Shown here in pieces: positions 1 to 64,000 of a DNA stretch of 64,000 nucleotides. How positions within the stretch are numbered: the stretch's first letter is position 1; the number at the start of each line of letters is the position of its first letter. The stretch is from IMG/VR virus record IMGVR_UViG_3300043399_000877, positions 248,001 through 312,000 of that record; one strand, written 5' to 3'. A model generated the notes under the pieces. It did no database searches and had not been told where the DNA came from. It was given only the letters and a program-made list of their open reading frames with translations. The translations under genes and the position numbers were made by a program.

Positions 1-135
1 AAAATGACAATCTTTTATGTTATCAAGTATCATACACAATTCTATTGCGTGAGTACAGCAATCGGTTGATACGGCATATTTTGCACCAGAAAACTCAGCA
101 AGTTCATCTTCAAATTTTTTAATTTTTTCAAACAT
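1..135 (-). CDS. DegT/DnrJ/EryC1/StrS-family PLP sugar aminotransferase, 5' part only (runs off the window)
   Basis: Not in the ORF track. Manual translation from ATG at 135 gives MFEKIKKFEDELAEFSGAKYAVSTDCCTHAIELCM..., matching the FExxxAxxxGxKYAVxxxxxTxAL N-terminal motif of the DegT family. Confidence 0.75.
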   Translation of the reverse strand, partial: MFEKIKKFEDELAEFSGAKYAVSTDCCTHAIELCMILDNIKDCHF

Positions 136-192
136 ACCATATTTAATACCATAAAATAACACAGTCATAAATAAATGAAAAGGATTTTACAC

Positions 193-1419
193 ATGGATAT
201 AGGGTTTATAGGTCTTGGAAAATTAGGCAAGGCCTGTGCAGAAGTTATTGCAAAAAAAGGATATAATGTAGCTGGTTATGATATAGCGCCGGTTACTAGC
301 GAAGTTGTGGCAGTAAAAAACACCATTAAAGACTGTGTGACTGACCGCGATATAGTATTTGTTGCAGTACCTACACCACATAGTCCAGAATACGATGGTA
401 GATATCCTACAATGCATTTGCCGCCTAAAGATTTTGATTATTCTATTGTAAAGTCGGTGATAACAGAAGCCACCAGTCACATGAATAAAAATCAAATACT
501 GGTGTTAATATCAACAGTGCTTCCCGGAACAGTTCGTAGAGAATTTCAACAATTAGTAAAAAATGTAAAATTCGTGTACAACCCATATTTAATTGCAATG
601 GGGTCTGTCGAGTGGGACATGGTAAATCCAGAGATGGTTATTATTGGAACTGACCACGGGTCGATTACTGATGAAGCTGCGGATCTTATTGATTTTTACA
701 AAAATATTATGGAAAATGACCCGAAGTACCATGTTGGGACCTGGGACGAAGCAGAATGTATAAAGATTTTTTATAATACATGGATTAGCACTAAAATCGG
801 GCTTTCTAATATGATAATGGATGTATCAGAAAGACTTGGAAATATAAATGTAGATATAGTAACAACTGCACTGTCACAAGCATCAATGCGCATTACTGGC
901 CCGCAGTACATGAAAGCTGGTATGGGCGACGGCGGCGCATGTCATCCACGTGACAACATTGCATTGCGTTATTTGGCAAAAGAGCTTGATTTAAAGTACG
1001 ATCTTTTTGACGCCATTATGGGCGCCAGAGAACAACAAGCGTTTAATTTAGCAAATGAGTTAGTAACACACTCACAAAAAAATGGCTATCCAATTTATAT
1101 TCATGGTAAAGCATATAAGCCAAAAGTTTCATATGAAGATGGTAGTTACAGTATTTTGATTGGTGAATATTGTAAAAAATTAGGTGTTGAGCCCAGCTAT
1201 ATTGATCCGTTGACTGGTGACAACAACGTTCCTGTTGGTCCCTGTGTTATTCTGTTGGCCCATTCGCCAAGCACTACCTACAAATATACTAGACAAAACA
1301 ATACTGATGTGTTATATTGTGAAATACCCGATGGCAGTATCGTAGTTGATCCATGGAGATCTTATTATAATGATAGCTGCACAGTTATTCATTATGGAAA
1401 CACTCGAAAAGATGTATGA
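193..1419 (+). CDS. UDP-glucose/GDP-mannose dehydrogenase family protein
   Basis: GFIGLGKLG Rossmann motif, VAVPTP, STVLPGT, KIFYN, catalytic-Cys motif GGACHPRD and GKAYKP. AAGGA RBS precedes ATG 193. Confidence 0.88.
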   Translation: MDIGFIGLGKLGKACAEVIAKKGYNVAGYDIAPVTSEVVAVKNTIKDCVTDRDIVFVAVPTPHSPEYDGRYPTMHLPPKDFDYSIVKSVITEATSHMNKNQILVLISTVLPGTVRREFQQLVKNVKFVYNPYLIAMGSVEWDMVNPEMVIIGTDHGSITDEAADLIDFYKNIMENDPKYHVGTWDEAECIKIFYNTWISTKIGLSNMIMDVSERLGNINVDIVTTALSQASMRITGPQYMKAGMGDGGACHPRDNIALRYLAKELDLKYDLFDAIMGAREQQAFNLANELVTHSQKNGYPIYIHGKAYKPKVSYEDGSYSILIGEYCKKLGVEPSYIDPLTGDNNVPVGPCVILLAHSPSTTYKYTRQNNTDVLYCEIPDGSIVVDPWRSYYNDSCTVIHYGNTRKDV

Positions 1420-3370
1420 TATTTTTTATGTAAGTGAACACGCTCCTTCAGAAGAATACCGTAAGTTAAAACAACGATTCCCTTTTACAAAACTTGTAGC
1501 ATCGTTTGATGATGCAAGGCAACAGTCACTTACTGACTTTTTTTGGGTAGTATGGGACGACTTGATCCCTCTTGAAACTTTTAACTTTGACTACGCCCCA
1601 GATGAGTGGAGCAAGAATTATATTCACTTATTTTTAAATTCGGAACATTATGATGGTATTTCGTTAATTCCAAAACATGCGCAAATAACCAATAAAGAAA
1701 TACAGCATAGATTTTTTATAAATCATAAAAAGGTTGAAATAATTGCAAGTATGCCCAAACCTTTTGACGTGTTTGTAATTGAAGACTACTCAGAGTACGA
1801 ACTTGCTTTTGAAACAACTACGACAGAAATGTTTTGGATGGTTAGTAATAACTTAACATATGACCATCAATTTGTTGAATCTTTCTATATAAGTCATCAC
1901 AACAGGTATGATAGAAATGAAAACCATGCCTTTGTACACGAAGCAAACGAGCAACGATTATACAATGGTATTTTTTTATTATCAAAGAATAAAAAAATAA
2001 GCAAAAGAGAAGTAGATTATCGTTTTTTAATATCTAGAAAAGAATGGGACACAACCGCAAGTGGCCCAGTGCAATATGACATTTTTGAAATAACCACTTA
2101 TGATGATTACCTAAACGCGATGAAAAACTCTAAAACAGAAATGTTTTGGGCAACGCATCCAAGTATACAATTTGTAGACGATTTTGAATTTTTGTATTTT
2201 AGTCATGACAACGACTATGACAGATCGGAAAATCATGCATTTATACACAAAAATGGTGATCAAGAAAGCTACAGCGGGGTCTTTTTGTTCAGTAAAAGGC
2301 GCCCAGTTTCAAATCGTGAAATAACCTATAGATTTTTAATAAATGCAAAGCAATGGGATTTGGTGGCAAGTGAACCAAAAATATATGACAGTTTTTATAC
2401 AAAATCTTACAAAGATTATCTAAATGCACTAGAATCAACAAAAACTGAAATGTTTTGGATAATCCCACCACATGTAGAGTTGCCATCTACTTTTGATTTT
2501 AAGTATTTTGTTGATTTAAAAAACGAGCACTCTCGAACAAACACCCATGTATTCTTAAATGGAAAATATTATGATGGGGTTATGTTGTCAACCAAACATA
2601 GGCCATTAACTCAACATGAATATGATTATAATTTTGTAGCAAATAGGATTGAAGTAGAGCATCCTAAGCTACAGACTACCCCGAAGTCTTTTGATATAAT
2701 TTTCATAAGTTACCAAGAACCTAATGCAGATGAGAATTATAAAAATTTAAAATCCAGATTTCCGCATGCAAAACGAGTACACGGCGTAAAAGGCATCCAC
2801 CAAGCTCATATTGAAGCTGCGAAATTGTGTGAAACTGACATGTTTTGGATTGTGGACGGTGATGCAATTGTTGTAGATGATTTCAATTTTGATTATCAAG
2901 TTCCAAAATGGGAATTTGATACGGTTCATGTTTGGAGATCGGTAAACCCAATAAATGATTTGGTATACGGCTACGGTGGCATAAAGCTATTTCCAAGAAA
3001 ATTAACTATAGAAATGGACACGTCAAAGCCAGACATGACTACTAGCATAAGTAAAAAATTCAAAGCTATGAGTTATATTTCAAATATAACCGGATTTAAC
3101 ACTGACCCGTTTAACACCTGGAAGAGTGCGTTTAGGGAATGTTGTAAATTGGCTAGCAGAACTATTGATAGACAAAAAGAAGATGAAACGTCACAAAGAT
3201 TAGCCACGTGGTGCTCAGTTGGAACCGATAAACCTTATGGCAAATATGCGTTGGACGGTGCAAGGTTGGGATCTATGTATGGAACTCAAAATTCAAATAA
3301 TACTGAGCTTTTGAAAAAAATTAATGATTTTGAATGGTTAAAAGAGCAATTTGATGCTAGAAATTTATGA
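1412..3370 (+). CDS. Tandem-repeat GT-A-like glycosyltransferase (4 degenerate repeats plus an intact C-terminal domain)
   Basis: Five ~100-115 aa units (YDIF...TEMFW...H.F...Y.G..L..K). The last unit has WIVDGD (DxD) and GYGGIKLFP. Confidence 0.65.
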   Translation: MYDIFYVSEHAPSEEYRKLKQRFPFTKLVASFDDARQQSLTDFFWVVWDDLIPLETFNFDYAPDEWSKNYIHLFLNSEHYDGISLIPKHAQITNKEIQHRFFINHKKVEIIASMPKPFDVFVIEDYSEYELAFETTTTEMFWMVSNNLTYDHQFVESFYISHHNRYDRNENHAFVHEANEQRLYNGIFLLSKNKKISKREVDYRFLISRKEWDTTASGPVQYDIFEITTYDDYLNAMKNSKTEMFWATHPSIQFVDDFEFLYFSHDNDYDRSENHAFIHKNGDQESYSGVFLFSKRRPVSNREITYRFLINAKQWDLVASEPKIYDSFYTKSYKDYLNALESTKTEMFWIIPPHVELPSTFDFKYFVDLKNEHSRTNTHVFLNGKYYDGVMLSTKHRPLTQHEYDYNFVANRIEVEHPKLQTTPKSFDIIFISYQEPNADENYKNLKSRFPHAKRVHGVKGIHQAHIEAAKLCETDMFWIVDGDAIVVDDFNFDYQVPKWEFDTVHVWRSVNPINDLVYGYGGIKLFPRKLTIEMDTSKPDMTTSISKKFKAMSYISNITGFNTDPFNTWKSAFRECCKLASRTIDRQKEDETSQRLATWCSVGTDKPYGKYALDGARLGSMYGTQNSNNTELLKKINDFEWLKEQFDARNL

Positions 3371-4199
3371 ACTATTAGACAGATTTGAGATACTGTATCC
3401 CAATAATTCAAAAATTATTGACTTACGTCGATCCTACATCGATCGTGACTTGTCAAGTATTTTTAGGATTGTAACAGATTCGAATAAAGAAGATTTGCGA
3501 AAACTAATATTAGAAAATAATATCTGGAAGTTATGGAATATATTATATGAATTTAAAGACACGCAGTTTGTAAGTGCATTTAAGCAATTAACCATATCCG
3601 AAACTGCCTACGACAAAGACTGTTTTAGTCGCGGCCAGTTGCAAAGTAAGCAATGGTTAGTATCAGAAATCAAAAATCTTAATTTGGATTTGGGTACAGT
3701 TTTTTTGTGTGCTGGGTGGTATGCAACTCTTGCTGTCATGATTTTTGAAAGCGGAATAAAAGTAGACAAGATAAGAAGTTTCGATATAGACCCAACGACT
3801 GTTGCAATAGCAGAAGTTTTTAATAAACCGTGGTTTGTTGATCAATGGAGGTTTAAAGCAATAGTTGATGACATATTTAACATAAATTATGATTCGCATA
3901 CTTGGCAATTTTGGAGCAATGCAAATAACCGTATGAGCTATCCAATAACTGACGTTCCGGATACAATAATAAATACCAGTTGCGAACACATTAAAGATTT
4001 TGATTTATGGTATAAAAAGATACCAGAAAACAAATTAATAATTCTGCAAGGAAACAATTATTTTGAGGTTGAAGAGCACGTAAATTGTTCAAAAGACTTA
4101 GCCGAGTTTAGTAAAAAAGCACCTATGAATAAAGTATTATACGAGGGTGAGCTTGAGCTTCCAAAATATAAAAGGTTTATGAAAATTGGATTTAAGTAA
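3354..4199 (+). CDS. Class I SAM-dependent methyltransferase-like protein
   Basis: FLCAGWYA motif I-like loop, IRSFDIDP acidic strand, INTSCEH. Confidence 0.6.
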   Translation: MLEIYELLDRFEILYPNNSKIIDLRRSYIDRDLSSIFRIVTDSNKEDLRKLILENNIWKLWNILYEFKDTQFVSAFKQLTISETAYDKDCFSRGQLQSKQWLVSEIKNLNLDLGTVFLCAGWYATLAVMIFESGIKVDKIRSFDIDPTTVAIAEVFNKPWFVDQWRFKAIVDDIFNINYDSHTWQFWSNANNRMSYPITDVPDTIINTSCEHIKDFDLWYKKIPENKLIILQGNNYFEVEEHVNCSKDLAEFSKKAPMNKVLYEGELELPKYKRFMKIGFK

Positions 4200-4410
4200 A
4201 TTATCATTAAGAGAATTGCAAAAAGAAAGCGCAAGGGCCTTGATGACTATGCAAGCTACAAATAACAATATATGGAAGTTTAACTCCCAAGCACATCATA
4301 ATAGCCAAAATTGGTACTGTGCAGTAATTAATTGGTACGTTGAGCAATATGGTGACTTGCCCAGTCGAGTTGGCCCTGGAAAGGACATAAAGTTAATACA
4401 AGATGTATGA
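4186..4410 (+). CDS. Small hypothetical protein (74 aa), Trp/Asn-rich
   Basis: ORF overlaps both neighbours, as in an operon. No family recognised. Confidence 0.6.
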   Translation: MDLSKLSLRELQKESARALMTMQATNNNIWKFNSQAHHNSQNWYCAVINWYVEQYGDLPSRVGPGKDIKLIQDV

Positions 4411-5479
4411 TTATAAAAATATAAAAACAATTCACTTGGAAGTTACTCAAAATTGCCAAGCAAGTTGCCCTATGTGCGATCGCAATCAAAACGGTGGAGC
4501 ATTAAATCCACATATAGATTTATCCGAGTTAACACTAGAAGACTGTAAAAACATATTTCTTCCTGATTTCGTAAAACAATTAAAGACCATGTACATGTGT
4601 GGGAATCTGGGCGATCCTATTGTTGCTCGCGATACCTTAGAAATATTTAGGTATTTTAGACAGCATAATCCCACTATGTGGCTGTCAATGAATACAAATG
4701 CAGGAGCAAGAGATGCCGATTGGTGGAAGGAACTTGCTAACATTTATGGACGCATGGGAACAGTTATTTTTAGTGTAGATGGATTATCAGACACAAATCA
4801 TATTTATAGGCAGGGAGTAAACTGGAATGCAGTTCAGCGATCCATGCAAAGTTTTATCGGTGCTGGTGGTAGAGCCAGGTGGGATTTTTTAATTTTTGAT
4901 CATAACCAACATCAGGTTGAAGAAGCTGAAGCATTATCAAAGCAATGGGGTTTTGAAAAATTCGTTGCTAAAAAAACTGGAAGATTTGTAACTTCTAACG
5001 TGCAACCGAAAGAAACTCATCAAGCAGTTAATCGAAAAGGCGAAACAACTGTTGAACTTAAAAAACCCGAAGAAAAATTTGTAAATTCCGCTTTAAAAAA
5101 ACAAGATTCTATTATTAGCAAATATGGAAGCATGGAAGAATATTATGATGCTGCACCTATTGTTTGCAAAGTAAAAGACGAGGGAAGTTTGTTTATCACT
5201 GCTGAGGGGTTGGCCCTACCGTGTTGCTGGACAGCCGGTCGGATGTATAAATGGTGGCACAAAGATCCCCACGTTGAACAAATATGGGATTTTATAAATG
5301 CAGTTGGCGGAAAATCAGCACTCGATGCTAAAAATGGATTAGAGAACGTTTTTAAAACAGGCATATTTGATCTAATAGAAAACAGTTGGAGCAAGCCAAG
5401 TTGTAAAGATGGAAAGTTAAAAGTGTGTTCAGTAAAATGTGGTACTGAGTTCGATCCTTTTAGTGAACAGTTTAAATAA
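4403..5479 (+). CDS. Radical SAM enzyme with C-terminal twitch/SPASM-type Cys cluster
   Basis: CQASCPMC, MCGNLGDP, TNAG, FSVDG. C-terminal C...PCC...CSVKC. Confidence 0.92.
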   Translation: MYDYKNIKTIHLEVTQNCQASCPMCDRNQNGGALNPHIDLSELTLEDCKNIFLPDFVKQLKTMYMCGNLGDPIVARDTLEIFRYFRQHNPTMWLSMNTNAGARDADWWKELANIYGRMGTVIFSVDGLSDTNHIYRQGVNWNAVQRSMQSFIGAGGRARWDFLIFDHNQHQVEEAEALSKQWGFEKFVAKKTGRFVTSNVQPKETHQAVNRKGETTVELKKPEEKFVNSALKKQDSIISKYGSMEEYYDAAPIVCKVKDEGSLFITAEGLALPCCWTAGRMYKWWHKDPHVEQIWDFINAVGGKSALDAKNGLENVFKTGIFDLIENSWSKPSCKDGKLKVCSVKCGTEFDPFSEQFK

Positions 5480-5489
5480 TGGATACACA

Positions 5490-6500
5490 ATGGCAAAGTA
5501 TTATGATTACAATGATATAAATTTTATTGATCTTGAAATGACAAATTTTTGCAATGCGTCATGTGGTGCTTGTGATAGAAATATTAATGGTGGTGAAGTT
5601 AGGCAAGGTCTCAAATTAAGCCATATGACTGACGGCACGTGGGATGCTTTTATTTCTAATGATAATTTAAAAAATATTAAAAAAATAACACTCGATGGTA
5701 ATGTGGGTGATGCTAGTATGCATCCAAATTTAATTAACATGCTAGACAAACTTGCTGGCGTCAATCCAAATTTATTTTTAGAAGTAAGAACAAACGGGGG
5801 AGCAAGAACTCCGCAATTTTGGAAAGACCTTTCTGCTGTTTTAAAAAGATTTAAAAGTCATAGGGTAACATTTGCAATTGACGGGCTAGAAGATACAAAT
5901 CACATTTATAGAAGAAACGTAAATTGGGAAAAACTTATAGAAAATGTAAACGCTTTTAATGAAGACCCCAGCAGTGTATCAATTTGGAGATGCATTATTT
6001 TTGATCATAACAAGCATCAAATAGATGATATGATAAATTTAGCAAATAACTTGGGATTTTCAGGATATAAAACTCAAAGAAATAGGGTAACTCCAATAAC
6101 CCTTCAGTCATACAAAAAATTACCTGGCGGTGTTATTACTTCGCCAACCCGCGCCGAATTTATAGAAAAATACAATTTATATAAACAATTTAAAGATAAT
6201 TATAAAATAACAGAAATTGAAAATGTATACGACACAGCATATGATTGCCCATTTGGTCAACAAAGATTAGTATCGATGGATGTAGATGGAAAAGTGTGGC
6301 CTTGTTGCCACATATACAGTAATTATATCGTTAAATATACTAAATTCCCGTGGGAAGTATGGGAAGATAACATTGACATAAACACTAGAGATTTAAAACA
6401 AATTTTGCAGTTCATACAGGAAACACTTTATGACAACTGGGAAAAAGACGAAAATGTAATATGTAAAAACTGTTCAAGTAGGACAAATTCTGCTTTATAA
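5490..6500 (+). CDS. Radical SAM enzyme with C-terminal twitch/SPASM cluster
   Basis: CNASCGAC, GNVGD, TNGG, FAIDG. C-terminal CPFG...PCC...CKNC. Confidence 0.92.
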   Translation: MAKYYDYNDINFIDLEMTNFCNASCGACDRNINGGEVRQGLKLSHMTDGTWDAFISNDNLKNIKKITLDGNVGDASMHPNLINMLDKLAGVNPNLFLEVRTNGGARTPQFWKDLSAVLKRFKSHRVTFAIDGLEDTNHIYRRNVNWEKLIENVNAFNEDPSSVSIWRCIIFDHNKHQIDDMINLANNLGFSGYKTQRNRVTPITLQSYKKLPGGVITSPTRAEFIEKYNLYKQFKDNYKITEIENVYDTAYDCPFGQQRLVSMDVDGKVWPCCHIYSNYIVKYTKFPWEVWEDNIDINTRDLKQILQFIQETLYDNWEKDENVICKNCSSRTNSAL

Positions 6501-6508
6501 TTAAAAAT

Positions 6509-7528
6509 ATGATAAATCTTTACAAATTTGAAACAATAAAAAAAATTGAAATTGACTGCACATCATTTTGTAATGCGTTTTGCGGCGCATGTGACAGGAA
6601 CATTCGTGGTGGACGAAACGTAGACGAGATAACCCTGGCACACTTGTCATTAGATAATTGGTATAAGTTAATTACTAAGGAAAATTTACAATTTGTTAAT
6701 GAAATAATTTTCAATGGAAATTTTGGAGATTTTAGTATGCATCCAAAATTTATAGAAATGATGGAGTATCTTGCTACTGTTAAAACTGACATTTATATTA
6801 ATTTAAACACAAATGGCGGCGCCCGCGATCCCGTATTTTGGAGTAATTTGGCAACTGTATTACAAAAATTTTCTAAACATGATGTTAAGTTTGGTATTGA
6901 TGGGTTAGAAGATACTCATGATTTGTATCGTAGGGGGATACTTTGGAAAAAACGAGTTGAAAATTTAAAAGCATTTAATGATTGTGGTGGTAATAGTATA
7001 TGGAAATGTATAGTGTTTGACTATAATATTAGCCAATTAGACGACATCAGCAACTTTGCAAAAAATATAGGATGTATGGCTTTTCAGACAAATCGTAATA
7101 GATCAATACCACTCGAGATGGACGAATACAAATCTTTCCCCAAAATGTCGCTAACATCGCCAACCTTAAGTGAATTTAACGAAAAATATAAAAGAAAAGA
7201 TGTTTTTAAAAAACAAGTGAGTACGCCGATTACGGGAGCAACACCCACTGCGTATGGGAAATTTCATTGTCCGTATGCATCAGAGGGAATGATACAAGTT
7301 GACCCTTGGGGTAATATTTGGCCTTGTTGCTATATAAGTGGTAGACAAATAGATAGAAAAACTAATTTTGATTATAATAAGTATTTTGAAAAAAATAATA
7401 TTTCGACATCAACCTTTATAGAAATATTAGATATTTTTAGAGAAGATTTGTACAATGCCTGGGAACAACAGTCTATTGACGTATGTAATAATTGTTCTGG
7501 CATTAAAAAACCAACACCGGTATATTAA
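6509..7528 (+). CDS. Radical SAM enzyme with C-terminal twitch/SPASM cluster (paralog of 5490-6500)
   Basis: CNAFCGAC, GNFGD, TNGG, FGIDG. C-terminal CPYA...PCC...CNNC. Confidence 0.92.
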   Translation: MINLYKFETIKKIEIDCTSFCNAFCGACDRNIRGGRNVDEITLAHLSLDNWYKLITKENLQFVNEIIFNGNFGDFSMHPKFIEMMEYLATVKTDIYINLNTNGGARDPVFWSNLATVLQKFSKHDVKFGIDGLEDTHDLYRRGILWKKRVENLKAFNDCGGNSIWKCIVFDYNISQLDDISNFAKNIGCMAFQTNRNRSIPLEMDEYKSFPKMSLTSPTLSEFNEKYKRKDVFKKQVSTPITGATPTAYGKFHCPYASEGMIQVDPWGNIWPCCYISGRQIDRKTNFDYNKYFEKNNISTSTFIEILDIFREDLYNAWEQQSIDVCNNCSGIKKPTPVY

Positions 7529-7530
7529 AA

Positions 7531-8655
7531 ATGAACACATATTGTAATTTAGCAAATACGGGACTTTATGTTTCTATAAAGGGAGATATAAGTCATTGTT
7601 GTATACAAAAAAACAGACAAAAAATCGACCTTGGCAATTATACTGATGCAAGCGAATTTTATAAAGAAAACTCGCATCTGTCATCAATACGACAGGACTT
7701 AAATCATAAAAATATAAAAAACTCTGCATGTCAAAATTGCTGGAAGGTCGAAGAATCTGGGTTAGCAAGCAAACGACAGCGCGAAAATGAATTAGAAACA
7801 ACTTCTGAAACAGAACTGCGTCACTTAGACTTAAGACTTACAAATAAGTGTAATTTGCAATGTAGAATGTGTTCTCCTACCGAAAGCAGTCAAATTGAAA
7901 AATTGGCTTACGAGTTAAACGATCCCATATTAATGCAATTTTCAAAAAATAAATTAACTGATTATGTTGATTTGTCAACTTTTCTAAATAGCTTTTTAAA
8001 CGTTAAAACATTAAAAACGATTCGGTTTGCAGGTGGTGAGCCATTTATAATGGAAGAAGTTAATGAGTTTTTGTCAAAGTTAATTGAAAATAACATGACA
8101 GATCTTGAAATTGAGTTTATAACCAATTGTACTAGTGCAAGAACGCAAGTAATTAATAAGTTGGAAAAATTTAAAAGAGTTGTGTTGGGTTGCAGTATCG
8201 ACGGTGTGGAAGATGAATTCGAGTATCAAAGGTATCCTGCAAAGTGGTCATCAGTTGAAAAAAACTTTATAAAATTTTATAATAGCAAGCTTCATGTAAA
8301 CATAACACCGTGTATAAGCTTTCTTACATATCAGACTTTGGATAAATTTTTTAATTGGGCCAATCAGTTTCCTAACGCAAGGGTTTTTTATAACGAAGTT
8401 GAACAAAGTTTTATGGACTTTAGGCTGATCCCAATTGAGCATAGACAAGATTTTATAAGTAAATTTAAAGATATAAAATTTGCAAATGCGCAAAATAATT
8501 GGATACAATTTCAAAAAAAATTAATGTATGAAGAAAAAACATTGACCGACGAAGATAAAAAACTTTTAATACACTATATTAAGATATGGGATTACAAGAC
8601 AAACAAGAAATTTTTAGAATCGTATCCGTGGGCAGAAAAATTAATAAATGAATAA
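7531..8655 (+). CDS. Radical SAM enzyme with N-terminal twitch/SPASM-like cluster
   Basis: N-terminal YC...HCC...CQNC, then CNLQCRMC, GGEPF, TN, SIDG. Confidence 0.92.
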   Translation: MNTYCNLANTGLYVSIKGDISHCCIQKNRQKIDLGNYTDASEFYKENSHLSSIRQDLNHKNIKNSACQNCWKVEESGLASKRQRENELETTSETELRHLDLRLTNKCNLQCRMCSPTESSQIEKLAYELNDPILMQFSKNKLTDYVDLSTFLNSFLNVKTLKTIRFAGGEPFIMEEVNEFLSKLIENNMTDLEIEFITNCTSARTQVINKLEKFKRVVLGCSIDGVEDEFEYQRYPAKWSSVEKNFIKFYNSKLHVNITPCISFLTYQTLDKFFNWANQFPNARVFYNEVEQSFMDFRLIPIEHRQDFISKFKDIKFANAQNNWIQFQKKLMYEEKTLTDEDKKLLIHYIKIWDYKTNKKFLESYPWAEKLINE

Positions 8656-9604
8656 ACTCTATAAGATAGAAACAGTAAACAATATTTTAGTAGTAGATTG
8701 GATATTATCCAATGTGTGTAACTACAAGTGTAGCTACTGCGGTCCCGACAGTAATGGTGGCGACCAGTATTGGCCGGATATTGAAAATTGCGAAATAGCA
8801 ATAAAGAAAATAACAGAGCAAAGCACTCACGATTACCGAATTTACACAATACTCGGCGGAGAACCAACCGTATGGAAAAATTTTACTAAATTAGCACAGA
8901 TAATAAAAGAAAACGACCCAAATAGTTTAGTAAACATTTTAACGAATGCCTCAAGAACTATAAATTGGTGGAATAGAACAAAGCCGTTTTTAGATAAAGT
9001 ATCAATAAGTTTTCATCACGAGAGTGCAAATGTAGACCACGTAATCGATGTGGTTAATAATATAAAAACCGATTGTCAAACAAACATACAATTGCTGATG
9101 GACATAAATCATTTTGATAAGTGTGTTGGAATTTTTGAAAAACTCAGAGACAACACCGACGTTCCAATTCAAATAAAAAAGTTACAGATTGAGTTTGGTA
9201 AGCATCAATGGATGCCATATACTGAAGATCAAAAAAAACTAATGATAGAATTGCATATGCAAACGTCCGGTAGACCAACCTCAAAAAGAAATAAGACAAG
9301 TTTGGGAATAAATTGTTTTTATGATGATGGTACAGTTGTGCGACAGGGAAACCATGAGTTGATACAGAAAGGTTTAAATAAATTTTATAACTGGAAGTGC
9401 AACATTGGGCAAGACTTGCTTGTGATAAAACCTAATGGAAATATAATACCAGCAAATGCCTGTAATAATCACATGGTGATAGGAAACATTAAGACAGACC
9501 CTGAAAACATCAAGTTGCTTACTGAAAGTGTTATTTGCAAATATAATGAATGCACTTGTGGTAGTGATATTGAAATAACAAAAATTGCACCCTCTATCAT
9601 ATAA
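8648..9604 (+). CDS. Radical SAM enzyme with C-terminal Cys cluster
   Basis: CNYKCSYC, LGGEPT, ISFH. C-terminal WKCNIG...C...CKYNECTC. Confidence 0.92.
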   Translation: MNKLYKIETVNNILVVDWILSNVCNYKCSYCGPDSNGGDQYWPDIENCEIAIKKITEQSTHDYRIYTILGGEPTVWKNFTKLAQIIKENDPNSLVNILTNASRTINWWNRTKPFLDKVSISFHHESANVDHVIDVVNNIKTDCQTNIQLLMDINHFDKCVGIFEKLRDNTDVPIQIKKLQIEFGKHQWMPYTEDQKKLMIELHMQTSGRPTSKRNKTSLGINCFYDDGTVVRQGNHELIQKGLNKFYNWKCNIGQDLLVIKPNGNIIPANACNNHMVIGNIKTDPENIKLLTESVICKYNECTCGSDIEITKIAPSII

Positions 9605-9638
9605 CAATATCTAAAAATAGCTAAACAATAAATATTGC

Positions 9639-11054
9639 ATGTCCGATAAATTACCTTCAGAAACATTTTGTATATTACCCTGGGTTCATTTGAGCACCCG
9701 TCCCGATGGATCAATGAGAGTTTGCTGTACAGCAAACGCGAGCAGCGTGGGTCCCACAAACGATAAAGAGTATGGTGGTCAAGTTGGTATTTTAAAAACC
9801 GACGATGGGAAGCCAAATAACTTAAATGTGAGCGACTTTTTGTCCAGTTGGAACAGCAACTATATGAAAAATGTTCGCAAACAAATGCTAAATGGAGAAA
9901 AACCCCCGAGTTGCTTGAAATGCTATAAAGAAGAAGCGGCTGGCCATCGAAGTAAGAGAATGTGGGAAACTGATTATTGGAAGCAGCGTGTAGACTTGGA
10001 TAAAATATTGTCCGAAACAAACGATGACGGCAGTGTACCACCACAGCTTGCATACATAGATCTTCGATTTGGTACTAAATGTCAACTTGCCTGTGTCATG
10101 TGCAGCCCACATGACAGCAGTGGGTGGATAAAAGATTGGAAGGCAATTTTTCCAGAAGTTGAAAATGCAAGTCTTAGAGAAATTATGCAATGGGAAAACA
10201 AAGGCAGTACCAACGGTAGCAGCTATAATTGGCATAAGCAAAATCCCAGATTTTGGAAACAGTTTTACGAACAAATTCCAAATATGCAACAGATTTATTT
10301 TGCAGGAGGTGAAAGCCTCATTATTGAAGAACATTACGAAATTCTTGAAGAGTGCATTCGTCAAGGATATGCTAAAAATTTGGAACTTAGATACAACTCA
10401 AACGGAGTTGAGTGGAGAGAAGATCTTTTTGACTTGTGGAAAGAATTTAAACTTGTACGGTTTCACTATAGTATAGATAGTATTAAAGAAATGAACGACT
10501 ACATTCGGTATCCTAGTAAATGGAAACGACAAGAGGAAGTATTTCATATACTGGATAGTGAAACTAGTGATAACGTAGAAATCACCATAGCCTGTGCAGT
10601 ACAGGCACTTAATGTATATTACTTGCCTGATTTTATACAATGGAAATTAGAACAAGGATTTAAAAAAGTCAATATGTGGCCGTTTGGCGCTGGTGGAATT
10701 AGCCAGCATTTTGTGTACTGGCCAGCACATTTGAATGTTAAAGTATTACCTAAGTGGTTTAAAGAAAAATGTCGAAAAAAATACGAATCATGGTATCCCT
10801 GGTGGGAAGCAAACTGGGAAAAAGGTATACCCGCCTGGCACAAGGATACTGTTACTTTTGAACAATGGCGTAATGCTGAATATGGAATTAAACGCCTGAA
10901 TGGGATACTTAGCTTTATGGAAAGCGAAGACTGGAGCCAAAGGCTTCCTGAAATGGAAGAATTTTTAAATCTTTGTGATAAGCAACGTGGTGTTAGCTTT
11001 TCAGAAACATTCCCAGAAATGAAGGACATATTTGGCAATGACGAATCGTCTTGA
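9639..11054 (+). CDS. Radical SAM enzyme with N-terminal twitch/SPASM-like cluster
   Basis: FCILPW...VCC...CLKC, then CQLACVMC, AGGES, SNG, SIDS. Confidence 0.92.
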   Translation: MSDKLPSETFCILPWVHLSTRPDGSMRVCCTANASSVGPTNDKEYGGQVGILKTDDGKPNNLNVSDFLSSWNSNYMKNVRKQMLNGEKPPSCLKCYKEEAAGHRSKRMWETDYWKQRVDLDKILSETNDDGSVPPQLAYIDLRFGTKCQLACVMCSPHDSSGWIKDWKAIFPEVENASLREIMQWENKGSTNGSSYNWHKQNPRFWKQFYEQIPNMQQIYFAGGESLIIEEHYEILEECIRQGYAKNLELRYNSNGVEWREDLFDLWKEFKLVRFHYSIDSIKEMNDYIRYPSKWKRQEEVFHILDSETSDNVEITIACAVQALNVYYLPDFIQWKLEQGFKKVNMWPFGAGGISQHFVYWPAHLNVKVLPKWFKEKCRKKYESWYPWWEANWEKGIPAWHKDTVTFEQWRNAEYGIKRLNGILSFMESEDWSQRLPEMEEFLNLCDKQRGVSFSETFPEMKDIFGNDESS

Positions 11055-12501
11055 TATACTAATATGCATTGTACCTAAAATTTTTCCAGATGCGCCCACA
11101 GTGGGCCCAGCAGTGTTAAAAGCTCATATTGAATCTGCTGGGTTTTCTTGTGAAGTTGTTGATTTAAACGTAAAATTATACAATGAGTTTAAAAAACACG
11201 GAGATGAAGATCAGTTTTTTGAAAAAGACAGTGCATTCAGATGCCGCGATGTTGAAAAAGTAGATGAAGTTTTCGGAGAAAACTATAAAAAATACAAATA
11301 CGTTTTTGATGAGTGGATTGATTTCTTTAAAGAGAAAAACCCAAAATGGATAGGCTTGAGTTTGTTAACAGTGATGAGCAGTGCTGTTGCAATAAAACTA
11401 AGTAAACTTATTAGAGAACATTTACCAGAAACAAAAATAGTGTGGGGTGGCGCCGAAGTTACAAGAGGCCGAACCATGCAGTATTTTGAAAAGGGTTTAA
11501 TAGATCATTGGATAAGTGGTGACGGGGAAGTTCCCATTGTTAAATTGTTAAACGGTGATTTAGACAATAATGGAATAGATGATCGTCCCCCGTTTCAGTT
11601 AATCAACATAAACGAAGTGTTGGTGCCCAACTATGATGATATAGAATGGAACGAATACCCGTTTATTAATCAACCCAAACCTGCATATATTACAGGAAGT
11701 CGGGGGTGTGTTAAACGCTGTGATTTTTGTAATGTTTATGAAATTTGGCCACAGTATGTTTTTAGAAGCGGTGCGCATATAGCCAATGAAATAATACAAG
11801 TTAAACAGAAGTATGATAGAACTACTTTTAAATTTACAGACAGTTTAATTAATGGTAGTATGAAAGCATTTAGGGAAATGCTGCAAATATTAGCAGATTA
11901 TAATAAAACACGAAAAACAGATGACGAAAAAATAAGATGGCATAGTCAATGGATAGTTAGAAATTTTAGACAAAGCCCTGAAGAGGATTATCGTCTCATG
12001 AAGGAAAGTGGGTGTTACGGTCTTGACGTTGGTGTTGAAAGTTTTAGCCAAAATGTAAGATTTGAGTTGGGGAAAAAATTTACAGACGACGATATGTGGT
12101 GGTGTTTTGAAATGCTACAAAAGTATGAGATACACCATACACTATTAATGTTTGTTGGGCACCCATTTGAAACAGACGCCGATCACCAAATTACTTTGCA
12201 AACTATTAGACAGTTATACGAAAAAGGATATGCTGGAAAAAAGACTGATGAAAAACGGTTAATGTATATTAGTATGGCAAACACTATGATGCTTTCTGAT
12301 GATACTCCAGTATGGAATAAAGTAAAAGATGAACTAGAGTATTGGCATAACGACTGGAATTGGAAATTTCGTGATAACACGCTTGAAGTAAGATTGCGAC
12401 GCCTCGAGGAAGCAAACGATCTGTTATCTGAACTTGCGGGTCAAGAAAGATCTTGGATGGTACGTAAAAAGATTGAGATGATAAAGAAAAGTTTTGGATA
12501 A
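11032..12501 (+). CDS. B12-binding (class B-like) radical SAM enzyme
   Basis: N-terminal cobalamin-domain motifs (PTVGPAVLKA, WIGLS, IVWGG), then SRGCVKRCDFC, FTDSLING, GVES. Confidence 0.88.
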   Translation: MAMTNRLDILICIVPKIFPDAPTVGPAVLKAHIESAGFSCEVVDLNVKLYNEFKKHGDEDQFFEKDSAFRCRDVEKVDEVFGENYKKYKYVFDEWIDFFKEKNPKWIGLSLLTVMSSAVAIKLSKLIREHLPETKIVWGGAEVTRGRTMQYFEKGLIDHWISGDGEVPIVKLLNGDLDNNGIDDRPPFQLININEVLVPNYDDIEWNEYPFINQPKPAYITGSRGCVKRCDFCNVYEIWPQYVFRSGAHIANEIIQVKQKYDRTTFKFTDSLINGSMKAFREMLQILADYNKTRKTDDEKIRWHSQWIVRNFRQSPEEDYRLMKESGCYGLDVGVESFSQNVRFELGKKFTDDDMWWCFEMLQKYEIHHTLLMFVGHPFETDADHQITLQTIRQLYEKGYAGKKTDEKRLMYISMANTMMLSDDTPVWNKVKDELEYWHNDWNWKFRDNTLEVRLRRLEEANDLLSELAGQERSWMVRKKIEMIKKSFG

Positions 12502-13565
12502 TGCCGTTTTGTAGTGCTCTAACAAATCATATGTGTATTACAGTGGCGGCAAGTTGGCGCCCTTGTTGTCGTTTTAATAACTTTCCGTCTGTAGACATAA
12601 ATCAAGTTGATTTCAAGTCTTATCAGGAAAGCAGTTTTTATAAGTCTATTAAGACAGACATGGAATCTGGTTGGGCAGCTGGATGTAAAAAATGCAAAGA
12701 AGAAGAAGAGCGCGGTCAAACAAGTTTACGCGAAGTTTTGAATAAAACTTTATCAGGAAGCTCGGATATTGAATACATTGAAATTAGTTTAAGTAATAAA
12801 TGTAATCTTGCTTGTAAAATGTGCTCACCCACATACAGTACTTTTTGGAATAAGTTAGTATCTGACACACCATCGTTAACTGAATATTACAGTACAGTTA
12901 CGCAACCAAAAATCAGTGTAGAAAAGATTTTTTCATCTGTTGACTTGTCTAAGTTAAAAAAAATTAAATACCTTGGCGGAGAACCATTTATAACTCCAGA
13001 AATAAAAGAATTGTTTGATTTTTTAGAGGCAAAGGGAGTAATACAGAATATTGAATTTGAATGTAATACAAATTGTACGCTGTTCCCCACTAAATGGTTA
13101 ACCTACTTAGATAAATTTAAAAACGTAATAATAGAGTTGAGCATTGATGGTATTGGAACTGTTAACGATTATATTAGATACGGGAAAACTTGGGATGTTA
13201 TTGAAAAAAATATTGTAAAATGGTCCAAAACCAATTATAATGTAAGCATTTATAGCACTGTGCAGGCATATAATTTACATGATATGAAAAATGTTAAAGA
13301 ATTTGCAAGTAGTTTGTCATTAAAACATTATAGCAGCCTATTAGTGGTACCTGAGTTTCTAAGTGTACATGCCTTGCCGCCGGAATATTTAGAAATAGTT
13401 AAAGACGATTATAACCAAAAGTATTTTAAAAGTATAAAACACAACAACAGATTTTCTGAATTAACTAAATTTACAAAGACGATGGATATTTCCACCGGAT
13501 TGTATTTAAAAGATGTAATACCGTTATTACACACATTTATGGAGAATAAAAATGAGCCAACTTGA
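12501..13565 (+). CDS. Radical SAM enzyme with N-terminal twitch/SPASM-like cluster
   Basis: FC...PCC...CKKC, then CNLACKMC, LGGEPF, SIDG. Confidence 0.92.
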   Translation: MPFCSALTNHMCITVAASWRPCCRFNNFPSVDINQVDFKSYQESSFYKSIKTDMESGWAAGCKKCKEEEERGQTSLREVLNKTLSGSSDIEYIEISLSNKCNLACKMCSPTYSTFWNKLVSDTPSLTEYYSTVTQPKISVEKIFSSVDLSKLKKIKYLGGEPFITPEIKELFDFLEAKGVIQNIEFECNTNCTLFPTKWLTYLDKFKNVIIELSIDGIGTVNDYIRYGKTWDVIEKNIVKWSKTNYNVSIYSTVQAYNLHDMKNVKEFASSLSLKHYSSLLVVPEFLSVHALPPEYLEIVKDDYNQKYFKSIKHNNRFSELTKFTKTMDISTGLYLKDVIPLLHTFMENKNEPT

Positions 13566-14445
13566 CGAGCCCGGTTACTACCAGTTACCGATGGACCACC
13601 CAATCGCAATTGAAAATGTGCGCAGGCATTCAAGCAAAGCAGAGTGTGTTGAAAACATGTGGGATCAAACAGAACTTGAGTGGCTTTGGAAGAATGCATT
13701 TACGGCAGATTACAATGTTCCGAGATTGAATAGAAATGGAACAGTAATTATCGATGTTGACATGGGTAAAATATATCAACGTTACAAAGAAAAATTTGAT
13801 GAAGCGTTAGGCCCGCTTGCCGAAAAGACTCCGGTAATCGGAGGAAATTATTTTATCACACCACAGCAATATGGTTTGCATCAAGATGCAATGCGTGAAA
13901 AAGGCTACAAAAATATGCTACAGCACGTACCGTTAAATCATCCTCAACGAAAATACACAACTTGGAAGAACATTATTACCCCGCTGTGGATAGGTACTCA
14001 CCTTGACACTGTTGATGGTGGACAAATAGTTTTTTTTGAAGAACGCGATATAGGTTGGGCTAAAGTTTACAACGGTGGTGCTGAAACAAAAAACATTGCT
14101 AGTATATACGAGATTGTAACTGATTACAAACATCTACAATTTTACGACAGACATGGCAATCCAATGCCACCATCTGACGAGCCATTTGACAAAGATTTTT
14201 ATAATAAGTATATGAATACTCCCTATCGCAGGTTGCAAGGGTTAAATCCTGAAACAGTGTTTGATTGGGTCCCAGGTTCACCTTGTATTTTTGATGCAGT
14301 TCAATTACATGCAACAAACGAAGGCACAAAGGGTAGTGAACACAAAAAGACTTGGAATAGTAAAATGGGTCTTTTAATGACATTTATGATTGAATTGGAC
14401 GAAGACTTGTTAATAGAATGGCGCAAAGAACAGGAACAAATGTAA
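13552..14445 (+). CDS. 2OG-Fe(II) dioxygenase-like protein
   Basis: HxD (LHQD) and a distal His (FDAVQLH) with double-stranded beta-helix spacing. Confidence 0.6.
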   Translation: MSQLDEPGYYQLPMDHPIAIENVRRHSSKAECVENMWDQTELEWLWKNAFTADYNVPRLNRNGTVIIDVDMGKIYQRYKEKFDEALGPLAEKTPVIGGNYFITPQQYGLHQDAMREKGYKNMLQHVPLNHPQRKYTTWKNIITPLWIGTHLDTVDGGQIVFFEERDIGWAKVYNGGAETKNIASIYEIVTDYKHLQFYDRHGNPMPPSDEPFDKDFYNKYMNTPYRRLQGLNPETVFDWVPGSPCIFDAVQLHATNEGTKGSEHKKTWNSKMGLLMTFMIELDEDLLIEWRKEQEQM

Positions 14446-15051
14446 ATGATAATAAACGATGCAATGGAGATACCCGGGCAAACCGATGAGAAACAGCATC
14501 TCTGGTATCAAAAAATTATTGAGTGGTTCCATTATCCTCCTGCGGTGTTGGAAATAGGGTGTGCTTGGGGTAGAAGTTCATGGGCATGGTTGGATTGTAT
14601 GAACATGGATGGAAGTTATTTAGAAATTTTAGATAACTGGTCATATTCAAAAAATTTTAAACAACTTAACGGATTTAAACTATCTAATGAAACCTATTAT
14701 AAATTTATAAGTGATGTATCCCCCAATTACGATCAAAAAGAAATATTACTATATAATTTAAAGCAACATAAAAATTTTCAAAAAATTAAAAAAATTCATA
14801 CAGGCGTATATTCGGATGCATCAAAACATTATGATATTGTTTATTTAGACGATGATCATAGTCAAAAAAATGTATCAAATGAACTAGAGCATTTTAATGG
14901 TGTTCCAGTTATGTGTGGTGATGATTTTGAAAATACTCATCCAGGTGTTATAAAAGCAATTTGTAAATTTTATCACAATAATTTTAACAAATACAAGTTA
15001 TATATAGATCCTGATGCTAGGTTTTGGGCGTTAAAAAGAACGGACATGTAA
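14446..15051 (+). CDS. Class I SAM methyltransferase (Methyltransf_24-like)
   Basis: LEIGCAWGRSS, DIVYLDDDHS, MCGDDF. Confidence 0.8.
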   Translation: MIINDAMEIPGQTDEKQHLWYQKIIEWFHYPPAVLEIGCAWGRSSWAWLDCMNMDGSYLEILDNWSYSKNFKQLNGFKLSNETYYKFISDVSPNYDQKEILLYNLKQHKNFQKIKKIHTGVYSDASKHYDIVYLDDDHSQKNVSNELEHFNGVPVMCGDDFENTHPGVIKAICKFYHNNFNKYKLYIDPDARFWALKRTDM

Positions 15052-16208
15052 TGAGCAAAAATTTATATTGTAGTGAGCCTTACAAGCAAGTGCATTTTGA
15101 TAGCAGGGGGAATTTAGGTCCATGTTGTCAGTATGTGGGCAACCGTATGGATTTTAATACTTTAAATGAATACCTAGCAAGTGAGTGGTTGGATGATCTA
15201 AAAACCCGACTAAACTCTGGTGAAAAAGTAACCGGATGTAGTTTCTGCTGGAAACAAGAGAACGATGGCGCCAAAAGCATGCGTCAAAAACGTAACGAAT
15301 ATTACAAAAACAAACCCAATAATGGTATTGAACATATAATGATTACATATGGCAATCAATGCAACACTGCATGCCGCATATGTAATGCAAGTAGAAGCAG
15401 TTTAATTGAAAAACAATACAAAGAGATGAAAGATCATGTAACTGATCCGGATACTTTAAATTTAATAAGCAAAAAACATACTTGGAACAAAACAAAAACT
15501 TGGTACCGAAATATAAACAATGATATAATATCAATTGCAGATACTATTCGCAAAATTGAAATCAGTGGTGGTGAACCCTTCATAAACGTTCATTTTGATA
15601 GACTTATTGACGGTTTGATAGAATCTGGTAAAAAACTACCAGGACTTAATATTACAACTAACGGTAGTTTTACTGAAGACCAAATTGTTAAATTAGAAAA
15701 GTTTGACCACCTACATATAAATTTTAGTATTGATGGCGTGGGAAAAGAATTTTACGAGTATATAAGATGGCCGCTAAAATGGGACGACGTTCTTTCTAAA
15801 ATTGATATTTTAAAAAAATACCCCTGGATAACCTGTGAATTTGTTATAGTACCACATAATTTAAATTTATTAAATCTTACCGATAGCATTGTCTGGCTTA
15901 AAGAATATACTGAATATGACAGTAGATTCAAGATAGGATTCAGTTGGCTTAACGGCGCTCCGTGGTACAGTCTTGATAATAGTCCAAAATGGGCAAGAGA
16001 TAAAGTAATAGCAGAACTTGAAAGTGTTATACTTGTTGATTATACTGCTGATGAACAAGAACAAATATTAGAACTAATACATATTCTTAAAAATGCAAAC
16101 TCGCCAAAAAACTTGGAAATGTTTGTAAATCATATAGCACTTACCGACAAATATCGTGGGTGTGACACTTTTAAAACCTTGGGTTGGACTGTTGACGAGA
16201 TACAATAA
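15051..16208 (+). CDS. Radical SAM enzyme with N-terminal twitch/SPASM-like cluster
   Basis: YC...PCC...CSFC, then CNTACRIC, SGGEPF, TTNG, FSIDG. Confidence 0.92.
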   Translation: MSKNLYCSEPYKQVHFDSRGNLGPCCQYVGNRMDFNTLNEYLASEWLDDLKTRLNSGEKVTGCSFCWKQENDGAKSMRQKRNEYYKNKPNNGIEHIMITYGNQCNTACRICNASRSSLIEKQYKEMKDHVTDPDTLNLISKKHTWNKTKTWYRNINNDIISIADTIRKIEISGGEPFINVHFDRLIDGLIESGKKLPGLNITTNGSFTEDQIVKLEKFDHLHINFSIDGVGKEFYEYIRWPLKWDDVLSKIDILKKYPWITCEFVIVPHNLNLLNLTDSIVWLKEYTEYDSRFKIGFSWLNGAPWYSLDNSPKWARDKVIAELESVILVDYTADEQEQILELIHILKNANSPKNLEMFVNHIALTDKYRGCDTFKTLGWTVDEIQ

Positions 16209-16249
16209 TTTACTATTTTTAAAAATTAAATATAACAAAAAGGTGTATA

Positions 16250-17227
16250 ATGGACTGGAATGCTGTAGTAATTATTAGAACAAATGCTAAGTCTATTGCA
16301 GAATCTGTAACAAATGAAATAAAGAACGAGTTCCCATACAGAACTTCTGAATTTTATAAATGTACTAGAGATTTGGAATTTATATTGCAAGCATTGTCGA
16401 CATGCATACAATTAGACAATACGCAAGCTGTTGATGATGTAATACGCATGTTCTACAAAGGTGGCAAACTTAGGTTAAAGTCGATCGATGTTGAGTTAAT
16501 AGCATATGATAAACTTAAATTAAAACTTTTTGAGCTATTGTCTAAAAATGAAATAAAAGATTCTACTAAAGAAATTATTTCAAATTGCATTATTTTATTA
16601 AAAACTTCGCTGAACAGTGGGTATATTGGTGTCGAACAATCCTGGGAATATAGAAAAAATTATAAAATTTTTACATCAGACCCTGTGCCTAAATATTTAG
16701 AAAATGTGATAGATAATATATTGATACATTGTCCTATGCAGGATTCTAAAACCACAGAATTTGTAATATTAAAAACAACTTATGATGACATAAAGTTGCG
16801 AGAAAACTTAACAAAACATATTTTTAAAAATGATGCTAGTGGATTTCATGAAATAGCTCCCATAACTGCACCGTTGGTTTATTATTGCTGTAATAAAACC
16901 AATCCTGAATCTAATTCTTTTTTGAACATAGGTTTGCACGGCGGCGCAGCACTTGCAGAAATTAGAAATAATGGTTTTGATTTTAGTTTTATAGGCTGCA
17001 CATCTGATAATGTTTCTAACAAAACAGAGAAGGAACTTATTAAACGCATTCAATCTCGATTTAATTTAGATTTTGATATATGCTTGCCGTGCGTTGCGTT
17101 TTGCATCGGAAAAGCAAACAGGGAAGTTAATACTATCAATGTATACAAATGTAAAGATGGGACTGAATTAAGATATAGAACAACACTTGAACCATCGGTA
17201 ATAAAACCAAAGGTTCTTTTTACTTAA
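16250..17227 (+). CDS. Fusion of an N-terminal helical (KCxRD) domain and a nitroreductase-like domain
   Basis: KCTRDLEFIL in the N-terminal half. The C-terminal half has RKNYKIFTSDPVP...HCP, TAPLV, GFDFSFIGC and FCIGK, resembling the nitroreductase fold. Confidence 0.55.
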   Translation: MDWNAVVIIRTNAKSIAESVTNEIKNEFPYRTSEFYKCTRDLEFILQALSTCIQLDNTQAVDDVIRMFYKGGKLRLKSIDVELIAYDKLKLKLFELLSKNEIKDSTKEIISNCIILLKTSLNSGYIGVEQSWEYRKNYKIFTSDPVPKYLENVIDNILIHCPMQDSKTTEFVILKTTYDDIKLRENLTKHIFKNDASGFHEIAPITAPLVYYCCNKTNPESNSFLNIGLHGGAALAEIRNNGFDFSFIGCTSDNVSNKTEKELIKRIQSRFNLDFDICLPCVAFCIGKANREVNTINVYKCKDGTELRYRTTLEPSVIKPKVLFT

Positions 17228-18074
17228 TATTATTTTTTAAAAACCTTAGTAATGGCCTAACGCCCACTGGCCGGTCATCGAACGTTTTAGCCAAATGGAT
17301 TGCTTTTGTAGGTTTTAAATTAAAATCTTTTAAAACTTGCTGATATTCTTTTTCATAAGTCCTCCAAAAATATTCGGGACCAAAGTATTCCATAAATTTT
17401 ATGCCCATGCTTACGATAGCCTGACTATTCATATTAAAATCGTTCATTATAGTAATCGGGCCATTCTGGGTGCCCCTTGCAAATCTTAGGCCAATTCTGT
17501 TTCCGCCCAGTCCGCCCTTGCTGAGGCTTATGCAAAACGTATCTATTGCTGGGTGTGAAAAATCAAATTCTATATCTCGTATACAACTTATCCACGCTCC
17601 GTCAATGTGTACTTTTATCCCTAAATTATGACAGGCGTCCAATATTTCTTTCATTTGAGGGTGAATATCACCAAAGAACGGAAATGGCATAGCTATTAGT
17701 AGTTCTTTATTTGGGTCCAATGTTTCAACGGTTGTATACACAATGTTGGGATTTAACCTCCAATGATATTTGTAATCATTTTCAAATATCATCAAGTTGC
17801 CTTTTCGTTGATATAAATCGTCTATGTATTGAGTACATCCCTGTGTAATGTCGAGACGACTAAATTTATCTAAACCCGAAAACGTGCTGTATTTGTGGTC
17901 TTTAATCCATTTTACAAAATTTTCTTTAAATATCTCATCTAAATTACTAGTATGTATTGGATTTTCTACATAAAATTTATCATAAAATTTGTTTATGTTA
18001 GAGTCGTACATTGGTTGTGGACGATCATACTGCAACCATTCTTCTGTGTATTGTCTATGTGTGCTGTCTCTCAT
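17220..18074 (-). CDS. PLP-dependent fold-type I enzyme (aminotransferase-like)
   Basis: VHIDGAW (PLP-binding DxA) and SLSKG...NRIG (Schiff-base Lys). It is the only inverted gene inside the + strand island. Confidence 0.75.
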   Translation of the reverse strand: MRDSTHRQYTEEWLQYDRPQPMYDSNINKFYDKFYVENPIHTSNLDEIFKENFVKWIKDHKYSTFSGLDKFSRLDITQGCTQYIDDLYQRKGNLMIFENDYKYHWRLNPNIVYTTVETLDPNKELLIAMPFPFFGDIHPQMKEILDACHNLGIKVHIDGAWISCIRDIEFDFSHPAIDTFCISLSKGGLGGNRIGLRFARGTQNGPITIMNDFNMNSQAIVSMGIKFMEYFGPEYFWRTYEKEYQQVLKDFNLKPTKAIHLAKTFDDRPVGVRPLLRFLKNNIK

Positions 18075-18086
18075 ATAAATATTTAT
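18074..18086. promoter_or_regulatory. Back-to-back ATAAATA late-promoter-like motifs (palindrome ATAAATATTTAT)
   Basis: TATAAATA on + (18074-18081) and ATAAATA on - (18080-18086) lie between divergent genes. The T4 late consensus is TATAAATA. Confidence 0.55.
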
Positions 18087-18131
18087 GTGTACTTTATAAT
18101 GCAAATAATAATGTGATTTTCGGAGAAATTA

Positions 18132-19229
18132 ATGAAAAAAAAGCCATTTTGCTATGCTCCATGGGTTTCTGTAAGATATCGGAATACGACAGATAATAGA
18201 GTGTCACCATGTTGCCAATGGAACGATGAACACTTTACAGGTAACATAACAGAATATTATAATTCTAAATTTTTAAAAAATGTAAAATCAAATATGATTA
18301 AACATAACATGAATGAAATATCCAAAACATGTATAGAATGTATAAATGCAGAAAAACATAATGTTGAATCCTCACGAGAATATTACAATAATGCTGTGCG
18401 CATGGGAACGTTTGTTCCTGGACAACTTAACAAACTAGATCTTAGACCAGATACTCTATGCAATTTAAAGTGCATTATGTGCAGTCCAAAAAGTTCTAGT
18501 TTAATTGAAGAAGAGTTAATAAAACACGAAAATTTTCAACCATTTGAGTACTCTGATACAACTGACGTTGTCGACTTAGATCTATCAAATTTAAAAGCTT
18601 TAAAATTAGTTGGTGGTGAGCCTACAATAAGTAAAAAAATGTTTTACATCATGGATCATTTAATAGAAAAAGATATCGCAAAAAATATAAGCATTGAATA
18701 TATAACAAATTGCACAAGTGTTAATAAAAAATGGTTATCTCGTGTTGAACAATTTAAAAAACATATGGTTACAATGTCAGTAGACGCAACTGGTAAGTGT
18801 TTTGAGTACATTCGTCATGGTACTTCATGGGAACTAGTTGAAAGAAATATATTAAAGTTAACGGAAATAGCAGACGATTATGATTTTAATATAGTTGCAC
18901 AAGCAACAAACTTTGCAGTAATTGAAGATTGGTTTGAATATTTTATTCAATATGACATTCAGCATATCAGAATGTCGCATTTTTACGGAGATTATCCATT
19001 GGGCCTTAATGTTATACCTGATTACCTAAAACAAGAAAAAATAAATTATCTTGAAAAATTTGATCATCCACTTGCAACTCAGGCAATCACTTATCTTAAA
19101 AATTCTAAGTTTAGTAAAAAAACATTTGACTTATTTTGGAAAAATACTGAAATACGCGACAAAAGAAGAAATGTAAGCATTTTTGATGTGAGTCCGGTAT
19201 TTGAAAAAATGAAAAATAGTCACATGTAA
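18132..19229 (+). CDS. Radical SAM enzyme with N-terminal twitch/SPASM-like cluster
   Basis: FCYAPW...PCC...CIEC, then CNLKCIMC, GGEPT, SVDA. Confidence 0.92.
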   Translation: MKKKPFCYAPWVSVRYRNTTDNRVSPCCQWNDEHFTGNITEYYNSKFLKNVKSNMIKHNMNEISKTCIECINAEKHNVESSREYYNNAVRMGTFVPGQLNKLDLRPDTLCNLKCIMCSPKSSSLIEEELIKHENFQPFEYSDTTDVVDLDLSNLKALKLVGGEPTISKKMFYIMDHLIEKDIAKNISIEYITNCTSVNKKWLSRVEQFKKHMVTMSVDATGKCFEYIRHGTSWELVERNILKLTEIADDYDFNIVAQATNFAVIEDWFEYFIQYDIQHIRMSHFYGDYPLGLNVIPDYLKQEKINYLEKFDHPLATQAITYLKNSKFSKKTFDLFWKNTEIRDKRRNVSIFDVSPVFEKMKNSHM

Positions 19230-19276
19230 CCGGATAGGCAAGATACTAGAATAAATATGTTAAATTGGGGATCAAC

Positions 19277-20008
19277 ATGGATAACAAGTTCTTTATACCT
19301 GACAATGTAACAGGTATAGTTATAAAATTGTCAGGTGGTGCTGACAGTTCTATACTATATTATGGGTTATGTAAACACATAGTTGAGAACAATTTAAGTA
19401 TACCTATATATGTAACATCTATGGACACAAATAGAAAACCTTGGTACAGCCATTATGCAAAAAAAGTCATAAATTTTACAAAACAAGAAACTGGAATATC
19501 ACCCGTAGAGCATAGAATTCATTTCTTAGACGGCAACTGGACTATGGATGATTATGTACAAACTCAACATGATTTAATGATGTCAGTTATTGATGACAAA
19601 CTTGCAAATGTGGCGTATAGCGGGTTAACTCAAAATCCAACTAGAAAAGATTTACACAGAACTCGAAAACATAAAGATTTTAACAAAAACGGTTTAAAAT
19701 ATCTTGATGAAAATCTAAACGGAACAGATTCTAGTAGAAATGATCATTCAAATAAAAAAGTAGTAAATTACAACGGGCACTTCATAATGATCAATCCGTT
19801 TATACACAAAACAAAAAAAGAAGTATTTAACTGGTATAAACATTATAATGTACTAGATACTCTTTTTCCATTAACTTATAGTTGTGAAGAATCAGATAAT
19901 GAATACAAGAAGTTAATTAAAGTTGAAGACGGGTTTGCAGAAATGTCGCACTGTGGATTTTGTTGGTTTTGCATGGAACGTATATACGCATTTGGAAGAC
20001 TCGTATGA
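19277..20008 (+). CDS. QueC-like PP-loop ATPase
   Basis: KLSGGADS PP-loop, NPF..TK, TYSC...HCGFCWFCMER Zn site. Confidence 0.8.
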   Translation: MDNKFFIPDNVTGIVIKLSGGADSSILYYGLCKHIVENNLSIPIYVTSMDTNRKPWYSHYAKKVINFTKQETGISPVEHRIHFLDGNWTMDDYVQTQHDLMMSVIDDKLANVAYSGLTQNPTRKDLHRTRKHKDFNKNGLKYLDENLNGTDSSRNDHSNKKVVNYNGHFIMINPFIHKTKKEVFNWYKHYNVLDTLFPLTYSCEESDNEYKKLIKVEDGFAEMSHCGFCWFCMERIYAFGRLV

Positions 20009-21228
20009 CACCATGTATTTTGCCTTGGATAAATTTTAGTACTAATACATTTGGTAGACCAAGAACTTGCGGTTATGCCGATCAAGCTGTAGTCAAAAGA
20101 GCACAAGTTAAATTAAAAGGCAGTAGTATAGAAGACGAATGGAATAACGATTATTTTAAAAAGATACGCAGAGACTTTTTACAAGGCGAGTGGCCTGAAA
20201 ATTGCAAACGATGTGAGTACGTGGAACAACTAAATGGTTCCAGTAAGCGTATAGAAGAAAACAAATATCATTATGAGTCAAATAAACATTTAATTGATTC
20301 TACAGCGCCAGACGGTAGCGTCCCATATTATCCGCCCAATATTGATATTAGAGTGGGTACAATATGTAATTTAAAGTGCATTCATTGCGGAACTGGTGCA
20401 AGCAGCAAGTGGAATGAAGACAAATCCTTATTAAATAAATACCCAAATACTGAATTTTATAACATTGACAACAAATGGATAGAACAAGATAGCTTTATTT
20501 GGGATAACATAAAAGAAAACTTGAGTAGTACCCGTAAGTTTAATTTCTTAGGAGGCGAACCGTTTGCAAATAAGCAACATAACCGGTTTATTAAAGAAGT
20601 ATGTGACACTGATGCTGCTAAAGAAATAACACTGACATATGTGAGCAACGGAACACTGTTAACAGACACCATTTTTCAGCAACTTGTGAAATTTAAAGAA
20701 GTCATTATCAGACTAAGTTTAGATGCTATCGGAATTCCGGGAGAATATTTTAGATTTCCGATATCATGGAAAACATTTAAAACAAAACTAGAATTAATGC
20801 AAAAATATGCAAACAATAATCCGCATGTTGACATTGGGGTCCAGTGGACTTGTAGCAATATAAGCATGTTCTATCTAGTTGAAACATATGATTTTATAAA
20901 ACAGCATTATCCTAATATTAAGTTTATTTTTGCGAATCATGTTGAGTGGCCAATTCATATGAGTGCGCAAGTTTTGCCGCATGAATTAAAAAAAATAACT
21001 CAAGATAAAATTGAGTCATATAATTTTGAAAATAACTCCCAGTACGTTCCATTTTATATAAGCCATATGTGCGAAAAAGATTTATGGGGTACTCACGGAA
21101 ATACATTTATGAATTATTTAGATGACCTAGACGCAGCCAGAAAAATAAGTTGGAAAGACAGTTTTAAAGAAATGGAATTACAGAAATATGATCCCAGATG
21201 CAACAACCATATGAATGAAATGAAATAA
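20005..21228 (+). CDS. Radical SAM enzyme with N-terminal twitch/SPASM-like cluster
   Basis: PCILPW...TC...CKRC, then CNLKCIHC, LGGEPF, SNGT, SLDA. Confidence 0.92.
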   Translation: MTPCILPWINFSTNTFGRPRTCGYADQAVVKRAQVKLKGSSIEDEWNNDYFKKIRRDFLQGEWPENCKRCEYVEQLNGSSKRIEENKYHYESNKHLIDSTAPDGSVPYYPPNIDIRVGTICNLKCIHCGTGASSKWNEDKSLLNKYPNTEFYNIDNKWIEQDSFIWDNIKENLSSTRKFNFLGGEPFANKQHNRFIKEVCDTDAAKEITLTYVSNGTLLTDTIFQQLVKFKEVIIRLSLDAIGIPGEYFRFPISWKTFKTKLELMQKYANNNPHVDIGVQWTCSNISMFYLVETYDFIKQHYPNIKFIFANHVEWPIHMSAQVLPHELKKITQDKIESYNFENNSQYVPFYISHMCEKDLWGTHGNTFMNYLDDLDAARKISWKDSFKEMELQKYDPRCNNHMNEMK

Positions 21229-21270
21229 AATAAATGTTTGTGTAATCTGGCGAGTTGGTATATATATAAT

Positions 21271-22395
21271 ATGAAAATTAATATGTCTGAAGATTTAAAA
21301 TGGAGTGAATATGATTTTACAAAAATCCCATTTGACGATATCGTACAAGTAGGTCAAAGAACTCTTTTGTATCGAGATCTTTTTACCGTTAGTTGGTTGC
21401 TTGGTCGCTTTTGCAATTACCGGTGTAGCTATTGTTGGCCATATGCAAGATCAAATACAAAAGATCATCGACCAACCGACCTATGCCTCAAAACAATTGA
21501 TGAGATCAAACGACAAGCTAGAGAAAACGGATTCAATAGTTTCCATTTCAGTCTCTCAGGAGGAGAACCAACGTTTCATCCCGGATACCTCGAGATATTA
21601 AAGTATCTTGCCGACGACACTCCGAATACAAATTATACTAGCATACACATGACCAGTAATTGTAGTAGAAATATGGCATGGTTTGAGCAATATGTTGAAT
21701 ATGCAAAACCATTTCATAGAGCAAGTATCACAGCTAGTTTACACACCGAGCATGTAAACACTCCTGAGCGAATGCAAGAATTCGCAGACAAGTTGATTTT
21801 TTGTCAAGAACATGACGTCCAGGTCACTATTAACATGGTAATGGTACCTGAGTGGTTTGAGCGTGATTGGGAAAATGCTCTATTTTTTCATGAGCAAGGC
21901 ATAAATGTAACGCTAAAACCACAAAGTGATCCCACTGCCAGTCGAGTAGTAGATGGGTATTCACAAGACATGCTTAATCGTTTATGGAACGGTATGCCAC
22001 AGCGGGCGTATACTGAAAGTAAAAGAAAATGGGCTAGTCGCCCTCAACCCAAGTTTGTAGTGCCAGTAGTTAATGGTGTTGACGACAAATCTGTACCTGC
22101 ACATATGCAGATTGAATTTGTAGACAAAAACGGAAAAAAATGGTATATGGACCAAGCAGAGCGGTTCAACGCATTTGGATTTAACAAGTTTAAAGGTTGG
22201 AGTTGCAACAGTGGTTATCAGGGAATAATCATACGCGAGCCCGACGGGAGTATAAAAAGATCATACAGTTGCCACGATGTTCCACTTGGCAATATAGAGA
22301 CTGGATTTAAATTGTTTAAATCCCCCATGCCGTGTACTACTGAAAGCTGTGTGAGTAGTGCGGATAGTAAAATACCAAAACAAAGGAAGGATTAA
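21271..22395 (+). CDS. Radical SAM enzyme with C-terminal Cys cluster (same subtype as 8648-9604)
   Basis: CNYRCSYC, SGGEPT, ASLH. C-terminal WSCNSG...SC...CTTESC. Confidence 0.92.
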   Translation: MKINMSEDLKWSEYDFTKIPFDDIVQVGQRTLLYRDLFTVSWLLGRFCNYRCSYCWPYARSNTKDHRPTDLCLKTIDEIKRQARENGFNSFHFSLSGGEPTFHPGYLEILKYLADDTPNTNYTSIHMTSNCSRNMAWFEQYVEYAKPFHRASITASLHTEHVNTPERMQEFADKLIFCQEHDVQVTINMVMVPEWFERDWENALFFHEQGINVTLKPQSDPTASRVVDGYSQDMLNRLWNGMPQRAYTESKRKWASRPQPKFVVPVVNGVDDKSVPAHMQIEFVDKNGKKWYMDQAERFNAFGFNKFKGWSCNSGYQGIIIREPDGSIKRSYSCHDVPLGNIETGFKLFKSPMPCTTESCVSSADSKIPKQRKD

Positions 22396-22399
22396 AAAC

Positions 22400-23464
22400 A
22401 TGCCAATATGTAAAGCACTCTATAACCAAGTATGTGTTGAAATCGGTGGAGTTTATAAACCATGCTGTTCATATGTTGGGGACAGTGGTATATCAGTAAA
22501 CGACATGACCCCAAATGAATTTTTAAAATCTGATTATATAGAAAATATAAGAAAAAACATGGAAGGGGATTTATGGGATTCCGGTTGCGTTGGATGCAAA
22601 GTGCGTAGTGAATCTGGGCTCCACACGTTGAAAGATACCTATGACTTTTATTGTAAATCTGATATAGGTACTTTTGAAATGATTGAAATTTCAGTAAGTA
22701 ACAAGTGTAATAACCAATGCAGAATGTGCGATTCTAGGCACAGTAGTTTATGGCAAAATACTTTGGGTTTTGGTAATTCTCCTAAATCTTATTATGATTT
22801 GCAAGCATTAATGAATAATCTAGACGGCAGTGATATAAAGGTAATAAAATATTTAGGTGGTGAACCATTAATAACTGATGAAATAAATCAAGTCTTCGAT
22901 TTTATCAAAAAAAATAAAGAAAATAAAATTTCATTTTATTTTAATACTAACCTATCAGTACCTCCAGAAAAATATCTTAGCGAATTTGAAAATATAGAAA
23001 AATTTGTGATTGGGTATAGCATTGACGGTGTAGGCGCAACTAATGAATATATAAGAGATGGAAGCAATTGGGACACTGTTGTTAGGAATTTAGATAAATG
23101 GGAAAAATTCTTTGAATCCAGATCCGATCAGAGTGAAAGATACGTCCACACCGTATTACAAGCATACAACTATCATGATATTGAAAATATATATAAGTTT
23201 AGTAGTTCGTATGGGTTAGAGCATTTTACACCTCCTATAATTGCGCCACATGAGTTTACATTAAATGCATTGCCTAAAGAGTATATAGAAAAGTATGCCA
23301 CCAGTAGAACGGCAAAATATGTTGATAACCATTCATATAATGCATCGTTGTACGATAAATTAGTAAAAACAACAATTTATCATGATAAGTTATTTCAAAA
23401 ATCAATAAATAATTTTATACCTGAATTGTATTTTTTAAGTAAGAGCAATAATGATACACCATGA
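22400..23464 (+). CDS. Radical SAM enzyme with N-terminal twitch/SPASM-like cluster
   Basis: IC...PCC...CVGC, then CNNQCRMC, LGGEPL, SIDG. Confidence 0.92.
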   Translation: MPICKALYNQVCVEIGGVYKPCCSYVGDSGISVNDMTPNEFLKSDYIENIRKNMEGDLWDSGCVGCKVRSESGLHTLKDTYDFYCKSDIGTFEMIEISVSNKCNNQCRMCDSRHSSLWQNTLGFGNSPKSYYDLQALMNNLDGSDIKVIKYLGGEPLITDEINQVFDFIKKNKENKISFYFNTNLSVPPEKYLSEFENIEKFVIGYSIDGVGATNEYIRDGSNWDTVVRNLDKWEKFFESRSDQSERYVHTVLQAYNYHDIENIYKFSSSYGLEHFTPPIIAPHEFTLNALPKEYIEKYATSRTAKYVDNHSYNASLYDKLVKTTIYHDKLFQKSINNFIPELYFLSKSNNDTP

Positions 23465-24104
23465 AATATACGAAGGAATAAACTTTAATATATACGACGG
23501 TACGTTGGGTGTTAGTGTAAGTGGTGGCGCAGATAGTGCGCTGGTATTATTCTTTTTATTAAAATTTAATAAAAGAAAAATTCATATATTTACATTTGCA
23601 GATCAGCAAAAACACATGATAAACACTAAATCAGCAATTGATGTGGTAAACACCTGCATACAGCTAACTGGCAATAGTAATTTAGAACATCACATAGATT
23701 ATGGTGAAATAAAAGACATAGATACACTATTTAGAAATCATGATTTGTACTTGCAAAATGGAATAGTAGATTATGTGTATACGGGAATAACAAAAAACCC
23801 ACCAAAAGAAGTGACAGACACTTTTTCAGAGCCAGTGCCGGTAACTATACCACGTGATCCAACTGTGGTACGTGATGTACTATGGGATAATACGTGGTAC
23901 AGACCTTGGACAAATTTAAATAAACGTGATTTATACAATATATACAAACAGCATAACTTGTTAGACACGTTGTTTCCAAAAACAAGGAGTTGTGAATTTT
24001 ACAGTACTGATGTTCAAGAAATGGAAGAATTTATAAAAACTCACAAACAGTGTGGAACTTGTTGGTGGTGTGAAGAACGCAAATGGGGATTTGGAAAAAT
24101 ATAA
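23451..24104 (+). CDS. QueC-like PP-loop ATPase (second copy)
   Basis: SVSGGADS, TRSC...QCGTCWWCEER. Confidence 0.8.
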   Translation: MIHHEIYEGINFNIYDGTLGVSVSGGADSALVLFFLLKFNKRKIHIFTFADQQKHMINTKSAIDVVNTCIQLTGNSNLEHHIDYGEIKDIDTLFRNHDLYLQNGIVDYVYTGITKNPPKEVTDTFSEPVPVTIPRDPTVVRDVLWDNTWYRPWTNLNKRDLYNIYKQHNLLDTLFPKTRSCEFYSTDVQEMEEFIKTHKQCGTCWWCEERKWGFGKI

Positions 24105-24947
24105 ATGACAGTTAAACCTTTTTTTATAAGTTTGCCTAGATCGAGATCTACAATACTTTATGACAGGATGGAAGGATATGCGCTTACAAAGTTGGGGATG
24201 TCTAGGATAGTTGGGCATCCTGAATTCTTTTTAGAATTTTCTCACACTGACATGTATTTTAACACAAAAACACAGCGGTATGATGACTTAGAATTATACC
24301 CTATTCCTAATGATAATAGAATTGATATGCATTTTATATATCCACATGTATTCAATAATTCTATTGATAGAATACGACATAAAATGAATGTGCTCAAACA
24401 TGAAAAAGACAACGGTAGAGATTACTACTTCAAGGGTACTATGAATATTTTTGATAGTTATCAAGAAATAATTGATTTTTTTGCTGACAGAAAAATTATA
24501 ATTACCAGAAGGCATGATATAGTTGAAATGGCAATATCATATCTTTATGCAAGAAATGTAAAGTTGTTCCACGCAAAAGGTAACAATTATGACTATTATA
24601 CTTCTGTACTGGCAAAGGGAACAGAGATTAATGAATCTGAATTAGAAGATATGCCCGAATACATAAAGTATTTGACATTTGTTGATAACGTTGAACATTA
24701 CATAAAAGATAAAAATTACAATTATTGTGTTACATACTATGAAGATATGGAAACTGATGACATGATAAACTCAAAGATAGATGAAATATACGAAACAACT
24801 GAATGGCGAAATAGCGTAAAAACAACGGAGGCATCTACACCTATAAAGGTTGAAAAAAAATATTCAAATGTAATTAAGAATTATACAGACGTTAGATCAC
24901 ATTTAGAAAATATAGTTAAGGAAATAAGAAGTGAAAAACTTTTATGA
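24105..24947 (+). CDS. Sulfotransferase-like protein (PAPS-dependent, Stf0-like)
   Basis: N-terminal SLPRSRST resembles the PRSGST 5'-PSB loop. Also R...S (TRRHDIVEMAIS) and YED. Confidence 0.6.
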   Translation: MTVKPFFISLPRSRSTILYDRMEGYALTKLGMSRIVGHPEFFLEFSHTDMYFNTKTQRYDDLELYPIPNDNRIDMHFIYPHVFNNSIDRIRHKMNVLKHEKDNGRDYYFKGTMNIFDSYQEIIDFFADRKIIITRRHDIVEMAISYLYARNVKLFHAKGNNYDYYTSVLAKGTEINESELEDMPEYIKYLTFVDNVEHYIKDKNYNYCVTYYEDMETDDMINSKIDEIYETTEWRNSVKTTEASTPIKVEKKYSNVIKNYTDVRSHLENIVKEIRSEKLL

Positions 24948-25515
24948 AATTAATGACTTGCCCATTTTGGATTTAACAAGTGAGTACGACAACCTAATAA
25001 AAGAAGGTAGAATATGGTATTCTGAAAGAGAACCAAATCAAATATGTTTAAATTCAACAATCAATAAACTTAATGATATGCATTACGGTGCTGGCAGCTT
25101 GGTGTTTGATTGGGACTTGGTTGGAACACTTGACGATTCGGGAAACGTCATAACGTCGCCGACGTTAAGAGAAACTCCATTAGAGGAAAGTGATTTTACA
25201 GAATTATGCTCTCAGTTTAAAGGAACGTTATTCGAGGATGCATATGTTGCATTACAAAAAAAATACAATCTTGGTAGAGTAAGGATAATGCGATCAAAAC
25301 CTAAAACTTGTTTATCTTGGCATTACGACTATGATGTCAGAGTACATTATCCATTAAAAACGTATGAGGGGTGTTTGATGGTTATAGAAGATGAAGTTTG
25401 CCACCTTACTGCTAATAAATGGTGGTATACAGAAACTCAAAAAATGCATACTGCATTCAACGCAAGTGCCCAGGAGAGAATACATTTAGTAGCTACAGTC
25501 ATTTCTAGTAAGTGA
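24931..25515 (+). CDS. Aspartyl/asparaginyl beta-hydroxylase-like 2OG-Fe(II) oxygenase
   Basis: RVRIM, WHYD, RVHYPL, HTAFN, RIHLV. Confidence 0.8.
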   Translation: MKNFYEINDLPILDLTSEYDNLIKEGRIWYSEREPNQICLNSTINKLNDMHYGAGSLVFDWDLVGTLDDSGNVITSPTLRETPLEESDFTELCSQFKGTLFEDAYVALQKKYNLGRVRIMRSKPKTCLSWHYDYDVRVHYPLKTYEGCLMVIEDEVCHLTANKWWYTETQKMHTAFNASAQERIHLVATVISSK

Positions 25516-25533
25516 TTACTCACTTACTAGAAA
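25502..25533. repeat. Perfect 14-bp inverted repeat at the convergent operon junction
   Basis: TTTCTAGTAAGTGA-TTAC-TCACTTACTAGAAA. Confidence 0.9.
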
Positions 25534-26874
25534 ATTAACGAATTGACATTTTTCGTCAAATTTAAAATCTGATTTCACAAAAATATAATTTCCCAAATAT
25601 GGTTTTGCATATTCTAAAATTATATCATGTGGTAATTCGTCTGGTTCAAGAATACCACAGTTGGGATTGTCATTAATCCAAATCATGGCAGCAAACAGCG
25701 GGGCAACTACTTGAAGACTAGTTGCATTGTTATGGTTTATAAGTGACCGAGTTTCGTCAATACTCAATTGACTTCCTAGCCAATATGAGCCAAAGTCTCC
25801 CATAAACAAAACACCCAACTCATCCATCCCGCCAACAAGGGAATCTGTCATGATCCTCGCAGCATCTTGGCCTTTAAGTCCCCTGCTGACAAGCTCTTCA
25901 AGGCTCTCTACAGCCACGTCGCATGGGTGATATGCGTAATGCACAGTGGGCCTATAATCATCAGTTGACAAGTACTCTGCAATAGATATGGATTCTTGGT
26001 GTGTTATTAGAAATCCAATTATTTCCTTATGCGTGGGAGTCCAAGTCTTTACTTTGGTTGCGCAACCTGGTTTGTTTAAAAAGATAGCACTTTTAGAACC
26101 GTATGCGTGTTCTTCACCCAGCGGCGGAAGACCGGCTTCGTGTGTACCCCATCCAAGTTCTGCTGGAAGTATTCCCTCGGCTATAAATCCGTCGACACTC
26201 CACGTATTCACAAATTGATTAGATTTTTTGGGCTCCAGGTCAAATTGTGAATCTCTTTCTGAAACATGTATCGTCTTAAGTCCTATTCTTTTTGCAAGTT
26301 CCGCCCACTGAGATTTGTTAGATGGTATATCGAATTCTATATTTAATTCATTTGCAATTTTAACTATACCATCTTTTACTATGTGATTTACCATTCCTGG
26401 ATTAGCACCATGCGATACAACCGCAGTTGGTCCATTGGTTTTTGTTTTCCGATAGTTTAACAGTGAGTGTCGTAGTGCATAGTTAGATCGTTCGCTATTT
26501 GAAAGTTTAAAATTGTCAAAAAACCCGACCCACGGCTGGATACAAGTATCAATATAGTTCATATTTCTTGATGAACAGTAATCTATCAAATCCTGTGATG
26601 ACACGTCGACTGTTAAATTAACTATAAAATCACCGGGTAAAGTATGTTCGTCTAAGATTGAAACATAGTTGTCCTTTTGTAGGGTTTTCTCAATACGTGT
26701 TAAATTGTATTGAGAAGTTACGTCGTTATTTCTCAAATCTTCCGATATTATTTTAACATTTGGATTTTTTAAATGCTTGAATAATAGTGGAATAAGAGCC
26801 ACTGAGATGCTTCCCGCTCCCAAAATAACTATATTTTTTTTAAAATTCTCAAATATCGTAGTAATCTTTGTCAT
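25516..26874 (-). CDS. hss: Homospermidine synthase
   Basis: ILGAGSI, NLTVDVSS, SNYALR, HGANPG, NTWSVDGF..EG..PAELGWGTHE, YRPTVHYAY, NATSLQV. Confidence 0.93.
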   Translation of the reverse strand: MTKITTIFENFKKNIVILGAGSISVALIPLLFKHLKNPNVKIISEDLRNNDVTSQYNLTRIEKTLQKDNYVSILDEHTLPGDFIVNLTVDVSSQDLIDYCSSRNMNYIDTCIQPWVGFFDNFKLSNSERSNYALRHSLLNYRKTKTNGPTAVVSHGANPGMVNHIVKDGIVKIANELNIEFDIPSNKSQWAELAKRIGLKTIHVSERDSQFDLEPKKSNQFVNTWSVDGFIAEGILPAELGWGTHEAGLPPLGEEHAYGSKSAIFLNKPGCATKVKTWTPTHKEIIGFLITHQESISIAEYLSTDDYRPTVHYAYHPCDVAVESLEELVSRGLKGQDAARIMTDSLVGGMDELGVLFMGDFGSYWLGSQLSIDETRSLINHNNATSLQVVAPLFAAMIWINDNPNCGILEPDELPHDIILEYAKPYLGNYIFVKSDFKFDEKCQFVNFLVSE

Positions 26875-28117
26875 CTTCTTTAAATCCTCTCGCTAAGAAG
26901 TCGTTAGTAGTTGTTCTTATAACTTGCCAATTCGCAAATGATTTATCAGTTACGATATCTTTTATAGGATGAATAAATTGGCTCATGGGTTTTTTACGCC
27001 AGTCAATATCTTGTATTGTGGCGATAGTTAATTCATGAAGTTCTTTGTTATGGTGTTTAAATAATGCTTCTTTAACAAACTCATATCCAGTTACTTTTTC
27101 GTAAAAATTTAAATGTTTTGAACCATATTTCATACTTATACGCCGTTTAAAATCGTAGTCAACAGTAGTGGTGTTCAACACTTCTGGTATTGAAATATAA
27201 GAAAACACTTGTTCGGGGCTATACATAAAAAAATCATAAACGCATACGTTATTAGTTAAATGCACCCATGTGGGGGCTGACAGACCTATTGAATACGAGC
27301 AATCTCCTATACACACTTCATTTTTTGAATTCATCTTCATTTCTACTTGATCAGACGCCATAATTGGAACGCCGCCTATCGAGTTTATGTATTCTATCAT
27401 GTATTGCTGTGTATAAAGATATGGTAGTAAAAAATAGGTTTCGTAAATTCCTTTTATAAAATAGTCCCTGTGCCGATTGTCATAAAGGTCATTTAAAATG
27501 TAAACATCTTTTGTTCTCAGTGTCAAATCAAATCGTTTACATAAATCCACAGCAGTTTTTATATCGTGTTCGTTTAACACCTCATCATTGTGTTTATATA
27601 CCATAGTAAATGGTATAAAATCTACTCCCGCTTCTATAAAAGCCAATGCCATGAGTTCTGAATCTAAACCACCGCTTAGGCATAGGTAGATATCACCGTA
27701 TCTATTTTTAATGTCAACAGCACTCTTTTTGCATTCGTCCCACCAACTTCCAATGTTTTCAGTTTCGGGAATTTTAAATTTTTCTATAAATGGTAATTCT
27801 GGTATTTTTGGAAGTGCTGTAAGCCCGTACCCAAACTCCAAATGTGAATTTTTTGAAAATCTGCAAATATTGGGTGATTTGAAATTTTTGTTTACTAGGT
27901 AATAGTTGCAAATTTCAGAACCCACCATCACCTTTACTGCCTTGTGCGAATCTGTTTTTTTAATAGTTATGGATTCATAAGGGTCACAAACCTTATACGG
28001 TATACTGGAGAGATTGTATTTGCCAGGCGGGACATAGACAGCGGGGTGTGGTATCAGTGGCTTCTTGAATTGTTTGTAAAGAAAATTCTCCACATCTGAA
28101 ATGTACAATTTTGACAT
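26849..28117 (-). CDS. PP-loop (asparagine-synthetase-like) adenine nucleotide alpha-hydrolase
   Basis: LCLSGGLDSE PP-loop. Confidence 0.6.
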   Translation of the reverse strand: MSKLYISDVENFLYKQFKKPLIPHPAVYVPPGKYNLSSIPYKVCDPYESITIKKTDSHKAVKVMVGSEICNYYLVNKNFKSPNICRFSKNSHLEFGYGLTALPKIPELPFIEKFKIPETENIGSWWDECKKSAVDIKNRYGDIYLCLSGGLDSELMALAFIEAGVDFIPFTMVYKHNDEVLNEHDIKTAVDLCKRFDLTLRTKDVYILNDLYDNRHRDYFIKGIYETYFLLPYLYTQQYMIEYINSIGGVPIMASDQVEMKMNSKNEVCIGDCSYSIGLSAPTWVHLTNNVCVYDFFMYSPEQVFSYISIPEVLNTTTVDYDFKRRISMKYGSKHLNFYEKVTGYEFVKEALFKHHNKELHELTIATIQDIDWRKKPMSQFIHPIKDIVTDKSFANWQVIRTTTNDFLARGFKEDDKDYYDI

Positions 28118-29503
28118 TTATTCTACGTTGTTTACTAATTCTTGTCTTTTTATTTTTCCGTTATAAGATACTGGAATTCTTTTTATTTTAACAAACTTAC
28201 ACTCATAAATCAAGTAGTTTTTTTTCAAAATGTTCAATATTTCAGGATACAATTGTTCGGCAACATTCAAGCATAGTACAACTATTTCTTCATTTTTTTG
28301 ACTAACCAACACATCAATATTAAGTTGTTCTTTTATTTTACGTTCTATGGTGTGTGGAAACAACATGGTATTTTTCACAGTTATGGCGTCTTTTTCACGG
28401 CCCATCAATACCAAATCATTATTTTTTGTAAGATATCCATAATCCCCAGTGTTAAACCAGCCATCGATCGACAGCGGGGTAATTCCATTTTGTGGAGTAT
28501 AGTAACCTTTCGCGATAGTGGGGCCTGACAAATGCACAACACCCTCAACGTTGTTAAACGCATCATTTTTTAGAAATGTTAGATTTAACGAGTCTATTAT
28601 TTTTCCAACTCCTTCTTCGTAACCATTGTTTATGCTTATAGTGGCTGTAGTTTCAGTCATACCATAACCATTTACTAACGGTAATTTAAAAAAGTCTGTT
28701 ATAAACTCGTGGTCTTCTTTTTTAATAGAATCTCCACCATAAGAAATGTATCTTATGCTTTTTGCATTAAACTTTTTTTCTTTCATAATAGTGGTAAGTC
28801 TAACCAATCCTACAGGTGTAAACGAAACCATAGAGATGTTATATTTTTTAAAATCTTTTAACTGAGACATACTAAATTTGTTGCTAACATAAATGCATGC
28901 CTCTGAAAATATAATACCTAGCGACAAGTTTAAACCAAAAACAAATGTGGCTGGTAATATGAGATACAATACGTCGTTACTTGATACATTTCGGTTTTTT
29001 TTGGTAAGTGCTGCTCCGTGTAACAAATTGGAATCTGTTAGAAATGCTATTTTTATTTTTCCACTGGTTCCTGATGTGTGCAGCATTATTCCCTCTTCTT
29101 GGAGAGATGGATCAACAGTTGTATTAATTTTAGCAAATTTAAAATTTTCTAACTTATCAAATTTAGCATCTAACAACAGTTTACTTTTGGAAGTTGTAAA
29201 AATAAAATTTGGAAGAGAACTATGTAGAATACTGTCTAATTCAGAGTCAGTTATGTTCTCGTTCACCAGTATCGGAATAGCACCGATTTTTTTAAGAGCA
29301 AAAAATAAAACAAAAAAATCTATCGAGTTACCACCGATGTACATAACTTTGTGGAATTTTTTAATACCGACGCTGTCAAGCGTAACAGAAAGGTCGTCAA
29401 CATGTGTATAAAAATCGAAATACGTTAGGACTCTTTTCGAGTCAATTAACGCTTTTGATAAAAGATTCTTTTTATTTTCCAATAAGTCATATACACGATT
29501 CAT
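28118..29503 (-). CDS. ANL-superfamily adenylate-forming enzyme (acyl-CoA ligase-like)
   Basis: HTSGTSGKIK, GYGMTET, GWFNTGDYG, GREKD, NGKIKR. Confidence 0.9.
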   Translation of the reverse strand: MNRVYDLLENKKNLLSKALIDSKRVLTYFDFYTHVDDLSVTLDSVGIKKFHKVMYIGGNSIDFFVLFFALKKIGAIPILVNENITDSELDSILHSSLPNFIFTTSKSKLLLDAKFDKLENFKFAKINTTVDPSLQEEGIMLHTSGTSGKIKIAFLTDSNLLHGAALTKKNRNVSSNDVLYLILPATFVFGLNLSLGIIFSEACIYVSNKFSMSQLKDFKKYNISMVSFTPVGLVRLTTIMKEKKFNAKSIRYISYGGDSIKKEDHEFITDFFKLPLVNGYGMTETTATISINNGYEEGVGKIIDSLNLTFLKNDAFNNVEGVVHLSGPTIAKGYYTPQNGITPLSIDGWFNTGDYGYLTKNNDLVLMGREKDAITVKNTMLFPHTIERKIKEQLNIDVLVSQKNEEIVVLCLNVAEQLYPEILNILKKNYLIYECKFVKIKRIPVSYNGKIKRQELVNNVE

Positions 29504-30069
29504 TCTTCTAACATTTTCCATTCATCAACAGTTATAGTGTCGAAAGGCAACGTCGATCCATTAAAAGATTTAAACATTACTTTTTGATAAGCTGATTTTT
29601 TAAATGATGTGGGAACTACCCGGATCATATTTTCCATTATAACCCAGTCATGATAGAACTCAAGTTTGCTTTTTGCTTTTTTGAAATATAATTCTGACTT
29701 GTAGTGTTCTCTTGAATTAAACACGATAGATATGTCGTCTTTGTGTTTATTCACTTGATGTGGTACAATATACATTGGATTGTAAAAATCATATATTTTA
29801 TTTCTAAATTTTGGATTTACAAATGTTCTATTAGAACTTCTGTATATTCCCTGACCCCATCCCGGCCTAGAATACAGTCCACTAAAACACACTATTTCAT
29901 CATCTTCATTAGTAAGTAAGTCAAAAGAAAGATGGTTTTTCAAATCCATCTTTTCATAAGTATAGTTTTCTGCACGTTTGTCATCCACAGCCGATAGCAT
30001 ATCAAACATCTTTTTAAGCGAGGTGCTGTCTGTCACCTCGCCATGTGATACAACATTTACAATTTTCAT
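29500..30069 (-). CDS. GNAT-like acyltransferase (tentative)
   Basis: IVCFSGL strand and RTFVNPKFR motif-A-like segment. Confidence 0.45.
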   Translation of the reverse strand: MKIVNVVSHGEVTDSTSLKKMFDMLSAVDDKRAENYTYEKMDLKNHLSFDLLTNEDDEIVCFSGLYSRPGWGQGIYRSSNRTFVNPKFRNKIYDFYNPMYIVPHQVNKHKDDISIVFNSREHYKSELYFKKAKSKLEFYHDWVIMENMIRVVPTSFKKSAYQKVMFKSFNGSTLPFDTITVDEWKMLEE

Positions 30070-31202
30070 TTTAATACTACTACTTTTAATTTATCAAAAC
30101 CGTTAAATTGTGTAGAATACACACTGGTATATGCACCAGTATTGTGTATTAGTATTTTGTCCCCTGCCTTGACTTTAGACGGAAGCTTTGGTTTATAGCG
30201 CTCGTATAGAATGTCACCACTGTGTAATGTTGGTCCAGCGACAATAAACTCTTCCGATTCTCCTGTTACGTTTGGGACAGACAGTCCATATTTGAATACT
30301 TCGCCATCTGTGCTGTATAGACCTCCAAAGCGGCCAATATTTAAATACAACCATCTATGAGAATCATTGTCGTCTTTTTTACTAGCTAAAATGACCTCAG
30401 CTGCAATTATACCGCAATTTGCAACCATTGCCCGACCAGGCTCGGCTATCAAGTGTTCGACGGTTCCAAATTTTTGGGTTATTGTGTTTTTTAGTACCCG
30501 GCAATACTCTGGAATTTCGGTTATAGCTTCATCATATTCAGAAGGGAAGCCGCCACCTATGTTGAGTAAATTCATGGTATGACCGTATTCTTTAGCAGTA
30601 TTCCATAGGTCAGAAATAGTGTCTAAACTTTCGAACCATTGTTGTGGATGCAGGGTCTGCGACCCTATATGAAAACTTAAACCAACAATTTTAACGTTTA
30701 ACGTTTTACTTTTTTCAAGTATTGACAGTGCCATGTTTGGACTGCATCCAAATTTTTTACTAAGTGGGCGTTTTGCTCCAGTATCTCCTAGAAGTACTCT
30801 CAAAAAAACATTACCGCCGGGAGCATAATTTGATATTTTTTCTACTTCTTCCACAGCGTCAGCAGCAAACAAGTTCACTCCCATCTTGTGTGCATACTTT
30901 ACATCTCGTATAGTTTTTATGGTACTTCCATAACTTATTGATGAAGGAGACGCCCCTGCTTCTAAACACATTTTTATTTCGTTAGCACTCGCAGCGTCAA
31001 AATTACTGCCAAGAGCTACCAGAGTTTTAAGAACTTCTTTGTTCGGATTTGCTTTTATAGCATAGTGAATTTTAAAATTGGGGAGATTATTTTTAAAAAC
31101 TTCAAAGTTTTCTTTTACTTTATCTAAATCTAAAATAAGGGTGGGTTTTTTAAAAGTTTTGTCTAATGCGTATTTGTGAAGTTTTTCCATCTTACTATCC
31201 AT
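30066..31202 (-). CDS. Ornithine/lysine/arginine decarboxylase, fold-type III PLP
   Basis: YAIKANP, FDAAS, KKFG, FHIGSQ, NIGGGFP, EPGR, GAY. The exact start is uncertain (31226 GTG, 31202 ATG or 31190 ATG). Confidence 0.92.
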   Translation of the reverse strand: MDSKMEKLHKYALDKTFKKPTLILDLDKVKENFEVFKNNLPNFKIHYAIKANPNKEVLKTLVALGSNFDAASANEIKMCLEAGASPSSISYGSTIKTIRDVKYAHKMGVNLFAADAVEEVEKISNYAPGGNVFLRVLLGDTGAKRPLSKKFGCSPNMALSILEKSKTLNVKIVGLSFHIGSQTLHPQQWFESLDTISDLWNTAKEYGHTMNLLNIGGGFPSEYDEAITEIPEYCRVLKNTITQKFGTVEHLIAEPGRAMVANCGIIAAEVILASKKDDNDSHRWLYLNIGRFGGLYSTDGEVFKYGLSVPNVTGESEEFIVAGPTLHSGDILYERYKPKLPSKVKAGDKILIHNTGAYTSVYSTQFNGFDKLKVVVLK

Positions 31203-31242
31203 GTTGGGTGGGTGTTTATAGCCCACCCTTCATAGATATTTA

Positions 31243-32358
31243 TTATGACGCAGCTACCCCAGTGTCCAAGTTGATCCAACCACCATTTTGGTATCCTTCA
31301 AACTTGTTGTTTGTAGTGTTGTATATAACCATTCCATTTACTGGAGTTAGTGCATCTCTCTGGACTGTGGTCAAGTTTCCAAATTGTACAAAACCCGATG
31401 CTTTTACGTTACCCCTCACATCGAGTTTTTCAGAAGGAGTAAACGTGCCTACGCCTAAGTTTGAATTCTTGGAAAAAACAACATATGTTGACTCGTCAAA
31501 AGTGACACCATACTGACCGTATGCTATGAATATACCACCGTTGTCAGCACCGATTGTTGCCTTTGTTGAACTACCCTCGGCGTCGTGTTTTTCAAAATCA
31601 AGTCTTCCATATAGCATTGAGTCGTCAACAACTCCAGTCTGGTGTCTTTGGAGTTTAATAGTTGACAAATTGTTATTGCCTTTTATGATTACTTTGGTTA
31701 AACTGGAGTCATCGTTGTCTAAAATTAATGATTCTGTAAAATTAATTAGTCCAACGTTTACTGAATTGTTTGAAGAATCTACTATAATAGAGCTGTCTGC
31801 ACCAACAATGTTTATATTATACGAACCGCCACTTACGATCCCGACATTAGTAAGCAAACTGCCGTCACCTATAAATTTTCCATAAATTTCATTAGTAGCA
31901 GAATTTACTATAATAGAACTGTCATCGCCAAAGACTGAACCACGCAGGCTTCCGGTCAAATCTCCAACAAAGTTTCCAGTAACCGTATTTGTATCACGGT
32001 TTAAAATGATACTGCTATCAGCGCCAACCACGTTTATGCTGTAAAATCCACCATCAACTATGTCACTGACATTTGGTAAATTAACAAGCTGGCTACCATC
32101 ACCGACAAATTTGGTAGCAGTTACTATCCCAGTGATAGTTATGTCACCGGTTCCAGTAATATCATAATTGTTTAAATTCATGTTCCTCGTAAGGACATCT
32201 GGAGACTCGGTTAAGTCTCCGCTTATTAGTATGCCACCAAGAGTTACACCGTCGCCCACAAATAAAGATTTTGTGTCGGTTGTGTATACAAGTTCGCCTT
32301 CTGCAAATATGACTGCCTGTCTTTCAAGGTCAGTTCCACGTCGCAATCTTAAAGCCAT
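31243..32358 (-). CDS. Virion structural/fibre protein with Mtd_N-like N-terminus and internal GxDSSII repeats
   Basis: MALRLRRGT...AEGEL.YTTDTK.LFVGDG. Three G[AD]DSSII repeats. C-terminal NGMVIYNTTNNKFEGY. Confidence 0.75.
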   Translation of the reverse strand: MALRLRRGTDLERQAVIFAEGELVYTTDTKSLFVGDGVTLGGILISGDLTESPDVLTRNMNLNNYDITGTGDITITGIVTATKFVGDGSQLVNLPNVSDIVDGGFYSINVVGADSSIILNRDTNTVTGNFVGDLTGSLRGSVFGDDSSIIVNSATNEIYGKFIGDGSLLTNVGIVSGGSYNINIVGADSSIIVDSSNNSVNVGLINFTESLILDNDDSSLTKVIIKGNNNLSTIKLQRHQTGVVDDSMLYGRLDFEKHDAEGSSTKATIGADNGGIFIAYGQYGVTFDESTYVVFSKNSNLGVGTFTPSEKLDVRGNVKASGFVQFGNLTTVQRDALTPVNGMVIYNTTNNKFEGYQNGGWINLDTGVAAS

Positions 32359-32387
32359 TCAAATTCTCCTGGATATATTATTCGATG

Positions 32388-32395
32388 TATTTATA
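32388..32395 (-). promoter_or_regulatory. T4-type late promoter TATAAATA
   Basis: Exact TATAAATA about 30 nt upstream of the structural gene, followed by an AGGAG RBS. Confidence 0.65.
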
Positions 32396-32422
32396 CAATA
32401 TAACCAAAAGGAATGCCAAAAA

Positions 32423-32737
32423 TCATTTATTGTGCTTAAGAAAATAACCAACTCTGCGTGTTAGATACTTTTTAATTTTTTCTAAATCTAATTGGAAATC
32501 TACGTTTTCAATTTCACCCTCAAACTCGCTAAAAAGATCGTCGAGTGATTGCTCTATTTTTTCTTCTGGTTGGGATTTTCTACTTTCAGCCAAGTCGATT
32601 TCCCAAACAGTATCGTCTTCAAAAGTTATGGTTATGTTTTTTAAATACTCTAATGGAAGAAATTTTAGATCAATTTCTTCTAAAATTTCTTCCCATTTTT
32701 CGTTAGTATTTTCTGGATTTGATTTGCGGTTTTTCAA
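32423..32737 (-). CDS. Hypothetical acidic phage protein
   Basis: 104 aa ORF in operon context. Confidence 0.6.
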   Translation of the reverse strand: MKNRKSNPENTNEKWEEILEEIDLKFLPLEYLKNITITFEDDTVWEIDLAESRKSQPEEKIEQSLDDLFSEFEGEIENVDFQLDLEKIKKYLTRRVGYFLKHNK

Positions 32738-32754
32738 CTCTCCATCTTCCTAAC

Positions 32755-33402
32755 TTACTCTTCTAGAGTTTTTACAACACTCTTTTTCTTAGTTGGAGAG
32801 AGTTGTTCAGCTTCGTCACGTAAACGCTTTGCTTCTTTGTACAGTGCATCTGCCTGCCCGCGTAGTTTTCGTGCGATATCCTCGTCGCTGAGGGGCTGCT
32901 CTACCGCAGCGGGTGCAGCATACACGGCAGCAGGGTCAGCTGTCTGCGGGGCTGTCTGAGCCTGTACGGCAGCAGGGCGCTGCCCAGGCACTCCTACTGG
33001 AGGCTGCGAGCCATCAGCACGTAATGCCAAATCGTGTATAGTAACGTTGCGTTGCTCGGCAATGACTTCATTAAGCTTGTCAAGAGCAATAGCTGTATTT
33101 GTGTTAGGAGTCATTTCAATATCCGAAGTAGCAATTTTGAAAAGACGCCCAGTCATATGGAATCCAGCAAGCATAACTCTGCCGTCCGGAAGTCTTGCTC
33201 TAGCCATAGCTTCTGCAAGTTCATAAGCTTCCTGTCCAGCAGCAGACTCAACTAACGATATGAGCGCATCGTGTTCGTCTGCCGGCAGTGAGTCAGTAAA
33301 CACAACCAACGAATGATACGGGTCGTTTGGCAATGTCCGGTATGCAACAATGGCTCTTCTTCGATTGTTTTTCAATCTACCAACGTGTTTTAAATTAATC
33401 AT
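32755..33402 (-). CDS. Hypothetical phage protein (Pro/Ala linker, C-terminal coiled coil)
   Basis: Long ORF overlapping the upstream gene. Confidence 0.7.
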   Translation of the reverse strand: MINLKHVGRLKNNRRRAIVAYRTLPNDPYHSLVVFTDSLPADEHDALISLVESAAGQEAYELAEAMARARLPDGRVMLAGFHMTGRLFKIATSDIEMTPNTNTAIALDKLNEVIAEQRNVTIHDLALRADGSQPPVGVPGQRPAAVQAQTAPQTADPAAVYAAPAAVEQPLSDEDIARKLRGQADALYKEAKRLRDEAEQLSPTKKKSVVKTLEE

Positions 33403-33640
33403 TAGCGGCACCGTTAGTTGGTTCCGCAGCGGCAGCTTCGGCTGCCTTAGCTGCCTTTTGCTGCTCTTCTACAGCCCTTAAAAATGCATCTAATTTGTTA
33501 TATACGATGCCCACAGCAGCCATTTCGCCAGGTTTAAAAGAACTTCTTTCACTTGCGAGTTCAATAATTTGCTTCATTACTGCAAGATCTTGAATAGTCA
33601 AATCCTGTGGATTCGGTTGTGGTTGATTTTGTTCAGACAT
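33395..33640 (-). CDS. Hypothetical phage protein
   Basis: AGGAG RBS before MSEQNQ. Confidence 0.7.
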   Translation of the reverse strand: MSEQNQPQPNPQDLTIQDLAVMKQIIELASERSSFKPGEMAAVGIVYNKLDAFLRAVEEQQKAAKAAEAAAAEPTNGAAND

Positions 33641-33679
33641 CTTTAACTCCTTTACCAATTATATAGTCATAAAATGTTT

Positions 33680-33970
33680 TTAGTATTTCAAATATGGACA
33701 AGCTAAAAGAAAATAACTCAAGTCTTTGCTATTTTCAAAAGCTATGTTTGTTGAATATTTAACTTTGCCGCCGCCAAATCCTTTGAAAGACGGATCGAGT
33801 TTTGATCCGATAAAATATCGGCCAGTTGTGTGTTCATCTATCCATGATTGTAACGCTCTGCTCATATTGTAAGTTAAGTCAACATTCACAGACTCAAAAT
33901 GAGGCGGGCAAAATTTTGCCCGCCTCATTCCAAAAACGTTAAGTGGATTTATTTTTATCTTTTTATCCAT
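33680..33970 (-). CDS. Hypothetical phage protein
   Basis: ATG overlaps the end of the VWA gene. Confidence 0.65.
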   Translation of the reverse strand: MDKKIKINPLNVFGMRRAKFCPPHFESVNVDLTYNMSRALQSWIDEHTTGRYFIGSKLDPSFKGFGGGKVKYSTNIAFENSKDLSYFLLACPYLKY

Positions 33971-35228
33971 GCTTTTCGTCATAATGTGCTGTAACACCAA
34001 ACGGTGCTTGAAGGTTCTTGTCGCGGTTACTGTGGATGATAAACACAGTGTCGCAGTAGTTTTCGTCACCCCAACTTCCAAAAGGATATCCGTCGGTAAA
34101 CATGATAAACTTCTTGGGCTGGATGTCGTGATTTTTCATGTATTCCCAGTTACAGTCAAAGTCAGTACCACCACCGCCGTGGATCTGATAATCCATCAAC
34201 TCGTTTCCGCCGTCAGCAGTAAAGTCCTGCTCATTATATACCCGAGTATCAAAACACCACAGCTTAATGCGATAATCTTTATACTCGTCCATAATGCCTT
34301 TGACTTCGCTCAAGAAGTCTTTTGCCTGATCGTTACCAATAGAACCGCTCATGTCAATGCTTACGGCAATATCGATAGTCTCATCAAACTGCATACCCGG
34401 CAGCACAGCGCCCATATGCCAACCTTTGCGGTTAGGACGAGCAAACGTATAGTCGCTCTTAATGGTGCTCTGGATTTGCTGACGCAGCAATTGACGCCAG
34501 TTCATCTTGGGCTCGGTCAGTTCCTTGATCAGTCGCTGCACACCTGCCGGAGTGTTGCCAGCACCAGCAGCTTGCGAAGCTTGAATCATGGCTTCCTTGA
34601 TCTCGTCACGGATCTTTTGCAGTTCTTCCTTGCTATAACGCGGACGCCCTTTACCCTTGCCATCCTTGTCACCATCACCGTCACCATCACCATCGTCACC
34701 CCAGTCGAGGTGCTCGTCAAGCAAATCACCGAGTTCGTCAATGTTGATCTTCTTAGCATTTTTAAACAGGTCGTCATAAACTGCTTCACTGCTCCAGCCT
34801 TCATACTTGAAGTCTTGGAAGCAATCAACCAGTGTGGGCTTCTGTCCGATGCGGTCACGAACCAGCATGTTGTTGACGATGTAGTCAGCTGCAATGTTAT
34901 ACAGCTTGGGGTCACGATCTTCACGACGAGTCAAGTGGTCAAAAACACAGTGCAGGATTTCGTGAGCAATAACAAACTCAATCTCTTTGTTGTTCATTGC
35001 GTTGAAAAACTGCGTGTTGTAGTACAAATGACGTCCGTCAGTCGCAGCAGTCGTGCACCAATCGTCGCATTCTTGAACACGAAGACGGGTTGCCATGTTA
35101 CCGAAGAACGGATGCTTTAGCAGAAGACCAATACGTGCAGTAACCACACGTTCGTGGACATCTGCTCGCATACGCTCGAGTTCTTCTTTGCTGAGTTGCT
35201 TGGGCTGATACTTGGGCTTCTTTGCCAT
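33963..35228 (-). CDS. Zincin metallopeptidase plus VWA domain protein (MoxR partner, DUF2201-like)
   Basis: TAATDG, HEILH zincin motif, IDMSGS MIDAS, GGGGTDF, FTDG. Confidence 0.9.
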   Translation of the reverse strand: MAKKPKYQPKQLSKEELERMRADVHERVVTARIGLLLKHPFFGNMATRLRVQECDDWCTTAATDGRHLYYNTQFFNAMNNKEIEFVIAHEILHCVFDHLTRREDRDPKLYNIAADYIVNNMLVRDRIGQKPTLVDCFQDFKYEGWSSEAVYDDLFKNAKKINIDELGDLLDEHLDWGDDGDGDGDGDKDGKGKGRPRYSKEELQKIRDEIKEAMIQASQAAGAGNTPAGVQRLIKELTEPKMNWRQLLRQQIQSTIKSDYTFARPNRKGWHMGAVLPGMQFDETIDIAVSIDMSGSIGNDQAKDFLSEVKGIMDEYKDYRIKLWCFDTRVYNEQDFTADGGNELMDYQIHGGGGTDFDCNWEYMKNHDIQPKKFIMFTDGYPFGSWGDENYCDTVFIIHSNRDKNLQAPFGVTAHYDEKHG

Positions 35229-35253
35229 GTGCTTAATCCTCTATTGCGCCTTA

Positions 35254-35282
35254 ACAATAGCAAATGTGCTAAGGCAAGTCAA
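35254..35282 (-). promoter_or_regulatory. Sigma70-type early promoter
   Basis: TTGACT-17 bp-TATTGT. Confidence 0.7.
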
Positions 35283-35283
35283 G

Positions 35284-35309
35284 AAAAAAAAGGGGGCGTT
35301 TCCGCCCCC
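35284..35309 (-). terminator. Rho-independent terminator
   Basis: GGGGGCG-GAAA-CGCCCCC followed by T8, just after the ATPase stop. Confidence 0.9.
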
Positions 35310-35316
35310 AGTAGTT

Positions 35317-36399
35317 TTACGAGTTACGGGCGTTCTTGATGTATTTACCGTAACGATTGTGGAACTCATCGAAGCACTCAACAGCGTCCGGGTCAATGTT
35401 CAATTGGTACTTGGTCAGTGCCAACACAATGCCCATGACAACCATCTCAGTGTCGAAGTTGTCCATTGCGAAGCGGAAGAAGTTGTTGACTTTTTCGTCA
35501 AACTGTTTGTCCTTGTGGTCTTCTGCTTCTTTGAGCTCGTAGCAAAGAGCAACAGTGAGCGAGTACATCGCGCTGATCTCCTTGGTCTTGAGCTCCTTAA
35601 CTTTGCCAGCAAGAATGTCGGTAGGATCCGGCATGCTGCTGGCAACCTTGCGGTGCGCCATAAACTTGACTGCTAACCCTTCGCCGATGGCGCCGGCCAC
35701 AAGATCAGTAATAGTCGACTCGTCCACATCGTCTTCCAACAGTTCGCTAACGAACGACCAGCTGCGCGGGGTAGCAAAGCTACGGGTTGCGCTCTTGGGG
35801 TCAAAGTCGTAAAGGTCTTTCTTGCTGAAAGTAAGGAAACCAACGACGTCTTTGTGGACGCGATTCTGCGTAGCCCAGTCGAACCAGTCGTCAAAGTCTA
35901 CACGCATTTCAAGGTGGATAAAGCGGTTTGCAAGCGGCGCCGGCATACGATACGTGACACCTTTGTCAGCTTCGCGGTTACCAGCGGCGATAATGAACAC
36001 GTTTTCCGGCAAGTGGTAAGTACCAACACGGCGGTTGAGAATCAGCTGATACGCAGCAGCCTGCACAGCCGGAGCAGCGGAGTTCATCTCGTCAAGGAAC
36101 AAGATAATCTTTTCATGCTTTGCAGCCATTTCAGCATCCGGCAGTTCGACCGGCGGCGCCCAAACCATCTTGCTGTCGTTGCTGTCAAAATACGGAATGC
36201 CTTTGATGTCAGTCGGCTCCCAAAGCGACAGACGCACGTCAATAACGTGGGCGTTGAGGTTTTCACCAATCTGGTGAACGATGTCGGATTTACCGATACC
36301 GGGCGGGCCCCAAAGGAAGATCGGGCGCTTCTTAAGCATTGCGTGACGAATGCTTTTCTTTGCAGTCTTGGCGGTAACAGTACGGTTAGCAGTATCCAT
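35317..36399 (-). CDS. MoxR-type AAA+ ATPase
   Basis: Walker A GPPGIGKS, Walker B LFLDE, AAGN, PLANRF, TPRSW. Confidence 0.92.
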   Translation of the reverse strand: MDTANRTVTAKTAKKSIRHAMLKKRPIFLWGPPGIGKSDIVHQIGENLNAHVIDVRLSLWEPTDIKGIPYFDSNDSKMVWAPPVELPDAEMAAKHEKIILFLDEMNSAAPAVQAAAYQLILNRRVGTYHLPENVFIIAAGNREADKGVTYRMPAPLANRFIHLEMRVDFDDWFDWATQNRVHKDVVGFLTFSKKDLYDFDPKSATRSFATPRSWSFVSELLEDDVDESTITDLVAGAIGEGLAVKFMAHRKVASSMPDPTDILAGKVKELKTKEISAMYSLTVALCYELKEAEDHKDKQFDEKVNNFFRFAMDNFDTEMVVMGIVLALTKYQLNIDPDAVECFDEFHNRYGKYIKNARNS

Positions 36400-36434
36400 G
36401 TCAAACTCCTTGGACGTTTTTAAGTTATGTTGTT

Positions 36435-36463
36435 ACTATAGCTTCTAAGTTTCGCGCTGTCAA
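36435..36463 (-). promoter_or_regulatory. Sigma70-type early promoter
   Basis: TTGACA-17 bp-TATAGT, then an AAGGAG RBS. Confidence 0.8.
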
Positions 36464-36477
36464 CGCATAAAAAACTG

Positions 36478-36873
36478 TTATTTCATATCTTTTATTTTTT
36501 TAGAGCGTGTCATTGCTTTTACGAGTCCGTATTTTCTCACGTCACCGCTAAACAGGCTGAGCTCTACAGCCTTCCGTTCACTTGTGACCACAATGCTTCT
36601 GCTGTTGAGAAAATACGGACAATCTATAAATTGATCCAAGAAAACTATAACCTGTGGTGTTAAGGCCATTTCTTTAGGATAAGGAATATCCCAGTGTTCT
36701 ATTCCGACTTTCTTTAAGACTTCGTAGCCATCTTCAGTTAGTCGTAATCCACCAACATTTTTATTTCTTGTGTTTTGCCACCATAGTTGGATAGAACTTT
36801 TGATGTTTTCAGAAGAAGTAGACATGCCCATCTCTTTAAGAAAGATTTTGGTGTATACTTCTTTCGGAGTCAT
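36478..36873 (-). CDS. Hypothetical phage protein
   Basis: ORF abuts its neighbours. Confidence 0.7.
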   Translation of the reverse strand: MTPKEVYTKIFLKEMGMSTSSENIKSSIQLWWQNTRNKNVGGLRLTEDGYEVLKKVGIEHWDIPYPKEMALTPQVIVFLDQFIDCPYFLNSRSIVVTSERKAVELSLFSGDVRKYGLVKAMTRSKKIKDMK

Positions 36874-37155
36874 TTATTCCAAATCTCCAGTGGTTAATCT
36901 GTAAACCTGAAACTTGTCAGTTTTAAACATTTTATTGAGTTTTTTGGCTAGATTGTGTGCGTGTCCACGATTACTAAAACTTGTTTTTTTGTATTTTGGG
37001 CCAGGATGGTTTGTTAAACTGTTTGAGTTTTTAAGATTAAAAGGCTTGCCTTGATAAAAGACAGCCCATATGGCTTCAGCACTTAAAACTTGCTCACATC
37101 GGTATGTGGCTTTATCAGTATATTCCATCAAAACTTTTGGTTTTGGTCGGCTCAT
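36874..37155 (-). CDS. Hypothetical basic phage protein
   Basis: TATAAATA (37184-37191) and AGGAG upstream. Confidence 0.75.
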   Translation of the reverse strand: MSRPKPKVLMEYTDKATYRCEQVLSAEAIWAVFYQGKPFNLKNSNSLTNHPGPKYKKTSFSNRGHAHNLAKKLNKMFKTDKFQVYRLTTGDLE

Positions 37156-37194
37156 TATGCATACTCCTAATTATGTACGCATATATTTATACTA

Positions 37195-37434
37195 TCACCA
37201 ACCAGAACCAGCGTCTAGATTAACAATTATCGGTTCTTCCTGAGCTGTTTTGTTTTCAGCTACAAGTTTTTCTAGTTCACCTTCTAATCTTGACATAACC
37301 ATACCGAGTGTAAACGCAAGATTTTTAGCGGTTGCTATGTCAAGTCTCACGTCCGGTTGTTTAGAGCTGTCGGCAGTTTTGACGGCTTGTATAAATTGTT
37401 GTATCGGAAATGTATTTAATGGTGTTACTAACAT
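37195..37434 (-). CDS. Hypothetical phage protein
   Basis: Operon context. Confidence 0.65.
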   Translation of the reverse strand: MLVTPLNTFPIQQFIQAVKTADSSKQPDVRLDIATAKNLAFTLGMVMSRLEGELEKLVAENKTAQEEPIIVNLDAGSGW

Positions 37435-37892
37435 AGTTTTAACATAGCTTTCATTTCTATTTCTGTCTTAAATGGGCCCTTGTAGTCGTTCTCTTCCAAA
37501 GTTATGAGCTTTGGGCAAAATGCTTTAAGCCACGTAACATTAAATTTAATCAAGTAATATCCGGCACAATAGATACTCTTGCTGTTTTCACTCTTTGTAA
37601 AAAGCGGAAGTTTTTTCTTTATATCAAACATTTGATTGTAAGGGATAACTTTAGTAGGGTATCCGTTTACAAAGAGGTCGTCTTCTTTTCTTTCCGGCGG
37701 CGTAATTTTTGCTATGAGAAAGTCAGAACCAAATTGTGTTACCAATTGTGAGCGACTGTCATATAAACTTATTTTTCCTTTTTGATTAAGAACAAACGAG
37801 TCGTCTTCTTTAACCAATGTTCCAATTCTTATGCCGTTGTCTTCAATTATCCAAAATTTATCATCAAGTACTGGTTTGGCTTTGATGCTCAT
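37428..37892 (-). CDS. Hypothetical phage protein
   Basis: Operon context, GAGG RBS. Confidence 0.7.
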   Translation of the reverse strand: MSIKAKPVLDDKFWIIEDNGIRIGTLVKEDDSFVLNQKGKISLYDSRSQLVTQFGSDFLIAKITPPERKEDDLFVNGYPTKVIPYNQMFDIKKKLPLFTKSENSKSIYCAGYYLIKFNVTWLKAFCPKLITLEENDYKGPFKTEIEMKAMLKLC

Positions 37893-38874
37893 TTATATAC
37901 CTCGCGTTTAATGCCTCTGCGTATCCTTCAACCTGTTCGCCAATTTTGACTAGGTTCCACTTTGCGCAGAATTTCATAAGTTTTAGTCCAACTTGCTGGA
38001 CTTCTTTTCCCGGGTTGTTGCGTATTACTTCGTCAAGTCGTTGTCTAATGTGATCGGGCTGCGCAGTTAAGTCACACAGCATCACGTTACGCTGATAATC
38101 GTCCATTACTCTATGTTCGTCACCGTTGTGATCCACCCAACGCTGCAACATAAGGTTGTTCCAATAAAATCCTTTGTTTTTGCGGTCGTTAAAAGCTTCA
38201 GTAAGGCCTACCTTGTTTTTAGTTCCTTTAACACGGACACCCGGGTATGCACTAAAGACGTTGTCACCGCTATCACCGCGCATGCATTTTTCGAACAGCA
38301 ACCATTCAGGATCCGGAGCCGGCTTTACTATTCCGGTCTTTTTATCCTTAACAGGTTTTCCACGATCGTCAAAATAACCCTCATGGGTTGTTACAACACC
38401 GGCAACTCCGTTGTATTGTTTCACATTTGGAGAAATCAATTGTGCAAAGTCGCCATCAGTGCTAATTATCACATGATTGTCATTGGGATGGTTTTGAATC
38501 CATCCAGCGATAAGATCGTCAGCTTCAAGAACCGGATCTTGCAATACCGAGCAGTTTGTTTTATCTTTAATAAAAGAAAGAAACTCGTCATAAACTTCCC
38601 AGAATACCTTATCTTCTTCGACTTCGTTAACAGTCATCGCCGCCCGAGTTTCAGCACGATTTGCCTTATAAGGTTTGTAAAAGTCCTTGCGCCAACTACG
38701 TCCTTCAAGCATAAAAACCACATGAGTGCCTTTAAAGTCGCGCCATGCCTTTTTAATGCTGTTGAGGGTAACGTGGAGAGCCATGCCAACTTTTGTATCC
38801 AAATCGCCGCGCACACTATGGCGGGCTCGGAAAAAAGTGTTCATAGTATCAATTAGTATGTATGTGTTCATCAT
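37864..38874 (-). CDS. rnh: T4 RNase H-like 5'-3' exonuclease/flap endonuclease
   Basis: LIDTMNTFFR, SWRK..Y..YK.NR, EADDLI, STDGDF.QL, GDSGDNV. Confidence 0.9.
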   Translation of the reverse strand: MMNTYILIDTMNTFFRARHSVRGDLDTKVGMALHVTLNSIKKAWRDFKGTHVVFMLEGRSWRKDFYKPYKANRAETRAAMTVNEVEEDKVFWEVYDEFLSFIKDKTNCSVLQDPVLEADDLIAGWIQNHPNDNHVIISTDGDFAQLISPNVKQYNGVAGVVTTHEGYFDDRGKPVKDKKTGIVKPAPDPEWLLFEKCMRGDSGDNVFSAYPGVRVKGTKNKVGLTEAFNDRKNKGFYWNNLMLQRWVDHNGDEHRVMDDYQRNVMLCDLTAQPDHIRQRLDEVIRNNPGKEVQQVGLKLMKFCAKWNLVKIGEQVEGYAEALNARYINEHQSQTST

Positions 38875-39083
38875 GCTGCCATTAAAAGTAGTAAGAATTT
38901 CTTACGATCGTGTATTTCAAAAAAAGCACCCTTGGCGGTTACTTCCACGCAAAACCCGTATTGATCCAATGTCCAGTGTTCATACGAACGATACTTTTGT
39001 TTTAAGGAAGCTATGTTTTCCAACCATGCTTCATACAACACTGAAAGATCTACATTGTAATTAGATACGGGTTCGTATGTCAT
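38871..39083 (-). CDS. Hypothetical protein
   Basis: ATGA overlaps on both sides. Confidence 0.6.
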   Translation of the reverse strand: MTYEPVSNYNVDLSVLYEAWLENIASLKQKYRSYEHWTLDQYGFCVEVTAKGAFFEIHDRKKFLLLLMAA

Positions 39084-39550
39084 GAAACCTCAGATTTGCC
39101 TTTGCTGATAGGTACAACATTAATATAACCTGCGCCACGTGAAGTGTCAAGCCCTTCTTCAGCAAACATATTAAATACAATCTCTCTAAACCAACGATCA
39201 ACTATCTCTTCTTCAGCATCGCCGTCAGCACCGTAACCGTTTAGTTTAAGTTCTTGAATAAAAAACTCGTTCCAGTCTAGTTCAAAGAATCCGTTTCGTA
39301 CATTATCTGGATTAACTCGGGTATCCAATACTGCAACATACGGTTCACCTTTTTTGGTGGCGCGTTCTTTGGGACTTAATCTCGCAAGTTCGGCTTCCTC
39401 GGTAGCCTGCCGTGCAGCTTCTTCCGCTTCCAGCCGTTCTTTGCGTAATCGCGCAATCTCTTGCTCTTCTTGTTCACGGCGAGCGGCGGCCTCGACAGCC
39501 GCCTGCTCTAATTCAGCAACTCCAGTAATTCTTTTAAGCCATTGCTTCAT
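39080..39550 (-). CDS. Hypothetical phage protein
   Basis: ATGA overlaps. Coiled-coil N-terminus. Confidence 0.7.
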   Translation of the reverse strand: MKQWLKRITGVAELEQAAVEAAARREQEEQEIARLRKERLEAEEAARQATEEAELARLSPKERATKKGEPYVAVLDTRVNPDNVRNGFFELDWNEFFIQELKLNGYGADGDAEEEIVDRWFREIVFNMFAEEGLDTSRGAGYINVVPISKGKSEVS

Positions 39551-39891
39551 ACCGGTATAATCCTTTTTTCAACTTTAAACCCTGCAAGTCGTTGTAGATT
39601 TTCAGGATCCTTCATTTCTTCTTCTATTTCATCTAGACGCTTTTTAATTCCTGTCGGATCAAGCATGTAATCCGACTCTTCCTCTGTAAGGGGAGGCATG
39701 TCTTTTTCGGCAAGCAAATGATTGCATTGATCAATAAGATCCTGTTGCTCTCGAGTATACTTAGACTTAGTTGGCTCTAGTGGTTTAGAGTTATGCAAAA
39801 CCACACTACCATCATCCATTTTTTCTCTCAGCTCAATCATTACTTCAAATGACTCTGGAACTATTCTTTTTATTAGCGCAATCTTTCTCAT
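39547..39891 (-). CDS. Hypothetical protein
   Basis: Operon context. Confidence 0.6.
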   Translation of the reverse strand: MRKIALIKRIVPESFEVMIELREKMDDGSVVLHNSKPLEPTKSKYTREQQDLIDQCNHLLAEKDMPPLTEEESDYMLDPTGIKKRLDEIEEEMKDPENLQRLAGFKVEKRIIPV

Positions 39892-39892
39892 T

Positions 39893-40765
39893 TTATGTCC
39901 CCCATGCATTACCAAATAGTGTTATATGGAGTCTTGGTGTGAATCTCCATCCTTTTTCCATCGCGAGGCGCGCCACTTGTTGAACTGTGAGATCGTATCC
40001 CTCAGTCCTACCTCCAAGCGGCATAAGATATACTGGACACTCAAGACCAGCGGCTCGGAATTCGGCGACGGCACGCTCAACTTCGTCCACATCAATTTGA
40101 TCTGCGACCACAAACTTGAGATAAGTGTCTGAGTTATTAATCCTACTATACTCAAGAGCAATTTCAGGATTGATAGCATCTTCCCAGCGCTCGCCCGATA
40201 CGGAAAGCTTCGGACTGCAACTCCAAGTAACCTTAAATCTTGTTTGATTGTTGAGATAATCTCGGAACTCTTCGTGTAGATGTTGTGTAGTATTTGTTTC
40301 AAACGTAACATTCTTTAAATCCTGCATCCCAGGATGTTCAAAAAGCTCTACATACAGTCGTTGCCATGCAAGCAACGGCTCACCACCGGTCATAATCAAA
40401 TGTATGTCTTGCCCGTTGTCCTGGGTCCATTTTCCGTTAGGTATTAAACTTAGAAGATGTTCCACAACTTCATCAACTGTGCGATCTTTCATCAAGTGCT
40501 TAAATTCCGGATAGATGCTTGCATAAGTATCACAGCCAGTATGAACCAGTGGTAGGTCTTCAAATCTATTTACCTTTTCTGGAACACCATCTTCGATAAG
40601 TTTCTTAACTTCTGGATTATATCTACTTTTGTTTGATCCGCGAGGTAAACCAAAGTTTTGACAACGGAAGTTACACCCGAATGTTCTTAAAAACAAGCTG
40701 GGAACACCCACAAACTTGCCTTCACCTTGAATGCTGTAAAACGCTTCACTATAGCGCAACTTCAT
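39893..40765 (-). CDS. queE: 7-carboxy-7-deazaguanine synthase (radical SAM)
   Basis: EAFYSIQGEG..GVPS.FLR..GCNFRC...GCDT, TGGEPL, ETN, SPKL, TPRLH. Confidence 0.9.
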   Translation of the reverse strand: MKLRYSEAFYSIQGEGKFVGVPSLFLRTFGCNFRCQNFGLPRGSNKSRYNPEVKKLIEDGVPEKVNRFEDLPLVHTGCDTYASIYPEFKHLMKDRTVDEVVEHLLSLIPNGKWTQDNGQDIHLIMTGGEPLLAWQRLYVELFEHPGMQDLKNVTFETNTTQHLHEEFRDYLNNQTRFKVTWSCSPKLSVSGERWEDAINPEIALEYSRINNSDTYLKFVVADQIDVDEVERAVAEFRAAGLECPVYLMPLGGRTEGYDLTVQQVARLAMEKGWRFTPRLHITLFGNAWGT

Positions 40766-41052
40766 TTTAACATCTCCATATTTACTATTCTCGCAACACG
40801 TTCACCAATGTCGTCTTCTTTAGGAATTACATACAATTGAACTTGCGTTTGGTCAACTCTTCTATCGTAACGTCTGAATTCCATAACATGGCCGCCGGTT
40901 GCAGAATATATTCTAAAACTCAAATCACTTTCTGCATCAATACCGCTGCGCGTTGCCGGGTATACACCGGAATCAACTTTTACTGCGTTTCTTCCAGCGT
41001 ATTCCCATGCCTCACGACACTTTTTCTCAAACCATCTATCAAACCATTTCAT
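40762..41052 (-). CDS. Hypothetical phage protein
   Basis: ATGA overlaps between folE and queE. Confidence 0.7.
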   Translation of the reverse strand: MKWFDRWFEKKCREAWEYAGRNAVKVDSGVYPATRSGIDAESDLSFRIYSATGGHVMEFRRYDRRVDQTQVQLYVIPKEDDIGERVARIVNMEMLK

Positions 41053-41735
41053 CTTGGTGCAAAGTCCTGTTGTAGTTTAATATTATGGAAAAACTCTTCT
41101 TTGGTGCTAGCATCGTTCATAAAGCGACCTTTGAGCACAGTAGTTTGTGTAAGACTGCTGTGCGCCATAATTCCGCGGTTTTCGCAGCAGCCGTGTTGTG
41201 CTTGGATGTAAACACCCACGTTTTCACTACCAGTTGCTGACATAATTTCTCTGGCAATGTCCATTGCCAGTTCTTCTTGCAGTGTACCGCGACGCGCACA
41301 CCATTGTGCGATACGAGTGTATTTGCTCAACCCAATGAGGGTATCAGCGGCGATAATACCGATGTAAGCAACTCCTGTAACTGGCTGGTGGTGATGACTG
41401 CAAACACTTTTTAATTCGCTACGAACAACCAACATGCCAGTGTAAGGCTCGTTCGTGTGATTTGGGAATGCTGTAGCATTCGGTTTAGGATAATAGCGCC
41501 CGCGCATGAGCTCATTCACGTACATTTTAGCCAAACGACGACCGGTATCTTGGCTGTTGGGATCGTTATCTCGATCTATAATCAGGCTGTCTAATACTTC
41601 ATTAAACTTGCCAGTTAGTTCGTCAATGAGTTGTTCTTTTTCACCATCCATGATGAAATCAGATATATTATCAGATGCCCAAAATCTTGCGCCAGCGTCT
41701 TCTATTCGTCCCTTGATTGTTTTTGAAATGTCCAT
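41049..41735 (-). CDS. folE: GTP cyclohydrolase I
   Basis: T.RRLAKMY, SVCSHH, IGLSK..R, LQE, H.C...RG, T....G.F, EEF. Confidence 0.93.
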   Translation of the reverse strand: MDISKTIKGRIEDAGARFWASDNISDFIMDGEKEQLIDELTGKFNEVLDSLIIDRDNDPNSQDTGRRLAKMYVNELMRGRYYPKPNATAFPNHTNEPYTGMLVVRSELKSVCSHHHQPVTGVAYIGIIAADTLIGLSKYTRIAQWCARRGTLQEELAMDIAREIMSATGSENVGVYIQAQHGCCENRGIMAHSSLTQTTVLKGRFMNDASTKEEFFHNIKLQQDFAPR

Positions 41736-41768
41736 GTTGTCTCCGAGCTTGTTATTTAGAAAAGAAAA

Positions 41769-41819
41769 GGTACAATACACTTTTAAATGTATTGTACCAC
41801 GTATTTAGGTTTTTGTCAA
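41769..41819 (-). promoter_or_regulatory. Sigma70 promoter overlapped by an 11-bp hairpin/terminator upstream of folE
   Basis: TTGACA-17 bp-TACAAT. The -10 box lies in one arm of GGTACAATACA-N8-TGTATTGTACC, which is followed by a T-rich run. Confidence 0.65.
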
Positions 41820-42208
41820 GCAGTTTGTATGAGTTCTTTACCAACAGCATACAATGCGGCAGCAACAACTAGGTTTTTAAGGACACTGGTCAATTCCGGT
41901 GTAATAAGTTCTCCACCAACCAGCGGAACGTGGAACATCACCGTTGCCAATAGTGTAAACGCAAGCAGTGCGTAGGCGACATAACCTTGCTGGGTCTGTG
42001 ACAGAACCGGGACAATCAAAGCCAACCCTAGTAGGATTTCAACTGCAACGGCCGCAGCCACCAGCACTGTGGCAAACGGATATCCCATCACAGTACCAAC
42101 AAAACCAACGGTTCCGGCAAAACCATAACCAAAACCTAAAATCGGGACAATCTTAGTAATACCAAAAATTACAAAAAATAGTCCGAGTACATATCTTAAA
42201 ACTTGCAT
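41816..42208 (-). CDS. DoxX-family membrane protein
   Basis: R..LG.FF..G..K, EI..GL.L, FH, KNL. Four hydrophobic helices. AAGGAG RBS. Confidence 0.8.
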   Translation of the reverse strand: MQVLRYVLGLFFVIFGITKIVPILGFGYGFAGTVGFVGTVMGYPFATVLVAAAVAVEILLGLALIVPVLSQTQQGYVAYALLAFTLLATVMFHVPLVGGELITPELTSVLKNLVVAAALYAVGKELIQTA

Positions 42209-42271
42209 CAATTTCTCCTTTTCGTCAAGTATGTATGTTATATAGCACACAGATATAGTTAAATCAAGCAA

Positions 42272-42297
42272 TAGTTGTGTGCAACTGCACACAACTA
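42272..42297 (-). terminator. 12-bp hairpin (probable terminator) followed by a TTGATT-17-TATATA promoter-like element
   Basis: TAGTTGTGTGCA-AC-TGCACACAACTA. Confidence 0.6.
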
Positions 42298-42304
42298 CTC
42301 TGCA

Positions 42305-42517
42305 TTAACTTTTAAAGTACTTGTTGAGGATTTCTAGATGATCCTCATATTCAGCCATGTGGGCTAATTCTTTTTCAATAGCATCCATAATATCGCTGTG
42401 TTCACCGATACCTGCAGGATTACGAAGATACACTTCGATGTTAACGCGATGCTTTTCGACGTGAGCCTTGGCATGCTTGCGTACAGCTTGCAGCATCATC
42501 TCTCGCATTTCGTCCAT
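42305..42517 (-). CDS. Small hypothetical phage protein (NPAGIGEH motif)
   Basis: TAATG coupling to the upstream mini-ORF. Confidence 0.75.
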   Translation of the reverse strand: MDEMREMMLQAVRKHAKAHVEKHRVNIEVYLRNPAGIGEHSDIMDAIEKELAHMAEYEDHLEILNKYFKS

Positions 42518-42633
42518 TACTGTTTTTCCTTACGCTCGTTATACTCTTTGAGCTTTAAAGAGTATTGTTCTTCAGTTAATGCATGCCAACCAACACATTT
42601 GCCAGTCGGTGATCTTCCACATCCACAAGTCAT
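42517..42633 (-). CDS. 38-aa CDGSH-like [2Fe-2S] mini-protein
   Basis: Not in the ORF track. MTCGCGRSPTGKCVGWHALTEEQYSLKLKEYNERKEKQ. ATGA and TAATG coupling to both neighbours. Confidence 0.7.
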   Translation of the reverse strand: MTCGCGRSPTGKCVGWHALTEEQYSLKLKEYNERKEKQ

Positions 42634-43202
42634 TTTTCATCCTTTCTTAACCATGAATCCTGTTCCCAGGGATAGACAAGCCATTGATCTTTTTCACGCT
42701 TGTCAACTTCGTGCCACCAATAGTCTGGCTCGAAAGAACTGCCCCAGTTTTGCGTCATTACAGCGAAACGAACGTTTTCCTTCCATACGCTGTTCCACAT
42801 GTCTTGTTCGTTAGGAAAACAACTGCCTTCCCAATCTTTCTTAATCCAATTAAACGTGTTACCACTGTCGTTTATGTCGTCTACGATAAGGATTTTTTTG
42901 CGTTTTTTAATATCCCAGCGGCTTTTGACATACTCACGTTCGCCTTCGTCAACATAACCGACAGCCATTTCCGGGAGCCAGCAGTTGGTTTCAGTATCAG
43001 CATTTGGTTCGCCATCACGCAGTTGCACCTTAACAGTGTGCATCGGAATGCCGATACGGTGACTTAAAATTAAAGCTAATGGCAATCCGCCACGTGTTAT
43101 TCCCACTACGCAGTCAGGTAGCCATTTGTCCTTCAGCAAATTCATTATAATGCAATCTGCTGCGGTTTCCACGTCTCGCCAAGTGTAATATACTTTATCC
43201 AT
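42630..43202 (-). CDS. Type I purine phosphoribosyltransferase (Gpt/Hpt-like)
   Basis: VGITRGGL, ILIVDDINDSGNT PRPP loop, WLVYPWE. Confidence 0.9.
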   Translation of the reverse strand: MDKVYYTWRDVETAADCIIMNLLKDKWLPDCVVGITRGGLPLALILSHRIGIPMHTVKVQLRDGEPNADTETNCWLPEMAVGYVDEGEREYVKSRWDIKKRKKILIVDDINDSGNTFNWIKKDWEGSCFPNEQDMWNSVWKENVRFAVMTQNWGSSFEPDYWWHEVDKREKDQWLVYPWEQDSWLRKDEK

Positions 43203-43542
43203 TGCTTACCATCGCTTTTATAAGTTCATAATTCTCTTTTGCCGCCTTTAACGTTGGGTATTTTTCCACCATTTCGGCTAATTTTTTCTCTTCATCCATC
43301 TTCCGCTCAGCCCATTCCACAATGTAATCAAGTCTAGGCCCGAGTGAAACAGTTATGTCAGCACCACCGCATGGCATCCAGCATCCAGTGCGCCCATCCC
43401 AATACTCGAACTTACCATAATTAATGCGTATATTTCCGTCGTTTGGGATAGTGTCACTGGGTTGATACCTTGGTGTATGATTGTTTAAGTGTAGCATTAT
43501 GTTGGCATCGTATGAGCCCACGTTGTCTATAAAAGCGCTCAT
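43195..43542 (-). CDS. Hypothetical protein
   Basis: Operon context. C-terminal KYPTLK motif. Confidence 0.65.
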   Translation of the reverse strand: MSAFIDNVGSYDANIMLHLNNHTPRYQPSDTIPNDGNIRINYGKFEYWDGRTGCWMPCGGADITVSLGPRLDYIVEWAERKMDEEKKLAEMVEKYPTLKAAKENYELIKAMVSNG

Positions 43543-43859
43543 TTCAGCCTCTCGAATGTACGATACTTTTCCATCTCTTGTTCATATTGATCTTTGAGTT
43601 CCTTTAGACGTGGATATTTCGATTCCATATCCACATCACGCTTTAACAACATCAAAGCATCGCGCATTTCGTCAATTTCTCTCATAACATCTCTACCATT
43701 TACTGTTAATGCAGCAGAAATGCTAACAGTGCGGTCTTTGCCACCACTTACGATTATGGAAGCATCTCCATATCCAGTGCTTGTATAAGACGTATCAATC
43801 TCGTAGACTGATACGCCCGGTGATGTAATGGAACTTTTAGGAATGTTTACGAAGGTCAT
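43539..43859 (-). CDS. Hypothetical protein
   Basis: Operon context. C-terminal KYPRLK motif. Confidence 0.65.
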   Translation of the reverse strand: MTFVNIPKSSITSPGVSVYEIDTSYTSTGYGDASIIVSGGKDRTVSISAALTVNGRDVMREIDEMRDALMLLKRDVDMESKYPRLKELKDQYEQEMEKYRTFERLK

Positions 43860-44853
43860 TTTCCATCATCTCGCTAACCAAGTCGTCAAACGAGTAATTT
43901 CTATGCCACTTTAAGACAGTTTCTGCCTTCTTGGGATCACCAATTAACAGGTCAACTTCTGCAGGACGATAAAAATTCGGATTAACCTTGACAACAACTT
44001 TGCCATCAATTCGACCAACTTCGTTAACATCGTTGCCTTCCCAGATAATGGTTTTGTTTACGTGACGAACAGCCGATTCCACAAACTCGCGGATTGTGCG
44101 GGTTTCACCAGTTGCAAGCACATAGTTATCAGGCTCTTTATGCTGCAACATCTGCCACATGCCATAAACATAGTCTTTCGCATGACCCCAGTCGCGACGT
44201 GCATTCAAGTTACCTAATTCAACATGCGAACGCTCTCCACGGAACACTTCTGACAATTGATATGTAATCTTTCTAGTCACAAACTCCAACCCACGACGCG
44301 GGCTTTCGTGATTGAAAAGGATACCGTTGCAACCAAACAGTCCATATGACTCTTTGTAGTTTTCAACCGACCAATATGCGAACAACTTGCCAACACCATA
44401 TGGCGATCTCGGATGGAACGGAGTCTTTTCCGATTGTGGAATTTCATGCACCTTGCCGTACAGTTCCGATGTTGAAGCTTGATAGAACTTGGTGTGTGGA
44501 ATCATGTCCAACTGACGTAAAATATCCAAAATTCTCAGTGTACCAAGTGCATTAATGTCGCATGTTTCAACTGGATTTTCAAAGGATACTTTAACGTGAC
44601 TCTGAGCAGCCAAGTTGTAAACTTCATCTGGCTGCGCAATTTTAATAATTTGATACAACGCAGCAGTATCAGTTAAACTTCCGTTATGCAAGTTTAATCT
44701 TGGATGATTAAGAATATTCTTAAGATGATGGCGCTTTTCAAGTGCTCCGCGACGTATAATGCCGTGGACACTGTAACCCTTATCTAGCAGAAGTTCTGCT
44801 AGATAAGAGCCATCTTGTCCGTTTATTCCTGTAATAAGTGCTGACTTCTTCAT
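43837..44853 (-). CDS. gmd: GDP-mannose 4,6-dehydratase
   Basis: ITGINGQDGSYLAE, NLAAQSHV, QASTSELYG, SPYGVGK, LFNHESPRRG, RDWGHAKDY. Confidence 0.96.
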   Translation of the reverse strand: MKKSALITGINGQDGSYLAELLLDKGYSVHGIIRRGALEKRHHLKNILNHPRLNLHNGSLTDTAALYQIIKIAQPDEVYNLAAQSHVKVSFENPVETCDINALGTLRILDILRQLDMIPHTKFYQASTSELYGKVHEIPQSEKTPFHPRSPYGVGKLFAYWSVENYKESYGLFGCNGILFNHESPRRGLEFVTRKITYQLSEVFRGERSHVELGNLNARRDWGHAKDYVYGMWQMLQHKEPDNYVLATGETRTIREFVESAVRHVNKTIIWEGNDVNEVGRIDGKVVVKVNPNFYRPAEVDLLIGDPKKAETVLKWHRNYSFDDLVSEMMENDLRKHS

Positions 44854-44855
44854 TT

Positions 44856-45932
44856 TTACCTCAATATTTCTCTAACCATTTCAGTCGGGTAAGTATAGTT
44901 TTTCACAATGTGCTCGCATTGAGCCTTATACTCGGCTTCGCGAATATTGTCATAATTATACATGAGATCAGTCAAATAGTCAACAAGTTGTTGCCGATGT
45001 TTCAGATAGGAGTCAAAACTTTCAGTCCATTCTGATGGATACTTAAAACAATCCAAGTAAATTTCCGAATAACAAGCACGATCCGGTACTGCTGGTAATG
45101 CACCGCACATGGTGCCTTCAAGTTGACCATAGCCAAAGTTTTCGTGCAGCGAGCAACTGAACACAATCTTTGATTCTCCCAGCATACGGAAGTAATCATC
45201 CTTGGAAAGTTTCTGATCCTGAGTGATCACATACTCCCAGTCTTGGGGCAGATAGTTAACTAAATCACGGAAAATTTCCGGTTGCTTGTCTGAATTTAGA
45301 CGATGGGTAAACACGATCTGTTTTTTGCGATCGGTGTTGTTCTGGAACGGACGGCACTTCTCTTCAAGGTGTATTGACGGATGGGCTGATTTAACAGCAC
45401 GATCAAAATGCTCCACGGGTATGCCCAGGTTATGCAAGAACATGTCTTTATGGAAATGGCTTGCAAAGTAATTTTGTTTACAAGCATAATACCACGCACG
45501 TTCCTGGTTAAAACTCCATTCCTTGCCAACCTTCATACCCAAAATGTCAGTTGGGTCGTGAGCACCTGCTTCCCAAATGCCGTGAATCTCGACGTCGATA
45601 TCGAGCAACTCGCTCATGTAAATGATCGGGGTGATTACAAAGTTCCATGCGTCCGTAATTAAGAAACGGTCACCGTCCTTTACTTGGTTGGTAGAAAACA
45701 GCCGGCTTATAGCAACCGCTTGAGAACCTTTGTAAATATTTGTTTGTGCAAAATCTAAAAATGCACCTTTTGTAGTCTGGTCAGCAACAGCTTCACCATC
45801 GATAGTTTTTACTTGGAAGTTTTTACCAAGTCTTTGAATTTCTTCGTTGAGGATTTTTGGAATATCCTCATACCATATTGCAGTATAGCGATTAGAAAGC
45901 GGTTCAATAGGTACTACCCAAATTGTGTTCAT
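44856..45932 (-). CDS. GT-B (GT4-like) glycosyltransferase
   Basis: FTHRLNSDKQP and SLHENFGYGQLEG (EX7E). Confidence 0.8.
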   Translation of the reverse strand: MNTIWVVPIEPLSNRYTAIWYEDIPKILNEEIQRLGKNFQVKTIDGEAVADQTTKGAFLDFAQTNIYKGSQAVAISRLFSTNQVKDGDRFLITDAWNFVITPIIYMSELLDIDVEIHGIWEAGAHDPTDILGMKVGKEWSFNQERAWYYACKQNYFASHFHKDMFLHNLGIPVEHFDRAVKSAHPSIHLEEKCRPFQNNTDRKKQIVFTHRLNSDKQPEIFRDLVNYLPQDWEYVITQDQKLSKDDYFRMLGESKIVFSCSLHENFGYGQLEGTMCGALPAVPDRACYSEIYLDCFKYPSEWTESFDSYLKHRQQLVDYLTDLMYNYDNIREAEYKAQCEHIVKNYTYPTEMVREILR

Positions 45933-45954
45933 ATAAATTTTCCTTAAAGAAGAA

Positions 45955-45982
45955 TTGGAGGTTATAAGAATATAACCTCCAA
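45955..45982 (-). terminator. 12-bp hairpin, probable terminator
   Basis: TTGGAGGTTATA-N4-TATAACCTCCAA followed by TTCTTCTTT on the - strand. Confidence 0.6.
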
Positions 45983-45992
45983 GTAAAAGTTT

Positions 45993-46199
45993 TTAGTGCT
46001 GCTTGTGGTTGTGGCGCTTGTTTCGTTCTTTGTAAGCAGCCTTATTTTGGAATTTCAAGTAAGCCTGCCAGTTATAGTCACGGTTGTTGTAAAGAGCCTT
46101 TTCATCAAAAACTCTACCGTCACCTTCAAACCTGCAAAAGTTTCGATAAGCATCGAGATCGTCGAAAATCTTTTTCACTACAGGATTGGTAATAGCCAT
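45993..46199 (-). CDS. Hypothetical phage protein
   Basis: Has its own promoter-like element and a GGGGA RBS. Confidence 0.7.
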   Translation of the reverse strand: MAITNPVVKKIFDDLDAYRNFCRFEGDGRVFDEKALYNNRDYNWQAYLKFQNKAAYKERNKRHNHKQH

Positions 46200-46250
46200 T
46201 GTATTTCCCCATTTAGGTTAGATGTTGAATGTAACCTTTGTTACCCTTAC

Positions 46251-46279
46251 AAGCTAACACATTGCTATTAAATTGTCAA
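46251..46279 (-). promoter_or_regulatory. Sigma70-type promoter
   Basis: TTGACA-17 bp-TAGCTT. Confidence 0.6.
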
Positions 46280-46297
46280 CTAAAATAACGATCAAGT

Positions 46298-46720
46298 TTA
46301 TTCTGGAATATACTTGATAATACCATCAGACTCGCCGTCTTCTGACACCACAATAGTGTATTCACGATCCGCACCGTAAAGCGGAATAAGATGCTGTTCT
46401 AAAATTTCATTTGCTATCATTTCACAACTTTTATGATCCATGTTTCCGTTTTTAATGAAATCACGCAGAGCCCATTTTACTAAGAAAAATTCTAACTCTC
46501 GATCATGGTGTGTAACCGATGCAGTTACTTCTACTTTAAACATGTGCCTGTGATCAACTTCTAGAAATTTAATTCTAGGATCAATTTCTCCTGCATTTGG
46601 GTAACGATGGAAGCCTTCAAATTCAGTTCTTACTGTTATATAACTCTTTATCATACTTAACTCTTTTAATTTTCTTAAAATATATGCATGGTAACGCTCT
46701 TGATGTTGTTCACCATGCAT
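46298..46720 (-). CDS. QueD-like (6-carboxytetrahydropterin synthase) T-fold protein
   Basis: F..FH, HRH Zn motif, SCEMIA, VSEDGE. Context with folE and queE. Alternative start at 46654. Confidence 0.7.
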   Translation of the reverse strand: MHGEQHQERYHAYILRKLKELSMIKSYITVRTEFEGFHRYPNAGEIDPRIKFLEVDHRHMFKVEVTASVTHHDRELEFFLVKWALRDFIKNGNMDHKSCEMIANEILEQHLIPLYGADREYTIVVSEDGESDGIIKYIPE

Positions 46721-46725
46721 AACTA

Positions 46726-46932
46726 TTACTCGCTTGACGTACCCATTTTGCTCATAATGCGATGAATTTCATCCTTGAGCCAAAGTTTTTGAGTTTTTAA
46801 CTTATATACTTCCGGAGAAGTATTAAGGTTTCCGTACTCACGTTCGATATATTCATCTAATTCTCGGTGTTTACGAATTAGTTCTTCAAGATGTGTACTG
46901 TCTTTATCAATCTGCGCAGCGTAATTGCTCAT
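46726..46932 (-). CDS. DUF465/YdcH-like small coiled-coil protein
   Basis: L...HRELD..I......LK..KL.LKDEI. Confidence 0.7.
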   Translation of the reverse strand: MSNYAAQIDKDSTHLEELIRKHRELDEYIEREYGNLNTSPEVYKLKTQKLWLKDEIHRIMSKMGTSSE

Positions 46933-48595
46933 TTTCCAATGCCTCAAGGTTTTCAATTTCGTCGTCATCAAAGTCTTCTGAATGGCTTTCAGTTTCCACT
47001 TCTTCCACCTTGGGAGGTTCGATGACGTTAAACAATGCACTAAAGCTGGTTCTAGCGTTAATGCTTTTAATTCCAGTTTTACCACGAGCAGCGTTCCCTG
47101 GGATACCCATCCAATAACGATTGTGCTCGTCTATGAGCTCAAGTGCTCGGTCACGATCTGATGTAGCAAATATATCCTCAACAATATCTTTAAAGAACTT
47201 TTGATCAAACTTGCTACCAGACAACATGCTCGGATAAATTCCGTTATCGTATTGTCTGTTTGCTTCCTGAACTGCGTTAATGTGCATCCAGATGTTATGA
47301 CCCATTTGTATTGCATAACTGAAGCTATCCCAACTTGTTCTACCAATCTTATCGATTTTGTTAAAGTCAGGTAGCACGTTGTAATGCTCTGGGTTACGGA
47401 GATCGAACGGTACGCCACCGAGTTCAGCATCAGTTTTTCTAACACCTGGTTTGTAATGACAGATGTCACTTACTTTGAGACCGGCGCTTATGGGGCTGTC
47501 TTCAAATACTTTAAAATAGTTGTCTTGAAGAACTGCGTCTCTGTACAAACGATTGTCAAGGGCATACTTTTTGTCATCAACAGCCTTAAGCATCCTATAC
47601 AACCACTTGGAATTCGGTGGAGTTTCTGTTTGAAGATAAATCTGCCCGTTTGCAGTTGCAAGGAATGGACTTGCACAGTCAAAAGTTATAAGGAAATTTT
47701 CGTTGTGATATTTTCTAATAGCTCGTTGAATGTCAGTAAAAGCAACAGCCCACTCAAGCCTACTGGTTCCCAGGAAGTGTACAACATCTTGGTATCCCTT
47801 TTCTAGCAGACCATCAAAGCGCATCATAACCAGACGCTTTAGTGCAAGGTGCAAATCACAAGTGTGTTGACCACCCATACTCCAACCATTAAAGTGATTG
47901 TTTGGATATATCTTGGGATCAGCATAACGCTTCATGATGTTGTACCAGTTGTCGGCGTCAGCGTGGTTTTCACCCTGTAAAACAGTCAAAAACTTACAGT
48001 TACCGTTTCTTCTACGGATCCAGTCTTCGTTGTTGTACATAGTAGCTGAGACGGCTTCCTGATAGGTGGTAATACCAGTTTTCTCTTTACCCTTGGTTGA
48101 ACGTGTAAGGATCCAGGTCGGAGTATCGAGTGTCATTCCGTAATCCATATAAGTGTCCATCCACTCCAACACCTGTGTGCGTTTTGCGTGTGCTTTTGGA
48201 CAATTGGGATCCTTCCAGTCAGCTTCCCAAACACCTTGACCGATCTGATAGCCACCACTATCACCCAGTAGCCAACTATTTTGACGGTCGCGGTTGCGAA
48301 TCATATCCTCTCTCGCATCAAACTTGTTGATGTCCAGGTTTGCATGACCTGCTGAGTACAGGCTCCATTTGTAATTAAACATTCCCTCTTTGGGGTTTAG
48401 ATAATTTAGACTTTCGACACCGTTGGGAAAGTTAGATGGTATTCTTGCAGGATCTACGTATTGTTCGTGACGCTGCTTGCCCACATACGTTGCATAAAAT
48501 CCACTAAGTGCCGGCAAAAATACGGCATAGTCTTTTTGAGCAGTGGTCAAGTCAGTATTCATTACTCTCTGCTCGTTATTGTTTTCATTTGTCAT
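46907..48595 (-). CDS. dpdA: DpdA-like / TGT-fold 7-deazaguanine DNA transglycosylase
   Basis: TGT-fold motifs GDSGGYQ, TLD.P, VLQG, GWSMGG, HFLG, TFDCAS. Lies next to queD, folE and queE. Confidence 0.72.
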   Translation of the reverse strand: MTNENNNEQRVMNTDLTTAQKDYAVFLPALSGFYATYVGKQRHEQYVDPARIPSNFPNGVESLNYLNPKEGMFNYKWSLYSAGHANLDINKFDAREDMIRNRDRQNSWLLGDSGGYQIGQGVWEADWKDPNCPKAHAKRTQVLEWMDTYMDYGMTLDTPTWILTRSTKGKEKTGITTYQEAVSATMYNNEDWIRRRNGNCKFLTVLQGENHADADNWYNIMKRYADPKIYPNNHFNGWSMGGQHTCDLHLALKRLVMMRFDGLLEKGYQDVVHFLGTSRLEWAVAFTDIQRAIRKYHNENFLITFDCASPFLATANGQIYLQTETPPNSKWLYRMLKAVDDKKYALDNRLYRDAVLQDNYFKVFEDSPISAGLKVSDICHYKPGVRKTDAELGGVPFDLRNPEHYNVLPDFNKIDKIGRTSWDSFSYAIQMGHNIWMHINAVQEANRQYDNGIYPSMLSGSKFDQKFFKDIVEDIFATSDRDRALELIDEHNRYWMGIPGNAARGKTGIKSINARTSFSALFNVIEPPKVEEVETESHSEDFDDDEIENLEALENEQLRCAD

Positions 48596-49034
48596 CGCTG
48601 TCGATGGACTCCTTATAATTCCAAGATTGTAACCTTGAGCTCAACAACTTTTTAAGATCTTCTTCAGTAATACTTGAAGAAATAGGAGTTGTTGAAGATG
48701 AAGATATGCCAGTGGTACTTGTCACAACCCAAGGTGCATACGTGGTACCCGGGAACGACGGATACGTGTTAGGTGATGTCGGGTATGACGGATATGATGT
48801 ATTCGGAGTTTGACGAATGACGGCAATTTCACTACGCATCACTGCCACCTGCATTTTCAAATCATCTATCATTCTTTTAAGGTCATGAAGAGGACCTTTG
48901 TTGGGTTTTTCTTCTTGTGGCTCGACAATGCTAACCACAAGAAGAAGGTTCTTAAGTGCCTTTTTGACTGCTGGATTATCGGACGACAACGCATAATCAA
49001 AAAGCTTTAGTAAATCTTCAAAGTCCTCGTTCAT
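48585..49034 (-). CDS. Hypothetical protein with Ser/Thr/Pro/Tyr-rich segment
   Basis: AGGAG RBS, low-complexity central region. Confidence 0.65.
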   Translation of the reverse strand: MNEDFEDLLKLFDYALSSDNPAVKKALKNLLLVVSIVEPQEEKPNKGPLHDLKRMIDDLKMQVAVMRSEIAVIRQTPNTSYPSYPTSPNTYPSFPGTTYAPWVVTSTTGISSSSTTPISSSITEEDLKKLLSSRLQSWNYKESIDSDDK

Positions 49035-49044
49035 GCAACTCTCC

Positions 49045-49776
49045 TTACTTTTGTGCAGCAGGTATAATAAAATCGTATTTAATCAATTGTGAGTCAACAG
49101 TAATTTTAATAGCACCGCTGTCAGTTATATACATCTGCTTGTCGCCGTCCAGTTGGAGAATTGAAAGCAAGTGCGAAATAGGCCAATAAAAATTGTTGTT
49201 TGTGGTGCCTTCGATATTGGGTTCAAAGACAAATTCACCAGCGTGGCTAGTTGCATCACCAAAGTAAAAAACCAAGTTTCCGTCTTTTACTTTAAGTTGG
49301 CAAAAAGTTTCGCCAGTGTGTGCGCCAGCCATGTTCTTCAGCCTGTTAATTGATGCAAGACTGGGAGTAAATTCCAAGTTCCACTTTGCACCCTTGAACT
49401 CAACCTTCTTGAGCTTTTCGTCAAGAACGTTCTTGTTTACAAAGCGATAAGTGTTGGTAAAGTCGCCAGCCTTGTTTTCAAACTTTGCATAAACTGGAAC
49501 AACCACACCGTTACGCTCTTCACTCTTAATAGTGATCTTAGCGTCTTCGCGGTATTCGTTATTCTTAACCAAATAAGCCAGTTTGCCGAGATCTGCAATA
49601 CCAAAAACTCCGGTAAAGTCAGGAACAGTCTCGTGTGTTTTTGCAAGCAAGATAAGAGACAGGTCTTCAGAAACACTGTCAATAGAAACACCGTCGGTTT
49701 CGTGAGTTAATCTCAGCATGTTTAAAACGCCCACAGGCTGAGCATGTGTGACGATATCAGTTAAAATAGAAAGCAT
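49045..49776 (-). CDS. DNA polymerase sliding clamp (gp45/PCNA-like)
   Basis: 243 aa with a two-domain beta/alpha pattern, FGI.DL..L, and C-terminal G.I.I.V......Y.FIIPA. Close to polB. Confidence 0.65.
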   Translation of the reverse strand: MLSILTDIVTHAQPVGVLNMLRLTHETDGVSIDSVSEDLSLILLAKTHETVPDFTGVFGIADLGKLAYLVKNNEYREDAKITIKSEERNGVVVPVYAKFENKAGDFTNTYRFVNKNVLDEKLKKVEFKGAKWNLEFTPSLASINRLKNMAGAHTGETFCQLKVKDGNLVFYFGDATSHAGEFVFEPNIEGTTNNNFYWPISHLLSILQLDGDKQMYITDSGAIKITVDSQLIKYDFIIPAAQK

Positions 49777-49799
49777 ATATAAATCTCCGTTATATTCTT

Positions 49800-49827
49800 A
49801 TAGTAAATTAAAGTTGCGAAAAGTCAA
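49800..49827 (-). promoter_or_regulatory. Sigma70-type promoter
   Basis: TTGACT-16 bp-TACTAT. Confidence 0.5.
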
Positions 49828-49835
49828 GTAATAAG

Positions 49836-50597
49836 TTATTTTCGTATCGTTTTGTTATAATCGACAGCCGCTCTAAGTGTATTTAGATCGACACCTTTTT
49901 TCTCTGCCATATTTAGAAGAGCAGCAGTATCTTTGGGGAAGCAATATCCACCCCAACCACGAAAACCAAGCTCTGGATGAACAAAAGTGTGGCTGTCACC
50001 AATTCTTGGATCTTTTATCAAACCGTCGCGCACAGCATAGAAGTCTAATCCAGATGCATTACAAAAATCAAACATTTCGTTAAAAAAACTTAACTTGGTT
50101 GCAAGAAAAGAGTTTTCAAAATATTTGATAGCAATACAATTTTCTATGCTGTATTCATAAAAGATTAAATCAGGATATACTCGTATGAAAAAATCCTTCC
50201 AAAAATCGCACATAGGCCCATTAGACAGTATAGTGTATTTTAGATTTTGCATATCTTCCACTGCGCTCTCTGCTCTTAAAAATTCTGGAGAGAACGTTAT
50301 CGAATGATCGGGGAATTGGTCACGTATTGTTTGTAATCCTTCAAGATCAATCGTGCTTTTTATTAATATCGGAACTGAAGCAGGGGTGTCGTTTATGACA
50401 TCGATCACGTTACTGATATCGCAACTGCCATCCGAAGACGGCGGAGTTGATACACAACAAATTACACCATCGATGTGGTGTAAATCGGATATATTATTAA
50501 CGTTGTATTTTGGATCAACAATAAAAAGATTATAATGATCTTTTAGCGATTCAAAAAACGCCTGGCCAACAAAGCCATAACCAGCAATTACATACAT
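49836..50597 (-). CDS. UDP-glucose 6-dehydrogenase-like protein lacking the C-terminal domain
   Basis: IAGYGFVG, CVSTP, IKST, SPEFLR, KYFENSFLATK, GWGGYCFPKD. Only 253 aa. Confidence 0.85.
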   Translation of the reverse strand: MYVIAGYGFVGQAFFESLKDHYNLFIVDPKYNVNNISDLHHIDGVICCVSTPPSSDGSCDISNVIDVINDTPASVPILIKSTIDLEGLQTIRDQFPDHSITFSPEFLRAESAVEDMQNLKYTILSNGPMCDFWKDFFIRVYPDLIFYEYSIENCIAIKYFENSFLATKLSFFNEMFDFCNASGLDFYAVRDGLIKDPRIGDSHTFVHPELGFRGWGGYCFPKDTAALLNMAEKKGVDLNTLRAAVDYNKTIRK

Positions 50598-50600
50598 TGA

Positions 50601-51344
50601 TTATTCCGCTATTTTTGCTTCCACAAGGTATTGTAGTGTTTCAAAAGTATCCCGCCAGTCCTTAACACTAAAAGTACGACCGTTTTGCAGCTTTTCTACT
50701 GCTGATGCGATGGAATGGTCGTTACCACCGGGCTCGGTGCGATCACCAAAAAAGAATATTTTAGATTCTTTTTTAAAGTCATTCAGTACTTGGCTCTTAT
50801 CACAACCTCTTGGGAATATGTCTAGCCCTGTTTCACCACCTATTTGAGCATGCAATTCTGGAAAACGAAGATTAAACTCTTGAGCAATTTGTGCTCGCTC
50901 ACCAGTTTCAATGTCCCACTTACGATACATTAGTCGTTCACCTAGAGTTGCACCCCTGCCCACGATGCTAAAATTAACAGTTCCGGTTCTTATTTCTATG
51001 TGGGTACCGGTCCTAAGTGGAAATTTACTAGCCTTGAGATGCTCAAGTAACCAGCGTTCAACTTCTATTCCCATGCGCCAATCGTTTTGGAATATGCGAT
51101 GCCCTTTGGTCCAGACTTCATTACCAGAACAATTATATACACGTTCAACACTTAGGCATAGATCGATACCCAACTGTTCAATAGTTTTATTATAGTCGCT
51201 TCCGGTTACCAGGTATACTCTATTTCTTCTACAAAAATCAAGGAACCATTCTTCAAAATTTGCATCTATTTTTCCCCTGCTGGGGGTAAGTGTGCCGTCT
51301 ACGTCAAATAAAAAATTATTTGTTGTTTTTGTTTGCTGCGTCAT
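50601..51344 (-). CDS. HAD-IIB phosphomannomutase (eukaryotic PMM-like)
   Basis: FDVDGTLT, VTGSD, G.HIE.R.G..NFS..GR, GG..G.DIFP.G.DK, FFGD....GGND. Confidence 0.85.
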   Translation of the reverse strand: MTQQTKTTNNFLFDVDGTLTPSRGKIDANFEEWFLDFCRRNRVYLVTGSDYNKTIEQLGIDLCLSVERVYNCSGNEVWTKGHRIFQNDWRMGIEVERWLLEHLKASKFPLRTGTHIEIRTGTVNFSIVGRGATLGERLMYRKWDIETGERAQIAQEFNLRFPELHAQIGGETGLDIFPRGCDKSQVLNDFKKESKIFFFGDRTEPGGNDHSIASAVEKLQNGRTFSVKDWRDTFETLQYLVEAKIAE

Positions 51345-51759
51345 TGTCAATCTCACTTTCCACTACACGCTTTCTGAGGTCACTGCTGCTAAAACGATGA
51401 TCCCGTTTGTTAAAATATAAGTCAATTCCACGTTTTTTGCATATATCACGCCCGGTAAACTCTTTTTCTCTGTACTCTTCACCGAGTATTCTCACATCAA
51501 TTCTATACAAATTTAAAATGTCTTCAAGATCACGTTCAGATGCATAAGGTATTATTTCGTCAACATACTTTACGCCCTTGAGCTGTGTATATCTTTCAAC
51601 AATACTCTGGACCGGAGAGTTTTTATTCCTCCGGTCCAAGCTAGGATCTAGTTGCAATCCGCAAATCAAGTAATCACACTGTTCTTTTGCTTCGCGTAGC
51701 ATTTGAACATGTCCAGCATGCAACAAATCAAATGCAGAGGCAGTAAATCCCACTCTCAT
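51316..51759 (-). CDS. Glycerol-3-phosphate cytidylyltransferase-like protein (TagD family)
   Basis: FDLLHAGH, ER...L..VKYVDEI, R.H.FSSS.LR. Confidence 0.85.
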   Translation of the reverse strand: MRVGFTASAFDLLHAGHVQMLREAKEQCDYLICGLQLDPSLDRRNKNSPVQSIVERYTQLKGVKYVDEIIPYASERDLEDILNLYRIDVRILGEEYREKEFTGRDICKKRGIDLYFNKRDHRFSSSDLRKRVVESEIDNDAANKNNK

Positions 51760-51760
51760 T

Positions 51761-54427
51761 TTAGACGATCCTGAACAAACTGGTAAAGGTTTCATTTTGT
51801 TTTGTGCTTTCTAAGTCATATTCCAGAACGCCAATAAGGTTGTCTAGCTTATTGTCAATGATTGTTTCTTCCATTGCAGCATCATCAAAAGGCAATTCCT
51901 TAAACCAGTCAGGAAGTCTAAGTTCGTCAGTCGGATATGCAACACTTGTAAATCCCATCGGGTTATTTTTTAATTTACAAACAATAACCTTCATTCCATC
52001 AACGATTTCAATGCTGTATTTGTCGCCGTTCATTCGTTTTAATGTATTCCAGTTAATACTTGCCCGAACGTGTCCGGGTAAAACTGCTTTACTGCCTTTT
52101 TTCTTTTCTTCACGTTCGTAATGCTGAATGTTGTTTGCACGTTTTGGAGAACCTTTTTCGTAGCCAGGACGGCTCTTAAATTCATTCCTGAATTCTTTAA
52201 CTGATGCAAGTATTTCAGCTTCGGGGCGGCCTTTTAGAACCATAAGTAACACTTCCATTAAGTATTCTTGCATGAATACCGGAGTATCCGAACGCTTTAG
52301 GTCCAATCCCATTGCCTTTACTTTTCCAGGTTTGCCGTCCACGTCTTTTCTCTTACCCTCTTCGTCATATACTAACACAGCATAACGCTTCTTGGTAATA
52401 AAAAGTCCACTTTCACCGACTATTTCTCGACCAGCAGCAATAACTTCTGCTCTGCTCTTTGGACAATGGAAAGCCTGGCCCATGAAATCGGAGAAACTGC
52501 GGTTTACTTCATCAGCTATTTGGTCGTATAGTTCAACAACTGTTTCCTTGGTCCACGGAACCAAGTTCTTTTCAATGTCATCTTTCAATACCGGGTACAT
52601 GCTAAAATACACAGAGTCTGTATCACCGTATATGATAGTTTTTCCAATATGATTGTATTCTCCAGTTGCAATTTCATTAACTTTTGCAGCCATGTGCTTG
52701 GCAATTCCACGACCAGTAAGGGTTGTACTTTGTCCGATGCGCTTATCAAAAAATCTACAACCTGGGTTAAGAATAGCACCATAAAGACTGTTAAGGTTGA
52801 TCTTTTTAACCAGCTGTCGTTTATCCCAAAACTCTATTTCAGATTGTACTCCAGCTTCAACAGCTTTTTTCTTCATAGCTTGAAGCTCTTTACGCTCTTT
52901 GTACCATCTTGCAAGCAATCCGGGTATAACAGCCTCAAACTCAGTCGTAAAAATAGTGCCGTTTGCACTGATCATCCAAGGCTTGTTACTGTCAAATATA
53001 AGTTTAAATGCCTGTGCTGCGCTCATTACTTCGCTATTACCGTTAACCCAGTCAACAGTTACGTCGAAATCGACTCGCTCATCCATAATTGCAGCATATT
53101 CTAGGGTACCAAACAATCCTTCCCATGCAGCACTGAAACTCTTTTTCTTTAGAGTCATCTGATCTTCAATATATTTGTCAGTGGCTGTTGGCCTAACTTG
53201 ACCGATTATACTTTCTGGTGCCATGTTTAATGCACGAATAACCGATGGATACAGGCTGTTCAAGTCCATTGAGCCAATCCAACGATGGAAGCCTTTTTTT
53301 GGATTCGCAACATATGCGCCGGCTGCTTGAGTGTCTTCCTCAAAGTTTCCACGATTCTGGACTTGCATTCCACGTCGATGTGCTTCGTTAATGATTGCCT
53401 GTTCAGTAACAGCCACAGCGCCCATGGTTGTCTGTATTAACACAGTGTTATCATGAGCGATCTCGTTAGCCAGATCAATAAACCGCAGTTTTTTATCTAG
53501 TTTGTCAAGTAGTGCAACGTCCTGTCGGTTATACTCAATGAATGTTCTAAAATCATTGTTGTAGAGTTGATCCAGTGTGCCTTCATATTGCGTTTTACGT
53601 TCGTTTAGTTCATATTCACCGATTGCGTCCAGTCGATAACTGTGTCGTTCTTCGTAAGTATACTTTCTGTAAAGTTCAAGACTGTCTAAATGTATGCGGC
53701 CTACTAAATCGTAAGTTTCGGCAGTCTTACCAAATTTTTCATACTCACGTTTCTTTGGAAACTGATTCCATAAACAAAATCTGCGAGTATCGCTTTTGCT
53801 CATAACTCTTGCTACACGGTTTACCATGTAGGGAATATCGTAGCCTTCGCTGTTCCAACCACTGAGAATGTCTGCATCCTCAATTAAGTTGAAAAACTCT
53901 TCAAGCATTTCAATTTCAGACTCGAATATAAAAGTATTGCTGAAATCTTTAACTAATTCACGAGCATCGGCAACGGATAGCGATTTGGGTGGGATCGCCA
54001 AAGTTACCAAACTGTCCATCCATTGTAAATGCACAGTGATAGCAGTGATTGGCATAAATGGATCGTTTGTTGGAGCAAATCCCCGGTTTGGGTCAAAGTC
54101 AGTTTCAATGTCAAAGAACGCAATATGCAACTTTGGTGCATCTTGGTTGATGTAGTTTTCACTTAAACATTGAAATATAGGATTTATATCACTTTCGAAC
54201 AACCGCTTGTTCTTGTTTATGGCAAGTTCTTTACGATACTCTTTGGTATTTTTACAAACGATCCTGGAAAGCGGATCTCCATAGACGCTGCGAAACTTTC
54301 CACGCTGGTCTTCATAATAAAAAGTATATTTTGTGGGATATTGTTGATACATGCGCTTTCCGTCTTTGCGCTCTACAACATTTATAACGTCAGCATCCCT
54401 ATCAAAAAATGCATCAATGTACGGCAT
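51761..54427 (-). CDS. Family B DNA polymerase (gp43-like)
   Basis: Exo motifs DIET, GWN...YD and YN.QD. Pol motifs DLNSLYPS, K...NSLYG, YGDTDS and KKRY. Confidence 0.96.
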   Translation of the reverse strand: MPYIDAFFDRDADVINVVERKDGKRMYQQYPTKYTFYYEDQRGKFRSVYGDPLSRIVCKNTKEYRKELAINKNKRLFESDINPIFQCLSENYINQDAPKLHIAFFDIETDFDPNRGFAPTNDPFMPITAITVHLQWMDSLVTLAIPPKSLSVADARELVKDFSNTFIFESEIEMLEEFFNLIEDADILSGWNSEGYDIPYMVNRVARVMSKSDTRRFCLWNQFPKKREYEKFGKTAETYDLVGRIHLDSLELYRKYTYEERHSYRLDAIGEYELNERKTQYEGTLDQLYNNDFRTFIEYNRQDVALLDKLDKKLRFIDLANEIAHDNTVLIQTTMGAVAVTEQAIINEAHRRGMQVQNRGNFEEDTQAAGAYVANPKKGFHRWIGSMDLNSLYPSVIRALNMAPESIIGQVRPTATDKYIEDQMTLKKKSFSAAWEGLFGTLEYAAIMDERVDFDVTVDWVNGNSEVMSAAQAFKLIFDSNKPWMISANGTIFTTEFEAVIPGLLARWYKERKELQAMKKKAVEAGVQSEIEFWDKRQLVKKINLNSLYGAILNPGCRFFDKRIGQSTTLTGRGIAKHMAAKVNEIATGEYNHIGKTIIYGDTDSVYFSMYPVLKDDIEKNLVPWTKETVVELYDQIADEVNRSFSDFMGQAFHCPKSRAEVIAAGREIVGESGLFITKKRYAVLVYDEEGKRKDVDGKPGKVKAMGLDLKRSDTPVFMQEYLMEVLLMVLKGRPEAEILASVKEFRNEFKSRPGYEKGSPKRANNIQHYEREEKKKGSKAVLPGHVRASINWNTLKRMNGDKYSIEIVDGMKVIVCKLKNNPMGFTSVAYPTDELRLPDWFKELPFDDAAMEETIIDNKLDNLIGVLEYDLESTKQNETFTSLFRIV

Positions 54428-54575
54428 CTTCGTCCTTCTCCCCTCTGATTTTTGCTACATCTTCATGAATGAATCTGTGCATTACACATTCCCAAACGCA
54501 CCCATCCGGAGCAGGACATTCTTCACATCGTTCAACAGGTTCGTTACAATCAAGTAATTCTCTTTTATTTTTCAT
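54414..54575 (-). CDS. Small Cys-rich hypothetical protein
   Basis: AAGGAG RBS before MKNKREL. Five Cys residues. Confidence 0.55.
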   Translation of the reverse strand: MKNKRELLDCNEPVERCEECPAPDGCVWECVMHRFIHEDVAKIRGEKDEDAVH

Positions 54576-54634
54576 CGATCTCCTTGGTTGCTTTCTGGCC
54601 AACCTACCATCTATATGTTCGTAAGTGAACAACA

Positions 54635-54850
54635 CTAAAACAACAGTCCTATAATATATATCGCAGTTAAACCGCTGTTCATAACAATAAGACTATTTTC
54701 TTTCCATAAGAAACCAACAATAGTCCAGAGGGTATTGCTGAGAATAAAAGCAAATACGTAAAGCGGATATATGTTAAATGCTGCAAGTGCCGCAGCGGCA
54801 AGAAGGCTGGCCGTGCTAATCCACGCCAACCACTGATATGGTTTTTTCAT
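54635..54850 (-). CDS. Small membrane protein
   Basis: Three hydrophobic segments. Confidence 0.7.
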   Translation of the reverse strand: MKKPYQWLAWISTASLLAAAALAAFNIYPLYVFAFILSNTLWTIVGFLWKENSLIVMNSGLTAIYIIGLLF

Positions 54851-55083
54851 TTTGCGTTCTTCATTAAATACAATGTAATTTTTGGATCATCTACGACAAG
54901 AAGATCACTGGGATATTTACGATCAACCCATGAGCGGCCAACCCCTACAACGTTTACCATTTTGGGATTTAGCTTTTTTACTGTGGCTATTTTTAGGGCA
55001 TTATGGTTGGGGTAAACCACTGAGTCCCCAACCTTTATGACATTTCCTAAAATGTCCTTATGCACTATTTCTTGATTACTCAT
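54847..55083 (-). CDS. Hypothetical SH3-like small protein
   Basis: DILG..I.VGD.V motif common in phage proteins. Confidence 0.7.
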   Translation of the reverse strand: MSNQEIVHKDILGNVIKVGDSVVYPNHNALKIATVKKLNPKMVNVVGVGRSWVDRKYPSDLLVVDDPKITLYLMKNAK

Positions 55084-55342
55084 CCTTTGCTACACCAATT
55101 GCTGCAACAAGTGATTCGAGATCTTCAAAGTCGTCAGTGACTCTATCCCAGTCTTTATTTTTAGCAATTTTAATTGCTTTGTTTATTAAGCTGGTTTTAA
55201 TGTTTAATTCTTCGGCAACTGCTTTAACAGTTTCTTTTAATCCACCTTGCAAATCTTCGACTTCTTGAAGAACGCTGACTGCTTCGCGAACAAGACGATC
55301 AAGTTTTGCCTTTTCTTCAGGCCCATAAGTTCTGCTACTCAT
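55076..55342 (-). CDS. T4 DsbA/GapR-like dsDNA-binding protein
   Basis: 88 aa helical protein, L..LV.E....L.E.E.L...LKE......EEL......INK. Preceded by TTGACT-16-TATACT (55364-55391). Confidence 0.6.
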   Translation of the reverse strand: MSSRTYGPEEKAKLDRLVREAVSVLQEVEDLQGGLKETVKAVAEELNIKTSLINKAIKIAKNKDWDRVTDDFEDLESLVAAIGVAKDE

Positions 55343-55394
55343 TAAAAACTCCTTTATATGTAGAGTATACTAGATAACGGACAAAAGTCAATAT

Positions 55395-55994
55395 TTACTT
55401 GACGTACGCACCAATTCTACCATGAACGTCCGGGTATTCACGGTAGCTGTATCCCGGTGGTGGGTTGACGATTTCGCCCTCCCACACTGGAATAAACTCA
55501 CTGATGCCACCGTCAAAGTCTTCATTTTTTCTAAAATGAACTTCTATGAGGCGGCCACCAATGAACTCGCAATTTATATATTCGTATTTTTCTTTGAATG
55601 ATTTTAAGATATCAGGAAATGCGACAACATCATCCGTTTTTTTCCATGATTTCCATCGCGTAAAAGTGTTGTCTGGTTTAAATCCTTCAACACACAATAT
55701 TTGTTCCCCGTTTCTGTAATCCACACTTAGGTGTCTTCCGTCAAACCATTCACACCAAAAAAATCCCAACGGTAAATGATCAGTGTTATCGTCTAACCAA
55801 AGTTTTTGTGCCCCCAATCCAAGCCCCATTAGGTTCACACACGGGCGCACAATATAAAAATCAGGTTTAGGAACATCTAGCCCAGTTGGACCGCAAATGT
55901 ATCCGGATTTTCTTGATAGTATCAGTTTGTCTAAGACCCAGATATGATCTGGGTCTATGTTTTTCCAAGCAATCTCCTCGGCGCTAAGGCTCAT
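55395..55994 (-). CDS. Minimal ATP-grasp-like protein
   Basis: YIVRP..N..G.G.GA, FWCEWF.G.H.SVD, IN.EFI...LIEVHFR. Confidence 0.5.
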   Translation of the reverse strand: MSLSAEEIAWKNIDPDHIWVLDKLILSRKSGYICGPTGLDVPKPDFYIVRPCVNLMGLGLGAQKLWLDDNTDHLPLGFFWCEWFDGRHLSVDYRNGEQILCVEGFKPDNTFTRWKSWKKTDDVVAFPDILKSFKEKYEYINCEFIGGRLIEVHFRKNEDFDGGISEFIPVWEGEIVNPPPGYSYREYPDVHGRIGAYVK

Positions 55995-56917
55995 TGGAAA
56001 TAAAATATCATCCCGGGTTCGTTATTGCCTGCTTTGTTTTTTATATTGTCTTTACGAATCATTCCAAGTTCTCGTAGTGGTTCATAAAACTCTCGCTCTT
56101 TGACTGATGAGCTCATAGCCATTTGTTTAGGCCATGATGGATATGTCACTTTTATAGCTGTAACTGGTTGTTTTGTTACCTGATCTCTGACACGGTGGTT
56201 GATGTAAACAGCTTTTCCACCCAACGTTTTATCAATAAAAGCGGCAGCTTTTTTGACTCTTCTAAGATGATCTGCATTAAAAAACTCTGGCATACGTTCA
56301 ATAGCTTGTGCATTTTTATCAGCAGCATCGTCTGACCACGCTTTAGCTTGTAGTGGGCTCACGGCGCGTCGCCCGCCGGTCATTCTCTCATCGTCGTCTT
56401 TTCCAAACCCCGGAGCCTCTTTTACGTGTTCTGGTTTGCCCTTGTGTTTGGTTGCAGCATAATCATGCGCTGCTTTCTTGCTCATGCCTTTGGCTACTTT
56501 AGCAACTTCTGGACTTGCCGGCTCTTCGCCTTTTTTGGCAGCATAAACCATACCCATGAACTTTTGTTGTGCTTTTGACTTTGCTTTTTCAAGAAGTGCC
56601 TTGTATTCAAGTTCTTCTGACTCACTCATTGCAGCCTTTGGTTTGCGGTTTTCCGGCATAACAGTGGCAGTGGTCATTTGATCATAACTTAAACTTTTGT
56701 AAACACTGTCAATGTATTCAGCAGCTTTGGTTATTTTTGCCTGTTGCCACCCTTCAAGACCCTTTTCTTCGCTTATGCCTTTTAGCAGTGCATGAAGTTT
56801 TATGGCGTTGTCTGCAAGATGATACAAGTCGGCACGTGCCATCTGCACTTCGTGATCCCAGTCGGCACTTCCAGCAAGCTCTGATAGTCCTTCGGATAAT
56901 TTGTTTTTCTTAGTCAT
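55991..56917 (-). CDS. Multi-module putative internal head protein containing a DUF3008-like module
   Basis: KAKSKAQQKFMG.V.A.KKGE...ATKHKGKPEH. Also a LEGWQQAKITKA module. Confidence 0.6.
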   Translation of the reverse strand: MTKKNKLSEGLSELAGSADWDHEVQMARADLYHLADNAIKLHALLKGISEEKGLEGWQQAKITKAAEYIDSVYKSLSYDQMTTATVMPENRKPKAAMSESEELEYKALLEKAKSKAQQKFMGMVYAAKKGEEPASPEVAKVAKGMSKKAAHDYAATKHKGKPEHVKEAPGFGKDDDERMTGGRRAVSPLQAKAWSDDAADKNAQAIERMPEFFNADHLRRVKKAAAFIDKTLGGKAVYINHRVRDQVTKQPVTAIKVTYPSWPKQMAMSSSVKEREFYEPLRELGMIRKDNIKNKAGNNEPGMIFYFQ

Positions 56918-56944
56918 AGGTATCTCCAAAAGTATTTTAAATAT

Positions 56945-57154
56945 TTATCGTTTTATGGGTCCACCGAATATATTTGTTGTCATATCAAGTGCGTTTTTAA
57001 CGGTTCCGTCTGGATTCGTTGCTTGTTGAGCCCGCGGCAATCCGTTCTTACTTTTACCTATTTTGCGCTTAACTGCCGGCATCGGTGCTGATGCTATTGA
57101 CCCGGCTCCGGTTCCGCCTGCTGTTGCAGATTCTAAAATTTCACGTATTTTCAT
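56945..57154 (-). CDS. Small putative internal head protein
   Basis: MKIREILE N-terminus. Confidence 0.6.
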   Translation of the reverse strand: MKIREILESATAGGTGAGSIASAPMPAVKRKIGKSKNGLPRAQQATNPDGTVKNALDMTTNIFGGPIKR

Positions 57155-57174
57155 TTTTAATACTGTTTGTCCCT

Positions 57175-58335
57175 TTAAAAAAAATCTACACTAAAAGCAT
57201 CATCATAAAAAGCATCCACTGCTCGGTCGTATTCATCTTTGCTAAGGTATTGGTTATGTGTCAAATCAGTTAGACCTGGTTCAGTAACTACGGCATATGC
57301 AAACTTTCTCCGCAAATCCTTATATTCGGGGAGTAGGTTTGTTATTTTCAATGTCCATTTTGGATTTCTTTTTATTAATTTATGCTGAAGATCATAAGGA
57401 ACCGGGTGTCTAGTGGGATCCTTGAGGTCGAGCTTGGGCATAAAACTGGGTTTTTTTGCTATAAGATCCGATACCGCTTCATCACTTAAATCTAACAAAT
57501 CAAAGTTTTTATGTGCCTCATATCCACCACCTTTTATTCCCGTTATGAAATCTTGCAGTAATAAGTCTACTATATACGGATGATATTTAGCAGCAGGCTT
57601 TTCATTAGCACGACCTTTCATCTCTCCTAGCTTCCCATTTTTATCTAAAATGAAAGTTAGGTGAGGTTTTTGTTTTTCACCTTCAATAGTTCTAAAACTA
57701 AGTATTCGATCACCGGCTTTTTCACTAGGGACGTTGCCGCAGTGCCCCATGGCATCTGCTTCGTCACTGCATGCTCCGCGGGCAAGCATGACCCATGCAT
57801 ATTTCCCATATTTTAGTATGATTTTATCATTTTCTTTTGGATTAACCCATTGTTTTTGTTTAGCATTGTGCTCTGCCTCTAAACTTTTTAGTTTGTCCGT
57901 CATCTGACGCGGCAGCATGTTAGCGTCCCAAGTCAGTTGATCCAATAAAGGTATGCTCAACGAATATGTTAGATGCTCTAGTGCATCGGGATTTTGCCAG
58001 CGCAAACTAAAATAGCTGACATCAGCTGTGCGAGTTTCGTCGTAGTCTACTTTGGTAATACGCCGGAAAAGCTGTTTAAGTTCTGCTGTTCTAGATTCAA
58101 ACTTTGGATCGGCCAGTATAGCTGATACTTTTTTATGTGTTTCACTAATTCTGAACCAACGCAGATACCAAACAATTCTGTCTTGACGTTTTAGCGTATT
58201 GCGCAGTTTTCGAACTACACTGTCAGCGCGCCCAGCATCTATGATGTCATTGTTAACCATGGGTTCAAGCATTTGCTTATATTGCGCTTGGTTCTCATCA
58301 AGTCTCAATATTGTTCTAAATTCCAAAAATTTCAT
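57175..58335 (-). CDS. Putative internal head protein with PcfJ-like domain
   Basis: MKFLEF N-terminus. EADAMGHCG...ILSFR...PHLT.....E.KG..N. Confidence 0.6.
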   Translation of the reverse strand: MKFLEFRTILRLDENQAQYKQMLEPMVNNDIIDAGRADSVVRKLRNTLKRQDRIVWYLRWFRISETHKKVSAILADPKFESRTAELKQLFRRITKVDYDETRTADVSYFSLRWQNPDALEHLTYSLSIPLLDQLTWDANMLPRQMTDKLKSLEAEHNAKQKQWVNPKENDKIILKYGKYAWVMLARGACSDEADAMGHCGNVPSEKAGDRILSFRTIEGEKQKPHLTFILDKNGKLGEMKGRANEKPAAKYHPYIVDLLLQDFITGIKGGGYEAHKNFDLLDLSDEAVSDLIAKKPSFMPKLDLKDPTRHPVPYDLQHKLIKRNPKWTLKITNLLPEYKDLRRKFAYAVVTEPGLTDLTHNQYLSKDEYDRAVDAFYDDAFSVDFF

Positions 58336-59066
58336 TATGTCCCCCCAACCAGTTTGCCATGCAAAGGATGCCGAGTTCGACCGGGCTTTGCTTTTGGCAT
58401 AGGCCCGCCGCCCCGTGCCTGGCCTTTGACGCCAGTTGCGTATTCTTCATTTGATTTTTTATTGCGACCGCTTTTCATGTTTGCAAGCCAGTGTGCCATA
58501 CGTTGTTTTTCGCCTGAGCTATTTTTAGCAGTTTTTCGTAAACTACTCACGCTGGCCTTGGTGTTTACTCCCATCCGTTTGGATAATCCTCGTCTTCCCG
58601 GGTTCCGCCCGTCTTTGAAGTTTTCATTTTTTTGATTTATTAATTCTGAATTTATAAATCTGTCAGCAGACACAGGGTTTGCTATAAGCAAATGCCCATT
58701 TTCACTGTATGCCCTGTAAATCTTGTCTTGTGGTAATATTTTAAAAGAAATTTCGTCTCCAAACCAATTTCCAGACGATGTGCTTACAAAAATTCCTTTT
58801 GGAGTACGCCAGTCTTTTCCAGCTCTTAAATCGTATAAGGCAAATTCTCGTTCTCCCGAAACGTCGGCCCTAGGGCGTAATCCACCTGATTTTAAAATTT
58901 CAGCCATTTTTTTGGTTTGGTGATAGACTGTTGTTCCGTTTAGCTTTTCTCGCTCTTCTGGAGAAAGTTCAAAAACATTAAGTCCAACAGTATTTCCAGG
59001 AGGACTTATGATTTTTCCGGATTGATTGTTGTTTTCGTTTATGTTTGAAAATTCACTAAATCGCAT
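58335..59066 (-). CDS. Putative internal head protein with ADP-ribosyltransferase-like domain
   Basis: MRFSEF N-terminus. VYHQT...IL..GGL.P...GIFVSTS. Confidence 0.55.
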   Translation of the reverse strand: MRFSEFSNINENNNQSGKIISPPGNTVGLNVFELSPEEREKLNGTTVYHQTKKMAEILKSGGLRPRADVSGEREFALYDLRAGKDWRTPKGIFVSTSSGNWFGDEISFKILPQDKIYRAYSENGHLLIANPVSADRFINSELINQKNENFKDGRNPGRRGLSKRMGVNTKASVSSLRKTAKNSSGEKQRMAHWLANMKSGRNKKSNEEYATGVKGQARGGGPMPKAKPGRTRHPLHGKLVGGT

Positions 59067-59085
59067 ACCTGACCCAATCTTTATA

Positions 59086-60540
59086 TTATTTATTCAACCA
59101 GTCAAATAACCTTTTTGGTGGGTCAGAGTCAAGTGTATGCCCGCCTTGAATAGCAGCCCATTCAAGTGCAGTATATTTTTCCGGCAACCCTTTTGTAAAC
59201 TTATCCAAATCAAGAACATCTGCTTCTATTGTAGTTTCGCCTCGCAATTTGGCGGCAAATACCGCATGATGCCCGTCACGAACAAACAGTCGATTTTTAT
59301 ATTTTACTATGGGAATACGTTTGTTAGTTTTTACTTTGTCGCGCAACGTGTCTTCGTCTTCTATTCGCACAAACGGTTGTGTTGGCGTAAGTTTTTGGAT
59401 ATCGACTGTTTGGGGGACCGAATTGCTCAATAATTTTTTAGTTGCTGCTGAACGATAACGGTCTGTTGGGTCTGTGTGTAGATGTTTTACTACGTCGTAA
59501 AATGCCGATTCCATCTCGTCAACTAGGTCATCGCTAAATCCCTTTAGTGGAACATACTGACCGGGAACGGTTCCACTACGATCGTACCCGTAGTTTTTTT
59601 CTTTACCGTAAATTTTGGCGGTACGTTTTGCAAGATCAACTGGATCTGCCCTGCGTTCTTCTATGGTCTGCCGCTTGCCGTCACTTCTTAATGCTGGCGG
59701 AAATCCGTCACGAGTTACACGGTTTCCAAATTTTGCCGCTTCGATTCGTGTTTGGTCTACCCCAACATCAACGGTCGTGTTTACGCCCCGAACAATTCTA
59801 CCATCTTCGTTCATATTGGTTTTCATACGAGTTGCAGTGGCAGCTATGCGTATTTCTTCGTCATCGCCCAAATATGCTTCGTGGAAGTTTTCGGCAGTTG
59901 CCGGTCGAACGGTCTCTTCGTATTCGTCTATGATATAGGTGTATATATTTGGATGTTTTGTTACTAACTCGTACCATAGTTTTTTGGAACCGGGGGTTTG
60001 TTGATTATCACTTATGACCTTAATTTTGTATTTGAGTATGGCTATTGAATACAACTGTGATGCAAGGCCGCGTCCACGTAGTTCTTTACTAAAACGAACT
60101 GTACTTTCGTAAAATCCGTTTTCGTATGGAGACATGGTCAAATCTCCGAGTATTCTTATTGGCTTGCTTTTATCATCAATTATGTTAAAAGTGTGTTCTT
60201 GATTTAAGAATCTGTGATAAACAGCGAATCCACCCACAGTGTAGGGAGTTTTTTCTAGAGATTTTAAGTACTGTTGGTTTTGGCTGTCCTGGGTAAAATC
60301 AATGTCGTCCGGGACCCCGGCAATCATTCTTATTTCTTTTATTCGTCCGTGCTTTCCACGAGCGCCGCCCTGCCACCACTTGCACCATCCTTCAGGACTT
60401 ATTTTACCAGCAACTGCGGTACACCGATCAGGATCTCGCCACATAGTGCAATAAATGCACTTTTGCCCAGCATGCGGTTTAGCCTGATAGCCGGCCTCAC
60501 TTTTGCTACTTTTAGATTCCGAAAGGTCGTCCAGCCTCAT
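59086..60540 (-). CDS. Multidomain protein: HiPIP + GNAT + ParB/Srx-like
   Basis: YQ..P..GQKC..C..W....C..V.G.I.P.GWC..W, then LRGRGLASQLY...SD..QT.G...LW, then L.PTQ...DGHH. Confidence 0.7.
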   Translation of the reverse strand: MRLDDLSESKSSKSEAGYQAKPHAGQKCIYCTMWRDPDRCTAVAGKISPEGWCKWWQGGARGKHGRIKEIRMIAGVPDDIDFTQDSQNQQYLKSLEKTPYTVGGFAVYHRFLNQEHTFNIIDDKSKPIRILGDLTMSPYENGFYESTVRFSKELRGRGLASQLYSIAILKYKIKVISDNQQTPGSKKLWYELVTKHPNIYTYIIDEYEETVRPATAENFHEAYLGDDEEIRIAATATRMKTNMNEDGRIVRGVNTTVDVGVDQTRIEAAKFGNRVTRDGFPPALRSDGKRQTIEERRADPVDLAKRTAKIYGKEKNYGYDRSGTVPGQYVPLKGFSDDLVDEMESAFYDVVKHLHTDPTDRYRSAATKKLLSNSVPQTVDIQKLTPTQPFVRIEDEDTLRDKVKTNKRIPIVKYKNRLFVRDGHHAVFAAKLRGETTIEADVLDLDKFTKGLPEKYTALEWAAIQGGHTLDSDPPKRLFDWLNK

Positions 60541-60917
60541 TAGACACCATACCGATTTCTTTTTGGTTTTGCAACCGGGCTAGTTTTGTTTATAGTATCA
60601 AGTTCTTTGCTTTTCATATCGCCTTTGTTTAAGTCAGTATGGCTTGCCCCGGCTGCCTTGTAAGCATGTTTTAGCATTTCTGCTTCTAACTCTGAATATG
60701 GATGCGCCGATTTTCTCTTACCGATCCAACTTTTGCGATCAATATCAATAGGATTAGTACCATCAGCACACGCTAATGCCATCATAAGACGGTATTGTAC
60801 GTAGTCGCTGTTCATATGTTCAGCATCGCTGTATGTGTGTACACCACGAGTAGGCATTTGTTGACGTTTAGTTAGCTTGCCTTCAGTTCGTTCTGTTATT
60901 AATTCTCTTAATCTCAT
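60540..60917 (-). CDS. Putative internal head protein
   Basis: MRLRELITE N-terminus. Confidence 0.65.
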   Translation of the reverse strand: MRLRELITERTEGKLTKRQQMPTRGVHTYSDAEHMNSDYVQYRLMMALACADGTNPIDIDRKSWIGKRKSAHPYSELEAEMLKHAYKAAGASHTDLNKGDMKSKELDTINKTSPVAKPKRNRYGV

Positions 60918-61129
60918 TTTGTTCGACCTCTAAATTGCACTGGTCCGTTGAGGTAAGGCAAGCTAAACCACAACTTAAACCATTCAGGATCACCGGGTTT
61001 TAGACCCATTTCTTTTTCTAAACGTTTCTTTTCCATACCAGTAACTGATATGTTTGAACCGTCGTATAGACTATATCCTTTAAATTCGTTAATGCCAGCT
61101 AGTTTTTTAATGTAATCAAGTTCGTCCAT
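60914..61129 (-). CDS. Small phage protein (IKKLAGI motif)
   Basis: ATGA coupling. Confidence 0.65.
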   Translation of the reverse strand: MDELDYIKKLAGINEFKGYSLYDGSNISVTGMEKKRLEKEMGLKPGDPEWFKLWFSLPYLNGPVQFRGRTK

Positions 61130-61668
61130 TATCGTATAAACTCACTTAATTTATTAAAAAGCCTGTCCGTATACTTATCGTCTGGTACTCCGCGAGCAAA
61201 ACCCGCACGATCGCCGATGCGAACAAGATGTCGTTGTGTGCTTGCACTCATGCCAGAAACATCAGCGGCATCCGGATCACGATCTCCAGCACTGATTACT
61301 GATATAGTGTCGAAGCTATATTCATGGTTATTATATTTTTTTAAAAGTATATCAAAAGATTCTACACGATCCGATCCCACAACCATCACAATGTCAGTAT
61401 AACCTTTTGATTCCAAAAGTTTTAACACGTCAATAATGTTTGATGCGTGGTCGTCACCCACAACTACACCCTTAAAAAACTCAGCAGCAAATTCTTTTTT
61501 TATGTTATACGGTAACGGGTCAGTTCTTGGATGTGTTTTGTGACTTAAAAAAACATAGTGGTCGCCGGGCTGCTTGCATAGAAATTCTACAAGTCGCAAA
61601 TGCCCGGTAGTGGGAGGGTTCATTCTCCCGAACGTAAATACTGCTGTTTTTTTAAGTCTTACGGTCAT
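61129..61668 (-). CDS. HxGH nucleotidyltransferase (cytidyltransferase-like)
   Basis: FGRMNPPTTGH, VVGSDR, GMSAS. Confidence 0.85.
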   Translation of the reverse strand: MTVRLKKTAVFTFGRMNPPTTGHLRLVEFLCKQPGDHYVFLSHKTHPRTDPLPYNIKKEFAAEFFKGVVVGDDHASNIIDVLKLLESKGYTDIVMVVGSDRVESFDILLKKYNNHEYSFDTISVISAGDRDPDAADVSGMSASTQRHLVRIGDRAGFARGVPDDKYTDRLFNKLSEFIR

Positions 61669-62006
61669 GGGTTCTCCAGTGGTGGCATACTTGACTCAGG
61701 GTTGAGTAGTGCATTAATTACTTGCATCTTAGTATGTTTGTCAAATATTTTTTCAGGATCATGTGGAATATTAAATTTTTTGCAATATACTTTTATTCCA
61801 TGATCCACGATTGGAAGTAGTGACTGGGTGTTTATTTCTCTGTTTGTCTTCTTCATATTTTGAAGAGACAACAATGCTGGATACAAGTGCTTGCGATAAA
61901 ACATACGGTCGTTTTGCATGAATATAACTAAATCTTGGCCAGGGTCGTAATTCAACACCGGTTCGTCTTCGCGAGTATTACCGAAAAACTCGTTTATTTT
62001 TACCAT
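61665..62006 (-). CDS. Hypothetical phage protein
   Basis: MVKINEF N-terminus, operon context. Confidence 0.65.
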   Translation of the reverse strand: MVKINEFFGNTREDEPVLNYDPGQDLVIFMQNDRMFYRKHLYPALLSLQNMKKTNREINTQSLLPIVDHGIKVYCKKFNIPHDPEKIFDKHTKMQVINALLNPESSMPPLENP

Positions 62007-62566
62007 TTCTTACAACTCCAAAATCTGGCTTTATGGCGTGGTCCCGGATTATCGCAATTGTGTCTTGCTCTAAAACTCCGGCGTCTCGCCGGGTTGGACT
62101 TTTTAATTCTCATGTTTGGATCACCAAAGTTAACCTTTACAACATTGCCACCGGGTTTCCGCACATACACTTTGAATTTTTTTACGTCGCCACGCATGGG
62201 TTTACCTAACGGGACTGAGCGACCTTGGTATTCTGCCTCGTCGAGAGTTTCATCTTCATTAAACCACATTACACCGTATTCGGCAAAAAAGTCGTCACCC
62301 TCGTATGTTTCTTCTTCGATATCTTCATCCATGTCTGTACTAAATTCAATATCAAAGTCATTAAATCCGCTATCAAAAAGGTAAGTGCTTAGTTTGTTTG
62401 CATACTCGTCGCTTTCGGTTTCGCTTAATGCTCTTGGTAACGGAATATAAAAACACTGGGCTCCTTGATCAGTTTCAAATAGTTGACTTTCCGGAAATAT
62501 AGAACTGTCTATATTCTCAGTCAGTGTATCTTTTTTCTCAAATATAACTCTTACAAAATGTTCCAT
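62000..62566 (-). CDS. Two-module phage protein (acidic N-terminal module, basic C-terminal FRARHNC module)
   Basis: C-terminal AEYQGR.V.L.KP...V.FGD...RRSFRARHNC...FWSC..W. Confidence 0.65.
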   Translation of the reverse strand: MEHFVRVIFEKKDTLTENIDSSIFPESQLFETDQGAQCFYIPLPRALSETESDEYANKLSTYLFDSGFNDFDIEFSTDMDEDIEEETYEGDDFFAEYGVMWFNEDETLDEAEYQGRSVPLGKPMRGDVKKFKVYVRKPGGNVVKVNFGDPNMRIKKSNPARRRSFRARHNCDNPGPRHKARFWSCKKW

Positions 62567-62584
62567 GTCAAGCCTTTTCGTTAT

Positions 62585-63250
62585 TTACCAGGTGTCGCCA
62601 GACCAAGCAACTCTTTTCCATATGTCAGCCACACCGTCAACATAATCCGCAGTGCAATAATAAAAATATGACGAGTCAAATGCTATTGTTCCAACCTTAT
62701 CGTTAACACTACCCTTACTCGTAACCGGAGCAGGCGAGATACGAACCGATCCTCCGTTTGGAAACAACATGGACCCGTCTGCAGAAAACTGCCAGGTATT
62801 CCCATTCGCTGCAATATTCACCGGGGGGTTTGAACCGCTTAAAACCCTAAAATGACTTGTTTCTCCACCTAGGAAGAGATCGGCTATGCTGTTATCTTGA
62901 GAACCGCCTGCGCGAATATGTATGTGGTTCGGGAAAGTAGGTTCTATTATTATGTATTGATCTGTATTATTATTGTTGTATAGTTCGGAGTCTGGAACTA
63001 GTCGTATGGTATCTAGACCAGATTGATCAGCACTGTTAGCATTGCTTCCGTATAAAATCCCCGGACCTAACACTTTGCTTTTAACATGAGTCCTCAGTCC
63101 ATCAAACATAAGCATAACCAGCTTATTTGGATTAGCATTAGTGTCTATAAAAAACCCAACTTCTCCAAACGGTCTTACTTCGTCTGTAGCGTTTGCATTA
63201 GCGTCATTTCCGTCTATTTGGCTTACGTTAATTCTTCTTATGGTGGTCAT
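62585..63250 (-). CDS. Probable virion structural protein
   Basis: Gly/Asn/Ser-rich. C-terminal P.TS.G..G...A.D..Y.Y.C...WKR motif typical of fibre/collar proteins. Confidence 0.6.
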   Translation of the reverse strand: MTTIRRINVSQIDGNDANANATDEVRPFGEVGFFIDTNANPNKLVMLMFDGLRTHVKSKVLGPGILYGSNANSADQSGLDTIRLVPDSELYNNNNTDQYIIIEPTFPNHIHIRAGGSQDNSIADLFLGGETSHFRVLSGSNPPVNIAANGNTWQFSADGSMLFPNGGSVRISPAPVTSKGSVNDKVGTIAFDSSYFYYCTADYVDGVADIWKRVAWSGDTW

Positions 63251-63262
63251 ATTTAACTCCTA

Positions 63263-64000
63263 TTAATCCCAGAACTCTGAACCGTAGAAAACTTTAGCAG
63301 TCCAGTGAACTTTGAGAGTTTTTGCTTCCCCGTCAATCCTACGATAACTGATAGTGCCTTCGTTTTGAACTAACCACAAATCGTCATTTTCTGCGTCAGT
63401 GCTACCACTGCTTACTTCGGTGTGACTTATATGTTCTTCACCACTGTCGTCTACAATGTGTATGGTTCCAATCCATGTTGCCTCTCCAGAATACGCATGG
63501 TAGTCTATGACTGCTCCTCTAAAATCAGCAGCCCCACCCGGTAGGTCAGCTTTATTCCACCATACTACCGGTTCTGCTCCGGTGCTTACTCTATAATAAA
63601 TAGGATCGTTTGTATTAATCGTAACCGAACGATCTCCCACGAGATATATTTGTAACCAGTTATTGGTGCTGGACCCTACCACTCTGGCTGGGTACCAGGT
63701 GATGTCATCCAAACTTATTTCAAGTTCAAAATTTGTTGGACCATCATACAAGTTATATAAATCTTGATCCCATATCAAATAGATGTAATAATCAAATCTG
63801 CTATCAAAACTAGCGCCTTGTACAACCGGTTGCGTTATTCTTTCTGTTACTGAAATAGTTTTATTACCAGATACCTCTTCAATTCTTCGGTTACCACTGG
63901 CTGTAGATTTTACTCTTCCGATTCCGGTAGCTGTTTTGAGTACTGTACCATCCGAAAATTTAACTCCCTCGTTGACTTTTGTAATGTCAATTTCTCTGCG
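63263..64000 (-). CDS. Probable virion structural protein, 3' part (5' end beyond the window)
   Basis: Frame stays open to position 64000 and includes VKFSDGT..KTA. Confidence 0.6.
   Translation of the reverse strand, partial: RREIDITKVNEGVKFSDGTVLKTATGIGRVKSTASGNRRIEEVSGNKTISVTERITQPVVQGASFDSRFDYYIYLIWDQDLYNLYDGPTNFELEISLDDITWYPARVVGSSTNNWLQIYLVGDRSVTINTNDPIYYRVSTGAEPVVWWNKADLPGGAADFRGAVIDYHAYSGEATWIGTIHIVDDSGEEHISHTEVSSGSTDAENDDLWLVQNEGTISYRRIDGEAKTLKVHWTAKVFYGSEFWD

Follow-up and report, generated by a model that had tools for sequence, protein, structure and literature searches.

The gene cluster described here occupies positions 55991-62566 of the window, by which we mean the whole 64,000-nucleotide stretch analysed, and all ten of its genes lie on the minus strand (Table 1). 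Six of them begin with a short leader of the form M-[KR]-h-x-[ED]-h (h, hydrophobic residue; x, any residue), namely MKIREILE, MKFLEF..RLDE, MRFSEFSNINE, MRLDDLSE, MRLRELITE and MVKINEF, at the places where the original prediction had read them. A search with the pattern ^M.?[KR]hx[ED]h over 79 greedily called window genes gave these six matches, all in the cluster, compared with 0/69 among the other window genes (Fisher p=7.6e-7), and the chance expectation from position-specific composition is 0.003 per gene. The predicted N-terminal consensus of the cluster is thus borne out. Degenerate versions of the leader are found on two further cluster genes, those for the 312-aa and 188-aa proteins.

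Table 1 Genes, modules and junctions of the cluster. Arrows here and in the text mark module boundaries or candidate cut points.
Feature	Position	Strand	Description
188-aa protein	62000..62566	-	Start MEHFVRVIFE, with hydrophobic residues 4 and 7 and I-x-E as residues 8-10
FRARHNC module (aa111-188 of 188-aa protein)	62003..62236	-	phrog_7595
Junction of 188-aa protein	TLDE aa107-110	-	
113-aa protein	61665..62006	-	Leader MVKINEF; cf. T4 gp24 MAKINELLRE
179-aa cytidylyltransferase-like enzyme	61129..61668	-	Without leader
71-aa protein MDELDYIKKLAGINEF	60914..61129	-	Family kept in syntenic cluster
125-aa basic protein	60540..60917	-	Leader MRLRELITE
484-aa protein, module 1 (aa1-69)	60334..60540	-	Leader MRLDDLSE and Cys-rich module, end ..RIKE
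484-aa protein, module 2 (aa70-245)	59806..60333	-	GNAT-like; end reads as fossil leader MKTNMNE
484-aa protein, module 3a (aa246-295)	59656..59805	-	GRIVRGVNTT half-module, then apparent fossil leader ..KRQTIEE
484-aa protein, module 4 (aa296-454)	59179..59655	-	ParB-like insert, Pfam ParBc_2 sub-threshold, DGHH motif
484-aa protein, module 3b (aa455-484)	59089..59178	-	KYTALEWAAIQGGHTL tail
Junctions of 484-aa protein	RIKE aa66-69, (MKT)NMNE aa239-245, TIEE aa292-295, GLPE aa451-454	-	
243-aa protein	58335..59066	-	Leader MRFSEFSNINE, ART fold, QKNE↓, module B, basic tail
Module B of 243-aa protein (aa149-205)	58452-58622	-	57-aa basic module
Additional junction of 243-aa protein	aa145-149	-	QKNE↓NFKDG
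386-aa PcfJ-like protein	57175..58335	-	Leader MKFLEFRTILRLDE
69-aa basic protein (p69)	56945..57154	-	Leader MKIREILE, then SATAGGTGAGSIA
312-aa ORF	55991..56917	-	Probably 308 aa from ATG at 56917
DUF3008 module of 312-aa protein (aa115-171)	56417-56587	-	Between ALLE and HVKE
Junctions of 312-aa protein	ALLE aa111-114, HVKE aa168-171	-	

Several of these proteins are composites. The 188-aa protein, 62-78% identical to syntenic homologues of other contigs, contains an acidic N-terminal part (net charge about -25), then TLDE↓A and a basic C-terminal module (about +16). Pelagibacter phage Kolga encodes this FRARHNC module as a gene of its own, which starts M↓AKYQGR, exactly at the module boundary. 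In the 484-aa protein, module 1 is HiPIP-like (sub-threshold) and is followed by VDE↓DGRIV instead in another contig (L069), and the GNAT likeness of module 2 is a weak lead with an RGRGLAS motif; no SD-like sequence was found upstream of the internal ATG of MKTNMNE. The GRIVRGVNTT half-module directly follows an N-terminal leader in 10 other proteins, module 4 is homologous to a separate gene that starts MKIRDILDE↓RKINP (L021), and the C-terminal tail sits directly behind the GRIVKG module in L027 and L071. The 243-aa protein contains an ADP-ribosyltransferase (ART)-fold domain at about aa28-145, and every VIA-align match with Z>=3 is an ART-fold protein (Tpt1/KptA, Z 5.9-6.7). The only cultured homologue of the 386-aa PcfJ-like protein is gp31 of Salicola phage SCTP-2 (MRLNNLFE). 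For the 312-aa gene, the ATG at 56917 (GGAG upstream) is the most likely start and gives MTKKNKLSE (homologues begin MREKEFKE). The order is then a degenerate leader MTKKNKLSE↓GLSE, a DHEVQMARA module, ALLE↓, DUF3008, HVKE↓ and a C-terminal part.

The leader is not private to the source genome of the window. It forms the N-terminus of hundreds of proteins with many unrelated cargos in related uncultivated phage contigs, and among 1847 unique proteins of related loci it is present in 160, with the consensus M[KR][IAL]x[ED][FLI][ILVF]xE. Orthologues of the cluster genes keep the pattern with different letters: those of the 113-aa protein begin MKINEF, MRIDEF, MKIQDLFE and MKIIELLE, and those of the 125-aa protein MKVFEIISE, MRAYEFIIE and MKILDIITE. 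The whole cluster is a syntenic block adjoining the DNA polymerase and is conserved across the lineage. The proposed "cassette" fits only in part, since the block is neither private nor freely mobile.

All seven h-x-E junctions that had been listed in the 484-, 312- and 188-aa proteins are present (7/7), and an additional junction, QKNE↓NFKDG, missed originally, is found in the 243-aa protein. With a background rate of 0.020 per residue, an isolated h-x-E is no rarity; the junctions go beyond chance because homologues retain h-x-E at the same module boundaries. Comparison with homologues confirms that the cluster proteins are modular, with boundaries that coincide with h-x-E. Five module types (the 57-aa basic module B, GRIVKGVNTT, DUF3008, FRARHNC and the p69 module) always start directly behind hydrophobic-x-Glu, irrespective of the upstream part. 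For module B, P1 is Glu in 49/49 and 120/120 proteins, and P3 is V/L/I/M/F in 98/120; the junction motif precedes the GRIVKG module in 14/14 cases, L-x-E precedes DUF3008 in 6/6, and h-x-E precedes FRARHNC in 19/19 lineage homologues. Internal p69 copies are preceded by VKE, IYE, LGE, MQE or MNE. Charge differs across the junctions, with acidic segments before them and strongly basic modules after. We note, against a cleavage function, that the invariant P1 Glu could instead belong to the structure of the individual modules.

The p69 family shares a junction with capsid proteins. Its L-x-E↓SATAGATSAGN junction, in which the capsid 12-mer stands directly behind the leader, is a copy of the one carried by major capsid proteins of the Atu_ph07-like clade, where L-x-E precedes [SNT]A[TSG]AG[AS]T[SA]AGN in 73/73 unique capsid-protein contexts. 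Homology places this capsid site in the mature N-terminal region of T4 gp23, and by analogy with T4 it would be cut at L-x-E↓S. In the loci of this clade, a homologue of the T4 gp21 protease is encoded 1-2 kb upstream of the capsid gene, and one such contig (L002, identical to L210) also encodes a leader-bearing PcfJ-like homologue. A head-module protein between portal and protease has an N-terminus similar to the leader.

Among the nearest cultured relatives by PolB and the PcfJ-like protein are Agrobacterium phage Atu_ph07, which has a gp21 homologue, and SCTP-2 (Rak2-like sister clade). These phages too have clustered leader genes, which begin M[KR]WxQLxE, MRLIDLLE and MRLNNLFE; Atu_ph07 differs in the leader detail M[KR]WxQLxE and in its cargos, which are non-homologous to those of the window. 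Of its leader-bearing genes, 23/25 (92%) are in the published virion proteome, compared with 108/689 other genes (p=4.6e-16); this proteome is ESI-MS/MS of whole virions and does not tell head and tail proteins apart. Counted by body-sequence family, the figure is 11/13; the leader-like genes gp451 and gp597 are not found in the virion. The N-terminus of the 71-aa cluster protein resembles those of the Atu_ph07 virion proteins gp111 and gp257 (..KILAGLE.., ..KKLAGIKKDE). On gels, Atu_ph07 gp53 (87 kDa), gp482 and gp63 give bands far below the predicted size, gp53 being detected for the most part alongside proteins of roughly 20-29 kDa, and gp54-62 run at about intact size. The Atu_ph07 paper makes no mention of the leader feature.

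In T4, residues 4 and 7 of the capsid-targeting sequence (CTS) target the protein and residues 8 and 10 direct processing, and the gp21 protease cuts after the Glu of L/I-x-E. The likeness to the T4 CTS proposed originally holds at these functional positions, with two hydrophobic residues three apart and then [ILV]-x-E (IPIII MKTYQEFIAE↓A, IPI MKTFKEF..ITE↓A, gp24 MAKINELLRE↓S); in the cluster leader, the spacing from M-K to the first hydrophobic residue is one residue shorter. The start of gp24 is close to that of the 113-aa protein, and IPI, IPII and IPIII likewise carry a short tag, M-K-..-h-x-E-F-[I]-x-E, on otherwise unrelated proteins with basic mature parts.

We consider it reasonably probable that the cluster encodes T4-CTS-like head-targeting propeptides and protease-cut polyproteins, and that these are head-internal proteins of a T4-related jumbo phage. 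On this reading the leader, 8-14 residues of the form M-[KR]-h-x-[ED]-h-[ILV]-x-E, would act like a CTS: its two hydrophobic residues would dock the protein to the prohead scaffolding core, and its [ILV]-x-E would then be cut after Glu by a T4 gp21-type (S77) prohead protease. Sites between modules would also be cut, so that the fused precursors (484, 312, 243 and 188 aa) are resolved inside the prohead and the acidic pro-parts discarded. This would yield two kinds of product: small, very basic peptides that remain with the DNA, and enzyme-like cargos (ART fold; PcfJ-, ParB- and GNAT-like parts); they probably exit with the DNA at infection. For the source phage of the window, we infer targeting, cleavage and ejection alike. 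Only these few cargos look enzymatic; contrary to the predicted role as small effectors, most small modules are very basic (pI 10-12) and have the look of internal peptides associated with DNA.

It is also conceivable, though rather unlikely in our view, that the leader is a true virion or prohead tag while the internal h-x-E sites are relics of in-frame fusions between leader-bearing genes, the multi-module proteins being packaged whole or losing only the N-terminal leader. In the 484-aa protein, MKTNMNE and KRQTIEE align with leaders that open separate genes in other contigs, and judging from these alignments at least two of its internal junctions are the fossil leaders of genes now fused. 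Gene fusion alone would account for these junctions, with no need of cleavage; the near-intact size of Atu_ph07 gp54-62 fits as well. However, hundreds of proteins retain the junction motif behind unrelated, non-leader-like upstream parts (for example GESIEHE↓NFADGK and FNEDETLDE↓AEYQGR), and in a few proteins V-x-E stands behind DUF3008 if the protein continues and is absent if it ends there. T4-type proteases cut any accessible L/I-x-E within the prohead, and the migration of gp53 also speaks against this reading.

Still less likely is a reading in which leader and C-terminal basic modules send proteins not to the capsid but to another protease or another destination, such as a replication/nucleotide-metabolism complex or DNA in the infected cell, with h-x-E serving a non-capsid glutamyl endopeptidase or none. 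Several observations point this way and against head targeting. The neighbours of the cluster are replication genes, with the DNA polymerase adjoining in every syntenic contig, and no T4-type late promoter TATAAATA was found at the cluster. Elsewhere the leader is fused to many metabolic enzymes (NUDIX, GNAT, cytidylyltransferase, dCMP deaminase; 5'-nucleotidase is also among the cargos), which are unusual capsid contents. A further point against head targeting is that the window cytidylyltransferase lacks the leader, unlike its orthologues in related contigs, which begin MLLRELFE or MRLRELFE. Against this stand the virion location of most leader-bearing Atu_ph07 proteins and of the NUDIX proteins gp257 and gp303 of that phage, the capsid junction copied in p69, and the leader-like N-terminus within the head module. 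That the shared N-terminus has no function, and reflects chance, composition, translation-initiation preference or simple paralogy, is highly improbable. Phage genes often have Lys/Arg at position 2 and AT-rich early codons, and 13 Atu_ph07 genes (gp53-63, gp408 and gp482) are paralogues, but the data already contradict such a reading: no window gene outside the cluster has the leader, its codons differ synonymously between proteins, orthologues keep its pattern and not its letters, and it is retained on sequence-unrelated cargos and in 13 separate Atu_ph07 families.

The head-targeting reading has partial precedents outside T4. Polyvalent proteins of phages and conjugative elements also combine several unrelated conflict-type domains (ART, GNAT, ParB-like) per polypeptide; the proposal is that they are packaged, are processed by an embedded zincin-like peptidase domain of their own and are delivered along with the DNA (Iyer et al. 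2017, PMC5512222). The cluster proteins, in which no zincin-like peptidase domain was detected, are much smaller, and it is the prohead protease that would process them, at a short linear motif. The ejection and inner-body proteins of the giant phages phiKZ, 201phi2-1 and SPN3US are a further parallel: a gp21-related protease cuts many head proteins there after the Glu of a three-residue motif, with loss of the propeptides, and the host receives the cargo by ejection. These phages belong to another lineage, their motif is S/A/G-x-E rather than [LIV]-x-E, and the texts consulted describe no comparable common N-terminal address tag.

Within T4 itself, a diverse protein set sharing only the CTS has already been noted in the literature, and the packaged, gp21-processed Alt is paralleled by the 243-aa ART-fold protein. 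The p69 family, a non-capsid family of 60-90 aa with a capsid 12-mer behind its leader, differs in this from gp23 and gp24, and we know of no T4 counterpart. The cluster differs from T4 CTS proteins further in its multi-module polyproteins with internal junction sites, its metabolic-enzyme cargos, and its place beside the DNA polymerase in an uncultivated jumbo-phage lineage known here from sequence alone. Leaders and cut-like sites together may make the packaged proteins of a phage predictable without other data. The scale of the system is also far larger than in T4, as one module alone accounts for at least 1400 clusters (90% identity).

The ten cluster genes (p188, p113, p179, p71, p125, p484, p243, p386, p69, and p312, named by protein length) are closely spaced on the minus strand of a 381,886-bp viral contig, IMGVR_UViG_3300043399_000877, of which the window is a part; they are flanked by a tail-fibre-like gene on one side and by the polymerase block on the other. 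The family-B DNA polymerase shares 45-50% identity with the enzymes of Sinorhizobium phage Phosso, of Agrobacterium phage Atu_ph07, and of the Rak2/121Q group of T4-related jumbo phages. The gene order p188, p113, cytidylyltransferase, p71, GRIVKG protein, module-B proteins, p69, and p312, followed by the DNA polymerase, is syntenic in many contigs, with p188 identities of up to 78%. The cassette system of the original prediction is only partly apt: the proteins are modular, and the cluster, with its gene order shared this widely, is a feature of the lineage and not a private cassette. The T4-type late promoter TATAAATA is absent from the cluster and occurs four times in the window, fewer than expected by chance.

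Coordinates of the cluster, its parts, neighbouring genes, and features of the two cultured phages
Feature	Record	Coordinates	Strand	Remarks
Radical SAM genes (at least eight)	window	4403-21228	+	two with SPASM-like N-termini, one with B12-binding domain
DUF2201 metallopeptidase with VWA-like domain, adjoining MoxR-type AAA ATPase	window	33963-36399	-	
GDP-mannose 4,6-dehydratase gene	window	43837-44853		
Family-B DNA polymerase	window	51761-54427	-	
199-aa protein	window	55395-55994	-	phrog_3577, function unknown; downstream neighbour of cluster, conserved in related contigs
Cluster of ten genes	window	55991-62566	-	
Probable p312 start (ATG)	window	56917	-	GGAG upstream
p69	window	56945-57154	-	12-mer after the leader compared with loci L148-L227
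Module B (p243 aa149-205)	window	58452-58622	-	also in loci L020-L098 and metagenome clusters
p71	window	60914-61129	-	
p188	window	62000-62566	-	
221-aa gene	window	62585-63250		missing from syntenic contigs
ORF, C-terminal part of 740-aa ORF	window	63263-63778		
740-aa ORF	window, then L001	within 63263-64000, continuing within 1-5073		extends past window end; missing from syntenic contigs
Unannotated leader ORF	NC_042013 (Atu_ph07)	22449-22868	+	
Unannotated leader ORF	NC_042013	315248-315526	-	
gp278	NC_042013	214920	+	leader inside annotated start
gp407	NC_042013	303788	+	leader inside annotated start
SCTP-2 leader region (L137)	MF360958	18364-36813		

Six cluster proteins begin exactly as had been predicted, with a short N-terminal tag that we call the leader. 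Its motif, ^M.?[KR]hx[ED]h (h, hydrophobic), heads six of the 79 called genes in the window, every one of them in the cluster (6/10 versus 0/69 elsewhere; Fisher p=7.6e-7), and position-specific composition gives an expectation of 0.003 per gene. The six leaders continue with h-x-E (ILE, LDE, INE, LSE, ITE). p188 begins MEHFVRVIFE, and p312 probably begins MTKKNKLSE/GLSE (a slash marks a candidate cut point), its homologues beginning MREKEFKE/GLGD; with these two starts counted, h-x-E lies inside the first 14 residues of 8/10 cluster genes versus 11/69 elsewhere. The cytidylyltransferase p179, whose orthologues begin MLLRELFE, has lost its leader. Beyond the leader, the cluster proteins have no Pfam or PHROG family in common. 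The N-terminus of the p71 family, MDELDYIKKLAGINEF, resembles those of two Atu_ph07 virion proteins, gp111 (MDIERLKILAGLE) and the NUDIX protein gp257 (MNIDKLKKLAGIKKDE), and could represent a further type of N-terminal tag.

IMG/VR was searched with p386, p243, and p69, giving about 130 loci, where the strict motif heads 160 of 1847 unique proteins and the leader consensus is M-[KR]-[IAL]-x-[ED]-[FLI]-[ILVF]-x-E. The conserved positions vary synonymously in their codons (AAA/AAG/AGA/CGT, GAA/GAG/GAT/GAC, TTT/TTC/TTA/ATA), and the pattern is retained with changed letters in orthologues of p113, p125, p386, p312, and the cytidylyltransferase; the leader is selected at the protein level. Cargos behind it in the related loci and in metagenomes include NUDIX, GNAT, ParB, GH19, cytidylyltransferase, and many unknown proteins. 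A tblastn search of 50,697 cultured phage records has no match for p243 or for p69, and the sole cultured match of p386 is the Salicola jumbo phage SCTP-2. This phage has clustered leader-like gene starts of its own at gp31 (MRLNNLFE), gp33 (MKIRHLYE), gp34, gp36 (KITELFE), and gp40 (MKVKHILFE), and could serve as an experimental model for the tag. In cyanophage S-PM2, the region around the cytidylyltransferase contains DUF3008 and no leaders. Literature searches on the module strings and on DUF3008 found nothing relevant.

The closest known counterpart of the leader is the capsid-targeting sequence (CTS) of T4, as in IPIII (MKTYQEFIAE/A) and IPI (MKTFKEF...ITE/A); T4 gp24 has a similar start (MAKINELLRE/S). 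According to the literature, the 10 N-terminal residues of IPIII are enough for packaging, with CTS residues 4 and 7 serving targeting and residues 8 and 10 processing, and the prohead protease gp21 cuts after L/I-x-E. Both tags have an h-x-x-h then [ILV]-x-E layout, with the spacing one residue shorter in the leader; p188 matches the T4 spacing exactly (F4, V7, I8, E10). In both systems the proteins have nothing but the tag in common, their mature parts being unrelated. T4 also packages an ADP-ribosyltransferase, Alt, which gp21 trims and which parallels p243 with its predicted ART-fold N-domain. A second comparison is with polyvalent proteins (Iyer et al. 2017), which carry at least two unrelated effector-type domains per polypeptide, as do p484 (Cys module, GNAT-like part, GRIVKG module, and ParB-like insert) and p243 (predicted ART fold and module B). 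An embedded peptidase, zincin-like MPTase or similar, was not found in any cluster protein with Pfam at E<=0.1 or PHROGs, and because of this we do not file the cluster under polyvalent proteins, which it may still resemble in the way it works.

The internal h-x-E sites are also non-random. The junction tetrapeptides listed in the original prediction are all present, and module boundaries in homologues, whose disagreement with such sites had been named as grounds for refutation, coincide with h-x-E for five module types, against a background of 0.020 per position for [LIVMF]-x-E. One of these is module B (NFADGKNPGRKGLAK...RMAHW.ANMK), a basic module of 57 aa that is 80-90% identical across contigs. 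It is preceded by Glu in 49/49 unique proteins of the roughly 130 loci, behind unrelated upstream sequences, and in one protein it directly follows the leader (MRAKEFITE/NFADGK). Across 5.8 billion proteins searched, module B is present in at least 1401 protein clusters from metagenomes, again with 80-90% identity, while the 50,697 cultured phage genomes lack it. Among the best 120 of these, Glu occupies P1 in 120/120 and V/L/I/M/F occupies P3 in 98/120, and 67 of the 120 proteins start with a leader. The module is fused C-terminally to many enzyme types, including NUDIX, GNAT, ParB, GH19, and dCMP deaminase. Its C-terminal half resembles, by eye only, the core of DUF3008 (SKAQQKFMGM).

The other module types behave in the same way. 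The GRIVKGVNTT module is preceded by h-x-E in 14/14 proteins, and in ten of these the N-terminal leader stands immediately before it; the FRARHNC module follows h-x-E/A in 19/19 and is a standalone gene starting M/AKYQGR in Pelagibacter phage Kolga. L-x-E precedes DUF3008 in each of the six proteins with this domain, and V-x-E comes after the module if the protein continues but is missing if it ends there. Internal copies of the p69 module come after VKE, IYE, LGE, MQE, and MNE. With pI values of 10-12, the mature modules are strongly basic, and the 20 residues upstream of module B have a mean net charge of -2. p188 joins an acidic N-part (net about -25) to a basic C-module (net about +16) at TLDE/A, which reads as the layout of a masked pro-protein.

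In p484, the Cys-rich module ends ..RIKE, and the same module in another contig ends VDE and is followed by GRIV. The junction MKTNMNE/DGRIV aligns with gene starts such as MKLREIFEN/GGRIV, and KRQTIEE/RRADP aligns with MKIRDILDE/RKINP, the start of a separate ParB-like gene; the ParB-like unit splits a GRIVKG...EKYTAxEW module that is contiguous elsewhere. Since these junctions align with starts of separate genes, they are fossil leaders of fused genes. No ribosome-binding site is visible upstream of the internal Met of p484.

A link to the capsid comes from p69. The Atu_ph07 capsid protein (..APLME/NATAGATSSGNV..) aligns with p69 (ILE/SATAGGTGAGSIA), and in 73 unique capsid-protein contexts of the clade, L-x-E always precedes the 12-mer [SNT]A[TSG]AG[AS]T[SA]AGN[VI]. 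Proteins of the p69 family have identical 12-mers (SATAGATSAGN[VI]) directly after the leader. The capsid 12-mer lies in a stretch whose homologue in T4 gp23 is the mature N-terminal region; gp23 itself is cleaved at LTE/A, a few residues upstream of the matching region, and by analogy we infer that the clade capsid protein is cleaved at L-x-E. In the best 80 of 169 clade loci, the capsid gene has a homologue of T4 gp21 (identity about 33%) 1-2 kb upstream of it; the Atu_ph07 copy is gp204 (33% identical), and a published review assigns an S77 protease to jumbo-phage groups 1 and 2. One of these capsid/protease loci (L210) is on the same contig as a locus (L002) coding for a PcfJ-like protein that starts MKLIEVVELFE. 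A protein of about 80 aa between portal and protease also has a leader-like start (MILRELFY..; Atu_ph07 gp199, MKLTELFNPLTE). The window contig is missing from the best 80 of the 169 loci matching the Atu_ph07 capsid protein and is not among the matches listed for a degenerate DNA pattern of the capsid motif. T4 head proteins, compared with all loci retrieved, matched only three unrelated T4-like contigs.

The published virion proteome of Atu_ph07, obtained by ESI-MS/MS, contains 131 of 714 gene products. We scanned the whole genome for annotated starts that fit ^M[KR]hx[ED]h or ^M[KR]hxx[LIVMF]xE, which flagged 25 genes (gp43, 46, 47, 53-63, 196, 199, 381, 408, 451, 482, 487, 548, 561, 597, and 672). 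Their products are in the virion in 23/25 cases, versus 108/689 for the others (Fisher p=4.6e-16), so that the motif picks virion proteins, most of them unannotated, with 92% precision. By body sequence the 25 genes form 13 families, 11 of which are in the virion. One is a paralogous family of 13 virion proteins (gp53-63, gp408, and gp482) whose N-termini read M[KR]WxQLxE or nearly so, for example MKWNDLNE (gp53), MRLFQLLE (gp63), and MRWNDLLE (gp482), and the remaining twelve genes are twelve further families. The Atu_ph07 paper mentions neither leaders nor any cleavage nor a paralogue family with shared starts. Its gel bands suggest that three of these proteins are processed, because the bands are undersized: gp53 (87 kDa) reaches its highest abundance in a band shared with proteins of roughly 20-29 kDa, gp482 (32 kDa) bands with proteins of 13-14 kDa, and gp63 (41 kDa) with proteins of 25-30 kDa. 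Apart from one weak cytidylyltransferase match, the window cargos have no homology to Atu_ph07 proteins; therefore, the parallel concerns the tag and not the proteins. A relationship between Atu_ph07 gp381 (MKWQDLSE..VYHGS) and the ART-like domain of p243 was rejected (hhalign probability 0.3%). Two unannotated Atu_ph07 ORFs also carry leaders (MRIIDLEY and MRLFDLFE), and leaders 10-11 codons inside the annotated starts of gp278 and gp407 suggest, from the sequence, that these starts are mis-called.

Taken by analogy with T4, the leader is most likely a CTS-like head-targeting propeptide, and the h-x-E sites are most likely prohead-protease sites that also separate fused modules. For this phage we infer targeting, cleavage, and ejection. 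Indirect evidence for cleavage comes from the h-x-E conserved where modules begin, from the capsid junction copied in p69, and from the undersized gel bands of Atu_ph07 gp53, gp482, and gp63. The main rival, which is less likely, keeps the targeting role and regards the internal junctions as fusion scars. The alignment of p484 junctions with separate gene starts speaks for it; the constant Glu before module B, and the V-x-E that follows DUF3008 only if the protein continues, speak against it. Alternatively, the leader could send proteins to a destination other than the capsid. This is less likely because both the Atu_ph07 virion proteome and the presence of the capsid junction in p69 count against it.

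A wider form of the head-targeting reading, which we offer tentatively and consider rather doubtful, is that the leader M[KR]hxEh[ILV]xE and the inter-module h-x-E make up an address-and-cut grammar, readable from sequence, and that this grammar specifies which proteins are packaged throughout a very large, uncultivated aquatic clade of T4-related, often jumbo, phages. Heads would be pre-loaded with dozens of shuffled modules, both enzymes (NUDIX, GNAT, ART-fold, ParB-like, and nucleotidyltransferases) and basic peptides, and p69-like proteins could compete as substrates for the prohead protease or regulate it. Highly conserved basic peptides are 88% identical across contigs. The kind of system, a CTS with gp21, is already known; its scale, the polyprotein grammar, the capsid-junction mimic, and the use in an uncultivated jumbo-phage clade are undescribed in the literature searched. 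Should the leader be a capsid address, sequence alone could tell which proteins an uncultivable phage packages and probably injects, and the predictions are exact and testable by mass spectrometry. The T4 principle, known from few internal proteins, would then extend to a modular system of polyproteins whose members number in the thousands, widespread orphan modules (DUF3008, FRARHNC, and module B, with at least 1400 protein clusters) would gain a function, and new tags would be available to load foreign proteins into non-T4 phage heads.

The cargos themselves were assigned with varying confidence. The AF2 model of the p243 N-domain is moderate (pLDDT 64), and Foldseek matches are weak (E 0.05 or worse); VIA-align hits of this model at Z>=3 are all ART-fold (Tpt1/KptA at Z 5.9-6.7, and CC0527, Tne2, Arr, and TreTu). 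H49, S95, and E105 are invariant or nearly so in the alignment. The N-domain forms a small family (27 representatives) and has no match in Pfam (ART families included), in PDB sequences, or in Pfam searches on relatives. p386 has no Pfam hit at E<=0.1, PcfJ-like PF14284 having been sought; its nearest ESM Atlas clusters (score 0.94) have PcfJ in 17-26% of members, and one of its structural neighbours scores TM 0.76 by the hit. p386 is thus predicted to be PcfJ-like, by Atlas features and structure only. The GNAT-like and ParB-like assignments in p484 are weak leads, with nothing significant in PDB sequences. In p312, aa116-169 of the ORF are DUF3008 (PF11450; 32.1 bits versus a Pfam cutoff of 24), and five PHROGs cover this stretch.

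Upstream of the cluster, the N-terminus of the 740-aa ORF (..GSGDQSGDGESIRSAFVKINENFDEVY) resembles what we take to be typical phage tail fibre N-termini. The radical SAM block has a GC content of 0.31-0.36, below the rest of the window (about 0.41), and Atu_ph07 has three radical SAM genes (gp165, gp168, and gp171).

Follow-up and report, generated by a model that had tools for sequence, protein, structure and literature searches.

The gene under study lies on the minus strand at positions 59086–60540 of the window, i.e. the whole 64,000-nucleotide stretch of DNA that was analysed, in the 382-kb genome of a T4-related jumbo phage. It consists of 484 codons and a stop, and its start codon is backed by the relatives, in which M1 is invariant and the N-terminus conserved. 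From the N- to the C-terminus the protein is organised as a leader followed by modules A to E, all on the same strand. The leader (residues 1-8, MRLDDLSE; 60517–60540) ends in L-x-E and resembles a short T4 capsid-targeting sequence (CTS). Module A (residues 9-69; 60334–60516) is a minimal high-potential Fe-S protein (HiPIP) of the PioC type, with Cys28/31/40/53, Y18, W52 and W55/56, and ends in ...GKHGR-IKE69. Module B (residues 70-245; 59806–60333) has a GNAT fold with RGRGLA at residues 155-160 and ends in MNE245. It is followed by module C (residues 246-295; 59656–59805), which reads DGRIVRGVNTTVDVG...KFGNRVTRDGFPP, is highly conserved, is predicted to be poorly structured and ends in TIEE295. 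Module D (residues 296-454; 59179–59655) combines an N-terminal helical part (RRADPVDLAKRTAKIYGK...) with a ParB/Srx-fold core at residues 374-449 and ends in LPE454, and the protein closes with module E (residues 455-484; 59089–59178), a conserved tail reading KYTALEWAAIQGGHTL...KRLFDWLNK. The 484-aa protein is a mosaic of modules and also a polyvalent-type protein, having at least two unrelated effector-type domains of which solo versions exist elsewhere.

The gene is found ~ 5 kb from a T4-type PolB gene and beside a cytidyltransferase gene, at a locus where five consecutive genes bear a leader, a motif that is ~ 10 times commoner at N-termini than at internal Met residues. The neighbouring genes are likewise on the minus strand. 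A 69-aa gene (56945–57154) starts with the leader MKIREILE followed directly by SATAGGTGAGSIAS, a near-copy of the segment around the predicted maturation site of the capsid protein; the score of this match was reached by none of 2000 shuffles. The next gene, of 386 aa (57175–58335), has the leader-like N-terminus MKFLEFRTILRLDE, and the 243-aa gene next to it (58335–59066) has the leader MRFSEFSNINE and a C-terminal module, NFKDGRNPGRRGLSKR...AHWLANMKSGR, that also ends the relative P0023. On the other side of the studied gene, a 125-aa gene (60540–60917) carries the leader MRLRELITE.

An initial annotation, made from the sequence, had recognised a minimal HiPIP signature in module A and had proposed an HMM search against the HiPIP family. 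With Pfam HIPIP (PF01355) the whole protein reaches 17.8 bits, under the gathering score of 22, and residues 1-66 alone reach 22.7 bits, above it; the family members match in 22 of 22 cases. Furthermore, a 22-sequence profile of the module (residues 1-66) searched against the PDB has PioC (6xyv_A) as its top match with E = 5.5e-12 and six other HiPIP structures next in rank. The alignment to PioC is ungapped, profile positions 9-60 corresponding to chain residues 3-54. Cys28, 31, 40 and 53, the sole cysteines of the 484-aa protein, align to the PioC ligands Cys22/25/34/47 with an identical spacing, C-x2-C-x8-C-x12-C (2-8-12). The aromatic shield is present as well: Y18 is invariant, W52 precedes the fourth Cys and W55/W56 stand at +2/+3 of it, all of them invariant or nearly so. 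The profile match to PioC, the Pfam match and the retained Cys spacing and aromatic residues bear out the HiPIP signature, and by sequence and profile module A is a HiPIP that would be expected to bind a [4Fe-4S] cluster. AF2 displays low confidence on this module (pLDDT 30-50) in two runs, one on the full protein and one, using a more diverse alignment, on the minimal A-C-E protein of 150 aa; PioC itself is without clear secondary structure.

HiPIPs have been described as Tat-exported periplasmic electron carriers. The absence of an export signal, already pointed out in the initial annotation, holds for the N-terminus MRLDDLSESKSSKSEAGYQ: no RR occurs ahead of residue 296, and hydrophobic stretches in the first 45 residues reach at most 3 residues. 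A twin-arginine leader is also absent from all 11 of the 11 stand-alone HiPIP relatives, small phage proteins of 64-76 aa.

The two further domain calls, GNAT with RGRGLA and ParB/Srx-like with PTQ...DGHH, stand at the level of the fold. Residues ~ 96-239 are modelled as a GNAT fold (AF2, pLDDT 80-95), and the model aligns to the ICL2 C-domain, Rv1916, AAC(2')-Ia, RimL, KacT, AtaT and MccE over 105-125 residues with Z of 6-7.5, values that are middling by the tool's own caveat. SpeG is matched in fold with a probability of 0.96, and phage NAT_SF proteins match module B with E down to 8e-9. The segment R155-G-R-G158-L-A160, in which A160 is nearly invariant, falls at the position of motif A (Q/R-x-x-G-x-G/A) in the beta4-alpha3 turn/CoA-binding loop, just ahead of the modelled helix 160-170. 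No GNAT Pfam match is obtained on the whole protein, and Acetyltransf_1 stays under its gathering score of 20.7, with 12.9 bits for the target domain and, in register, 18.6 bits for the best isolated relative domain. Based on the model, module B is a GNAT-fold domain and a putative acyltransferase.

In module D, residues ~ 374-449 are modelled as a ParB/sulfiredoxin fold. The core aligns to sulfiredoxin 6ky4 with Z 6.6 and an rmsd of 2.6 Å over 75 of 89 residues, and to ParB 6t1f with Z 6.0, while Foldseek gives a probability of 1.00 against ParB-N, KorB, Noc, SbnI and Atu1540; phage ParB/Sulfiredoxin proteins also match. The motifs are PTQ (386-388), DGHH (422-425) and LRGE (432-435). The Ala that had been noticed after DGHH, in place of the usual Arg, is confirmed and is found in most members of the D family, with a nearly invariant Arg433, in LRGE, 8 residues on. 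Pfam ParBc_2 scores 19.1-20.2 bits, below 23.6, and gives weak matches in 27 of 36 family members; a profile of the domain against PDB sequences returned a single non-significant match, Atu1540 (E = 1.8). On the fold matches, module D is read as a ParB/Srx-fold domain, one which may have enzymatic activity. Its homologues number two near-identical relatives by word search in similar-length proteins and 90 by exhaustive HMMER search, and a tblastn search of cultured phages with a member of the D family gave no match. D-family domains also occur inside proteins of 1000-4600 aa, and 31 of 59 stand-alone D proteins bear a CTS-like leader, e.g. MFSFKEFIAE followed directly by RRIDP.

The architecture is only one of several in which the same modules are found. 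Indeed, A, C and E are also found combined with different cargo, namely GH19, deoxyribonucleotidase, PNK-like, RelA/SpoT-HD and other GNAT domains; stand-alone small proteins are known for modules A, C and D, and minimal relatives consist of A-C-E (150 aa), A-C or A alone. On a syntenic contig, the slot of the studied gene holds leader-D-E only. For modules C and E, both short and strongly conserved, a lack of structure is predicted, and an ESM Atlas search with the C-E unit gave scores < 0.8 and no named cluster. Within the 382-kb genome, blastp and module HMMs found no paralogues of the modules. The three domain calls of the initial annotation were thus all right, firmly for the HiPIP and at fold level for GNAT and ParB/Srx; what it had missed is the shuffled mosaic, the conserved modules C and E and the stand-alone HiPIPs.

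The ends of the modules follow a common pattern. The leader MRLDDLSE is common to the relatives (MKIQDLFE and similar) and to N-terminal C modules. The CTS of T4, MKTYQEFIAE, which is cleaved off, was read directly in T4 ipII and ipIII; stand-alone HiPIPs start with MKTFKEYLTE, MKSFTEFLNE or MKSFKEFLFE, and the HiPIP of Synechococcus phage S-SRM01 with MKSFQEFLFE, and the leaders of the stand-alone relatives agree with MKTYQEFIAE in 5-7 of 10 positions when counted by hand. The leader of the studied protein, with 8 residues against 10 in the T4 CTS, is less CTS-like than the stand-alone versions. Inside the proteins, x-[IVL]-x-E follows the HiPIP module in 34/34 cases and [LIVMF]-x-E precedes the C module in 70/70. 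The studied protein has nine h-x-E (hydrophobic-x-Glu) sites, and each of its five module boundaries coincides exactly with one of them; the junction ahead of module E is irregular, many relatives having E-x-P/RY there. The motif is short, and the internal h-x-E could be leader remnants after gene fusion, or part of the fold of the modules. A gp21-type prohead protease is encoded at genome positions 191368-191793 (Peptidase_S77, 90.2 bits) and its gene adjoins those of the scaffold and the capsid protein. In T4, gp21 cleaves Alt at ITE-6 and LTE-619, and the cut in gp23 falls behind residue 65, in FLTE/A; the homologous site in the capsid protein of the jumbo phage reads YLAE/SATAG.

We favour, with a confidence slightly short of even, the reading that the gene product is a polyvalent precursor of internal head proteins, which would be packaged, cut into its modules and injected; each of these steps is one that we infer. 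The leader MRLDDLSE would act like the T4 CTS and bring the protein into the prohead core, where the gp21-type protease would cut after Glu at the h-x-E sites E8, E69, E245 and E295, perhaps also at E454. The products would be a PioC-type HiPIP of ~ 60 residues, a GNAT-fold acyltransferase, the C peptide and a ParB/Srx-fold protein with the E tail. Once released, these may exit the capsid with the DNA and be the first agents at work in the host cell. A target in the host would be acylated by the GNAT domain, the ParB/Srx domain may be an NTP-binding/-hydrolysing enzyme or a nickase acting on host nucleic acid or nucleotides, and the HiPIP may serve as a small one-electron module with a buried [4Fe-4S] cluster. 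The internal proteins of T-even phages are diverse anti-defence proteins with the CTS alone in common, and polyvalent phage proteins, proposed to be packaged in the capsid, bring together GNAT, ParB/Srx, RelA/SpoT and lysozyme domains (PMC5512222). The earlier suggestion of an injected carrier or counter-defence effector set hence gains from the CTS-like leader, the h-x-E at five boundaries, the gp21-type protease and the polyvalent-type cargo, its packaging and injection staying at the level of what these features suggest. Against the cargo model stands the extreme conservation of C and E, which a pure cargo reading does not predict, and the deoxyribonucleotidase and PNK-like cargo fit ordinary cytoplasmic nucleotide metabolism equally well.

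Extended to the whole family, the packaged-precursor reading becomes more tentative. T4-related jumbo phages and cyanophages would package a signal-less HiPIP of the PioC type that is delivered with the DNA, either by itself or at the head of a polyprotein, and the prohead protease would cut the polyprotein at h-x-E into effectors (GNAT, ParB/Srx, lysozyme-like, nucleotidases, RelA/SpoT). Such an arrangement would amount to a shuffling cassette system, and to the first redox cofactor protein as a virion-borne effector.

Another reading, rather unlikely in our estimation, takes the protein as a cytoplasmic, non-packaged multidomain enzyme of phage nucleotide/nucleic-acid metabolism, in which A, C and E would be adaptors or tethers gathering varied enzymes at a single hub of the phage or the host. 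The E tail ...K-LFDW would then be, for example, a peptide that binds a hub or clamp; the leader would have a part in translation or stability, and the h-x-E sites would be gene-fusion leftovers. The cargo is indeed mostly nucleotide-directed (deoxyribonucleotidase, PNK-like, RelA/SpoT-HD, ParB/Srx), the T4-type PolB gene is near and the cytidyltransferase gene adjoins the studied one, C and E resemble linear binding motifs in their shortness, conservation and predicted lack of structure, and the end of PolB, ...TSLFRIV, has "LF" in common with the E tail. A gp45-type clamp, as a partner for this tail, was not detectable with PF09116 or PF02916, and therefore no partner can be named for it. 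However, a cytoplasmic enzyme leaves unexplained the T4-CTS-like decapeptide on stand-alone modules, the hydrophobic residue at -2 with the boundary Glu in 70/70 and 34/34 junctions, and the neighbour's copy of the capsid maturation site. Moreover, the GH19 cargo targets the cell wall and not the cytoplasm.

It is improbable, in turn, that module A is derived from a HiPIP and has lost its redox-active cluster, persisting as a Zn-bound or cluster-stabilised structural knob, e.g. as a packaging or propeptide part that is discarded after cleavage at E69. Such a role would agree with the position of module A, always directly behind the leader, with its presence in A-C-E proteins without an enzyme domain and with the lack of a confident AF2 fold, and four Cys could also bind Zn. 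But the conservation goes beyond the four Cys to all the HiPIP hallmarks (the exact PioC spacing, Tyr18, Trp52 and the aromatics after the fourth Cys), residues shielding a cluster would be needless at a Zn site, and module A also exists as a free protein of 64-76 aa. Least probable is an auxiliary metabolic electron carrier that, like cyanophage plastocyanin/ferredoxin genes, would feed host photosynthetic or respiratory electron transport: PioC, the closest solved relative, is a periplasmic shuttle to the photosynthetic reaction centre and a homologue is found in a cyanophage, but the protein has no Tat or Sec signal and therefore cannot reach the periplasm, where the HiPIP partners are, its HiPIP is fused to GNAT and ParB/Srx domains, and module A travels with lysozyme-like and nucleotide-directed cargo, not with redox genes.

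The HiPIP had also been taken as a hint at a proteobacterial host. This is not supported, because a signal-less HiPIP homologue is encoded by Synechococcus phage S-SRM01 too; in a tblastn search of cultured phages with the whole protein, the only matches were S-SRM01 (module A) and Phosso (module C). The HiPIP of S-SRM01 is the stand-alone protein QPX48026.1, and the C module of Sinorhizobium phage Phosso likewise stands alone, as XYS97783.1. A scan of bacterial genomes for HiPIPs of the phage type found one short MAG contig only and thus gives no host information. A proteobacterial host is plausible on other grounds, as the nearest cultured relatives of the PolB sequence are Sinorhizobium phage Phosso and Agrobacterium phage Atu_ph07.

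Together, these proteins form a whole phage family of HiPIPs without an export signal, free or fused to effector-type enzymes, which is absent from the searched literature and from PHROGs. Indeed, literature searches for phage or viral HiPIPs gave nothing relevant, the paper on S-SRM01 makes no mention of one, and a PHROGs scan of A-C-E, C-E and stand-alone A and C proteins returned no family. If the cluster is real, an oxygen-tolerant Fe-S module would here be at work in a cellular setting new to it, either cytoplasm or virion. From the pattern of leaders and junctions one may furthermore derive a simple sequence rule by which proteins that are packaged in the capsid and injected could be predicted in uncultured T4-related phages, and the pattern suggests that such phages assemble multi-effector polyproteins from interchangeable modules. 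This bears on anti-defence biology and on the use of CTS-like tags for cargo delivery.

With PioC, the 54-residue HiPIP of Rhodopseudomonas palustris TIE-1 (6xyv), the phage module shares the GYQ motif, the Trp that precedes the fourth Cys and an aromatic residue 2-3 positions beyond that Cys, and ~ 40% of the PioC residues equal the consensus of the phage family by hand count. In contrast to PioC, which has a Tat signal and is a free periplasmic electron shuttle, the phage module bears an acidic leader of 8-10 residues and a conserved basic extension, GGAYGKRGK; it exists as a free small protein or as the first domain of a multidomain protein, and its cluster is only predicted.

The resemblance to the T4 proteins IPI/IPII/IPIII and Alt, which are CTS-directed, processed by gp21 and injected, lies in the short N-terminal leader ending in (L/I)-x-E, in the gp21-type protease of the genome and in a variable locus where genes with leaders follow one another and encode mature parts that are not related to each other. 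Beyond the leader there is no sequence similarity to them. Whereas the T4 internal proteins are small basic inhibitors, the cargo here consists of enzymes and an Fe-S domain, and the modules are strung together with internal h-x-E in a polyprotein-like layout that is not described for the T4 proteins in the literature examined.

The polyvalent proteins of phages and conjugative elements, proposed to be packaged in the capsid and delivered with the DNA (Iyer et al. 2017, PMC5512222), likewise have several unrelated effector domains per polypeptide, including GNAT, ParB/Srx, RelA/SpoT and peptidoglycan hydrolases. However, a HiPIP or iron-sulfur domain has 0 occurrences in that survey and modules C and E are not mentioned either; the proteins described here are small (150-800 aa), with junctions that resemble protease sites, and their ParB family (DGHH-A...LRGE) has no Arg directly after DGHH. 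With the ParBc_2/Atu1540-type and sulfiredoxin-type domains, finally, module D has in common the fold and the alignment of L-PTQ...DGHH to Atu1540, and it differs from them by scores under the Pfam thresholds, by the Ala in place of Arg after DGHH and by an extra N-terminal helical region (296-373) that is specific to the phage family.

The 484-residue product of the minus-strand ORF 59086..60540 was divided by hit mapping into five modules behind a leader (residues 1-8), namely A, a HiPIP domain (9-69), B, a GNAT fold (70-245), C, a short conserved module DGRIVKGVNTTVDVG...KFGN.V.KDG.PP (246-295), D, a ParB/Srx fold (296-454), and E, a second short module RYT..EWA...GGH.LE...LFDW (455-484). 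Modules A, C and E are found at 55-90% identity in proteins otherwise unrelated to this one, where the cargo is a GH19 'chitinase', a 5'(3')-deoxyribonucleotidase or HAD, PNK-like, RelA/SpoT-HD or other GNAT domains. Minimal forms are enzyme-free A-C-E (150 aa), A-C (124 aa) and A by itself (64-76 aa); furthermore, the cultured cyanophage S-SRM01 encodes module A alone in a 67-aa ORF and phage Phosso module C alone in a 64-aa ORF. Contig L014, syntenic with window positions 60540-62566, carries only leader-D-E in the same slot, and no paralogue of any module was found elsewhere in the 381,886-bp genome. The gene at 58335-59066 (minus strand) holds in its C-terminal ~ 60 residues a module ...NFKDGRNPGRRGLSKRMGVNTKASVSSLRKTAKNSSGEKQRMAHWLANMKSGR... 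that is also the C-terminus of the relative P0023, and its tail ...GRTRHPLHGKLVGG is found again in a small L014 gene; both are additional shuffled mini-modules.

Residues 1-66 recur, strongly conserved, in dozens of metagenomic proteins. The profile of 22 module A sequences matches PioC (PDB 6xyv) over its full length and ungapped (E = 5.5e-12), followed by six further HiPIP structures. Against Pfam HIPIP the whole protein is sub-threshold (17.8 bits) and the isolated domain (first 66 residues) clears the curated cut-off (22.7 vs 22 bits), the family being matched by 22 of 22 members. The N-terminal HiPIP domain proposed in the initial annotation is therefore borne out by the PioC profile match and by Pfam, and it belongs to a previously undescribed phage family. 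Its Cys28, 31, 40 and 53, the only four cysteines of the protein, are spaced as the PioC ligands Cys22/25/34/47, and the aromatic shield is kept and invariant (Trp ahead of the last of these Cys and an aromatic side chain 2-3 residues beyond it). AF2 gave no confident model of module A in two attempts. PioC, the smallest known HiPIP, has hardly any secondary structure and takes its fold around the cluster, so that this outcome speaks neither for nor against a HiPIP fold. Bacterial HiPIPs are Tat-exported as holoproteins; as initially claimed, no export signal is present, neither a twin-arginine motif nor a hydrophobic signal region. We infer that module A binds a cluster. HiPIP Fe-S domains are of the buried-cluster, oxidation-tolerant kind, and such a domain would not, at least, be out of place in a virion. 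A scan of 185,579 species genomes gave a single match to the phage-type HiPIP, on L019, an 8.4-kb MAG contig (JBIPMW010000269.1, Crocinitomicaceae bin) that is probably of phage origin and was co-binned with the MAG.

For the two larger domains, AF2 with a composite alignment gave a pLDDT of 80-95 over residues ~ 80-240 and ~ 300-455. Both domains named beforehand were supported at the fold level. Residues 96-239 align almost only with GNAT structures (Z 6-7.5), and domain B finds phage NAT_SF proteins as well (E down to 8e-9); against Acetyltransf_1 its sequence matches in register, below threshold. In the model, RGRGLA (155-160) lies at the turn preceding helix 160-170, the place at which GNATs bind the CoA pyrophosphate. 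The domain D core (374-449) superimposes on sulfiredoxin (Z 6.6, rmsd 2.6 Å, 75/89 residues) and also matches ParB-N, KorB, Noc, SbnI and Atu1540 in fold, together with phage ParB/Sulfiredoxin proteins. An exhaustive HMMER search yielded 90 relatives of domain D, most standing alone (145-175 aa) and some within proteins of 1000-4600 aa. In the family motif, L-PTQ...DGHH-A...LRGE, Ala does indeed stand where an Arg normally follows the His pair, and a conserved Arg is present 8 residues further on.

The viral record (381,886 bp), of which the window is positions 248001-312000, is rated complete by CheckV. It encodes a T4-type PolB (window 51761-54427; phrog_262, E ~ 1e-200), whose nearest relatives are those of Sinorhizobium phage Phosso (50%), Agrobacterium phage Atu_ph07 (45%) and Rak2-like jumbo phages. 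A prohead protease of the gp21 type (Peptidase_S77, 90 bits) is encoded as well, and the genes beside it are one resembling a scaffold gene and one for a capsid protein of the gp23 type (332 bits). On this evidence, the phage belongs to the T4 superfamily. The HiPIP had been read as a hint of a proteobacterial host, which does not hold since a Synechococcus phage encodes one. Such a host is plausible for a separate reason: the phages with a related PolB have Alpha- and Gammaproteobacteria as hosts. At ~ 26 kb the window switches gene strand and composition, from plus strand and GC ~ 0.32-0.36 (1-26000) to minus strand and GC ~ 0.38-0.49 (26000-64000; peak 0.49 at 34-36 kb). Outside the window, at genome 351161-352628, two short additional Gp23 family matches (36.6 and 33.1 bits) sit in small open frames (147 and 112 aa); they could represent fragments, or a vertex-protein gene that has diverged. 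Other minus-strand genes of the window encode a 312-aa protein with a DUF3008 segment (55991-56929; 32 bits), a cytidyltransferase-like protein (61129-61668; phrog_3041, E = 9e-45) kept in L014, and a conserved C-terminal module ...FRARHNCDNPGPRHKARFWSCKKW (62000-62566; phrog_7595), also present in L014.

The T4 capsid-targeting sequence (CTS), read directly in ipII and ipIII, is MKTYQEFIAE and is removed once the internal proteins sit in the prohead. Stand-alone HiPIPs begin with MKTFKEYLTE, MKSFTEFLNE, MKSFKEFLFE or MLKFSHFLQE, that of S-SRM01 with MKSFQEFLFE, and 31 of the 59 stand-alone D proteins have a CTS-like start, such as MFSFKEFIAE/RRIDP (slash, cleavage point, known or predicted). 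A shorter leader of 8 residues is seen in our protein (MRLDDLSE) and in many relatives (MKIQDLFE), and this 8-mer also stands ahead of N-terminal C modules (MKIQELFE/DGRIV). The leader is carried by five consecutive genes (window 56945-60917, minus strand), and a second cluster with the motif lies at genome 48764-51162. Based on 493 crude gene calls of this genome, M-[KR]-h-x-[DE]-[LFI] (h, hydrophobic) is ~ 10 times commoner at N-termini (12/493) than at internal Met (5/2191).

Hydrophobic-x-Glu also precedes each module inside the protein: five of its nine such sites fall exactly at the five module boundaries, the remaining four within folded domains. Elsewhere in the family, x-[IVL]-x-E comes after 34/34 HiPIP modules, [LIVMF]-x-E comes before 70/70 C modules, and VTE comes before an internal HiPIP, that of P0032. 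T4 gp21 cleaves Alt at ITE-6 and LTE-619, and gp23 after residue 65 (FLTE/AEIGG); the homologous, predicted maturation site of the present capsid protein (genome 188965-190152) is YLAE/SATAGATSAGNIAT. In a 69-aa ORF (window 56945-57154, minus strand; MKIREILE/SATAGGTGAGSIAS), a CTS-like leader is followed by a near-copy of this segment, with an alignment score reached by 0 of 2000 shuffles; its product may be a decoy, a competitor or a co-packaged peptide.

In the simplest account, which we hold tentatively, internal head proteins would arise from this protein as their precursor. Its leader would direct it into the prohead core, the gp21-type protease would cut the modules apart, and the resulting pieces would pass into the host on ejection. 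Alternatively, it could act as a cytoplasmic multidomain enzyme with A, C and E as tethers, which we consider somewhat unlikely. That module A is HiPIP-derived and serves as a redox-inactive structural knob seems improbable, and a classical electron-carrier AMG is very improbable given the missing export signal and the fusion partners. The initial observation of a signal-less HiPIP-GNAT-ParB/Srx fusion is confirmed, and its interpretation as perhaps injected is supported in part.

The leader and junction pattern provides a testable signature of packaging and processing. A precursor of internal head proteins would fit two precedents, the T-even internal proteins and the polyvalent capsid-packaged phage proteins. 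The paper describing the latter makes no mention of a HiPIP or iron-sulfur domain (PMC5512222). The T-even internal proteins are diverse and anti-defence, with the CTS as their only common feature, and the domain repertoire of the polyvalent proteins (GNAT, ParB/Srx, RelA/SpoT, lysozyme) overlaps the cargo of the present family.
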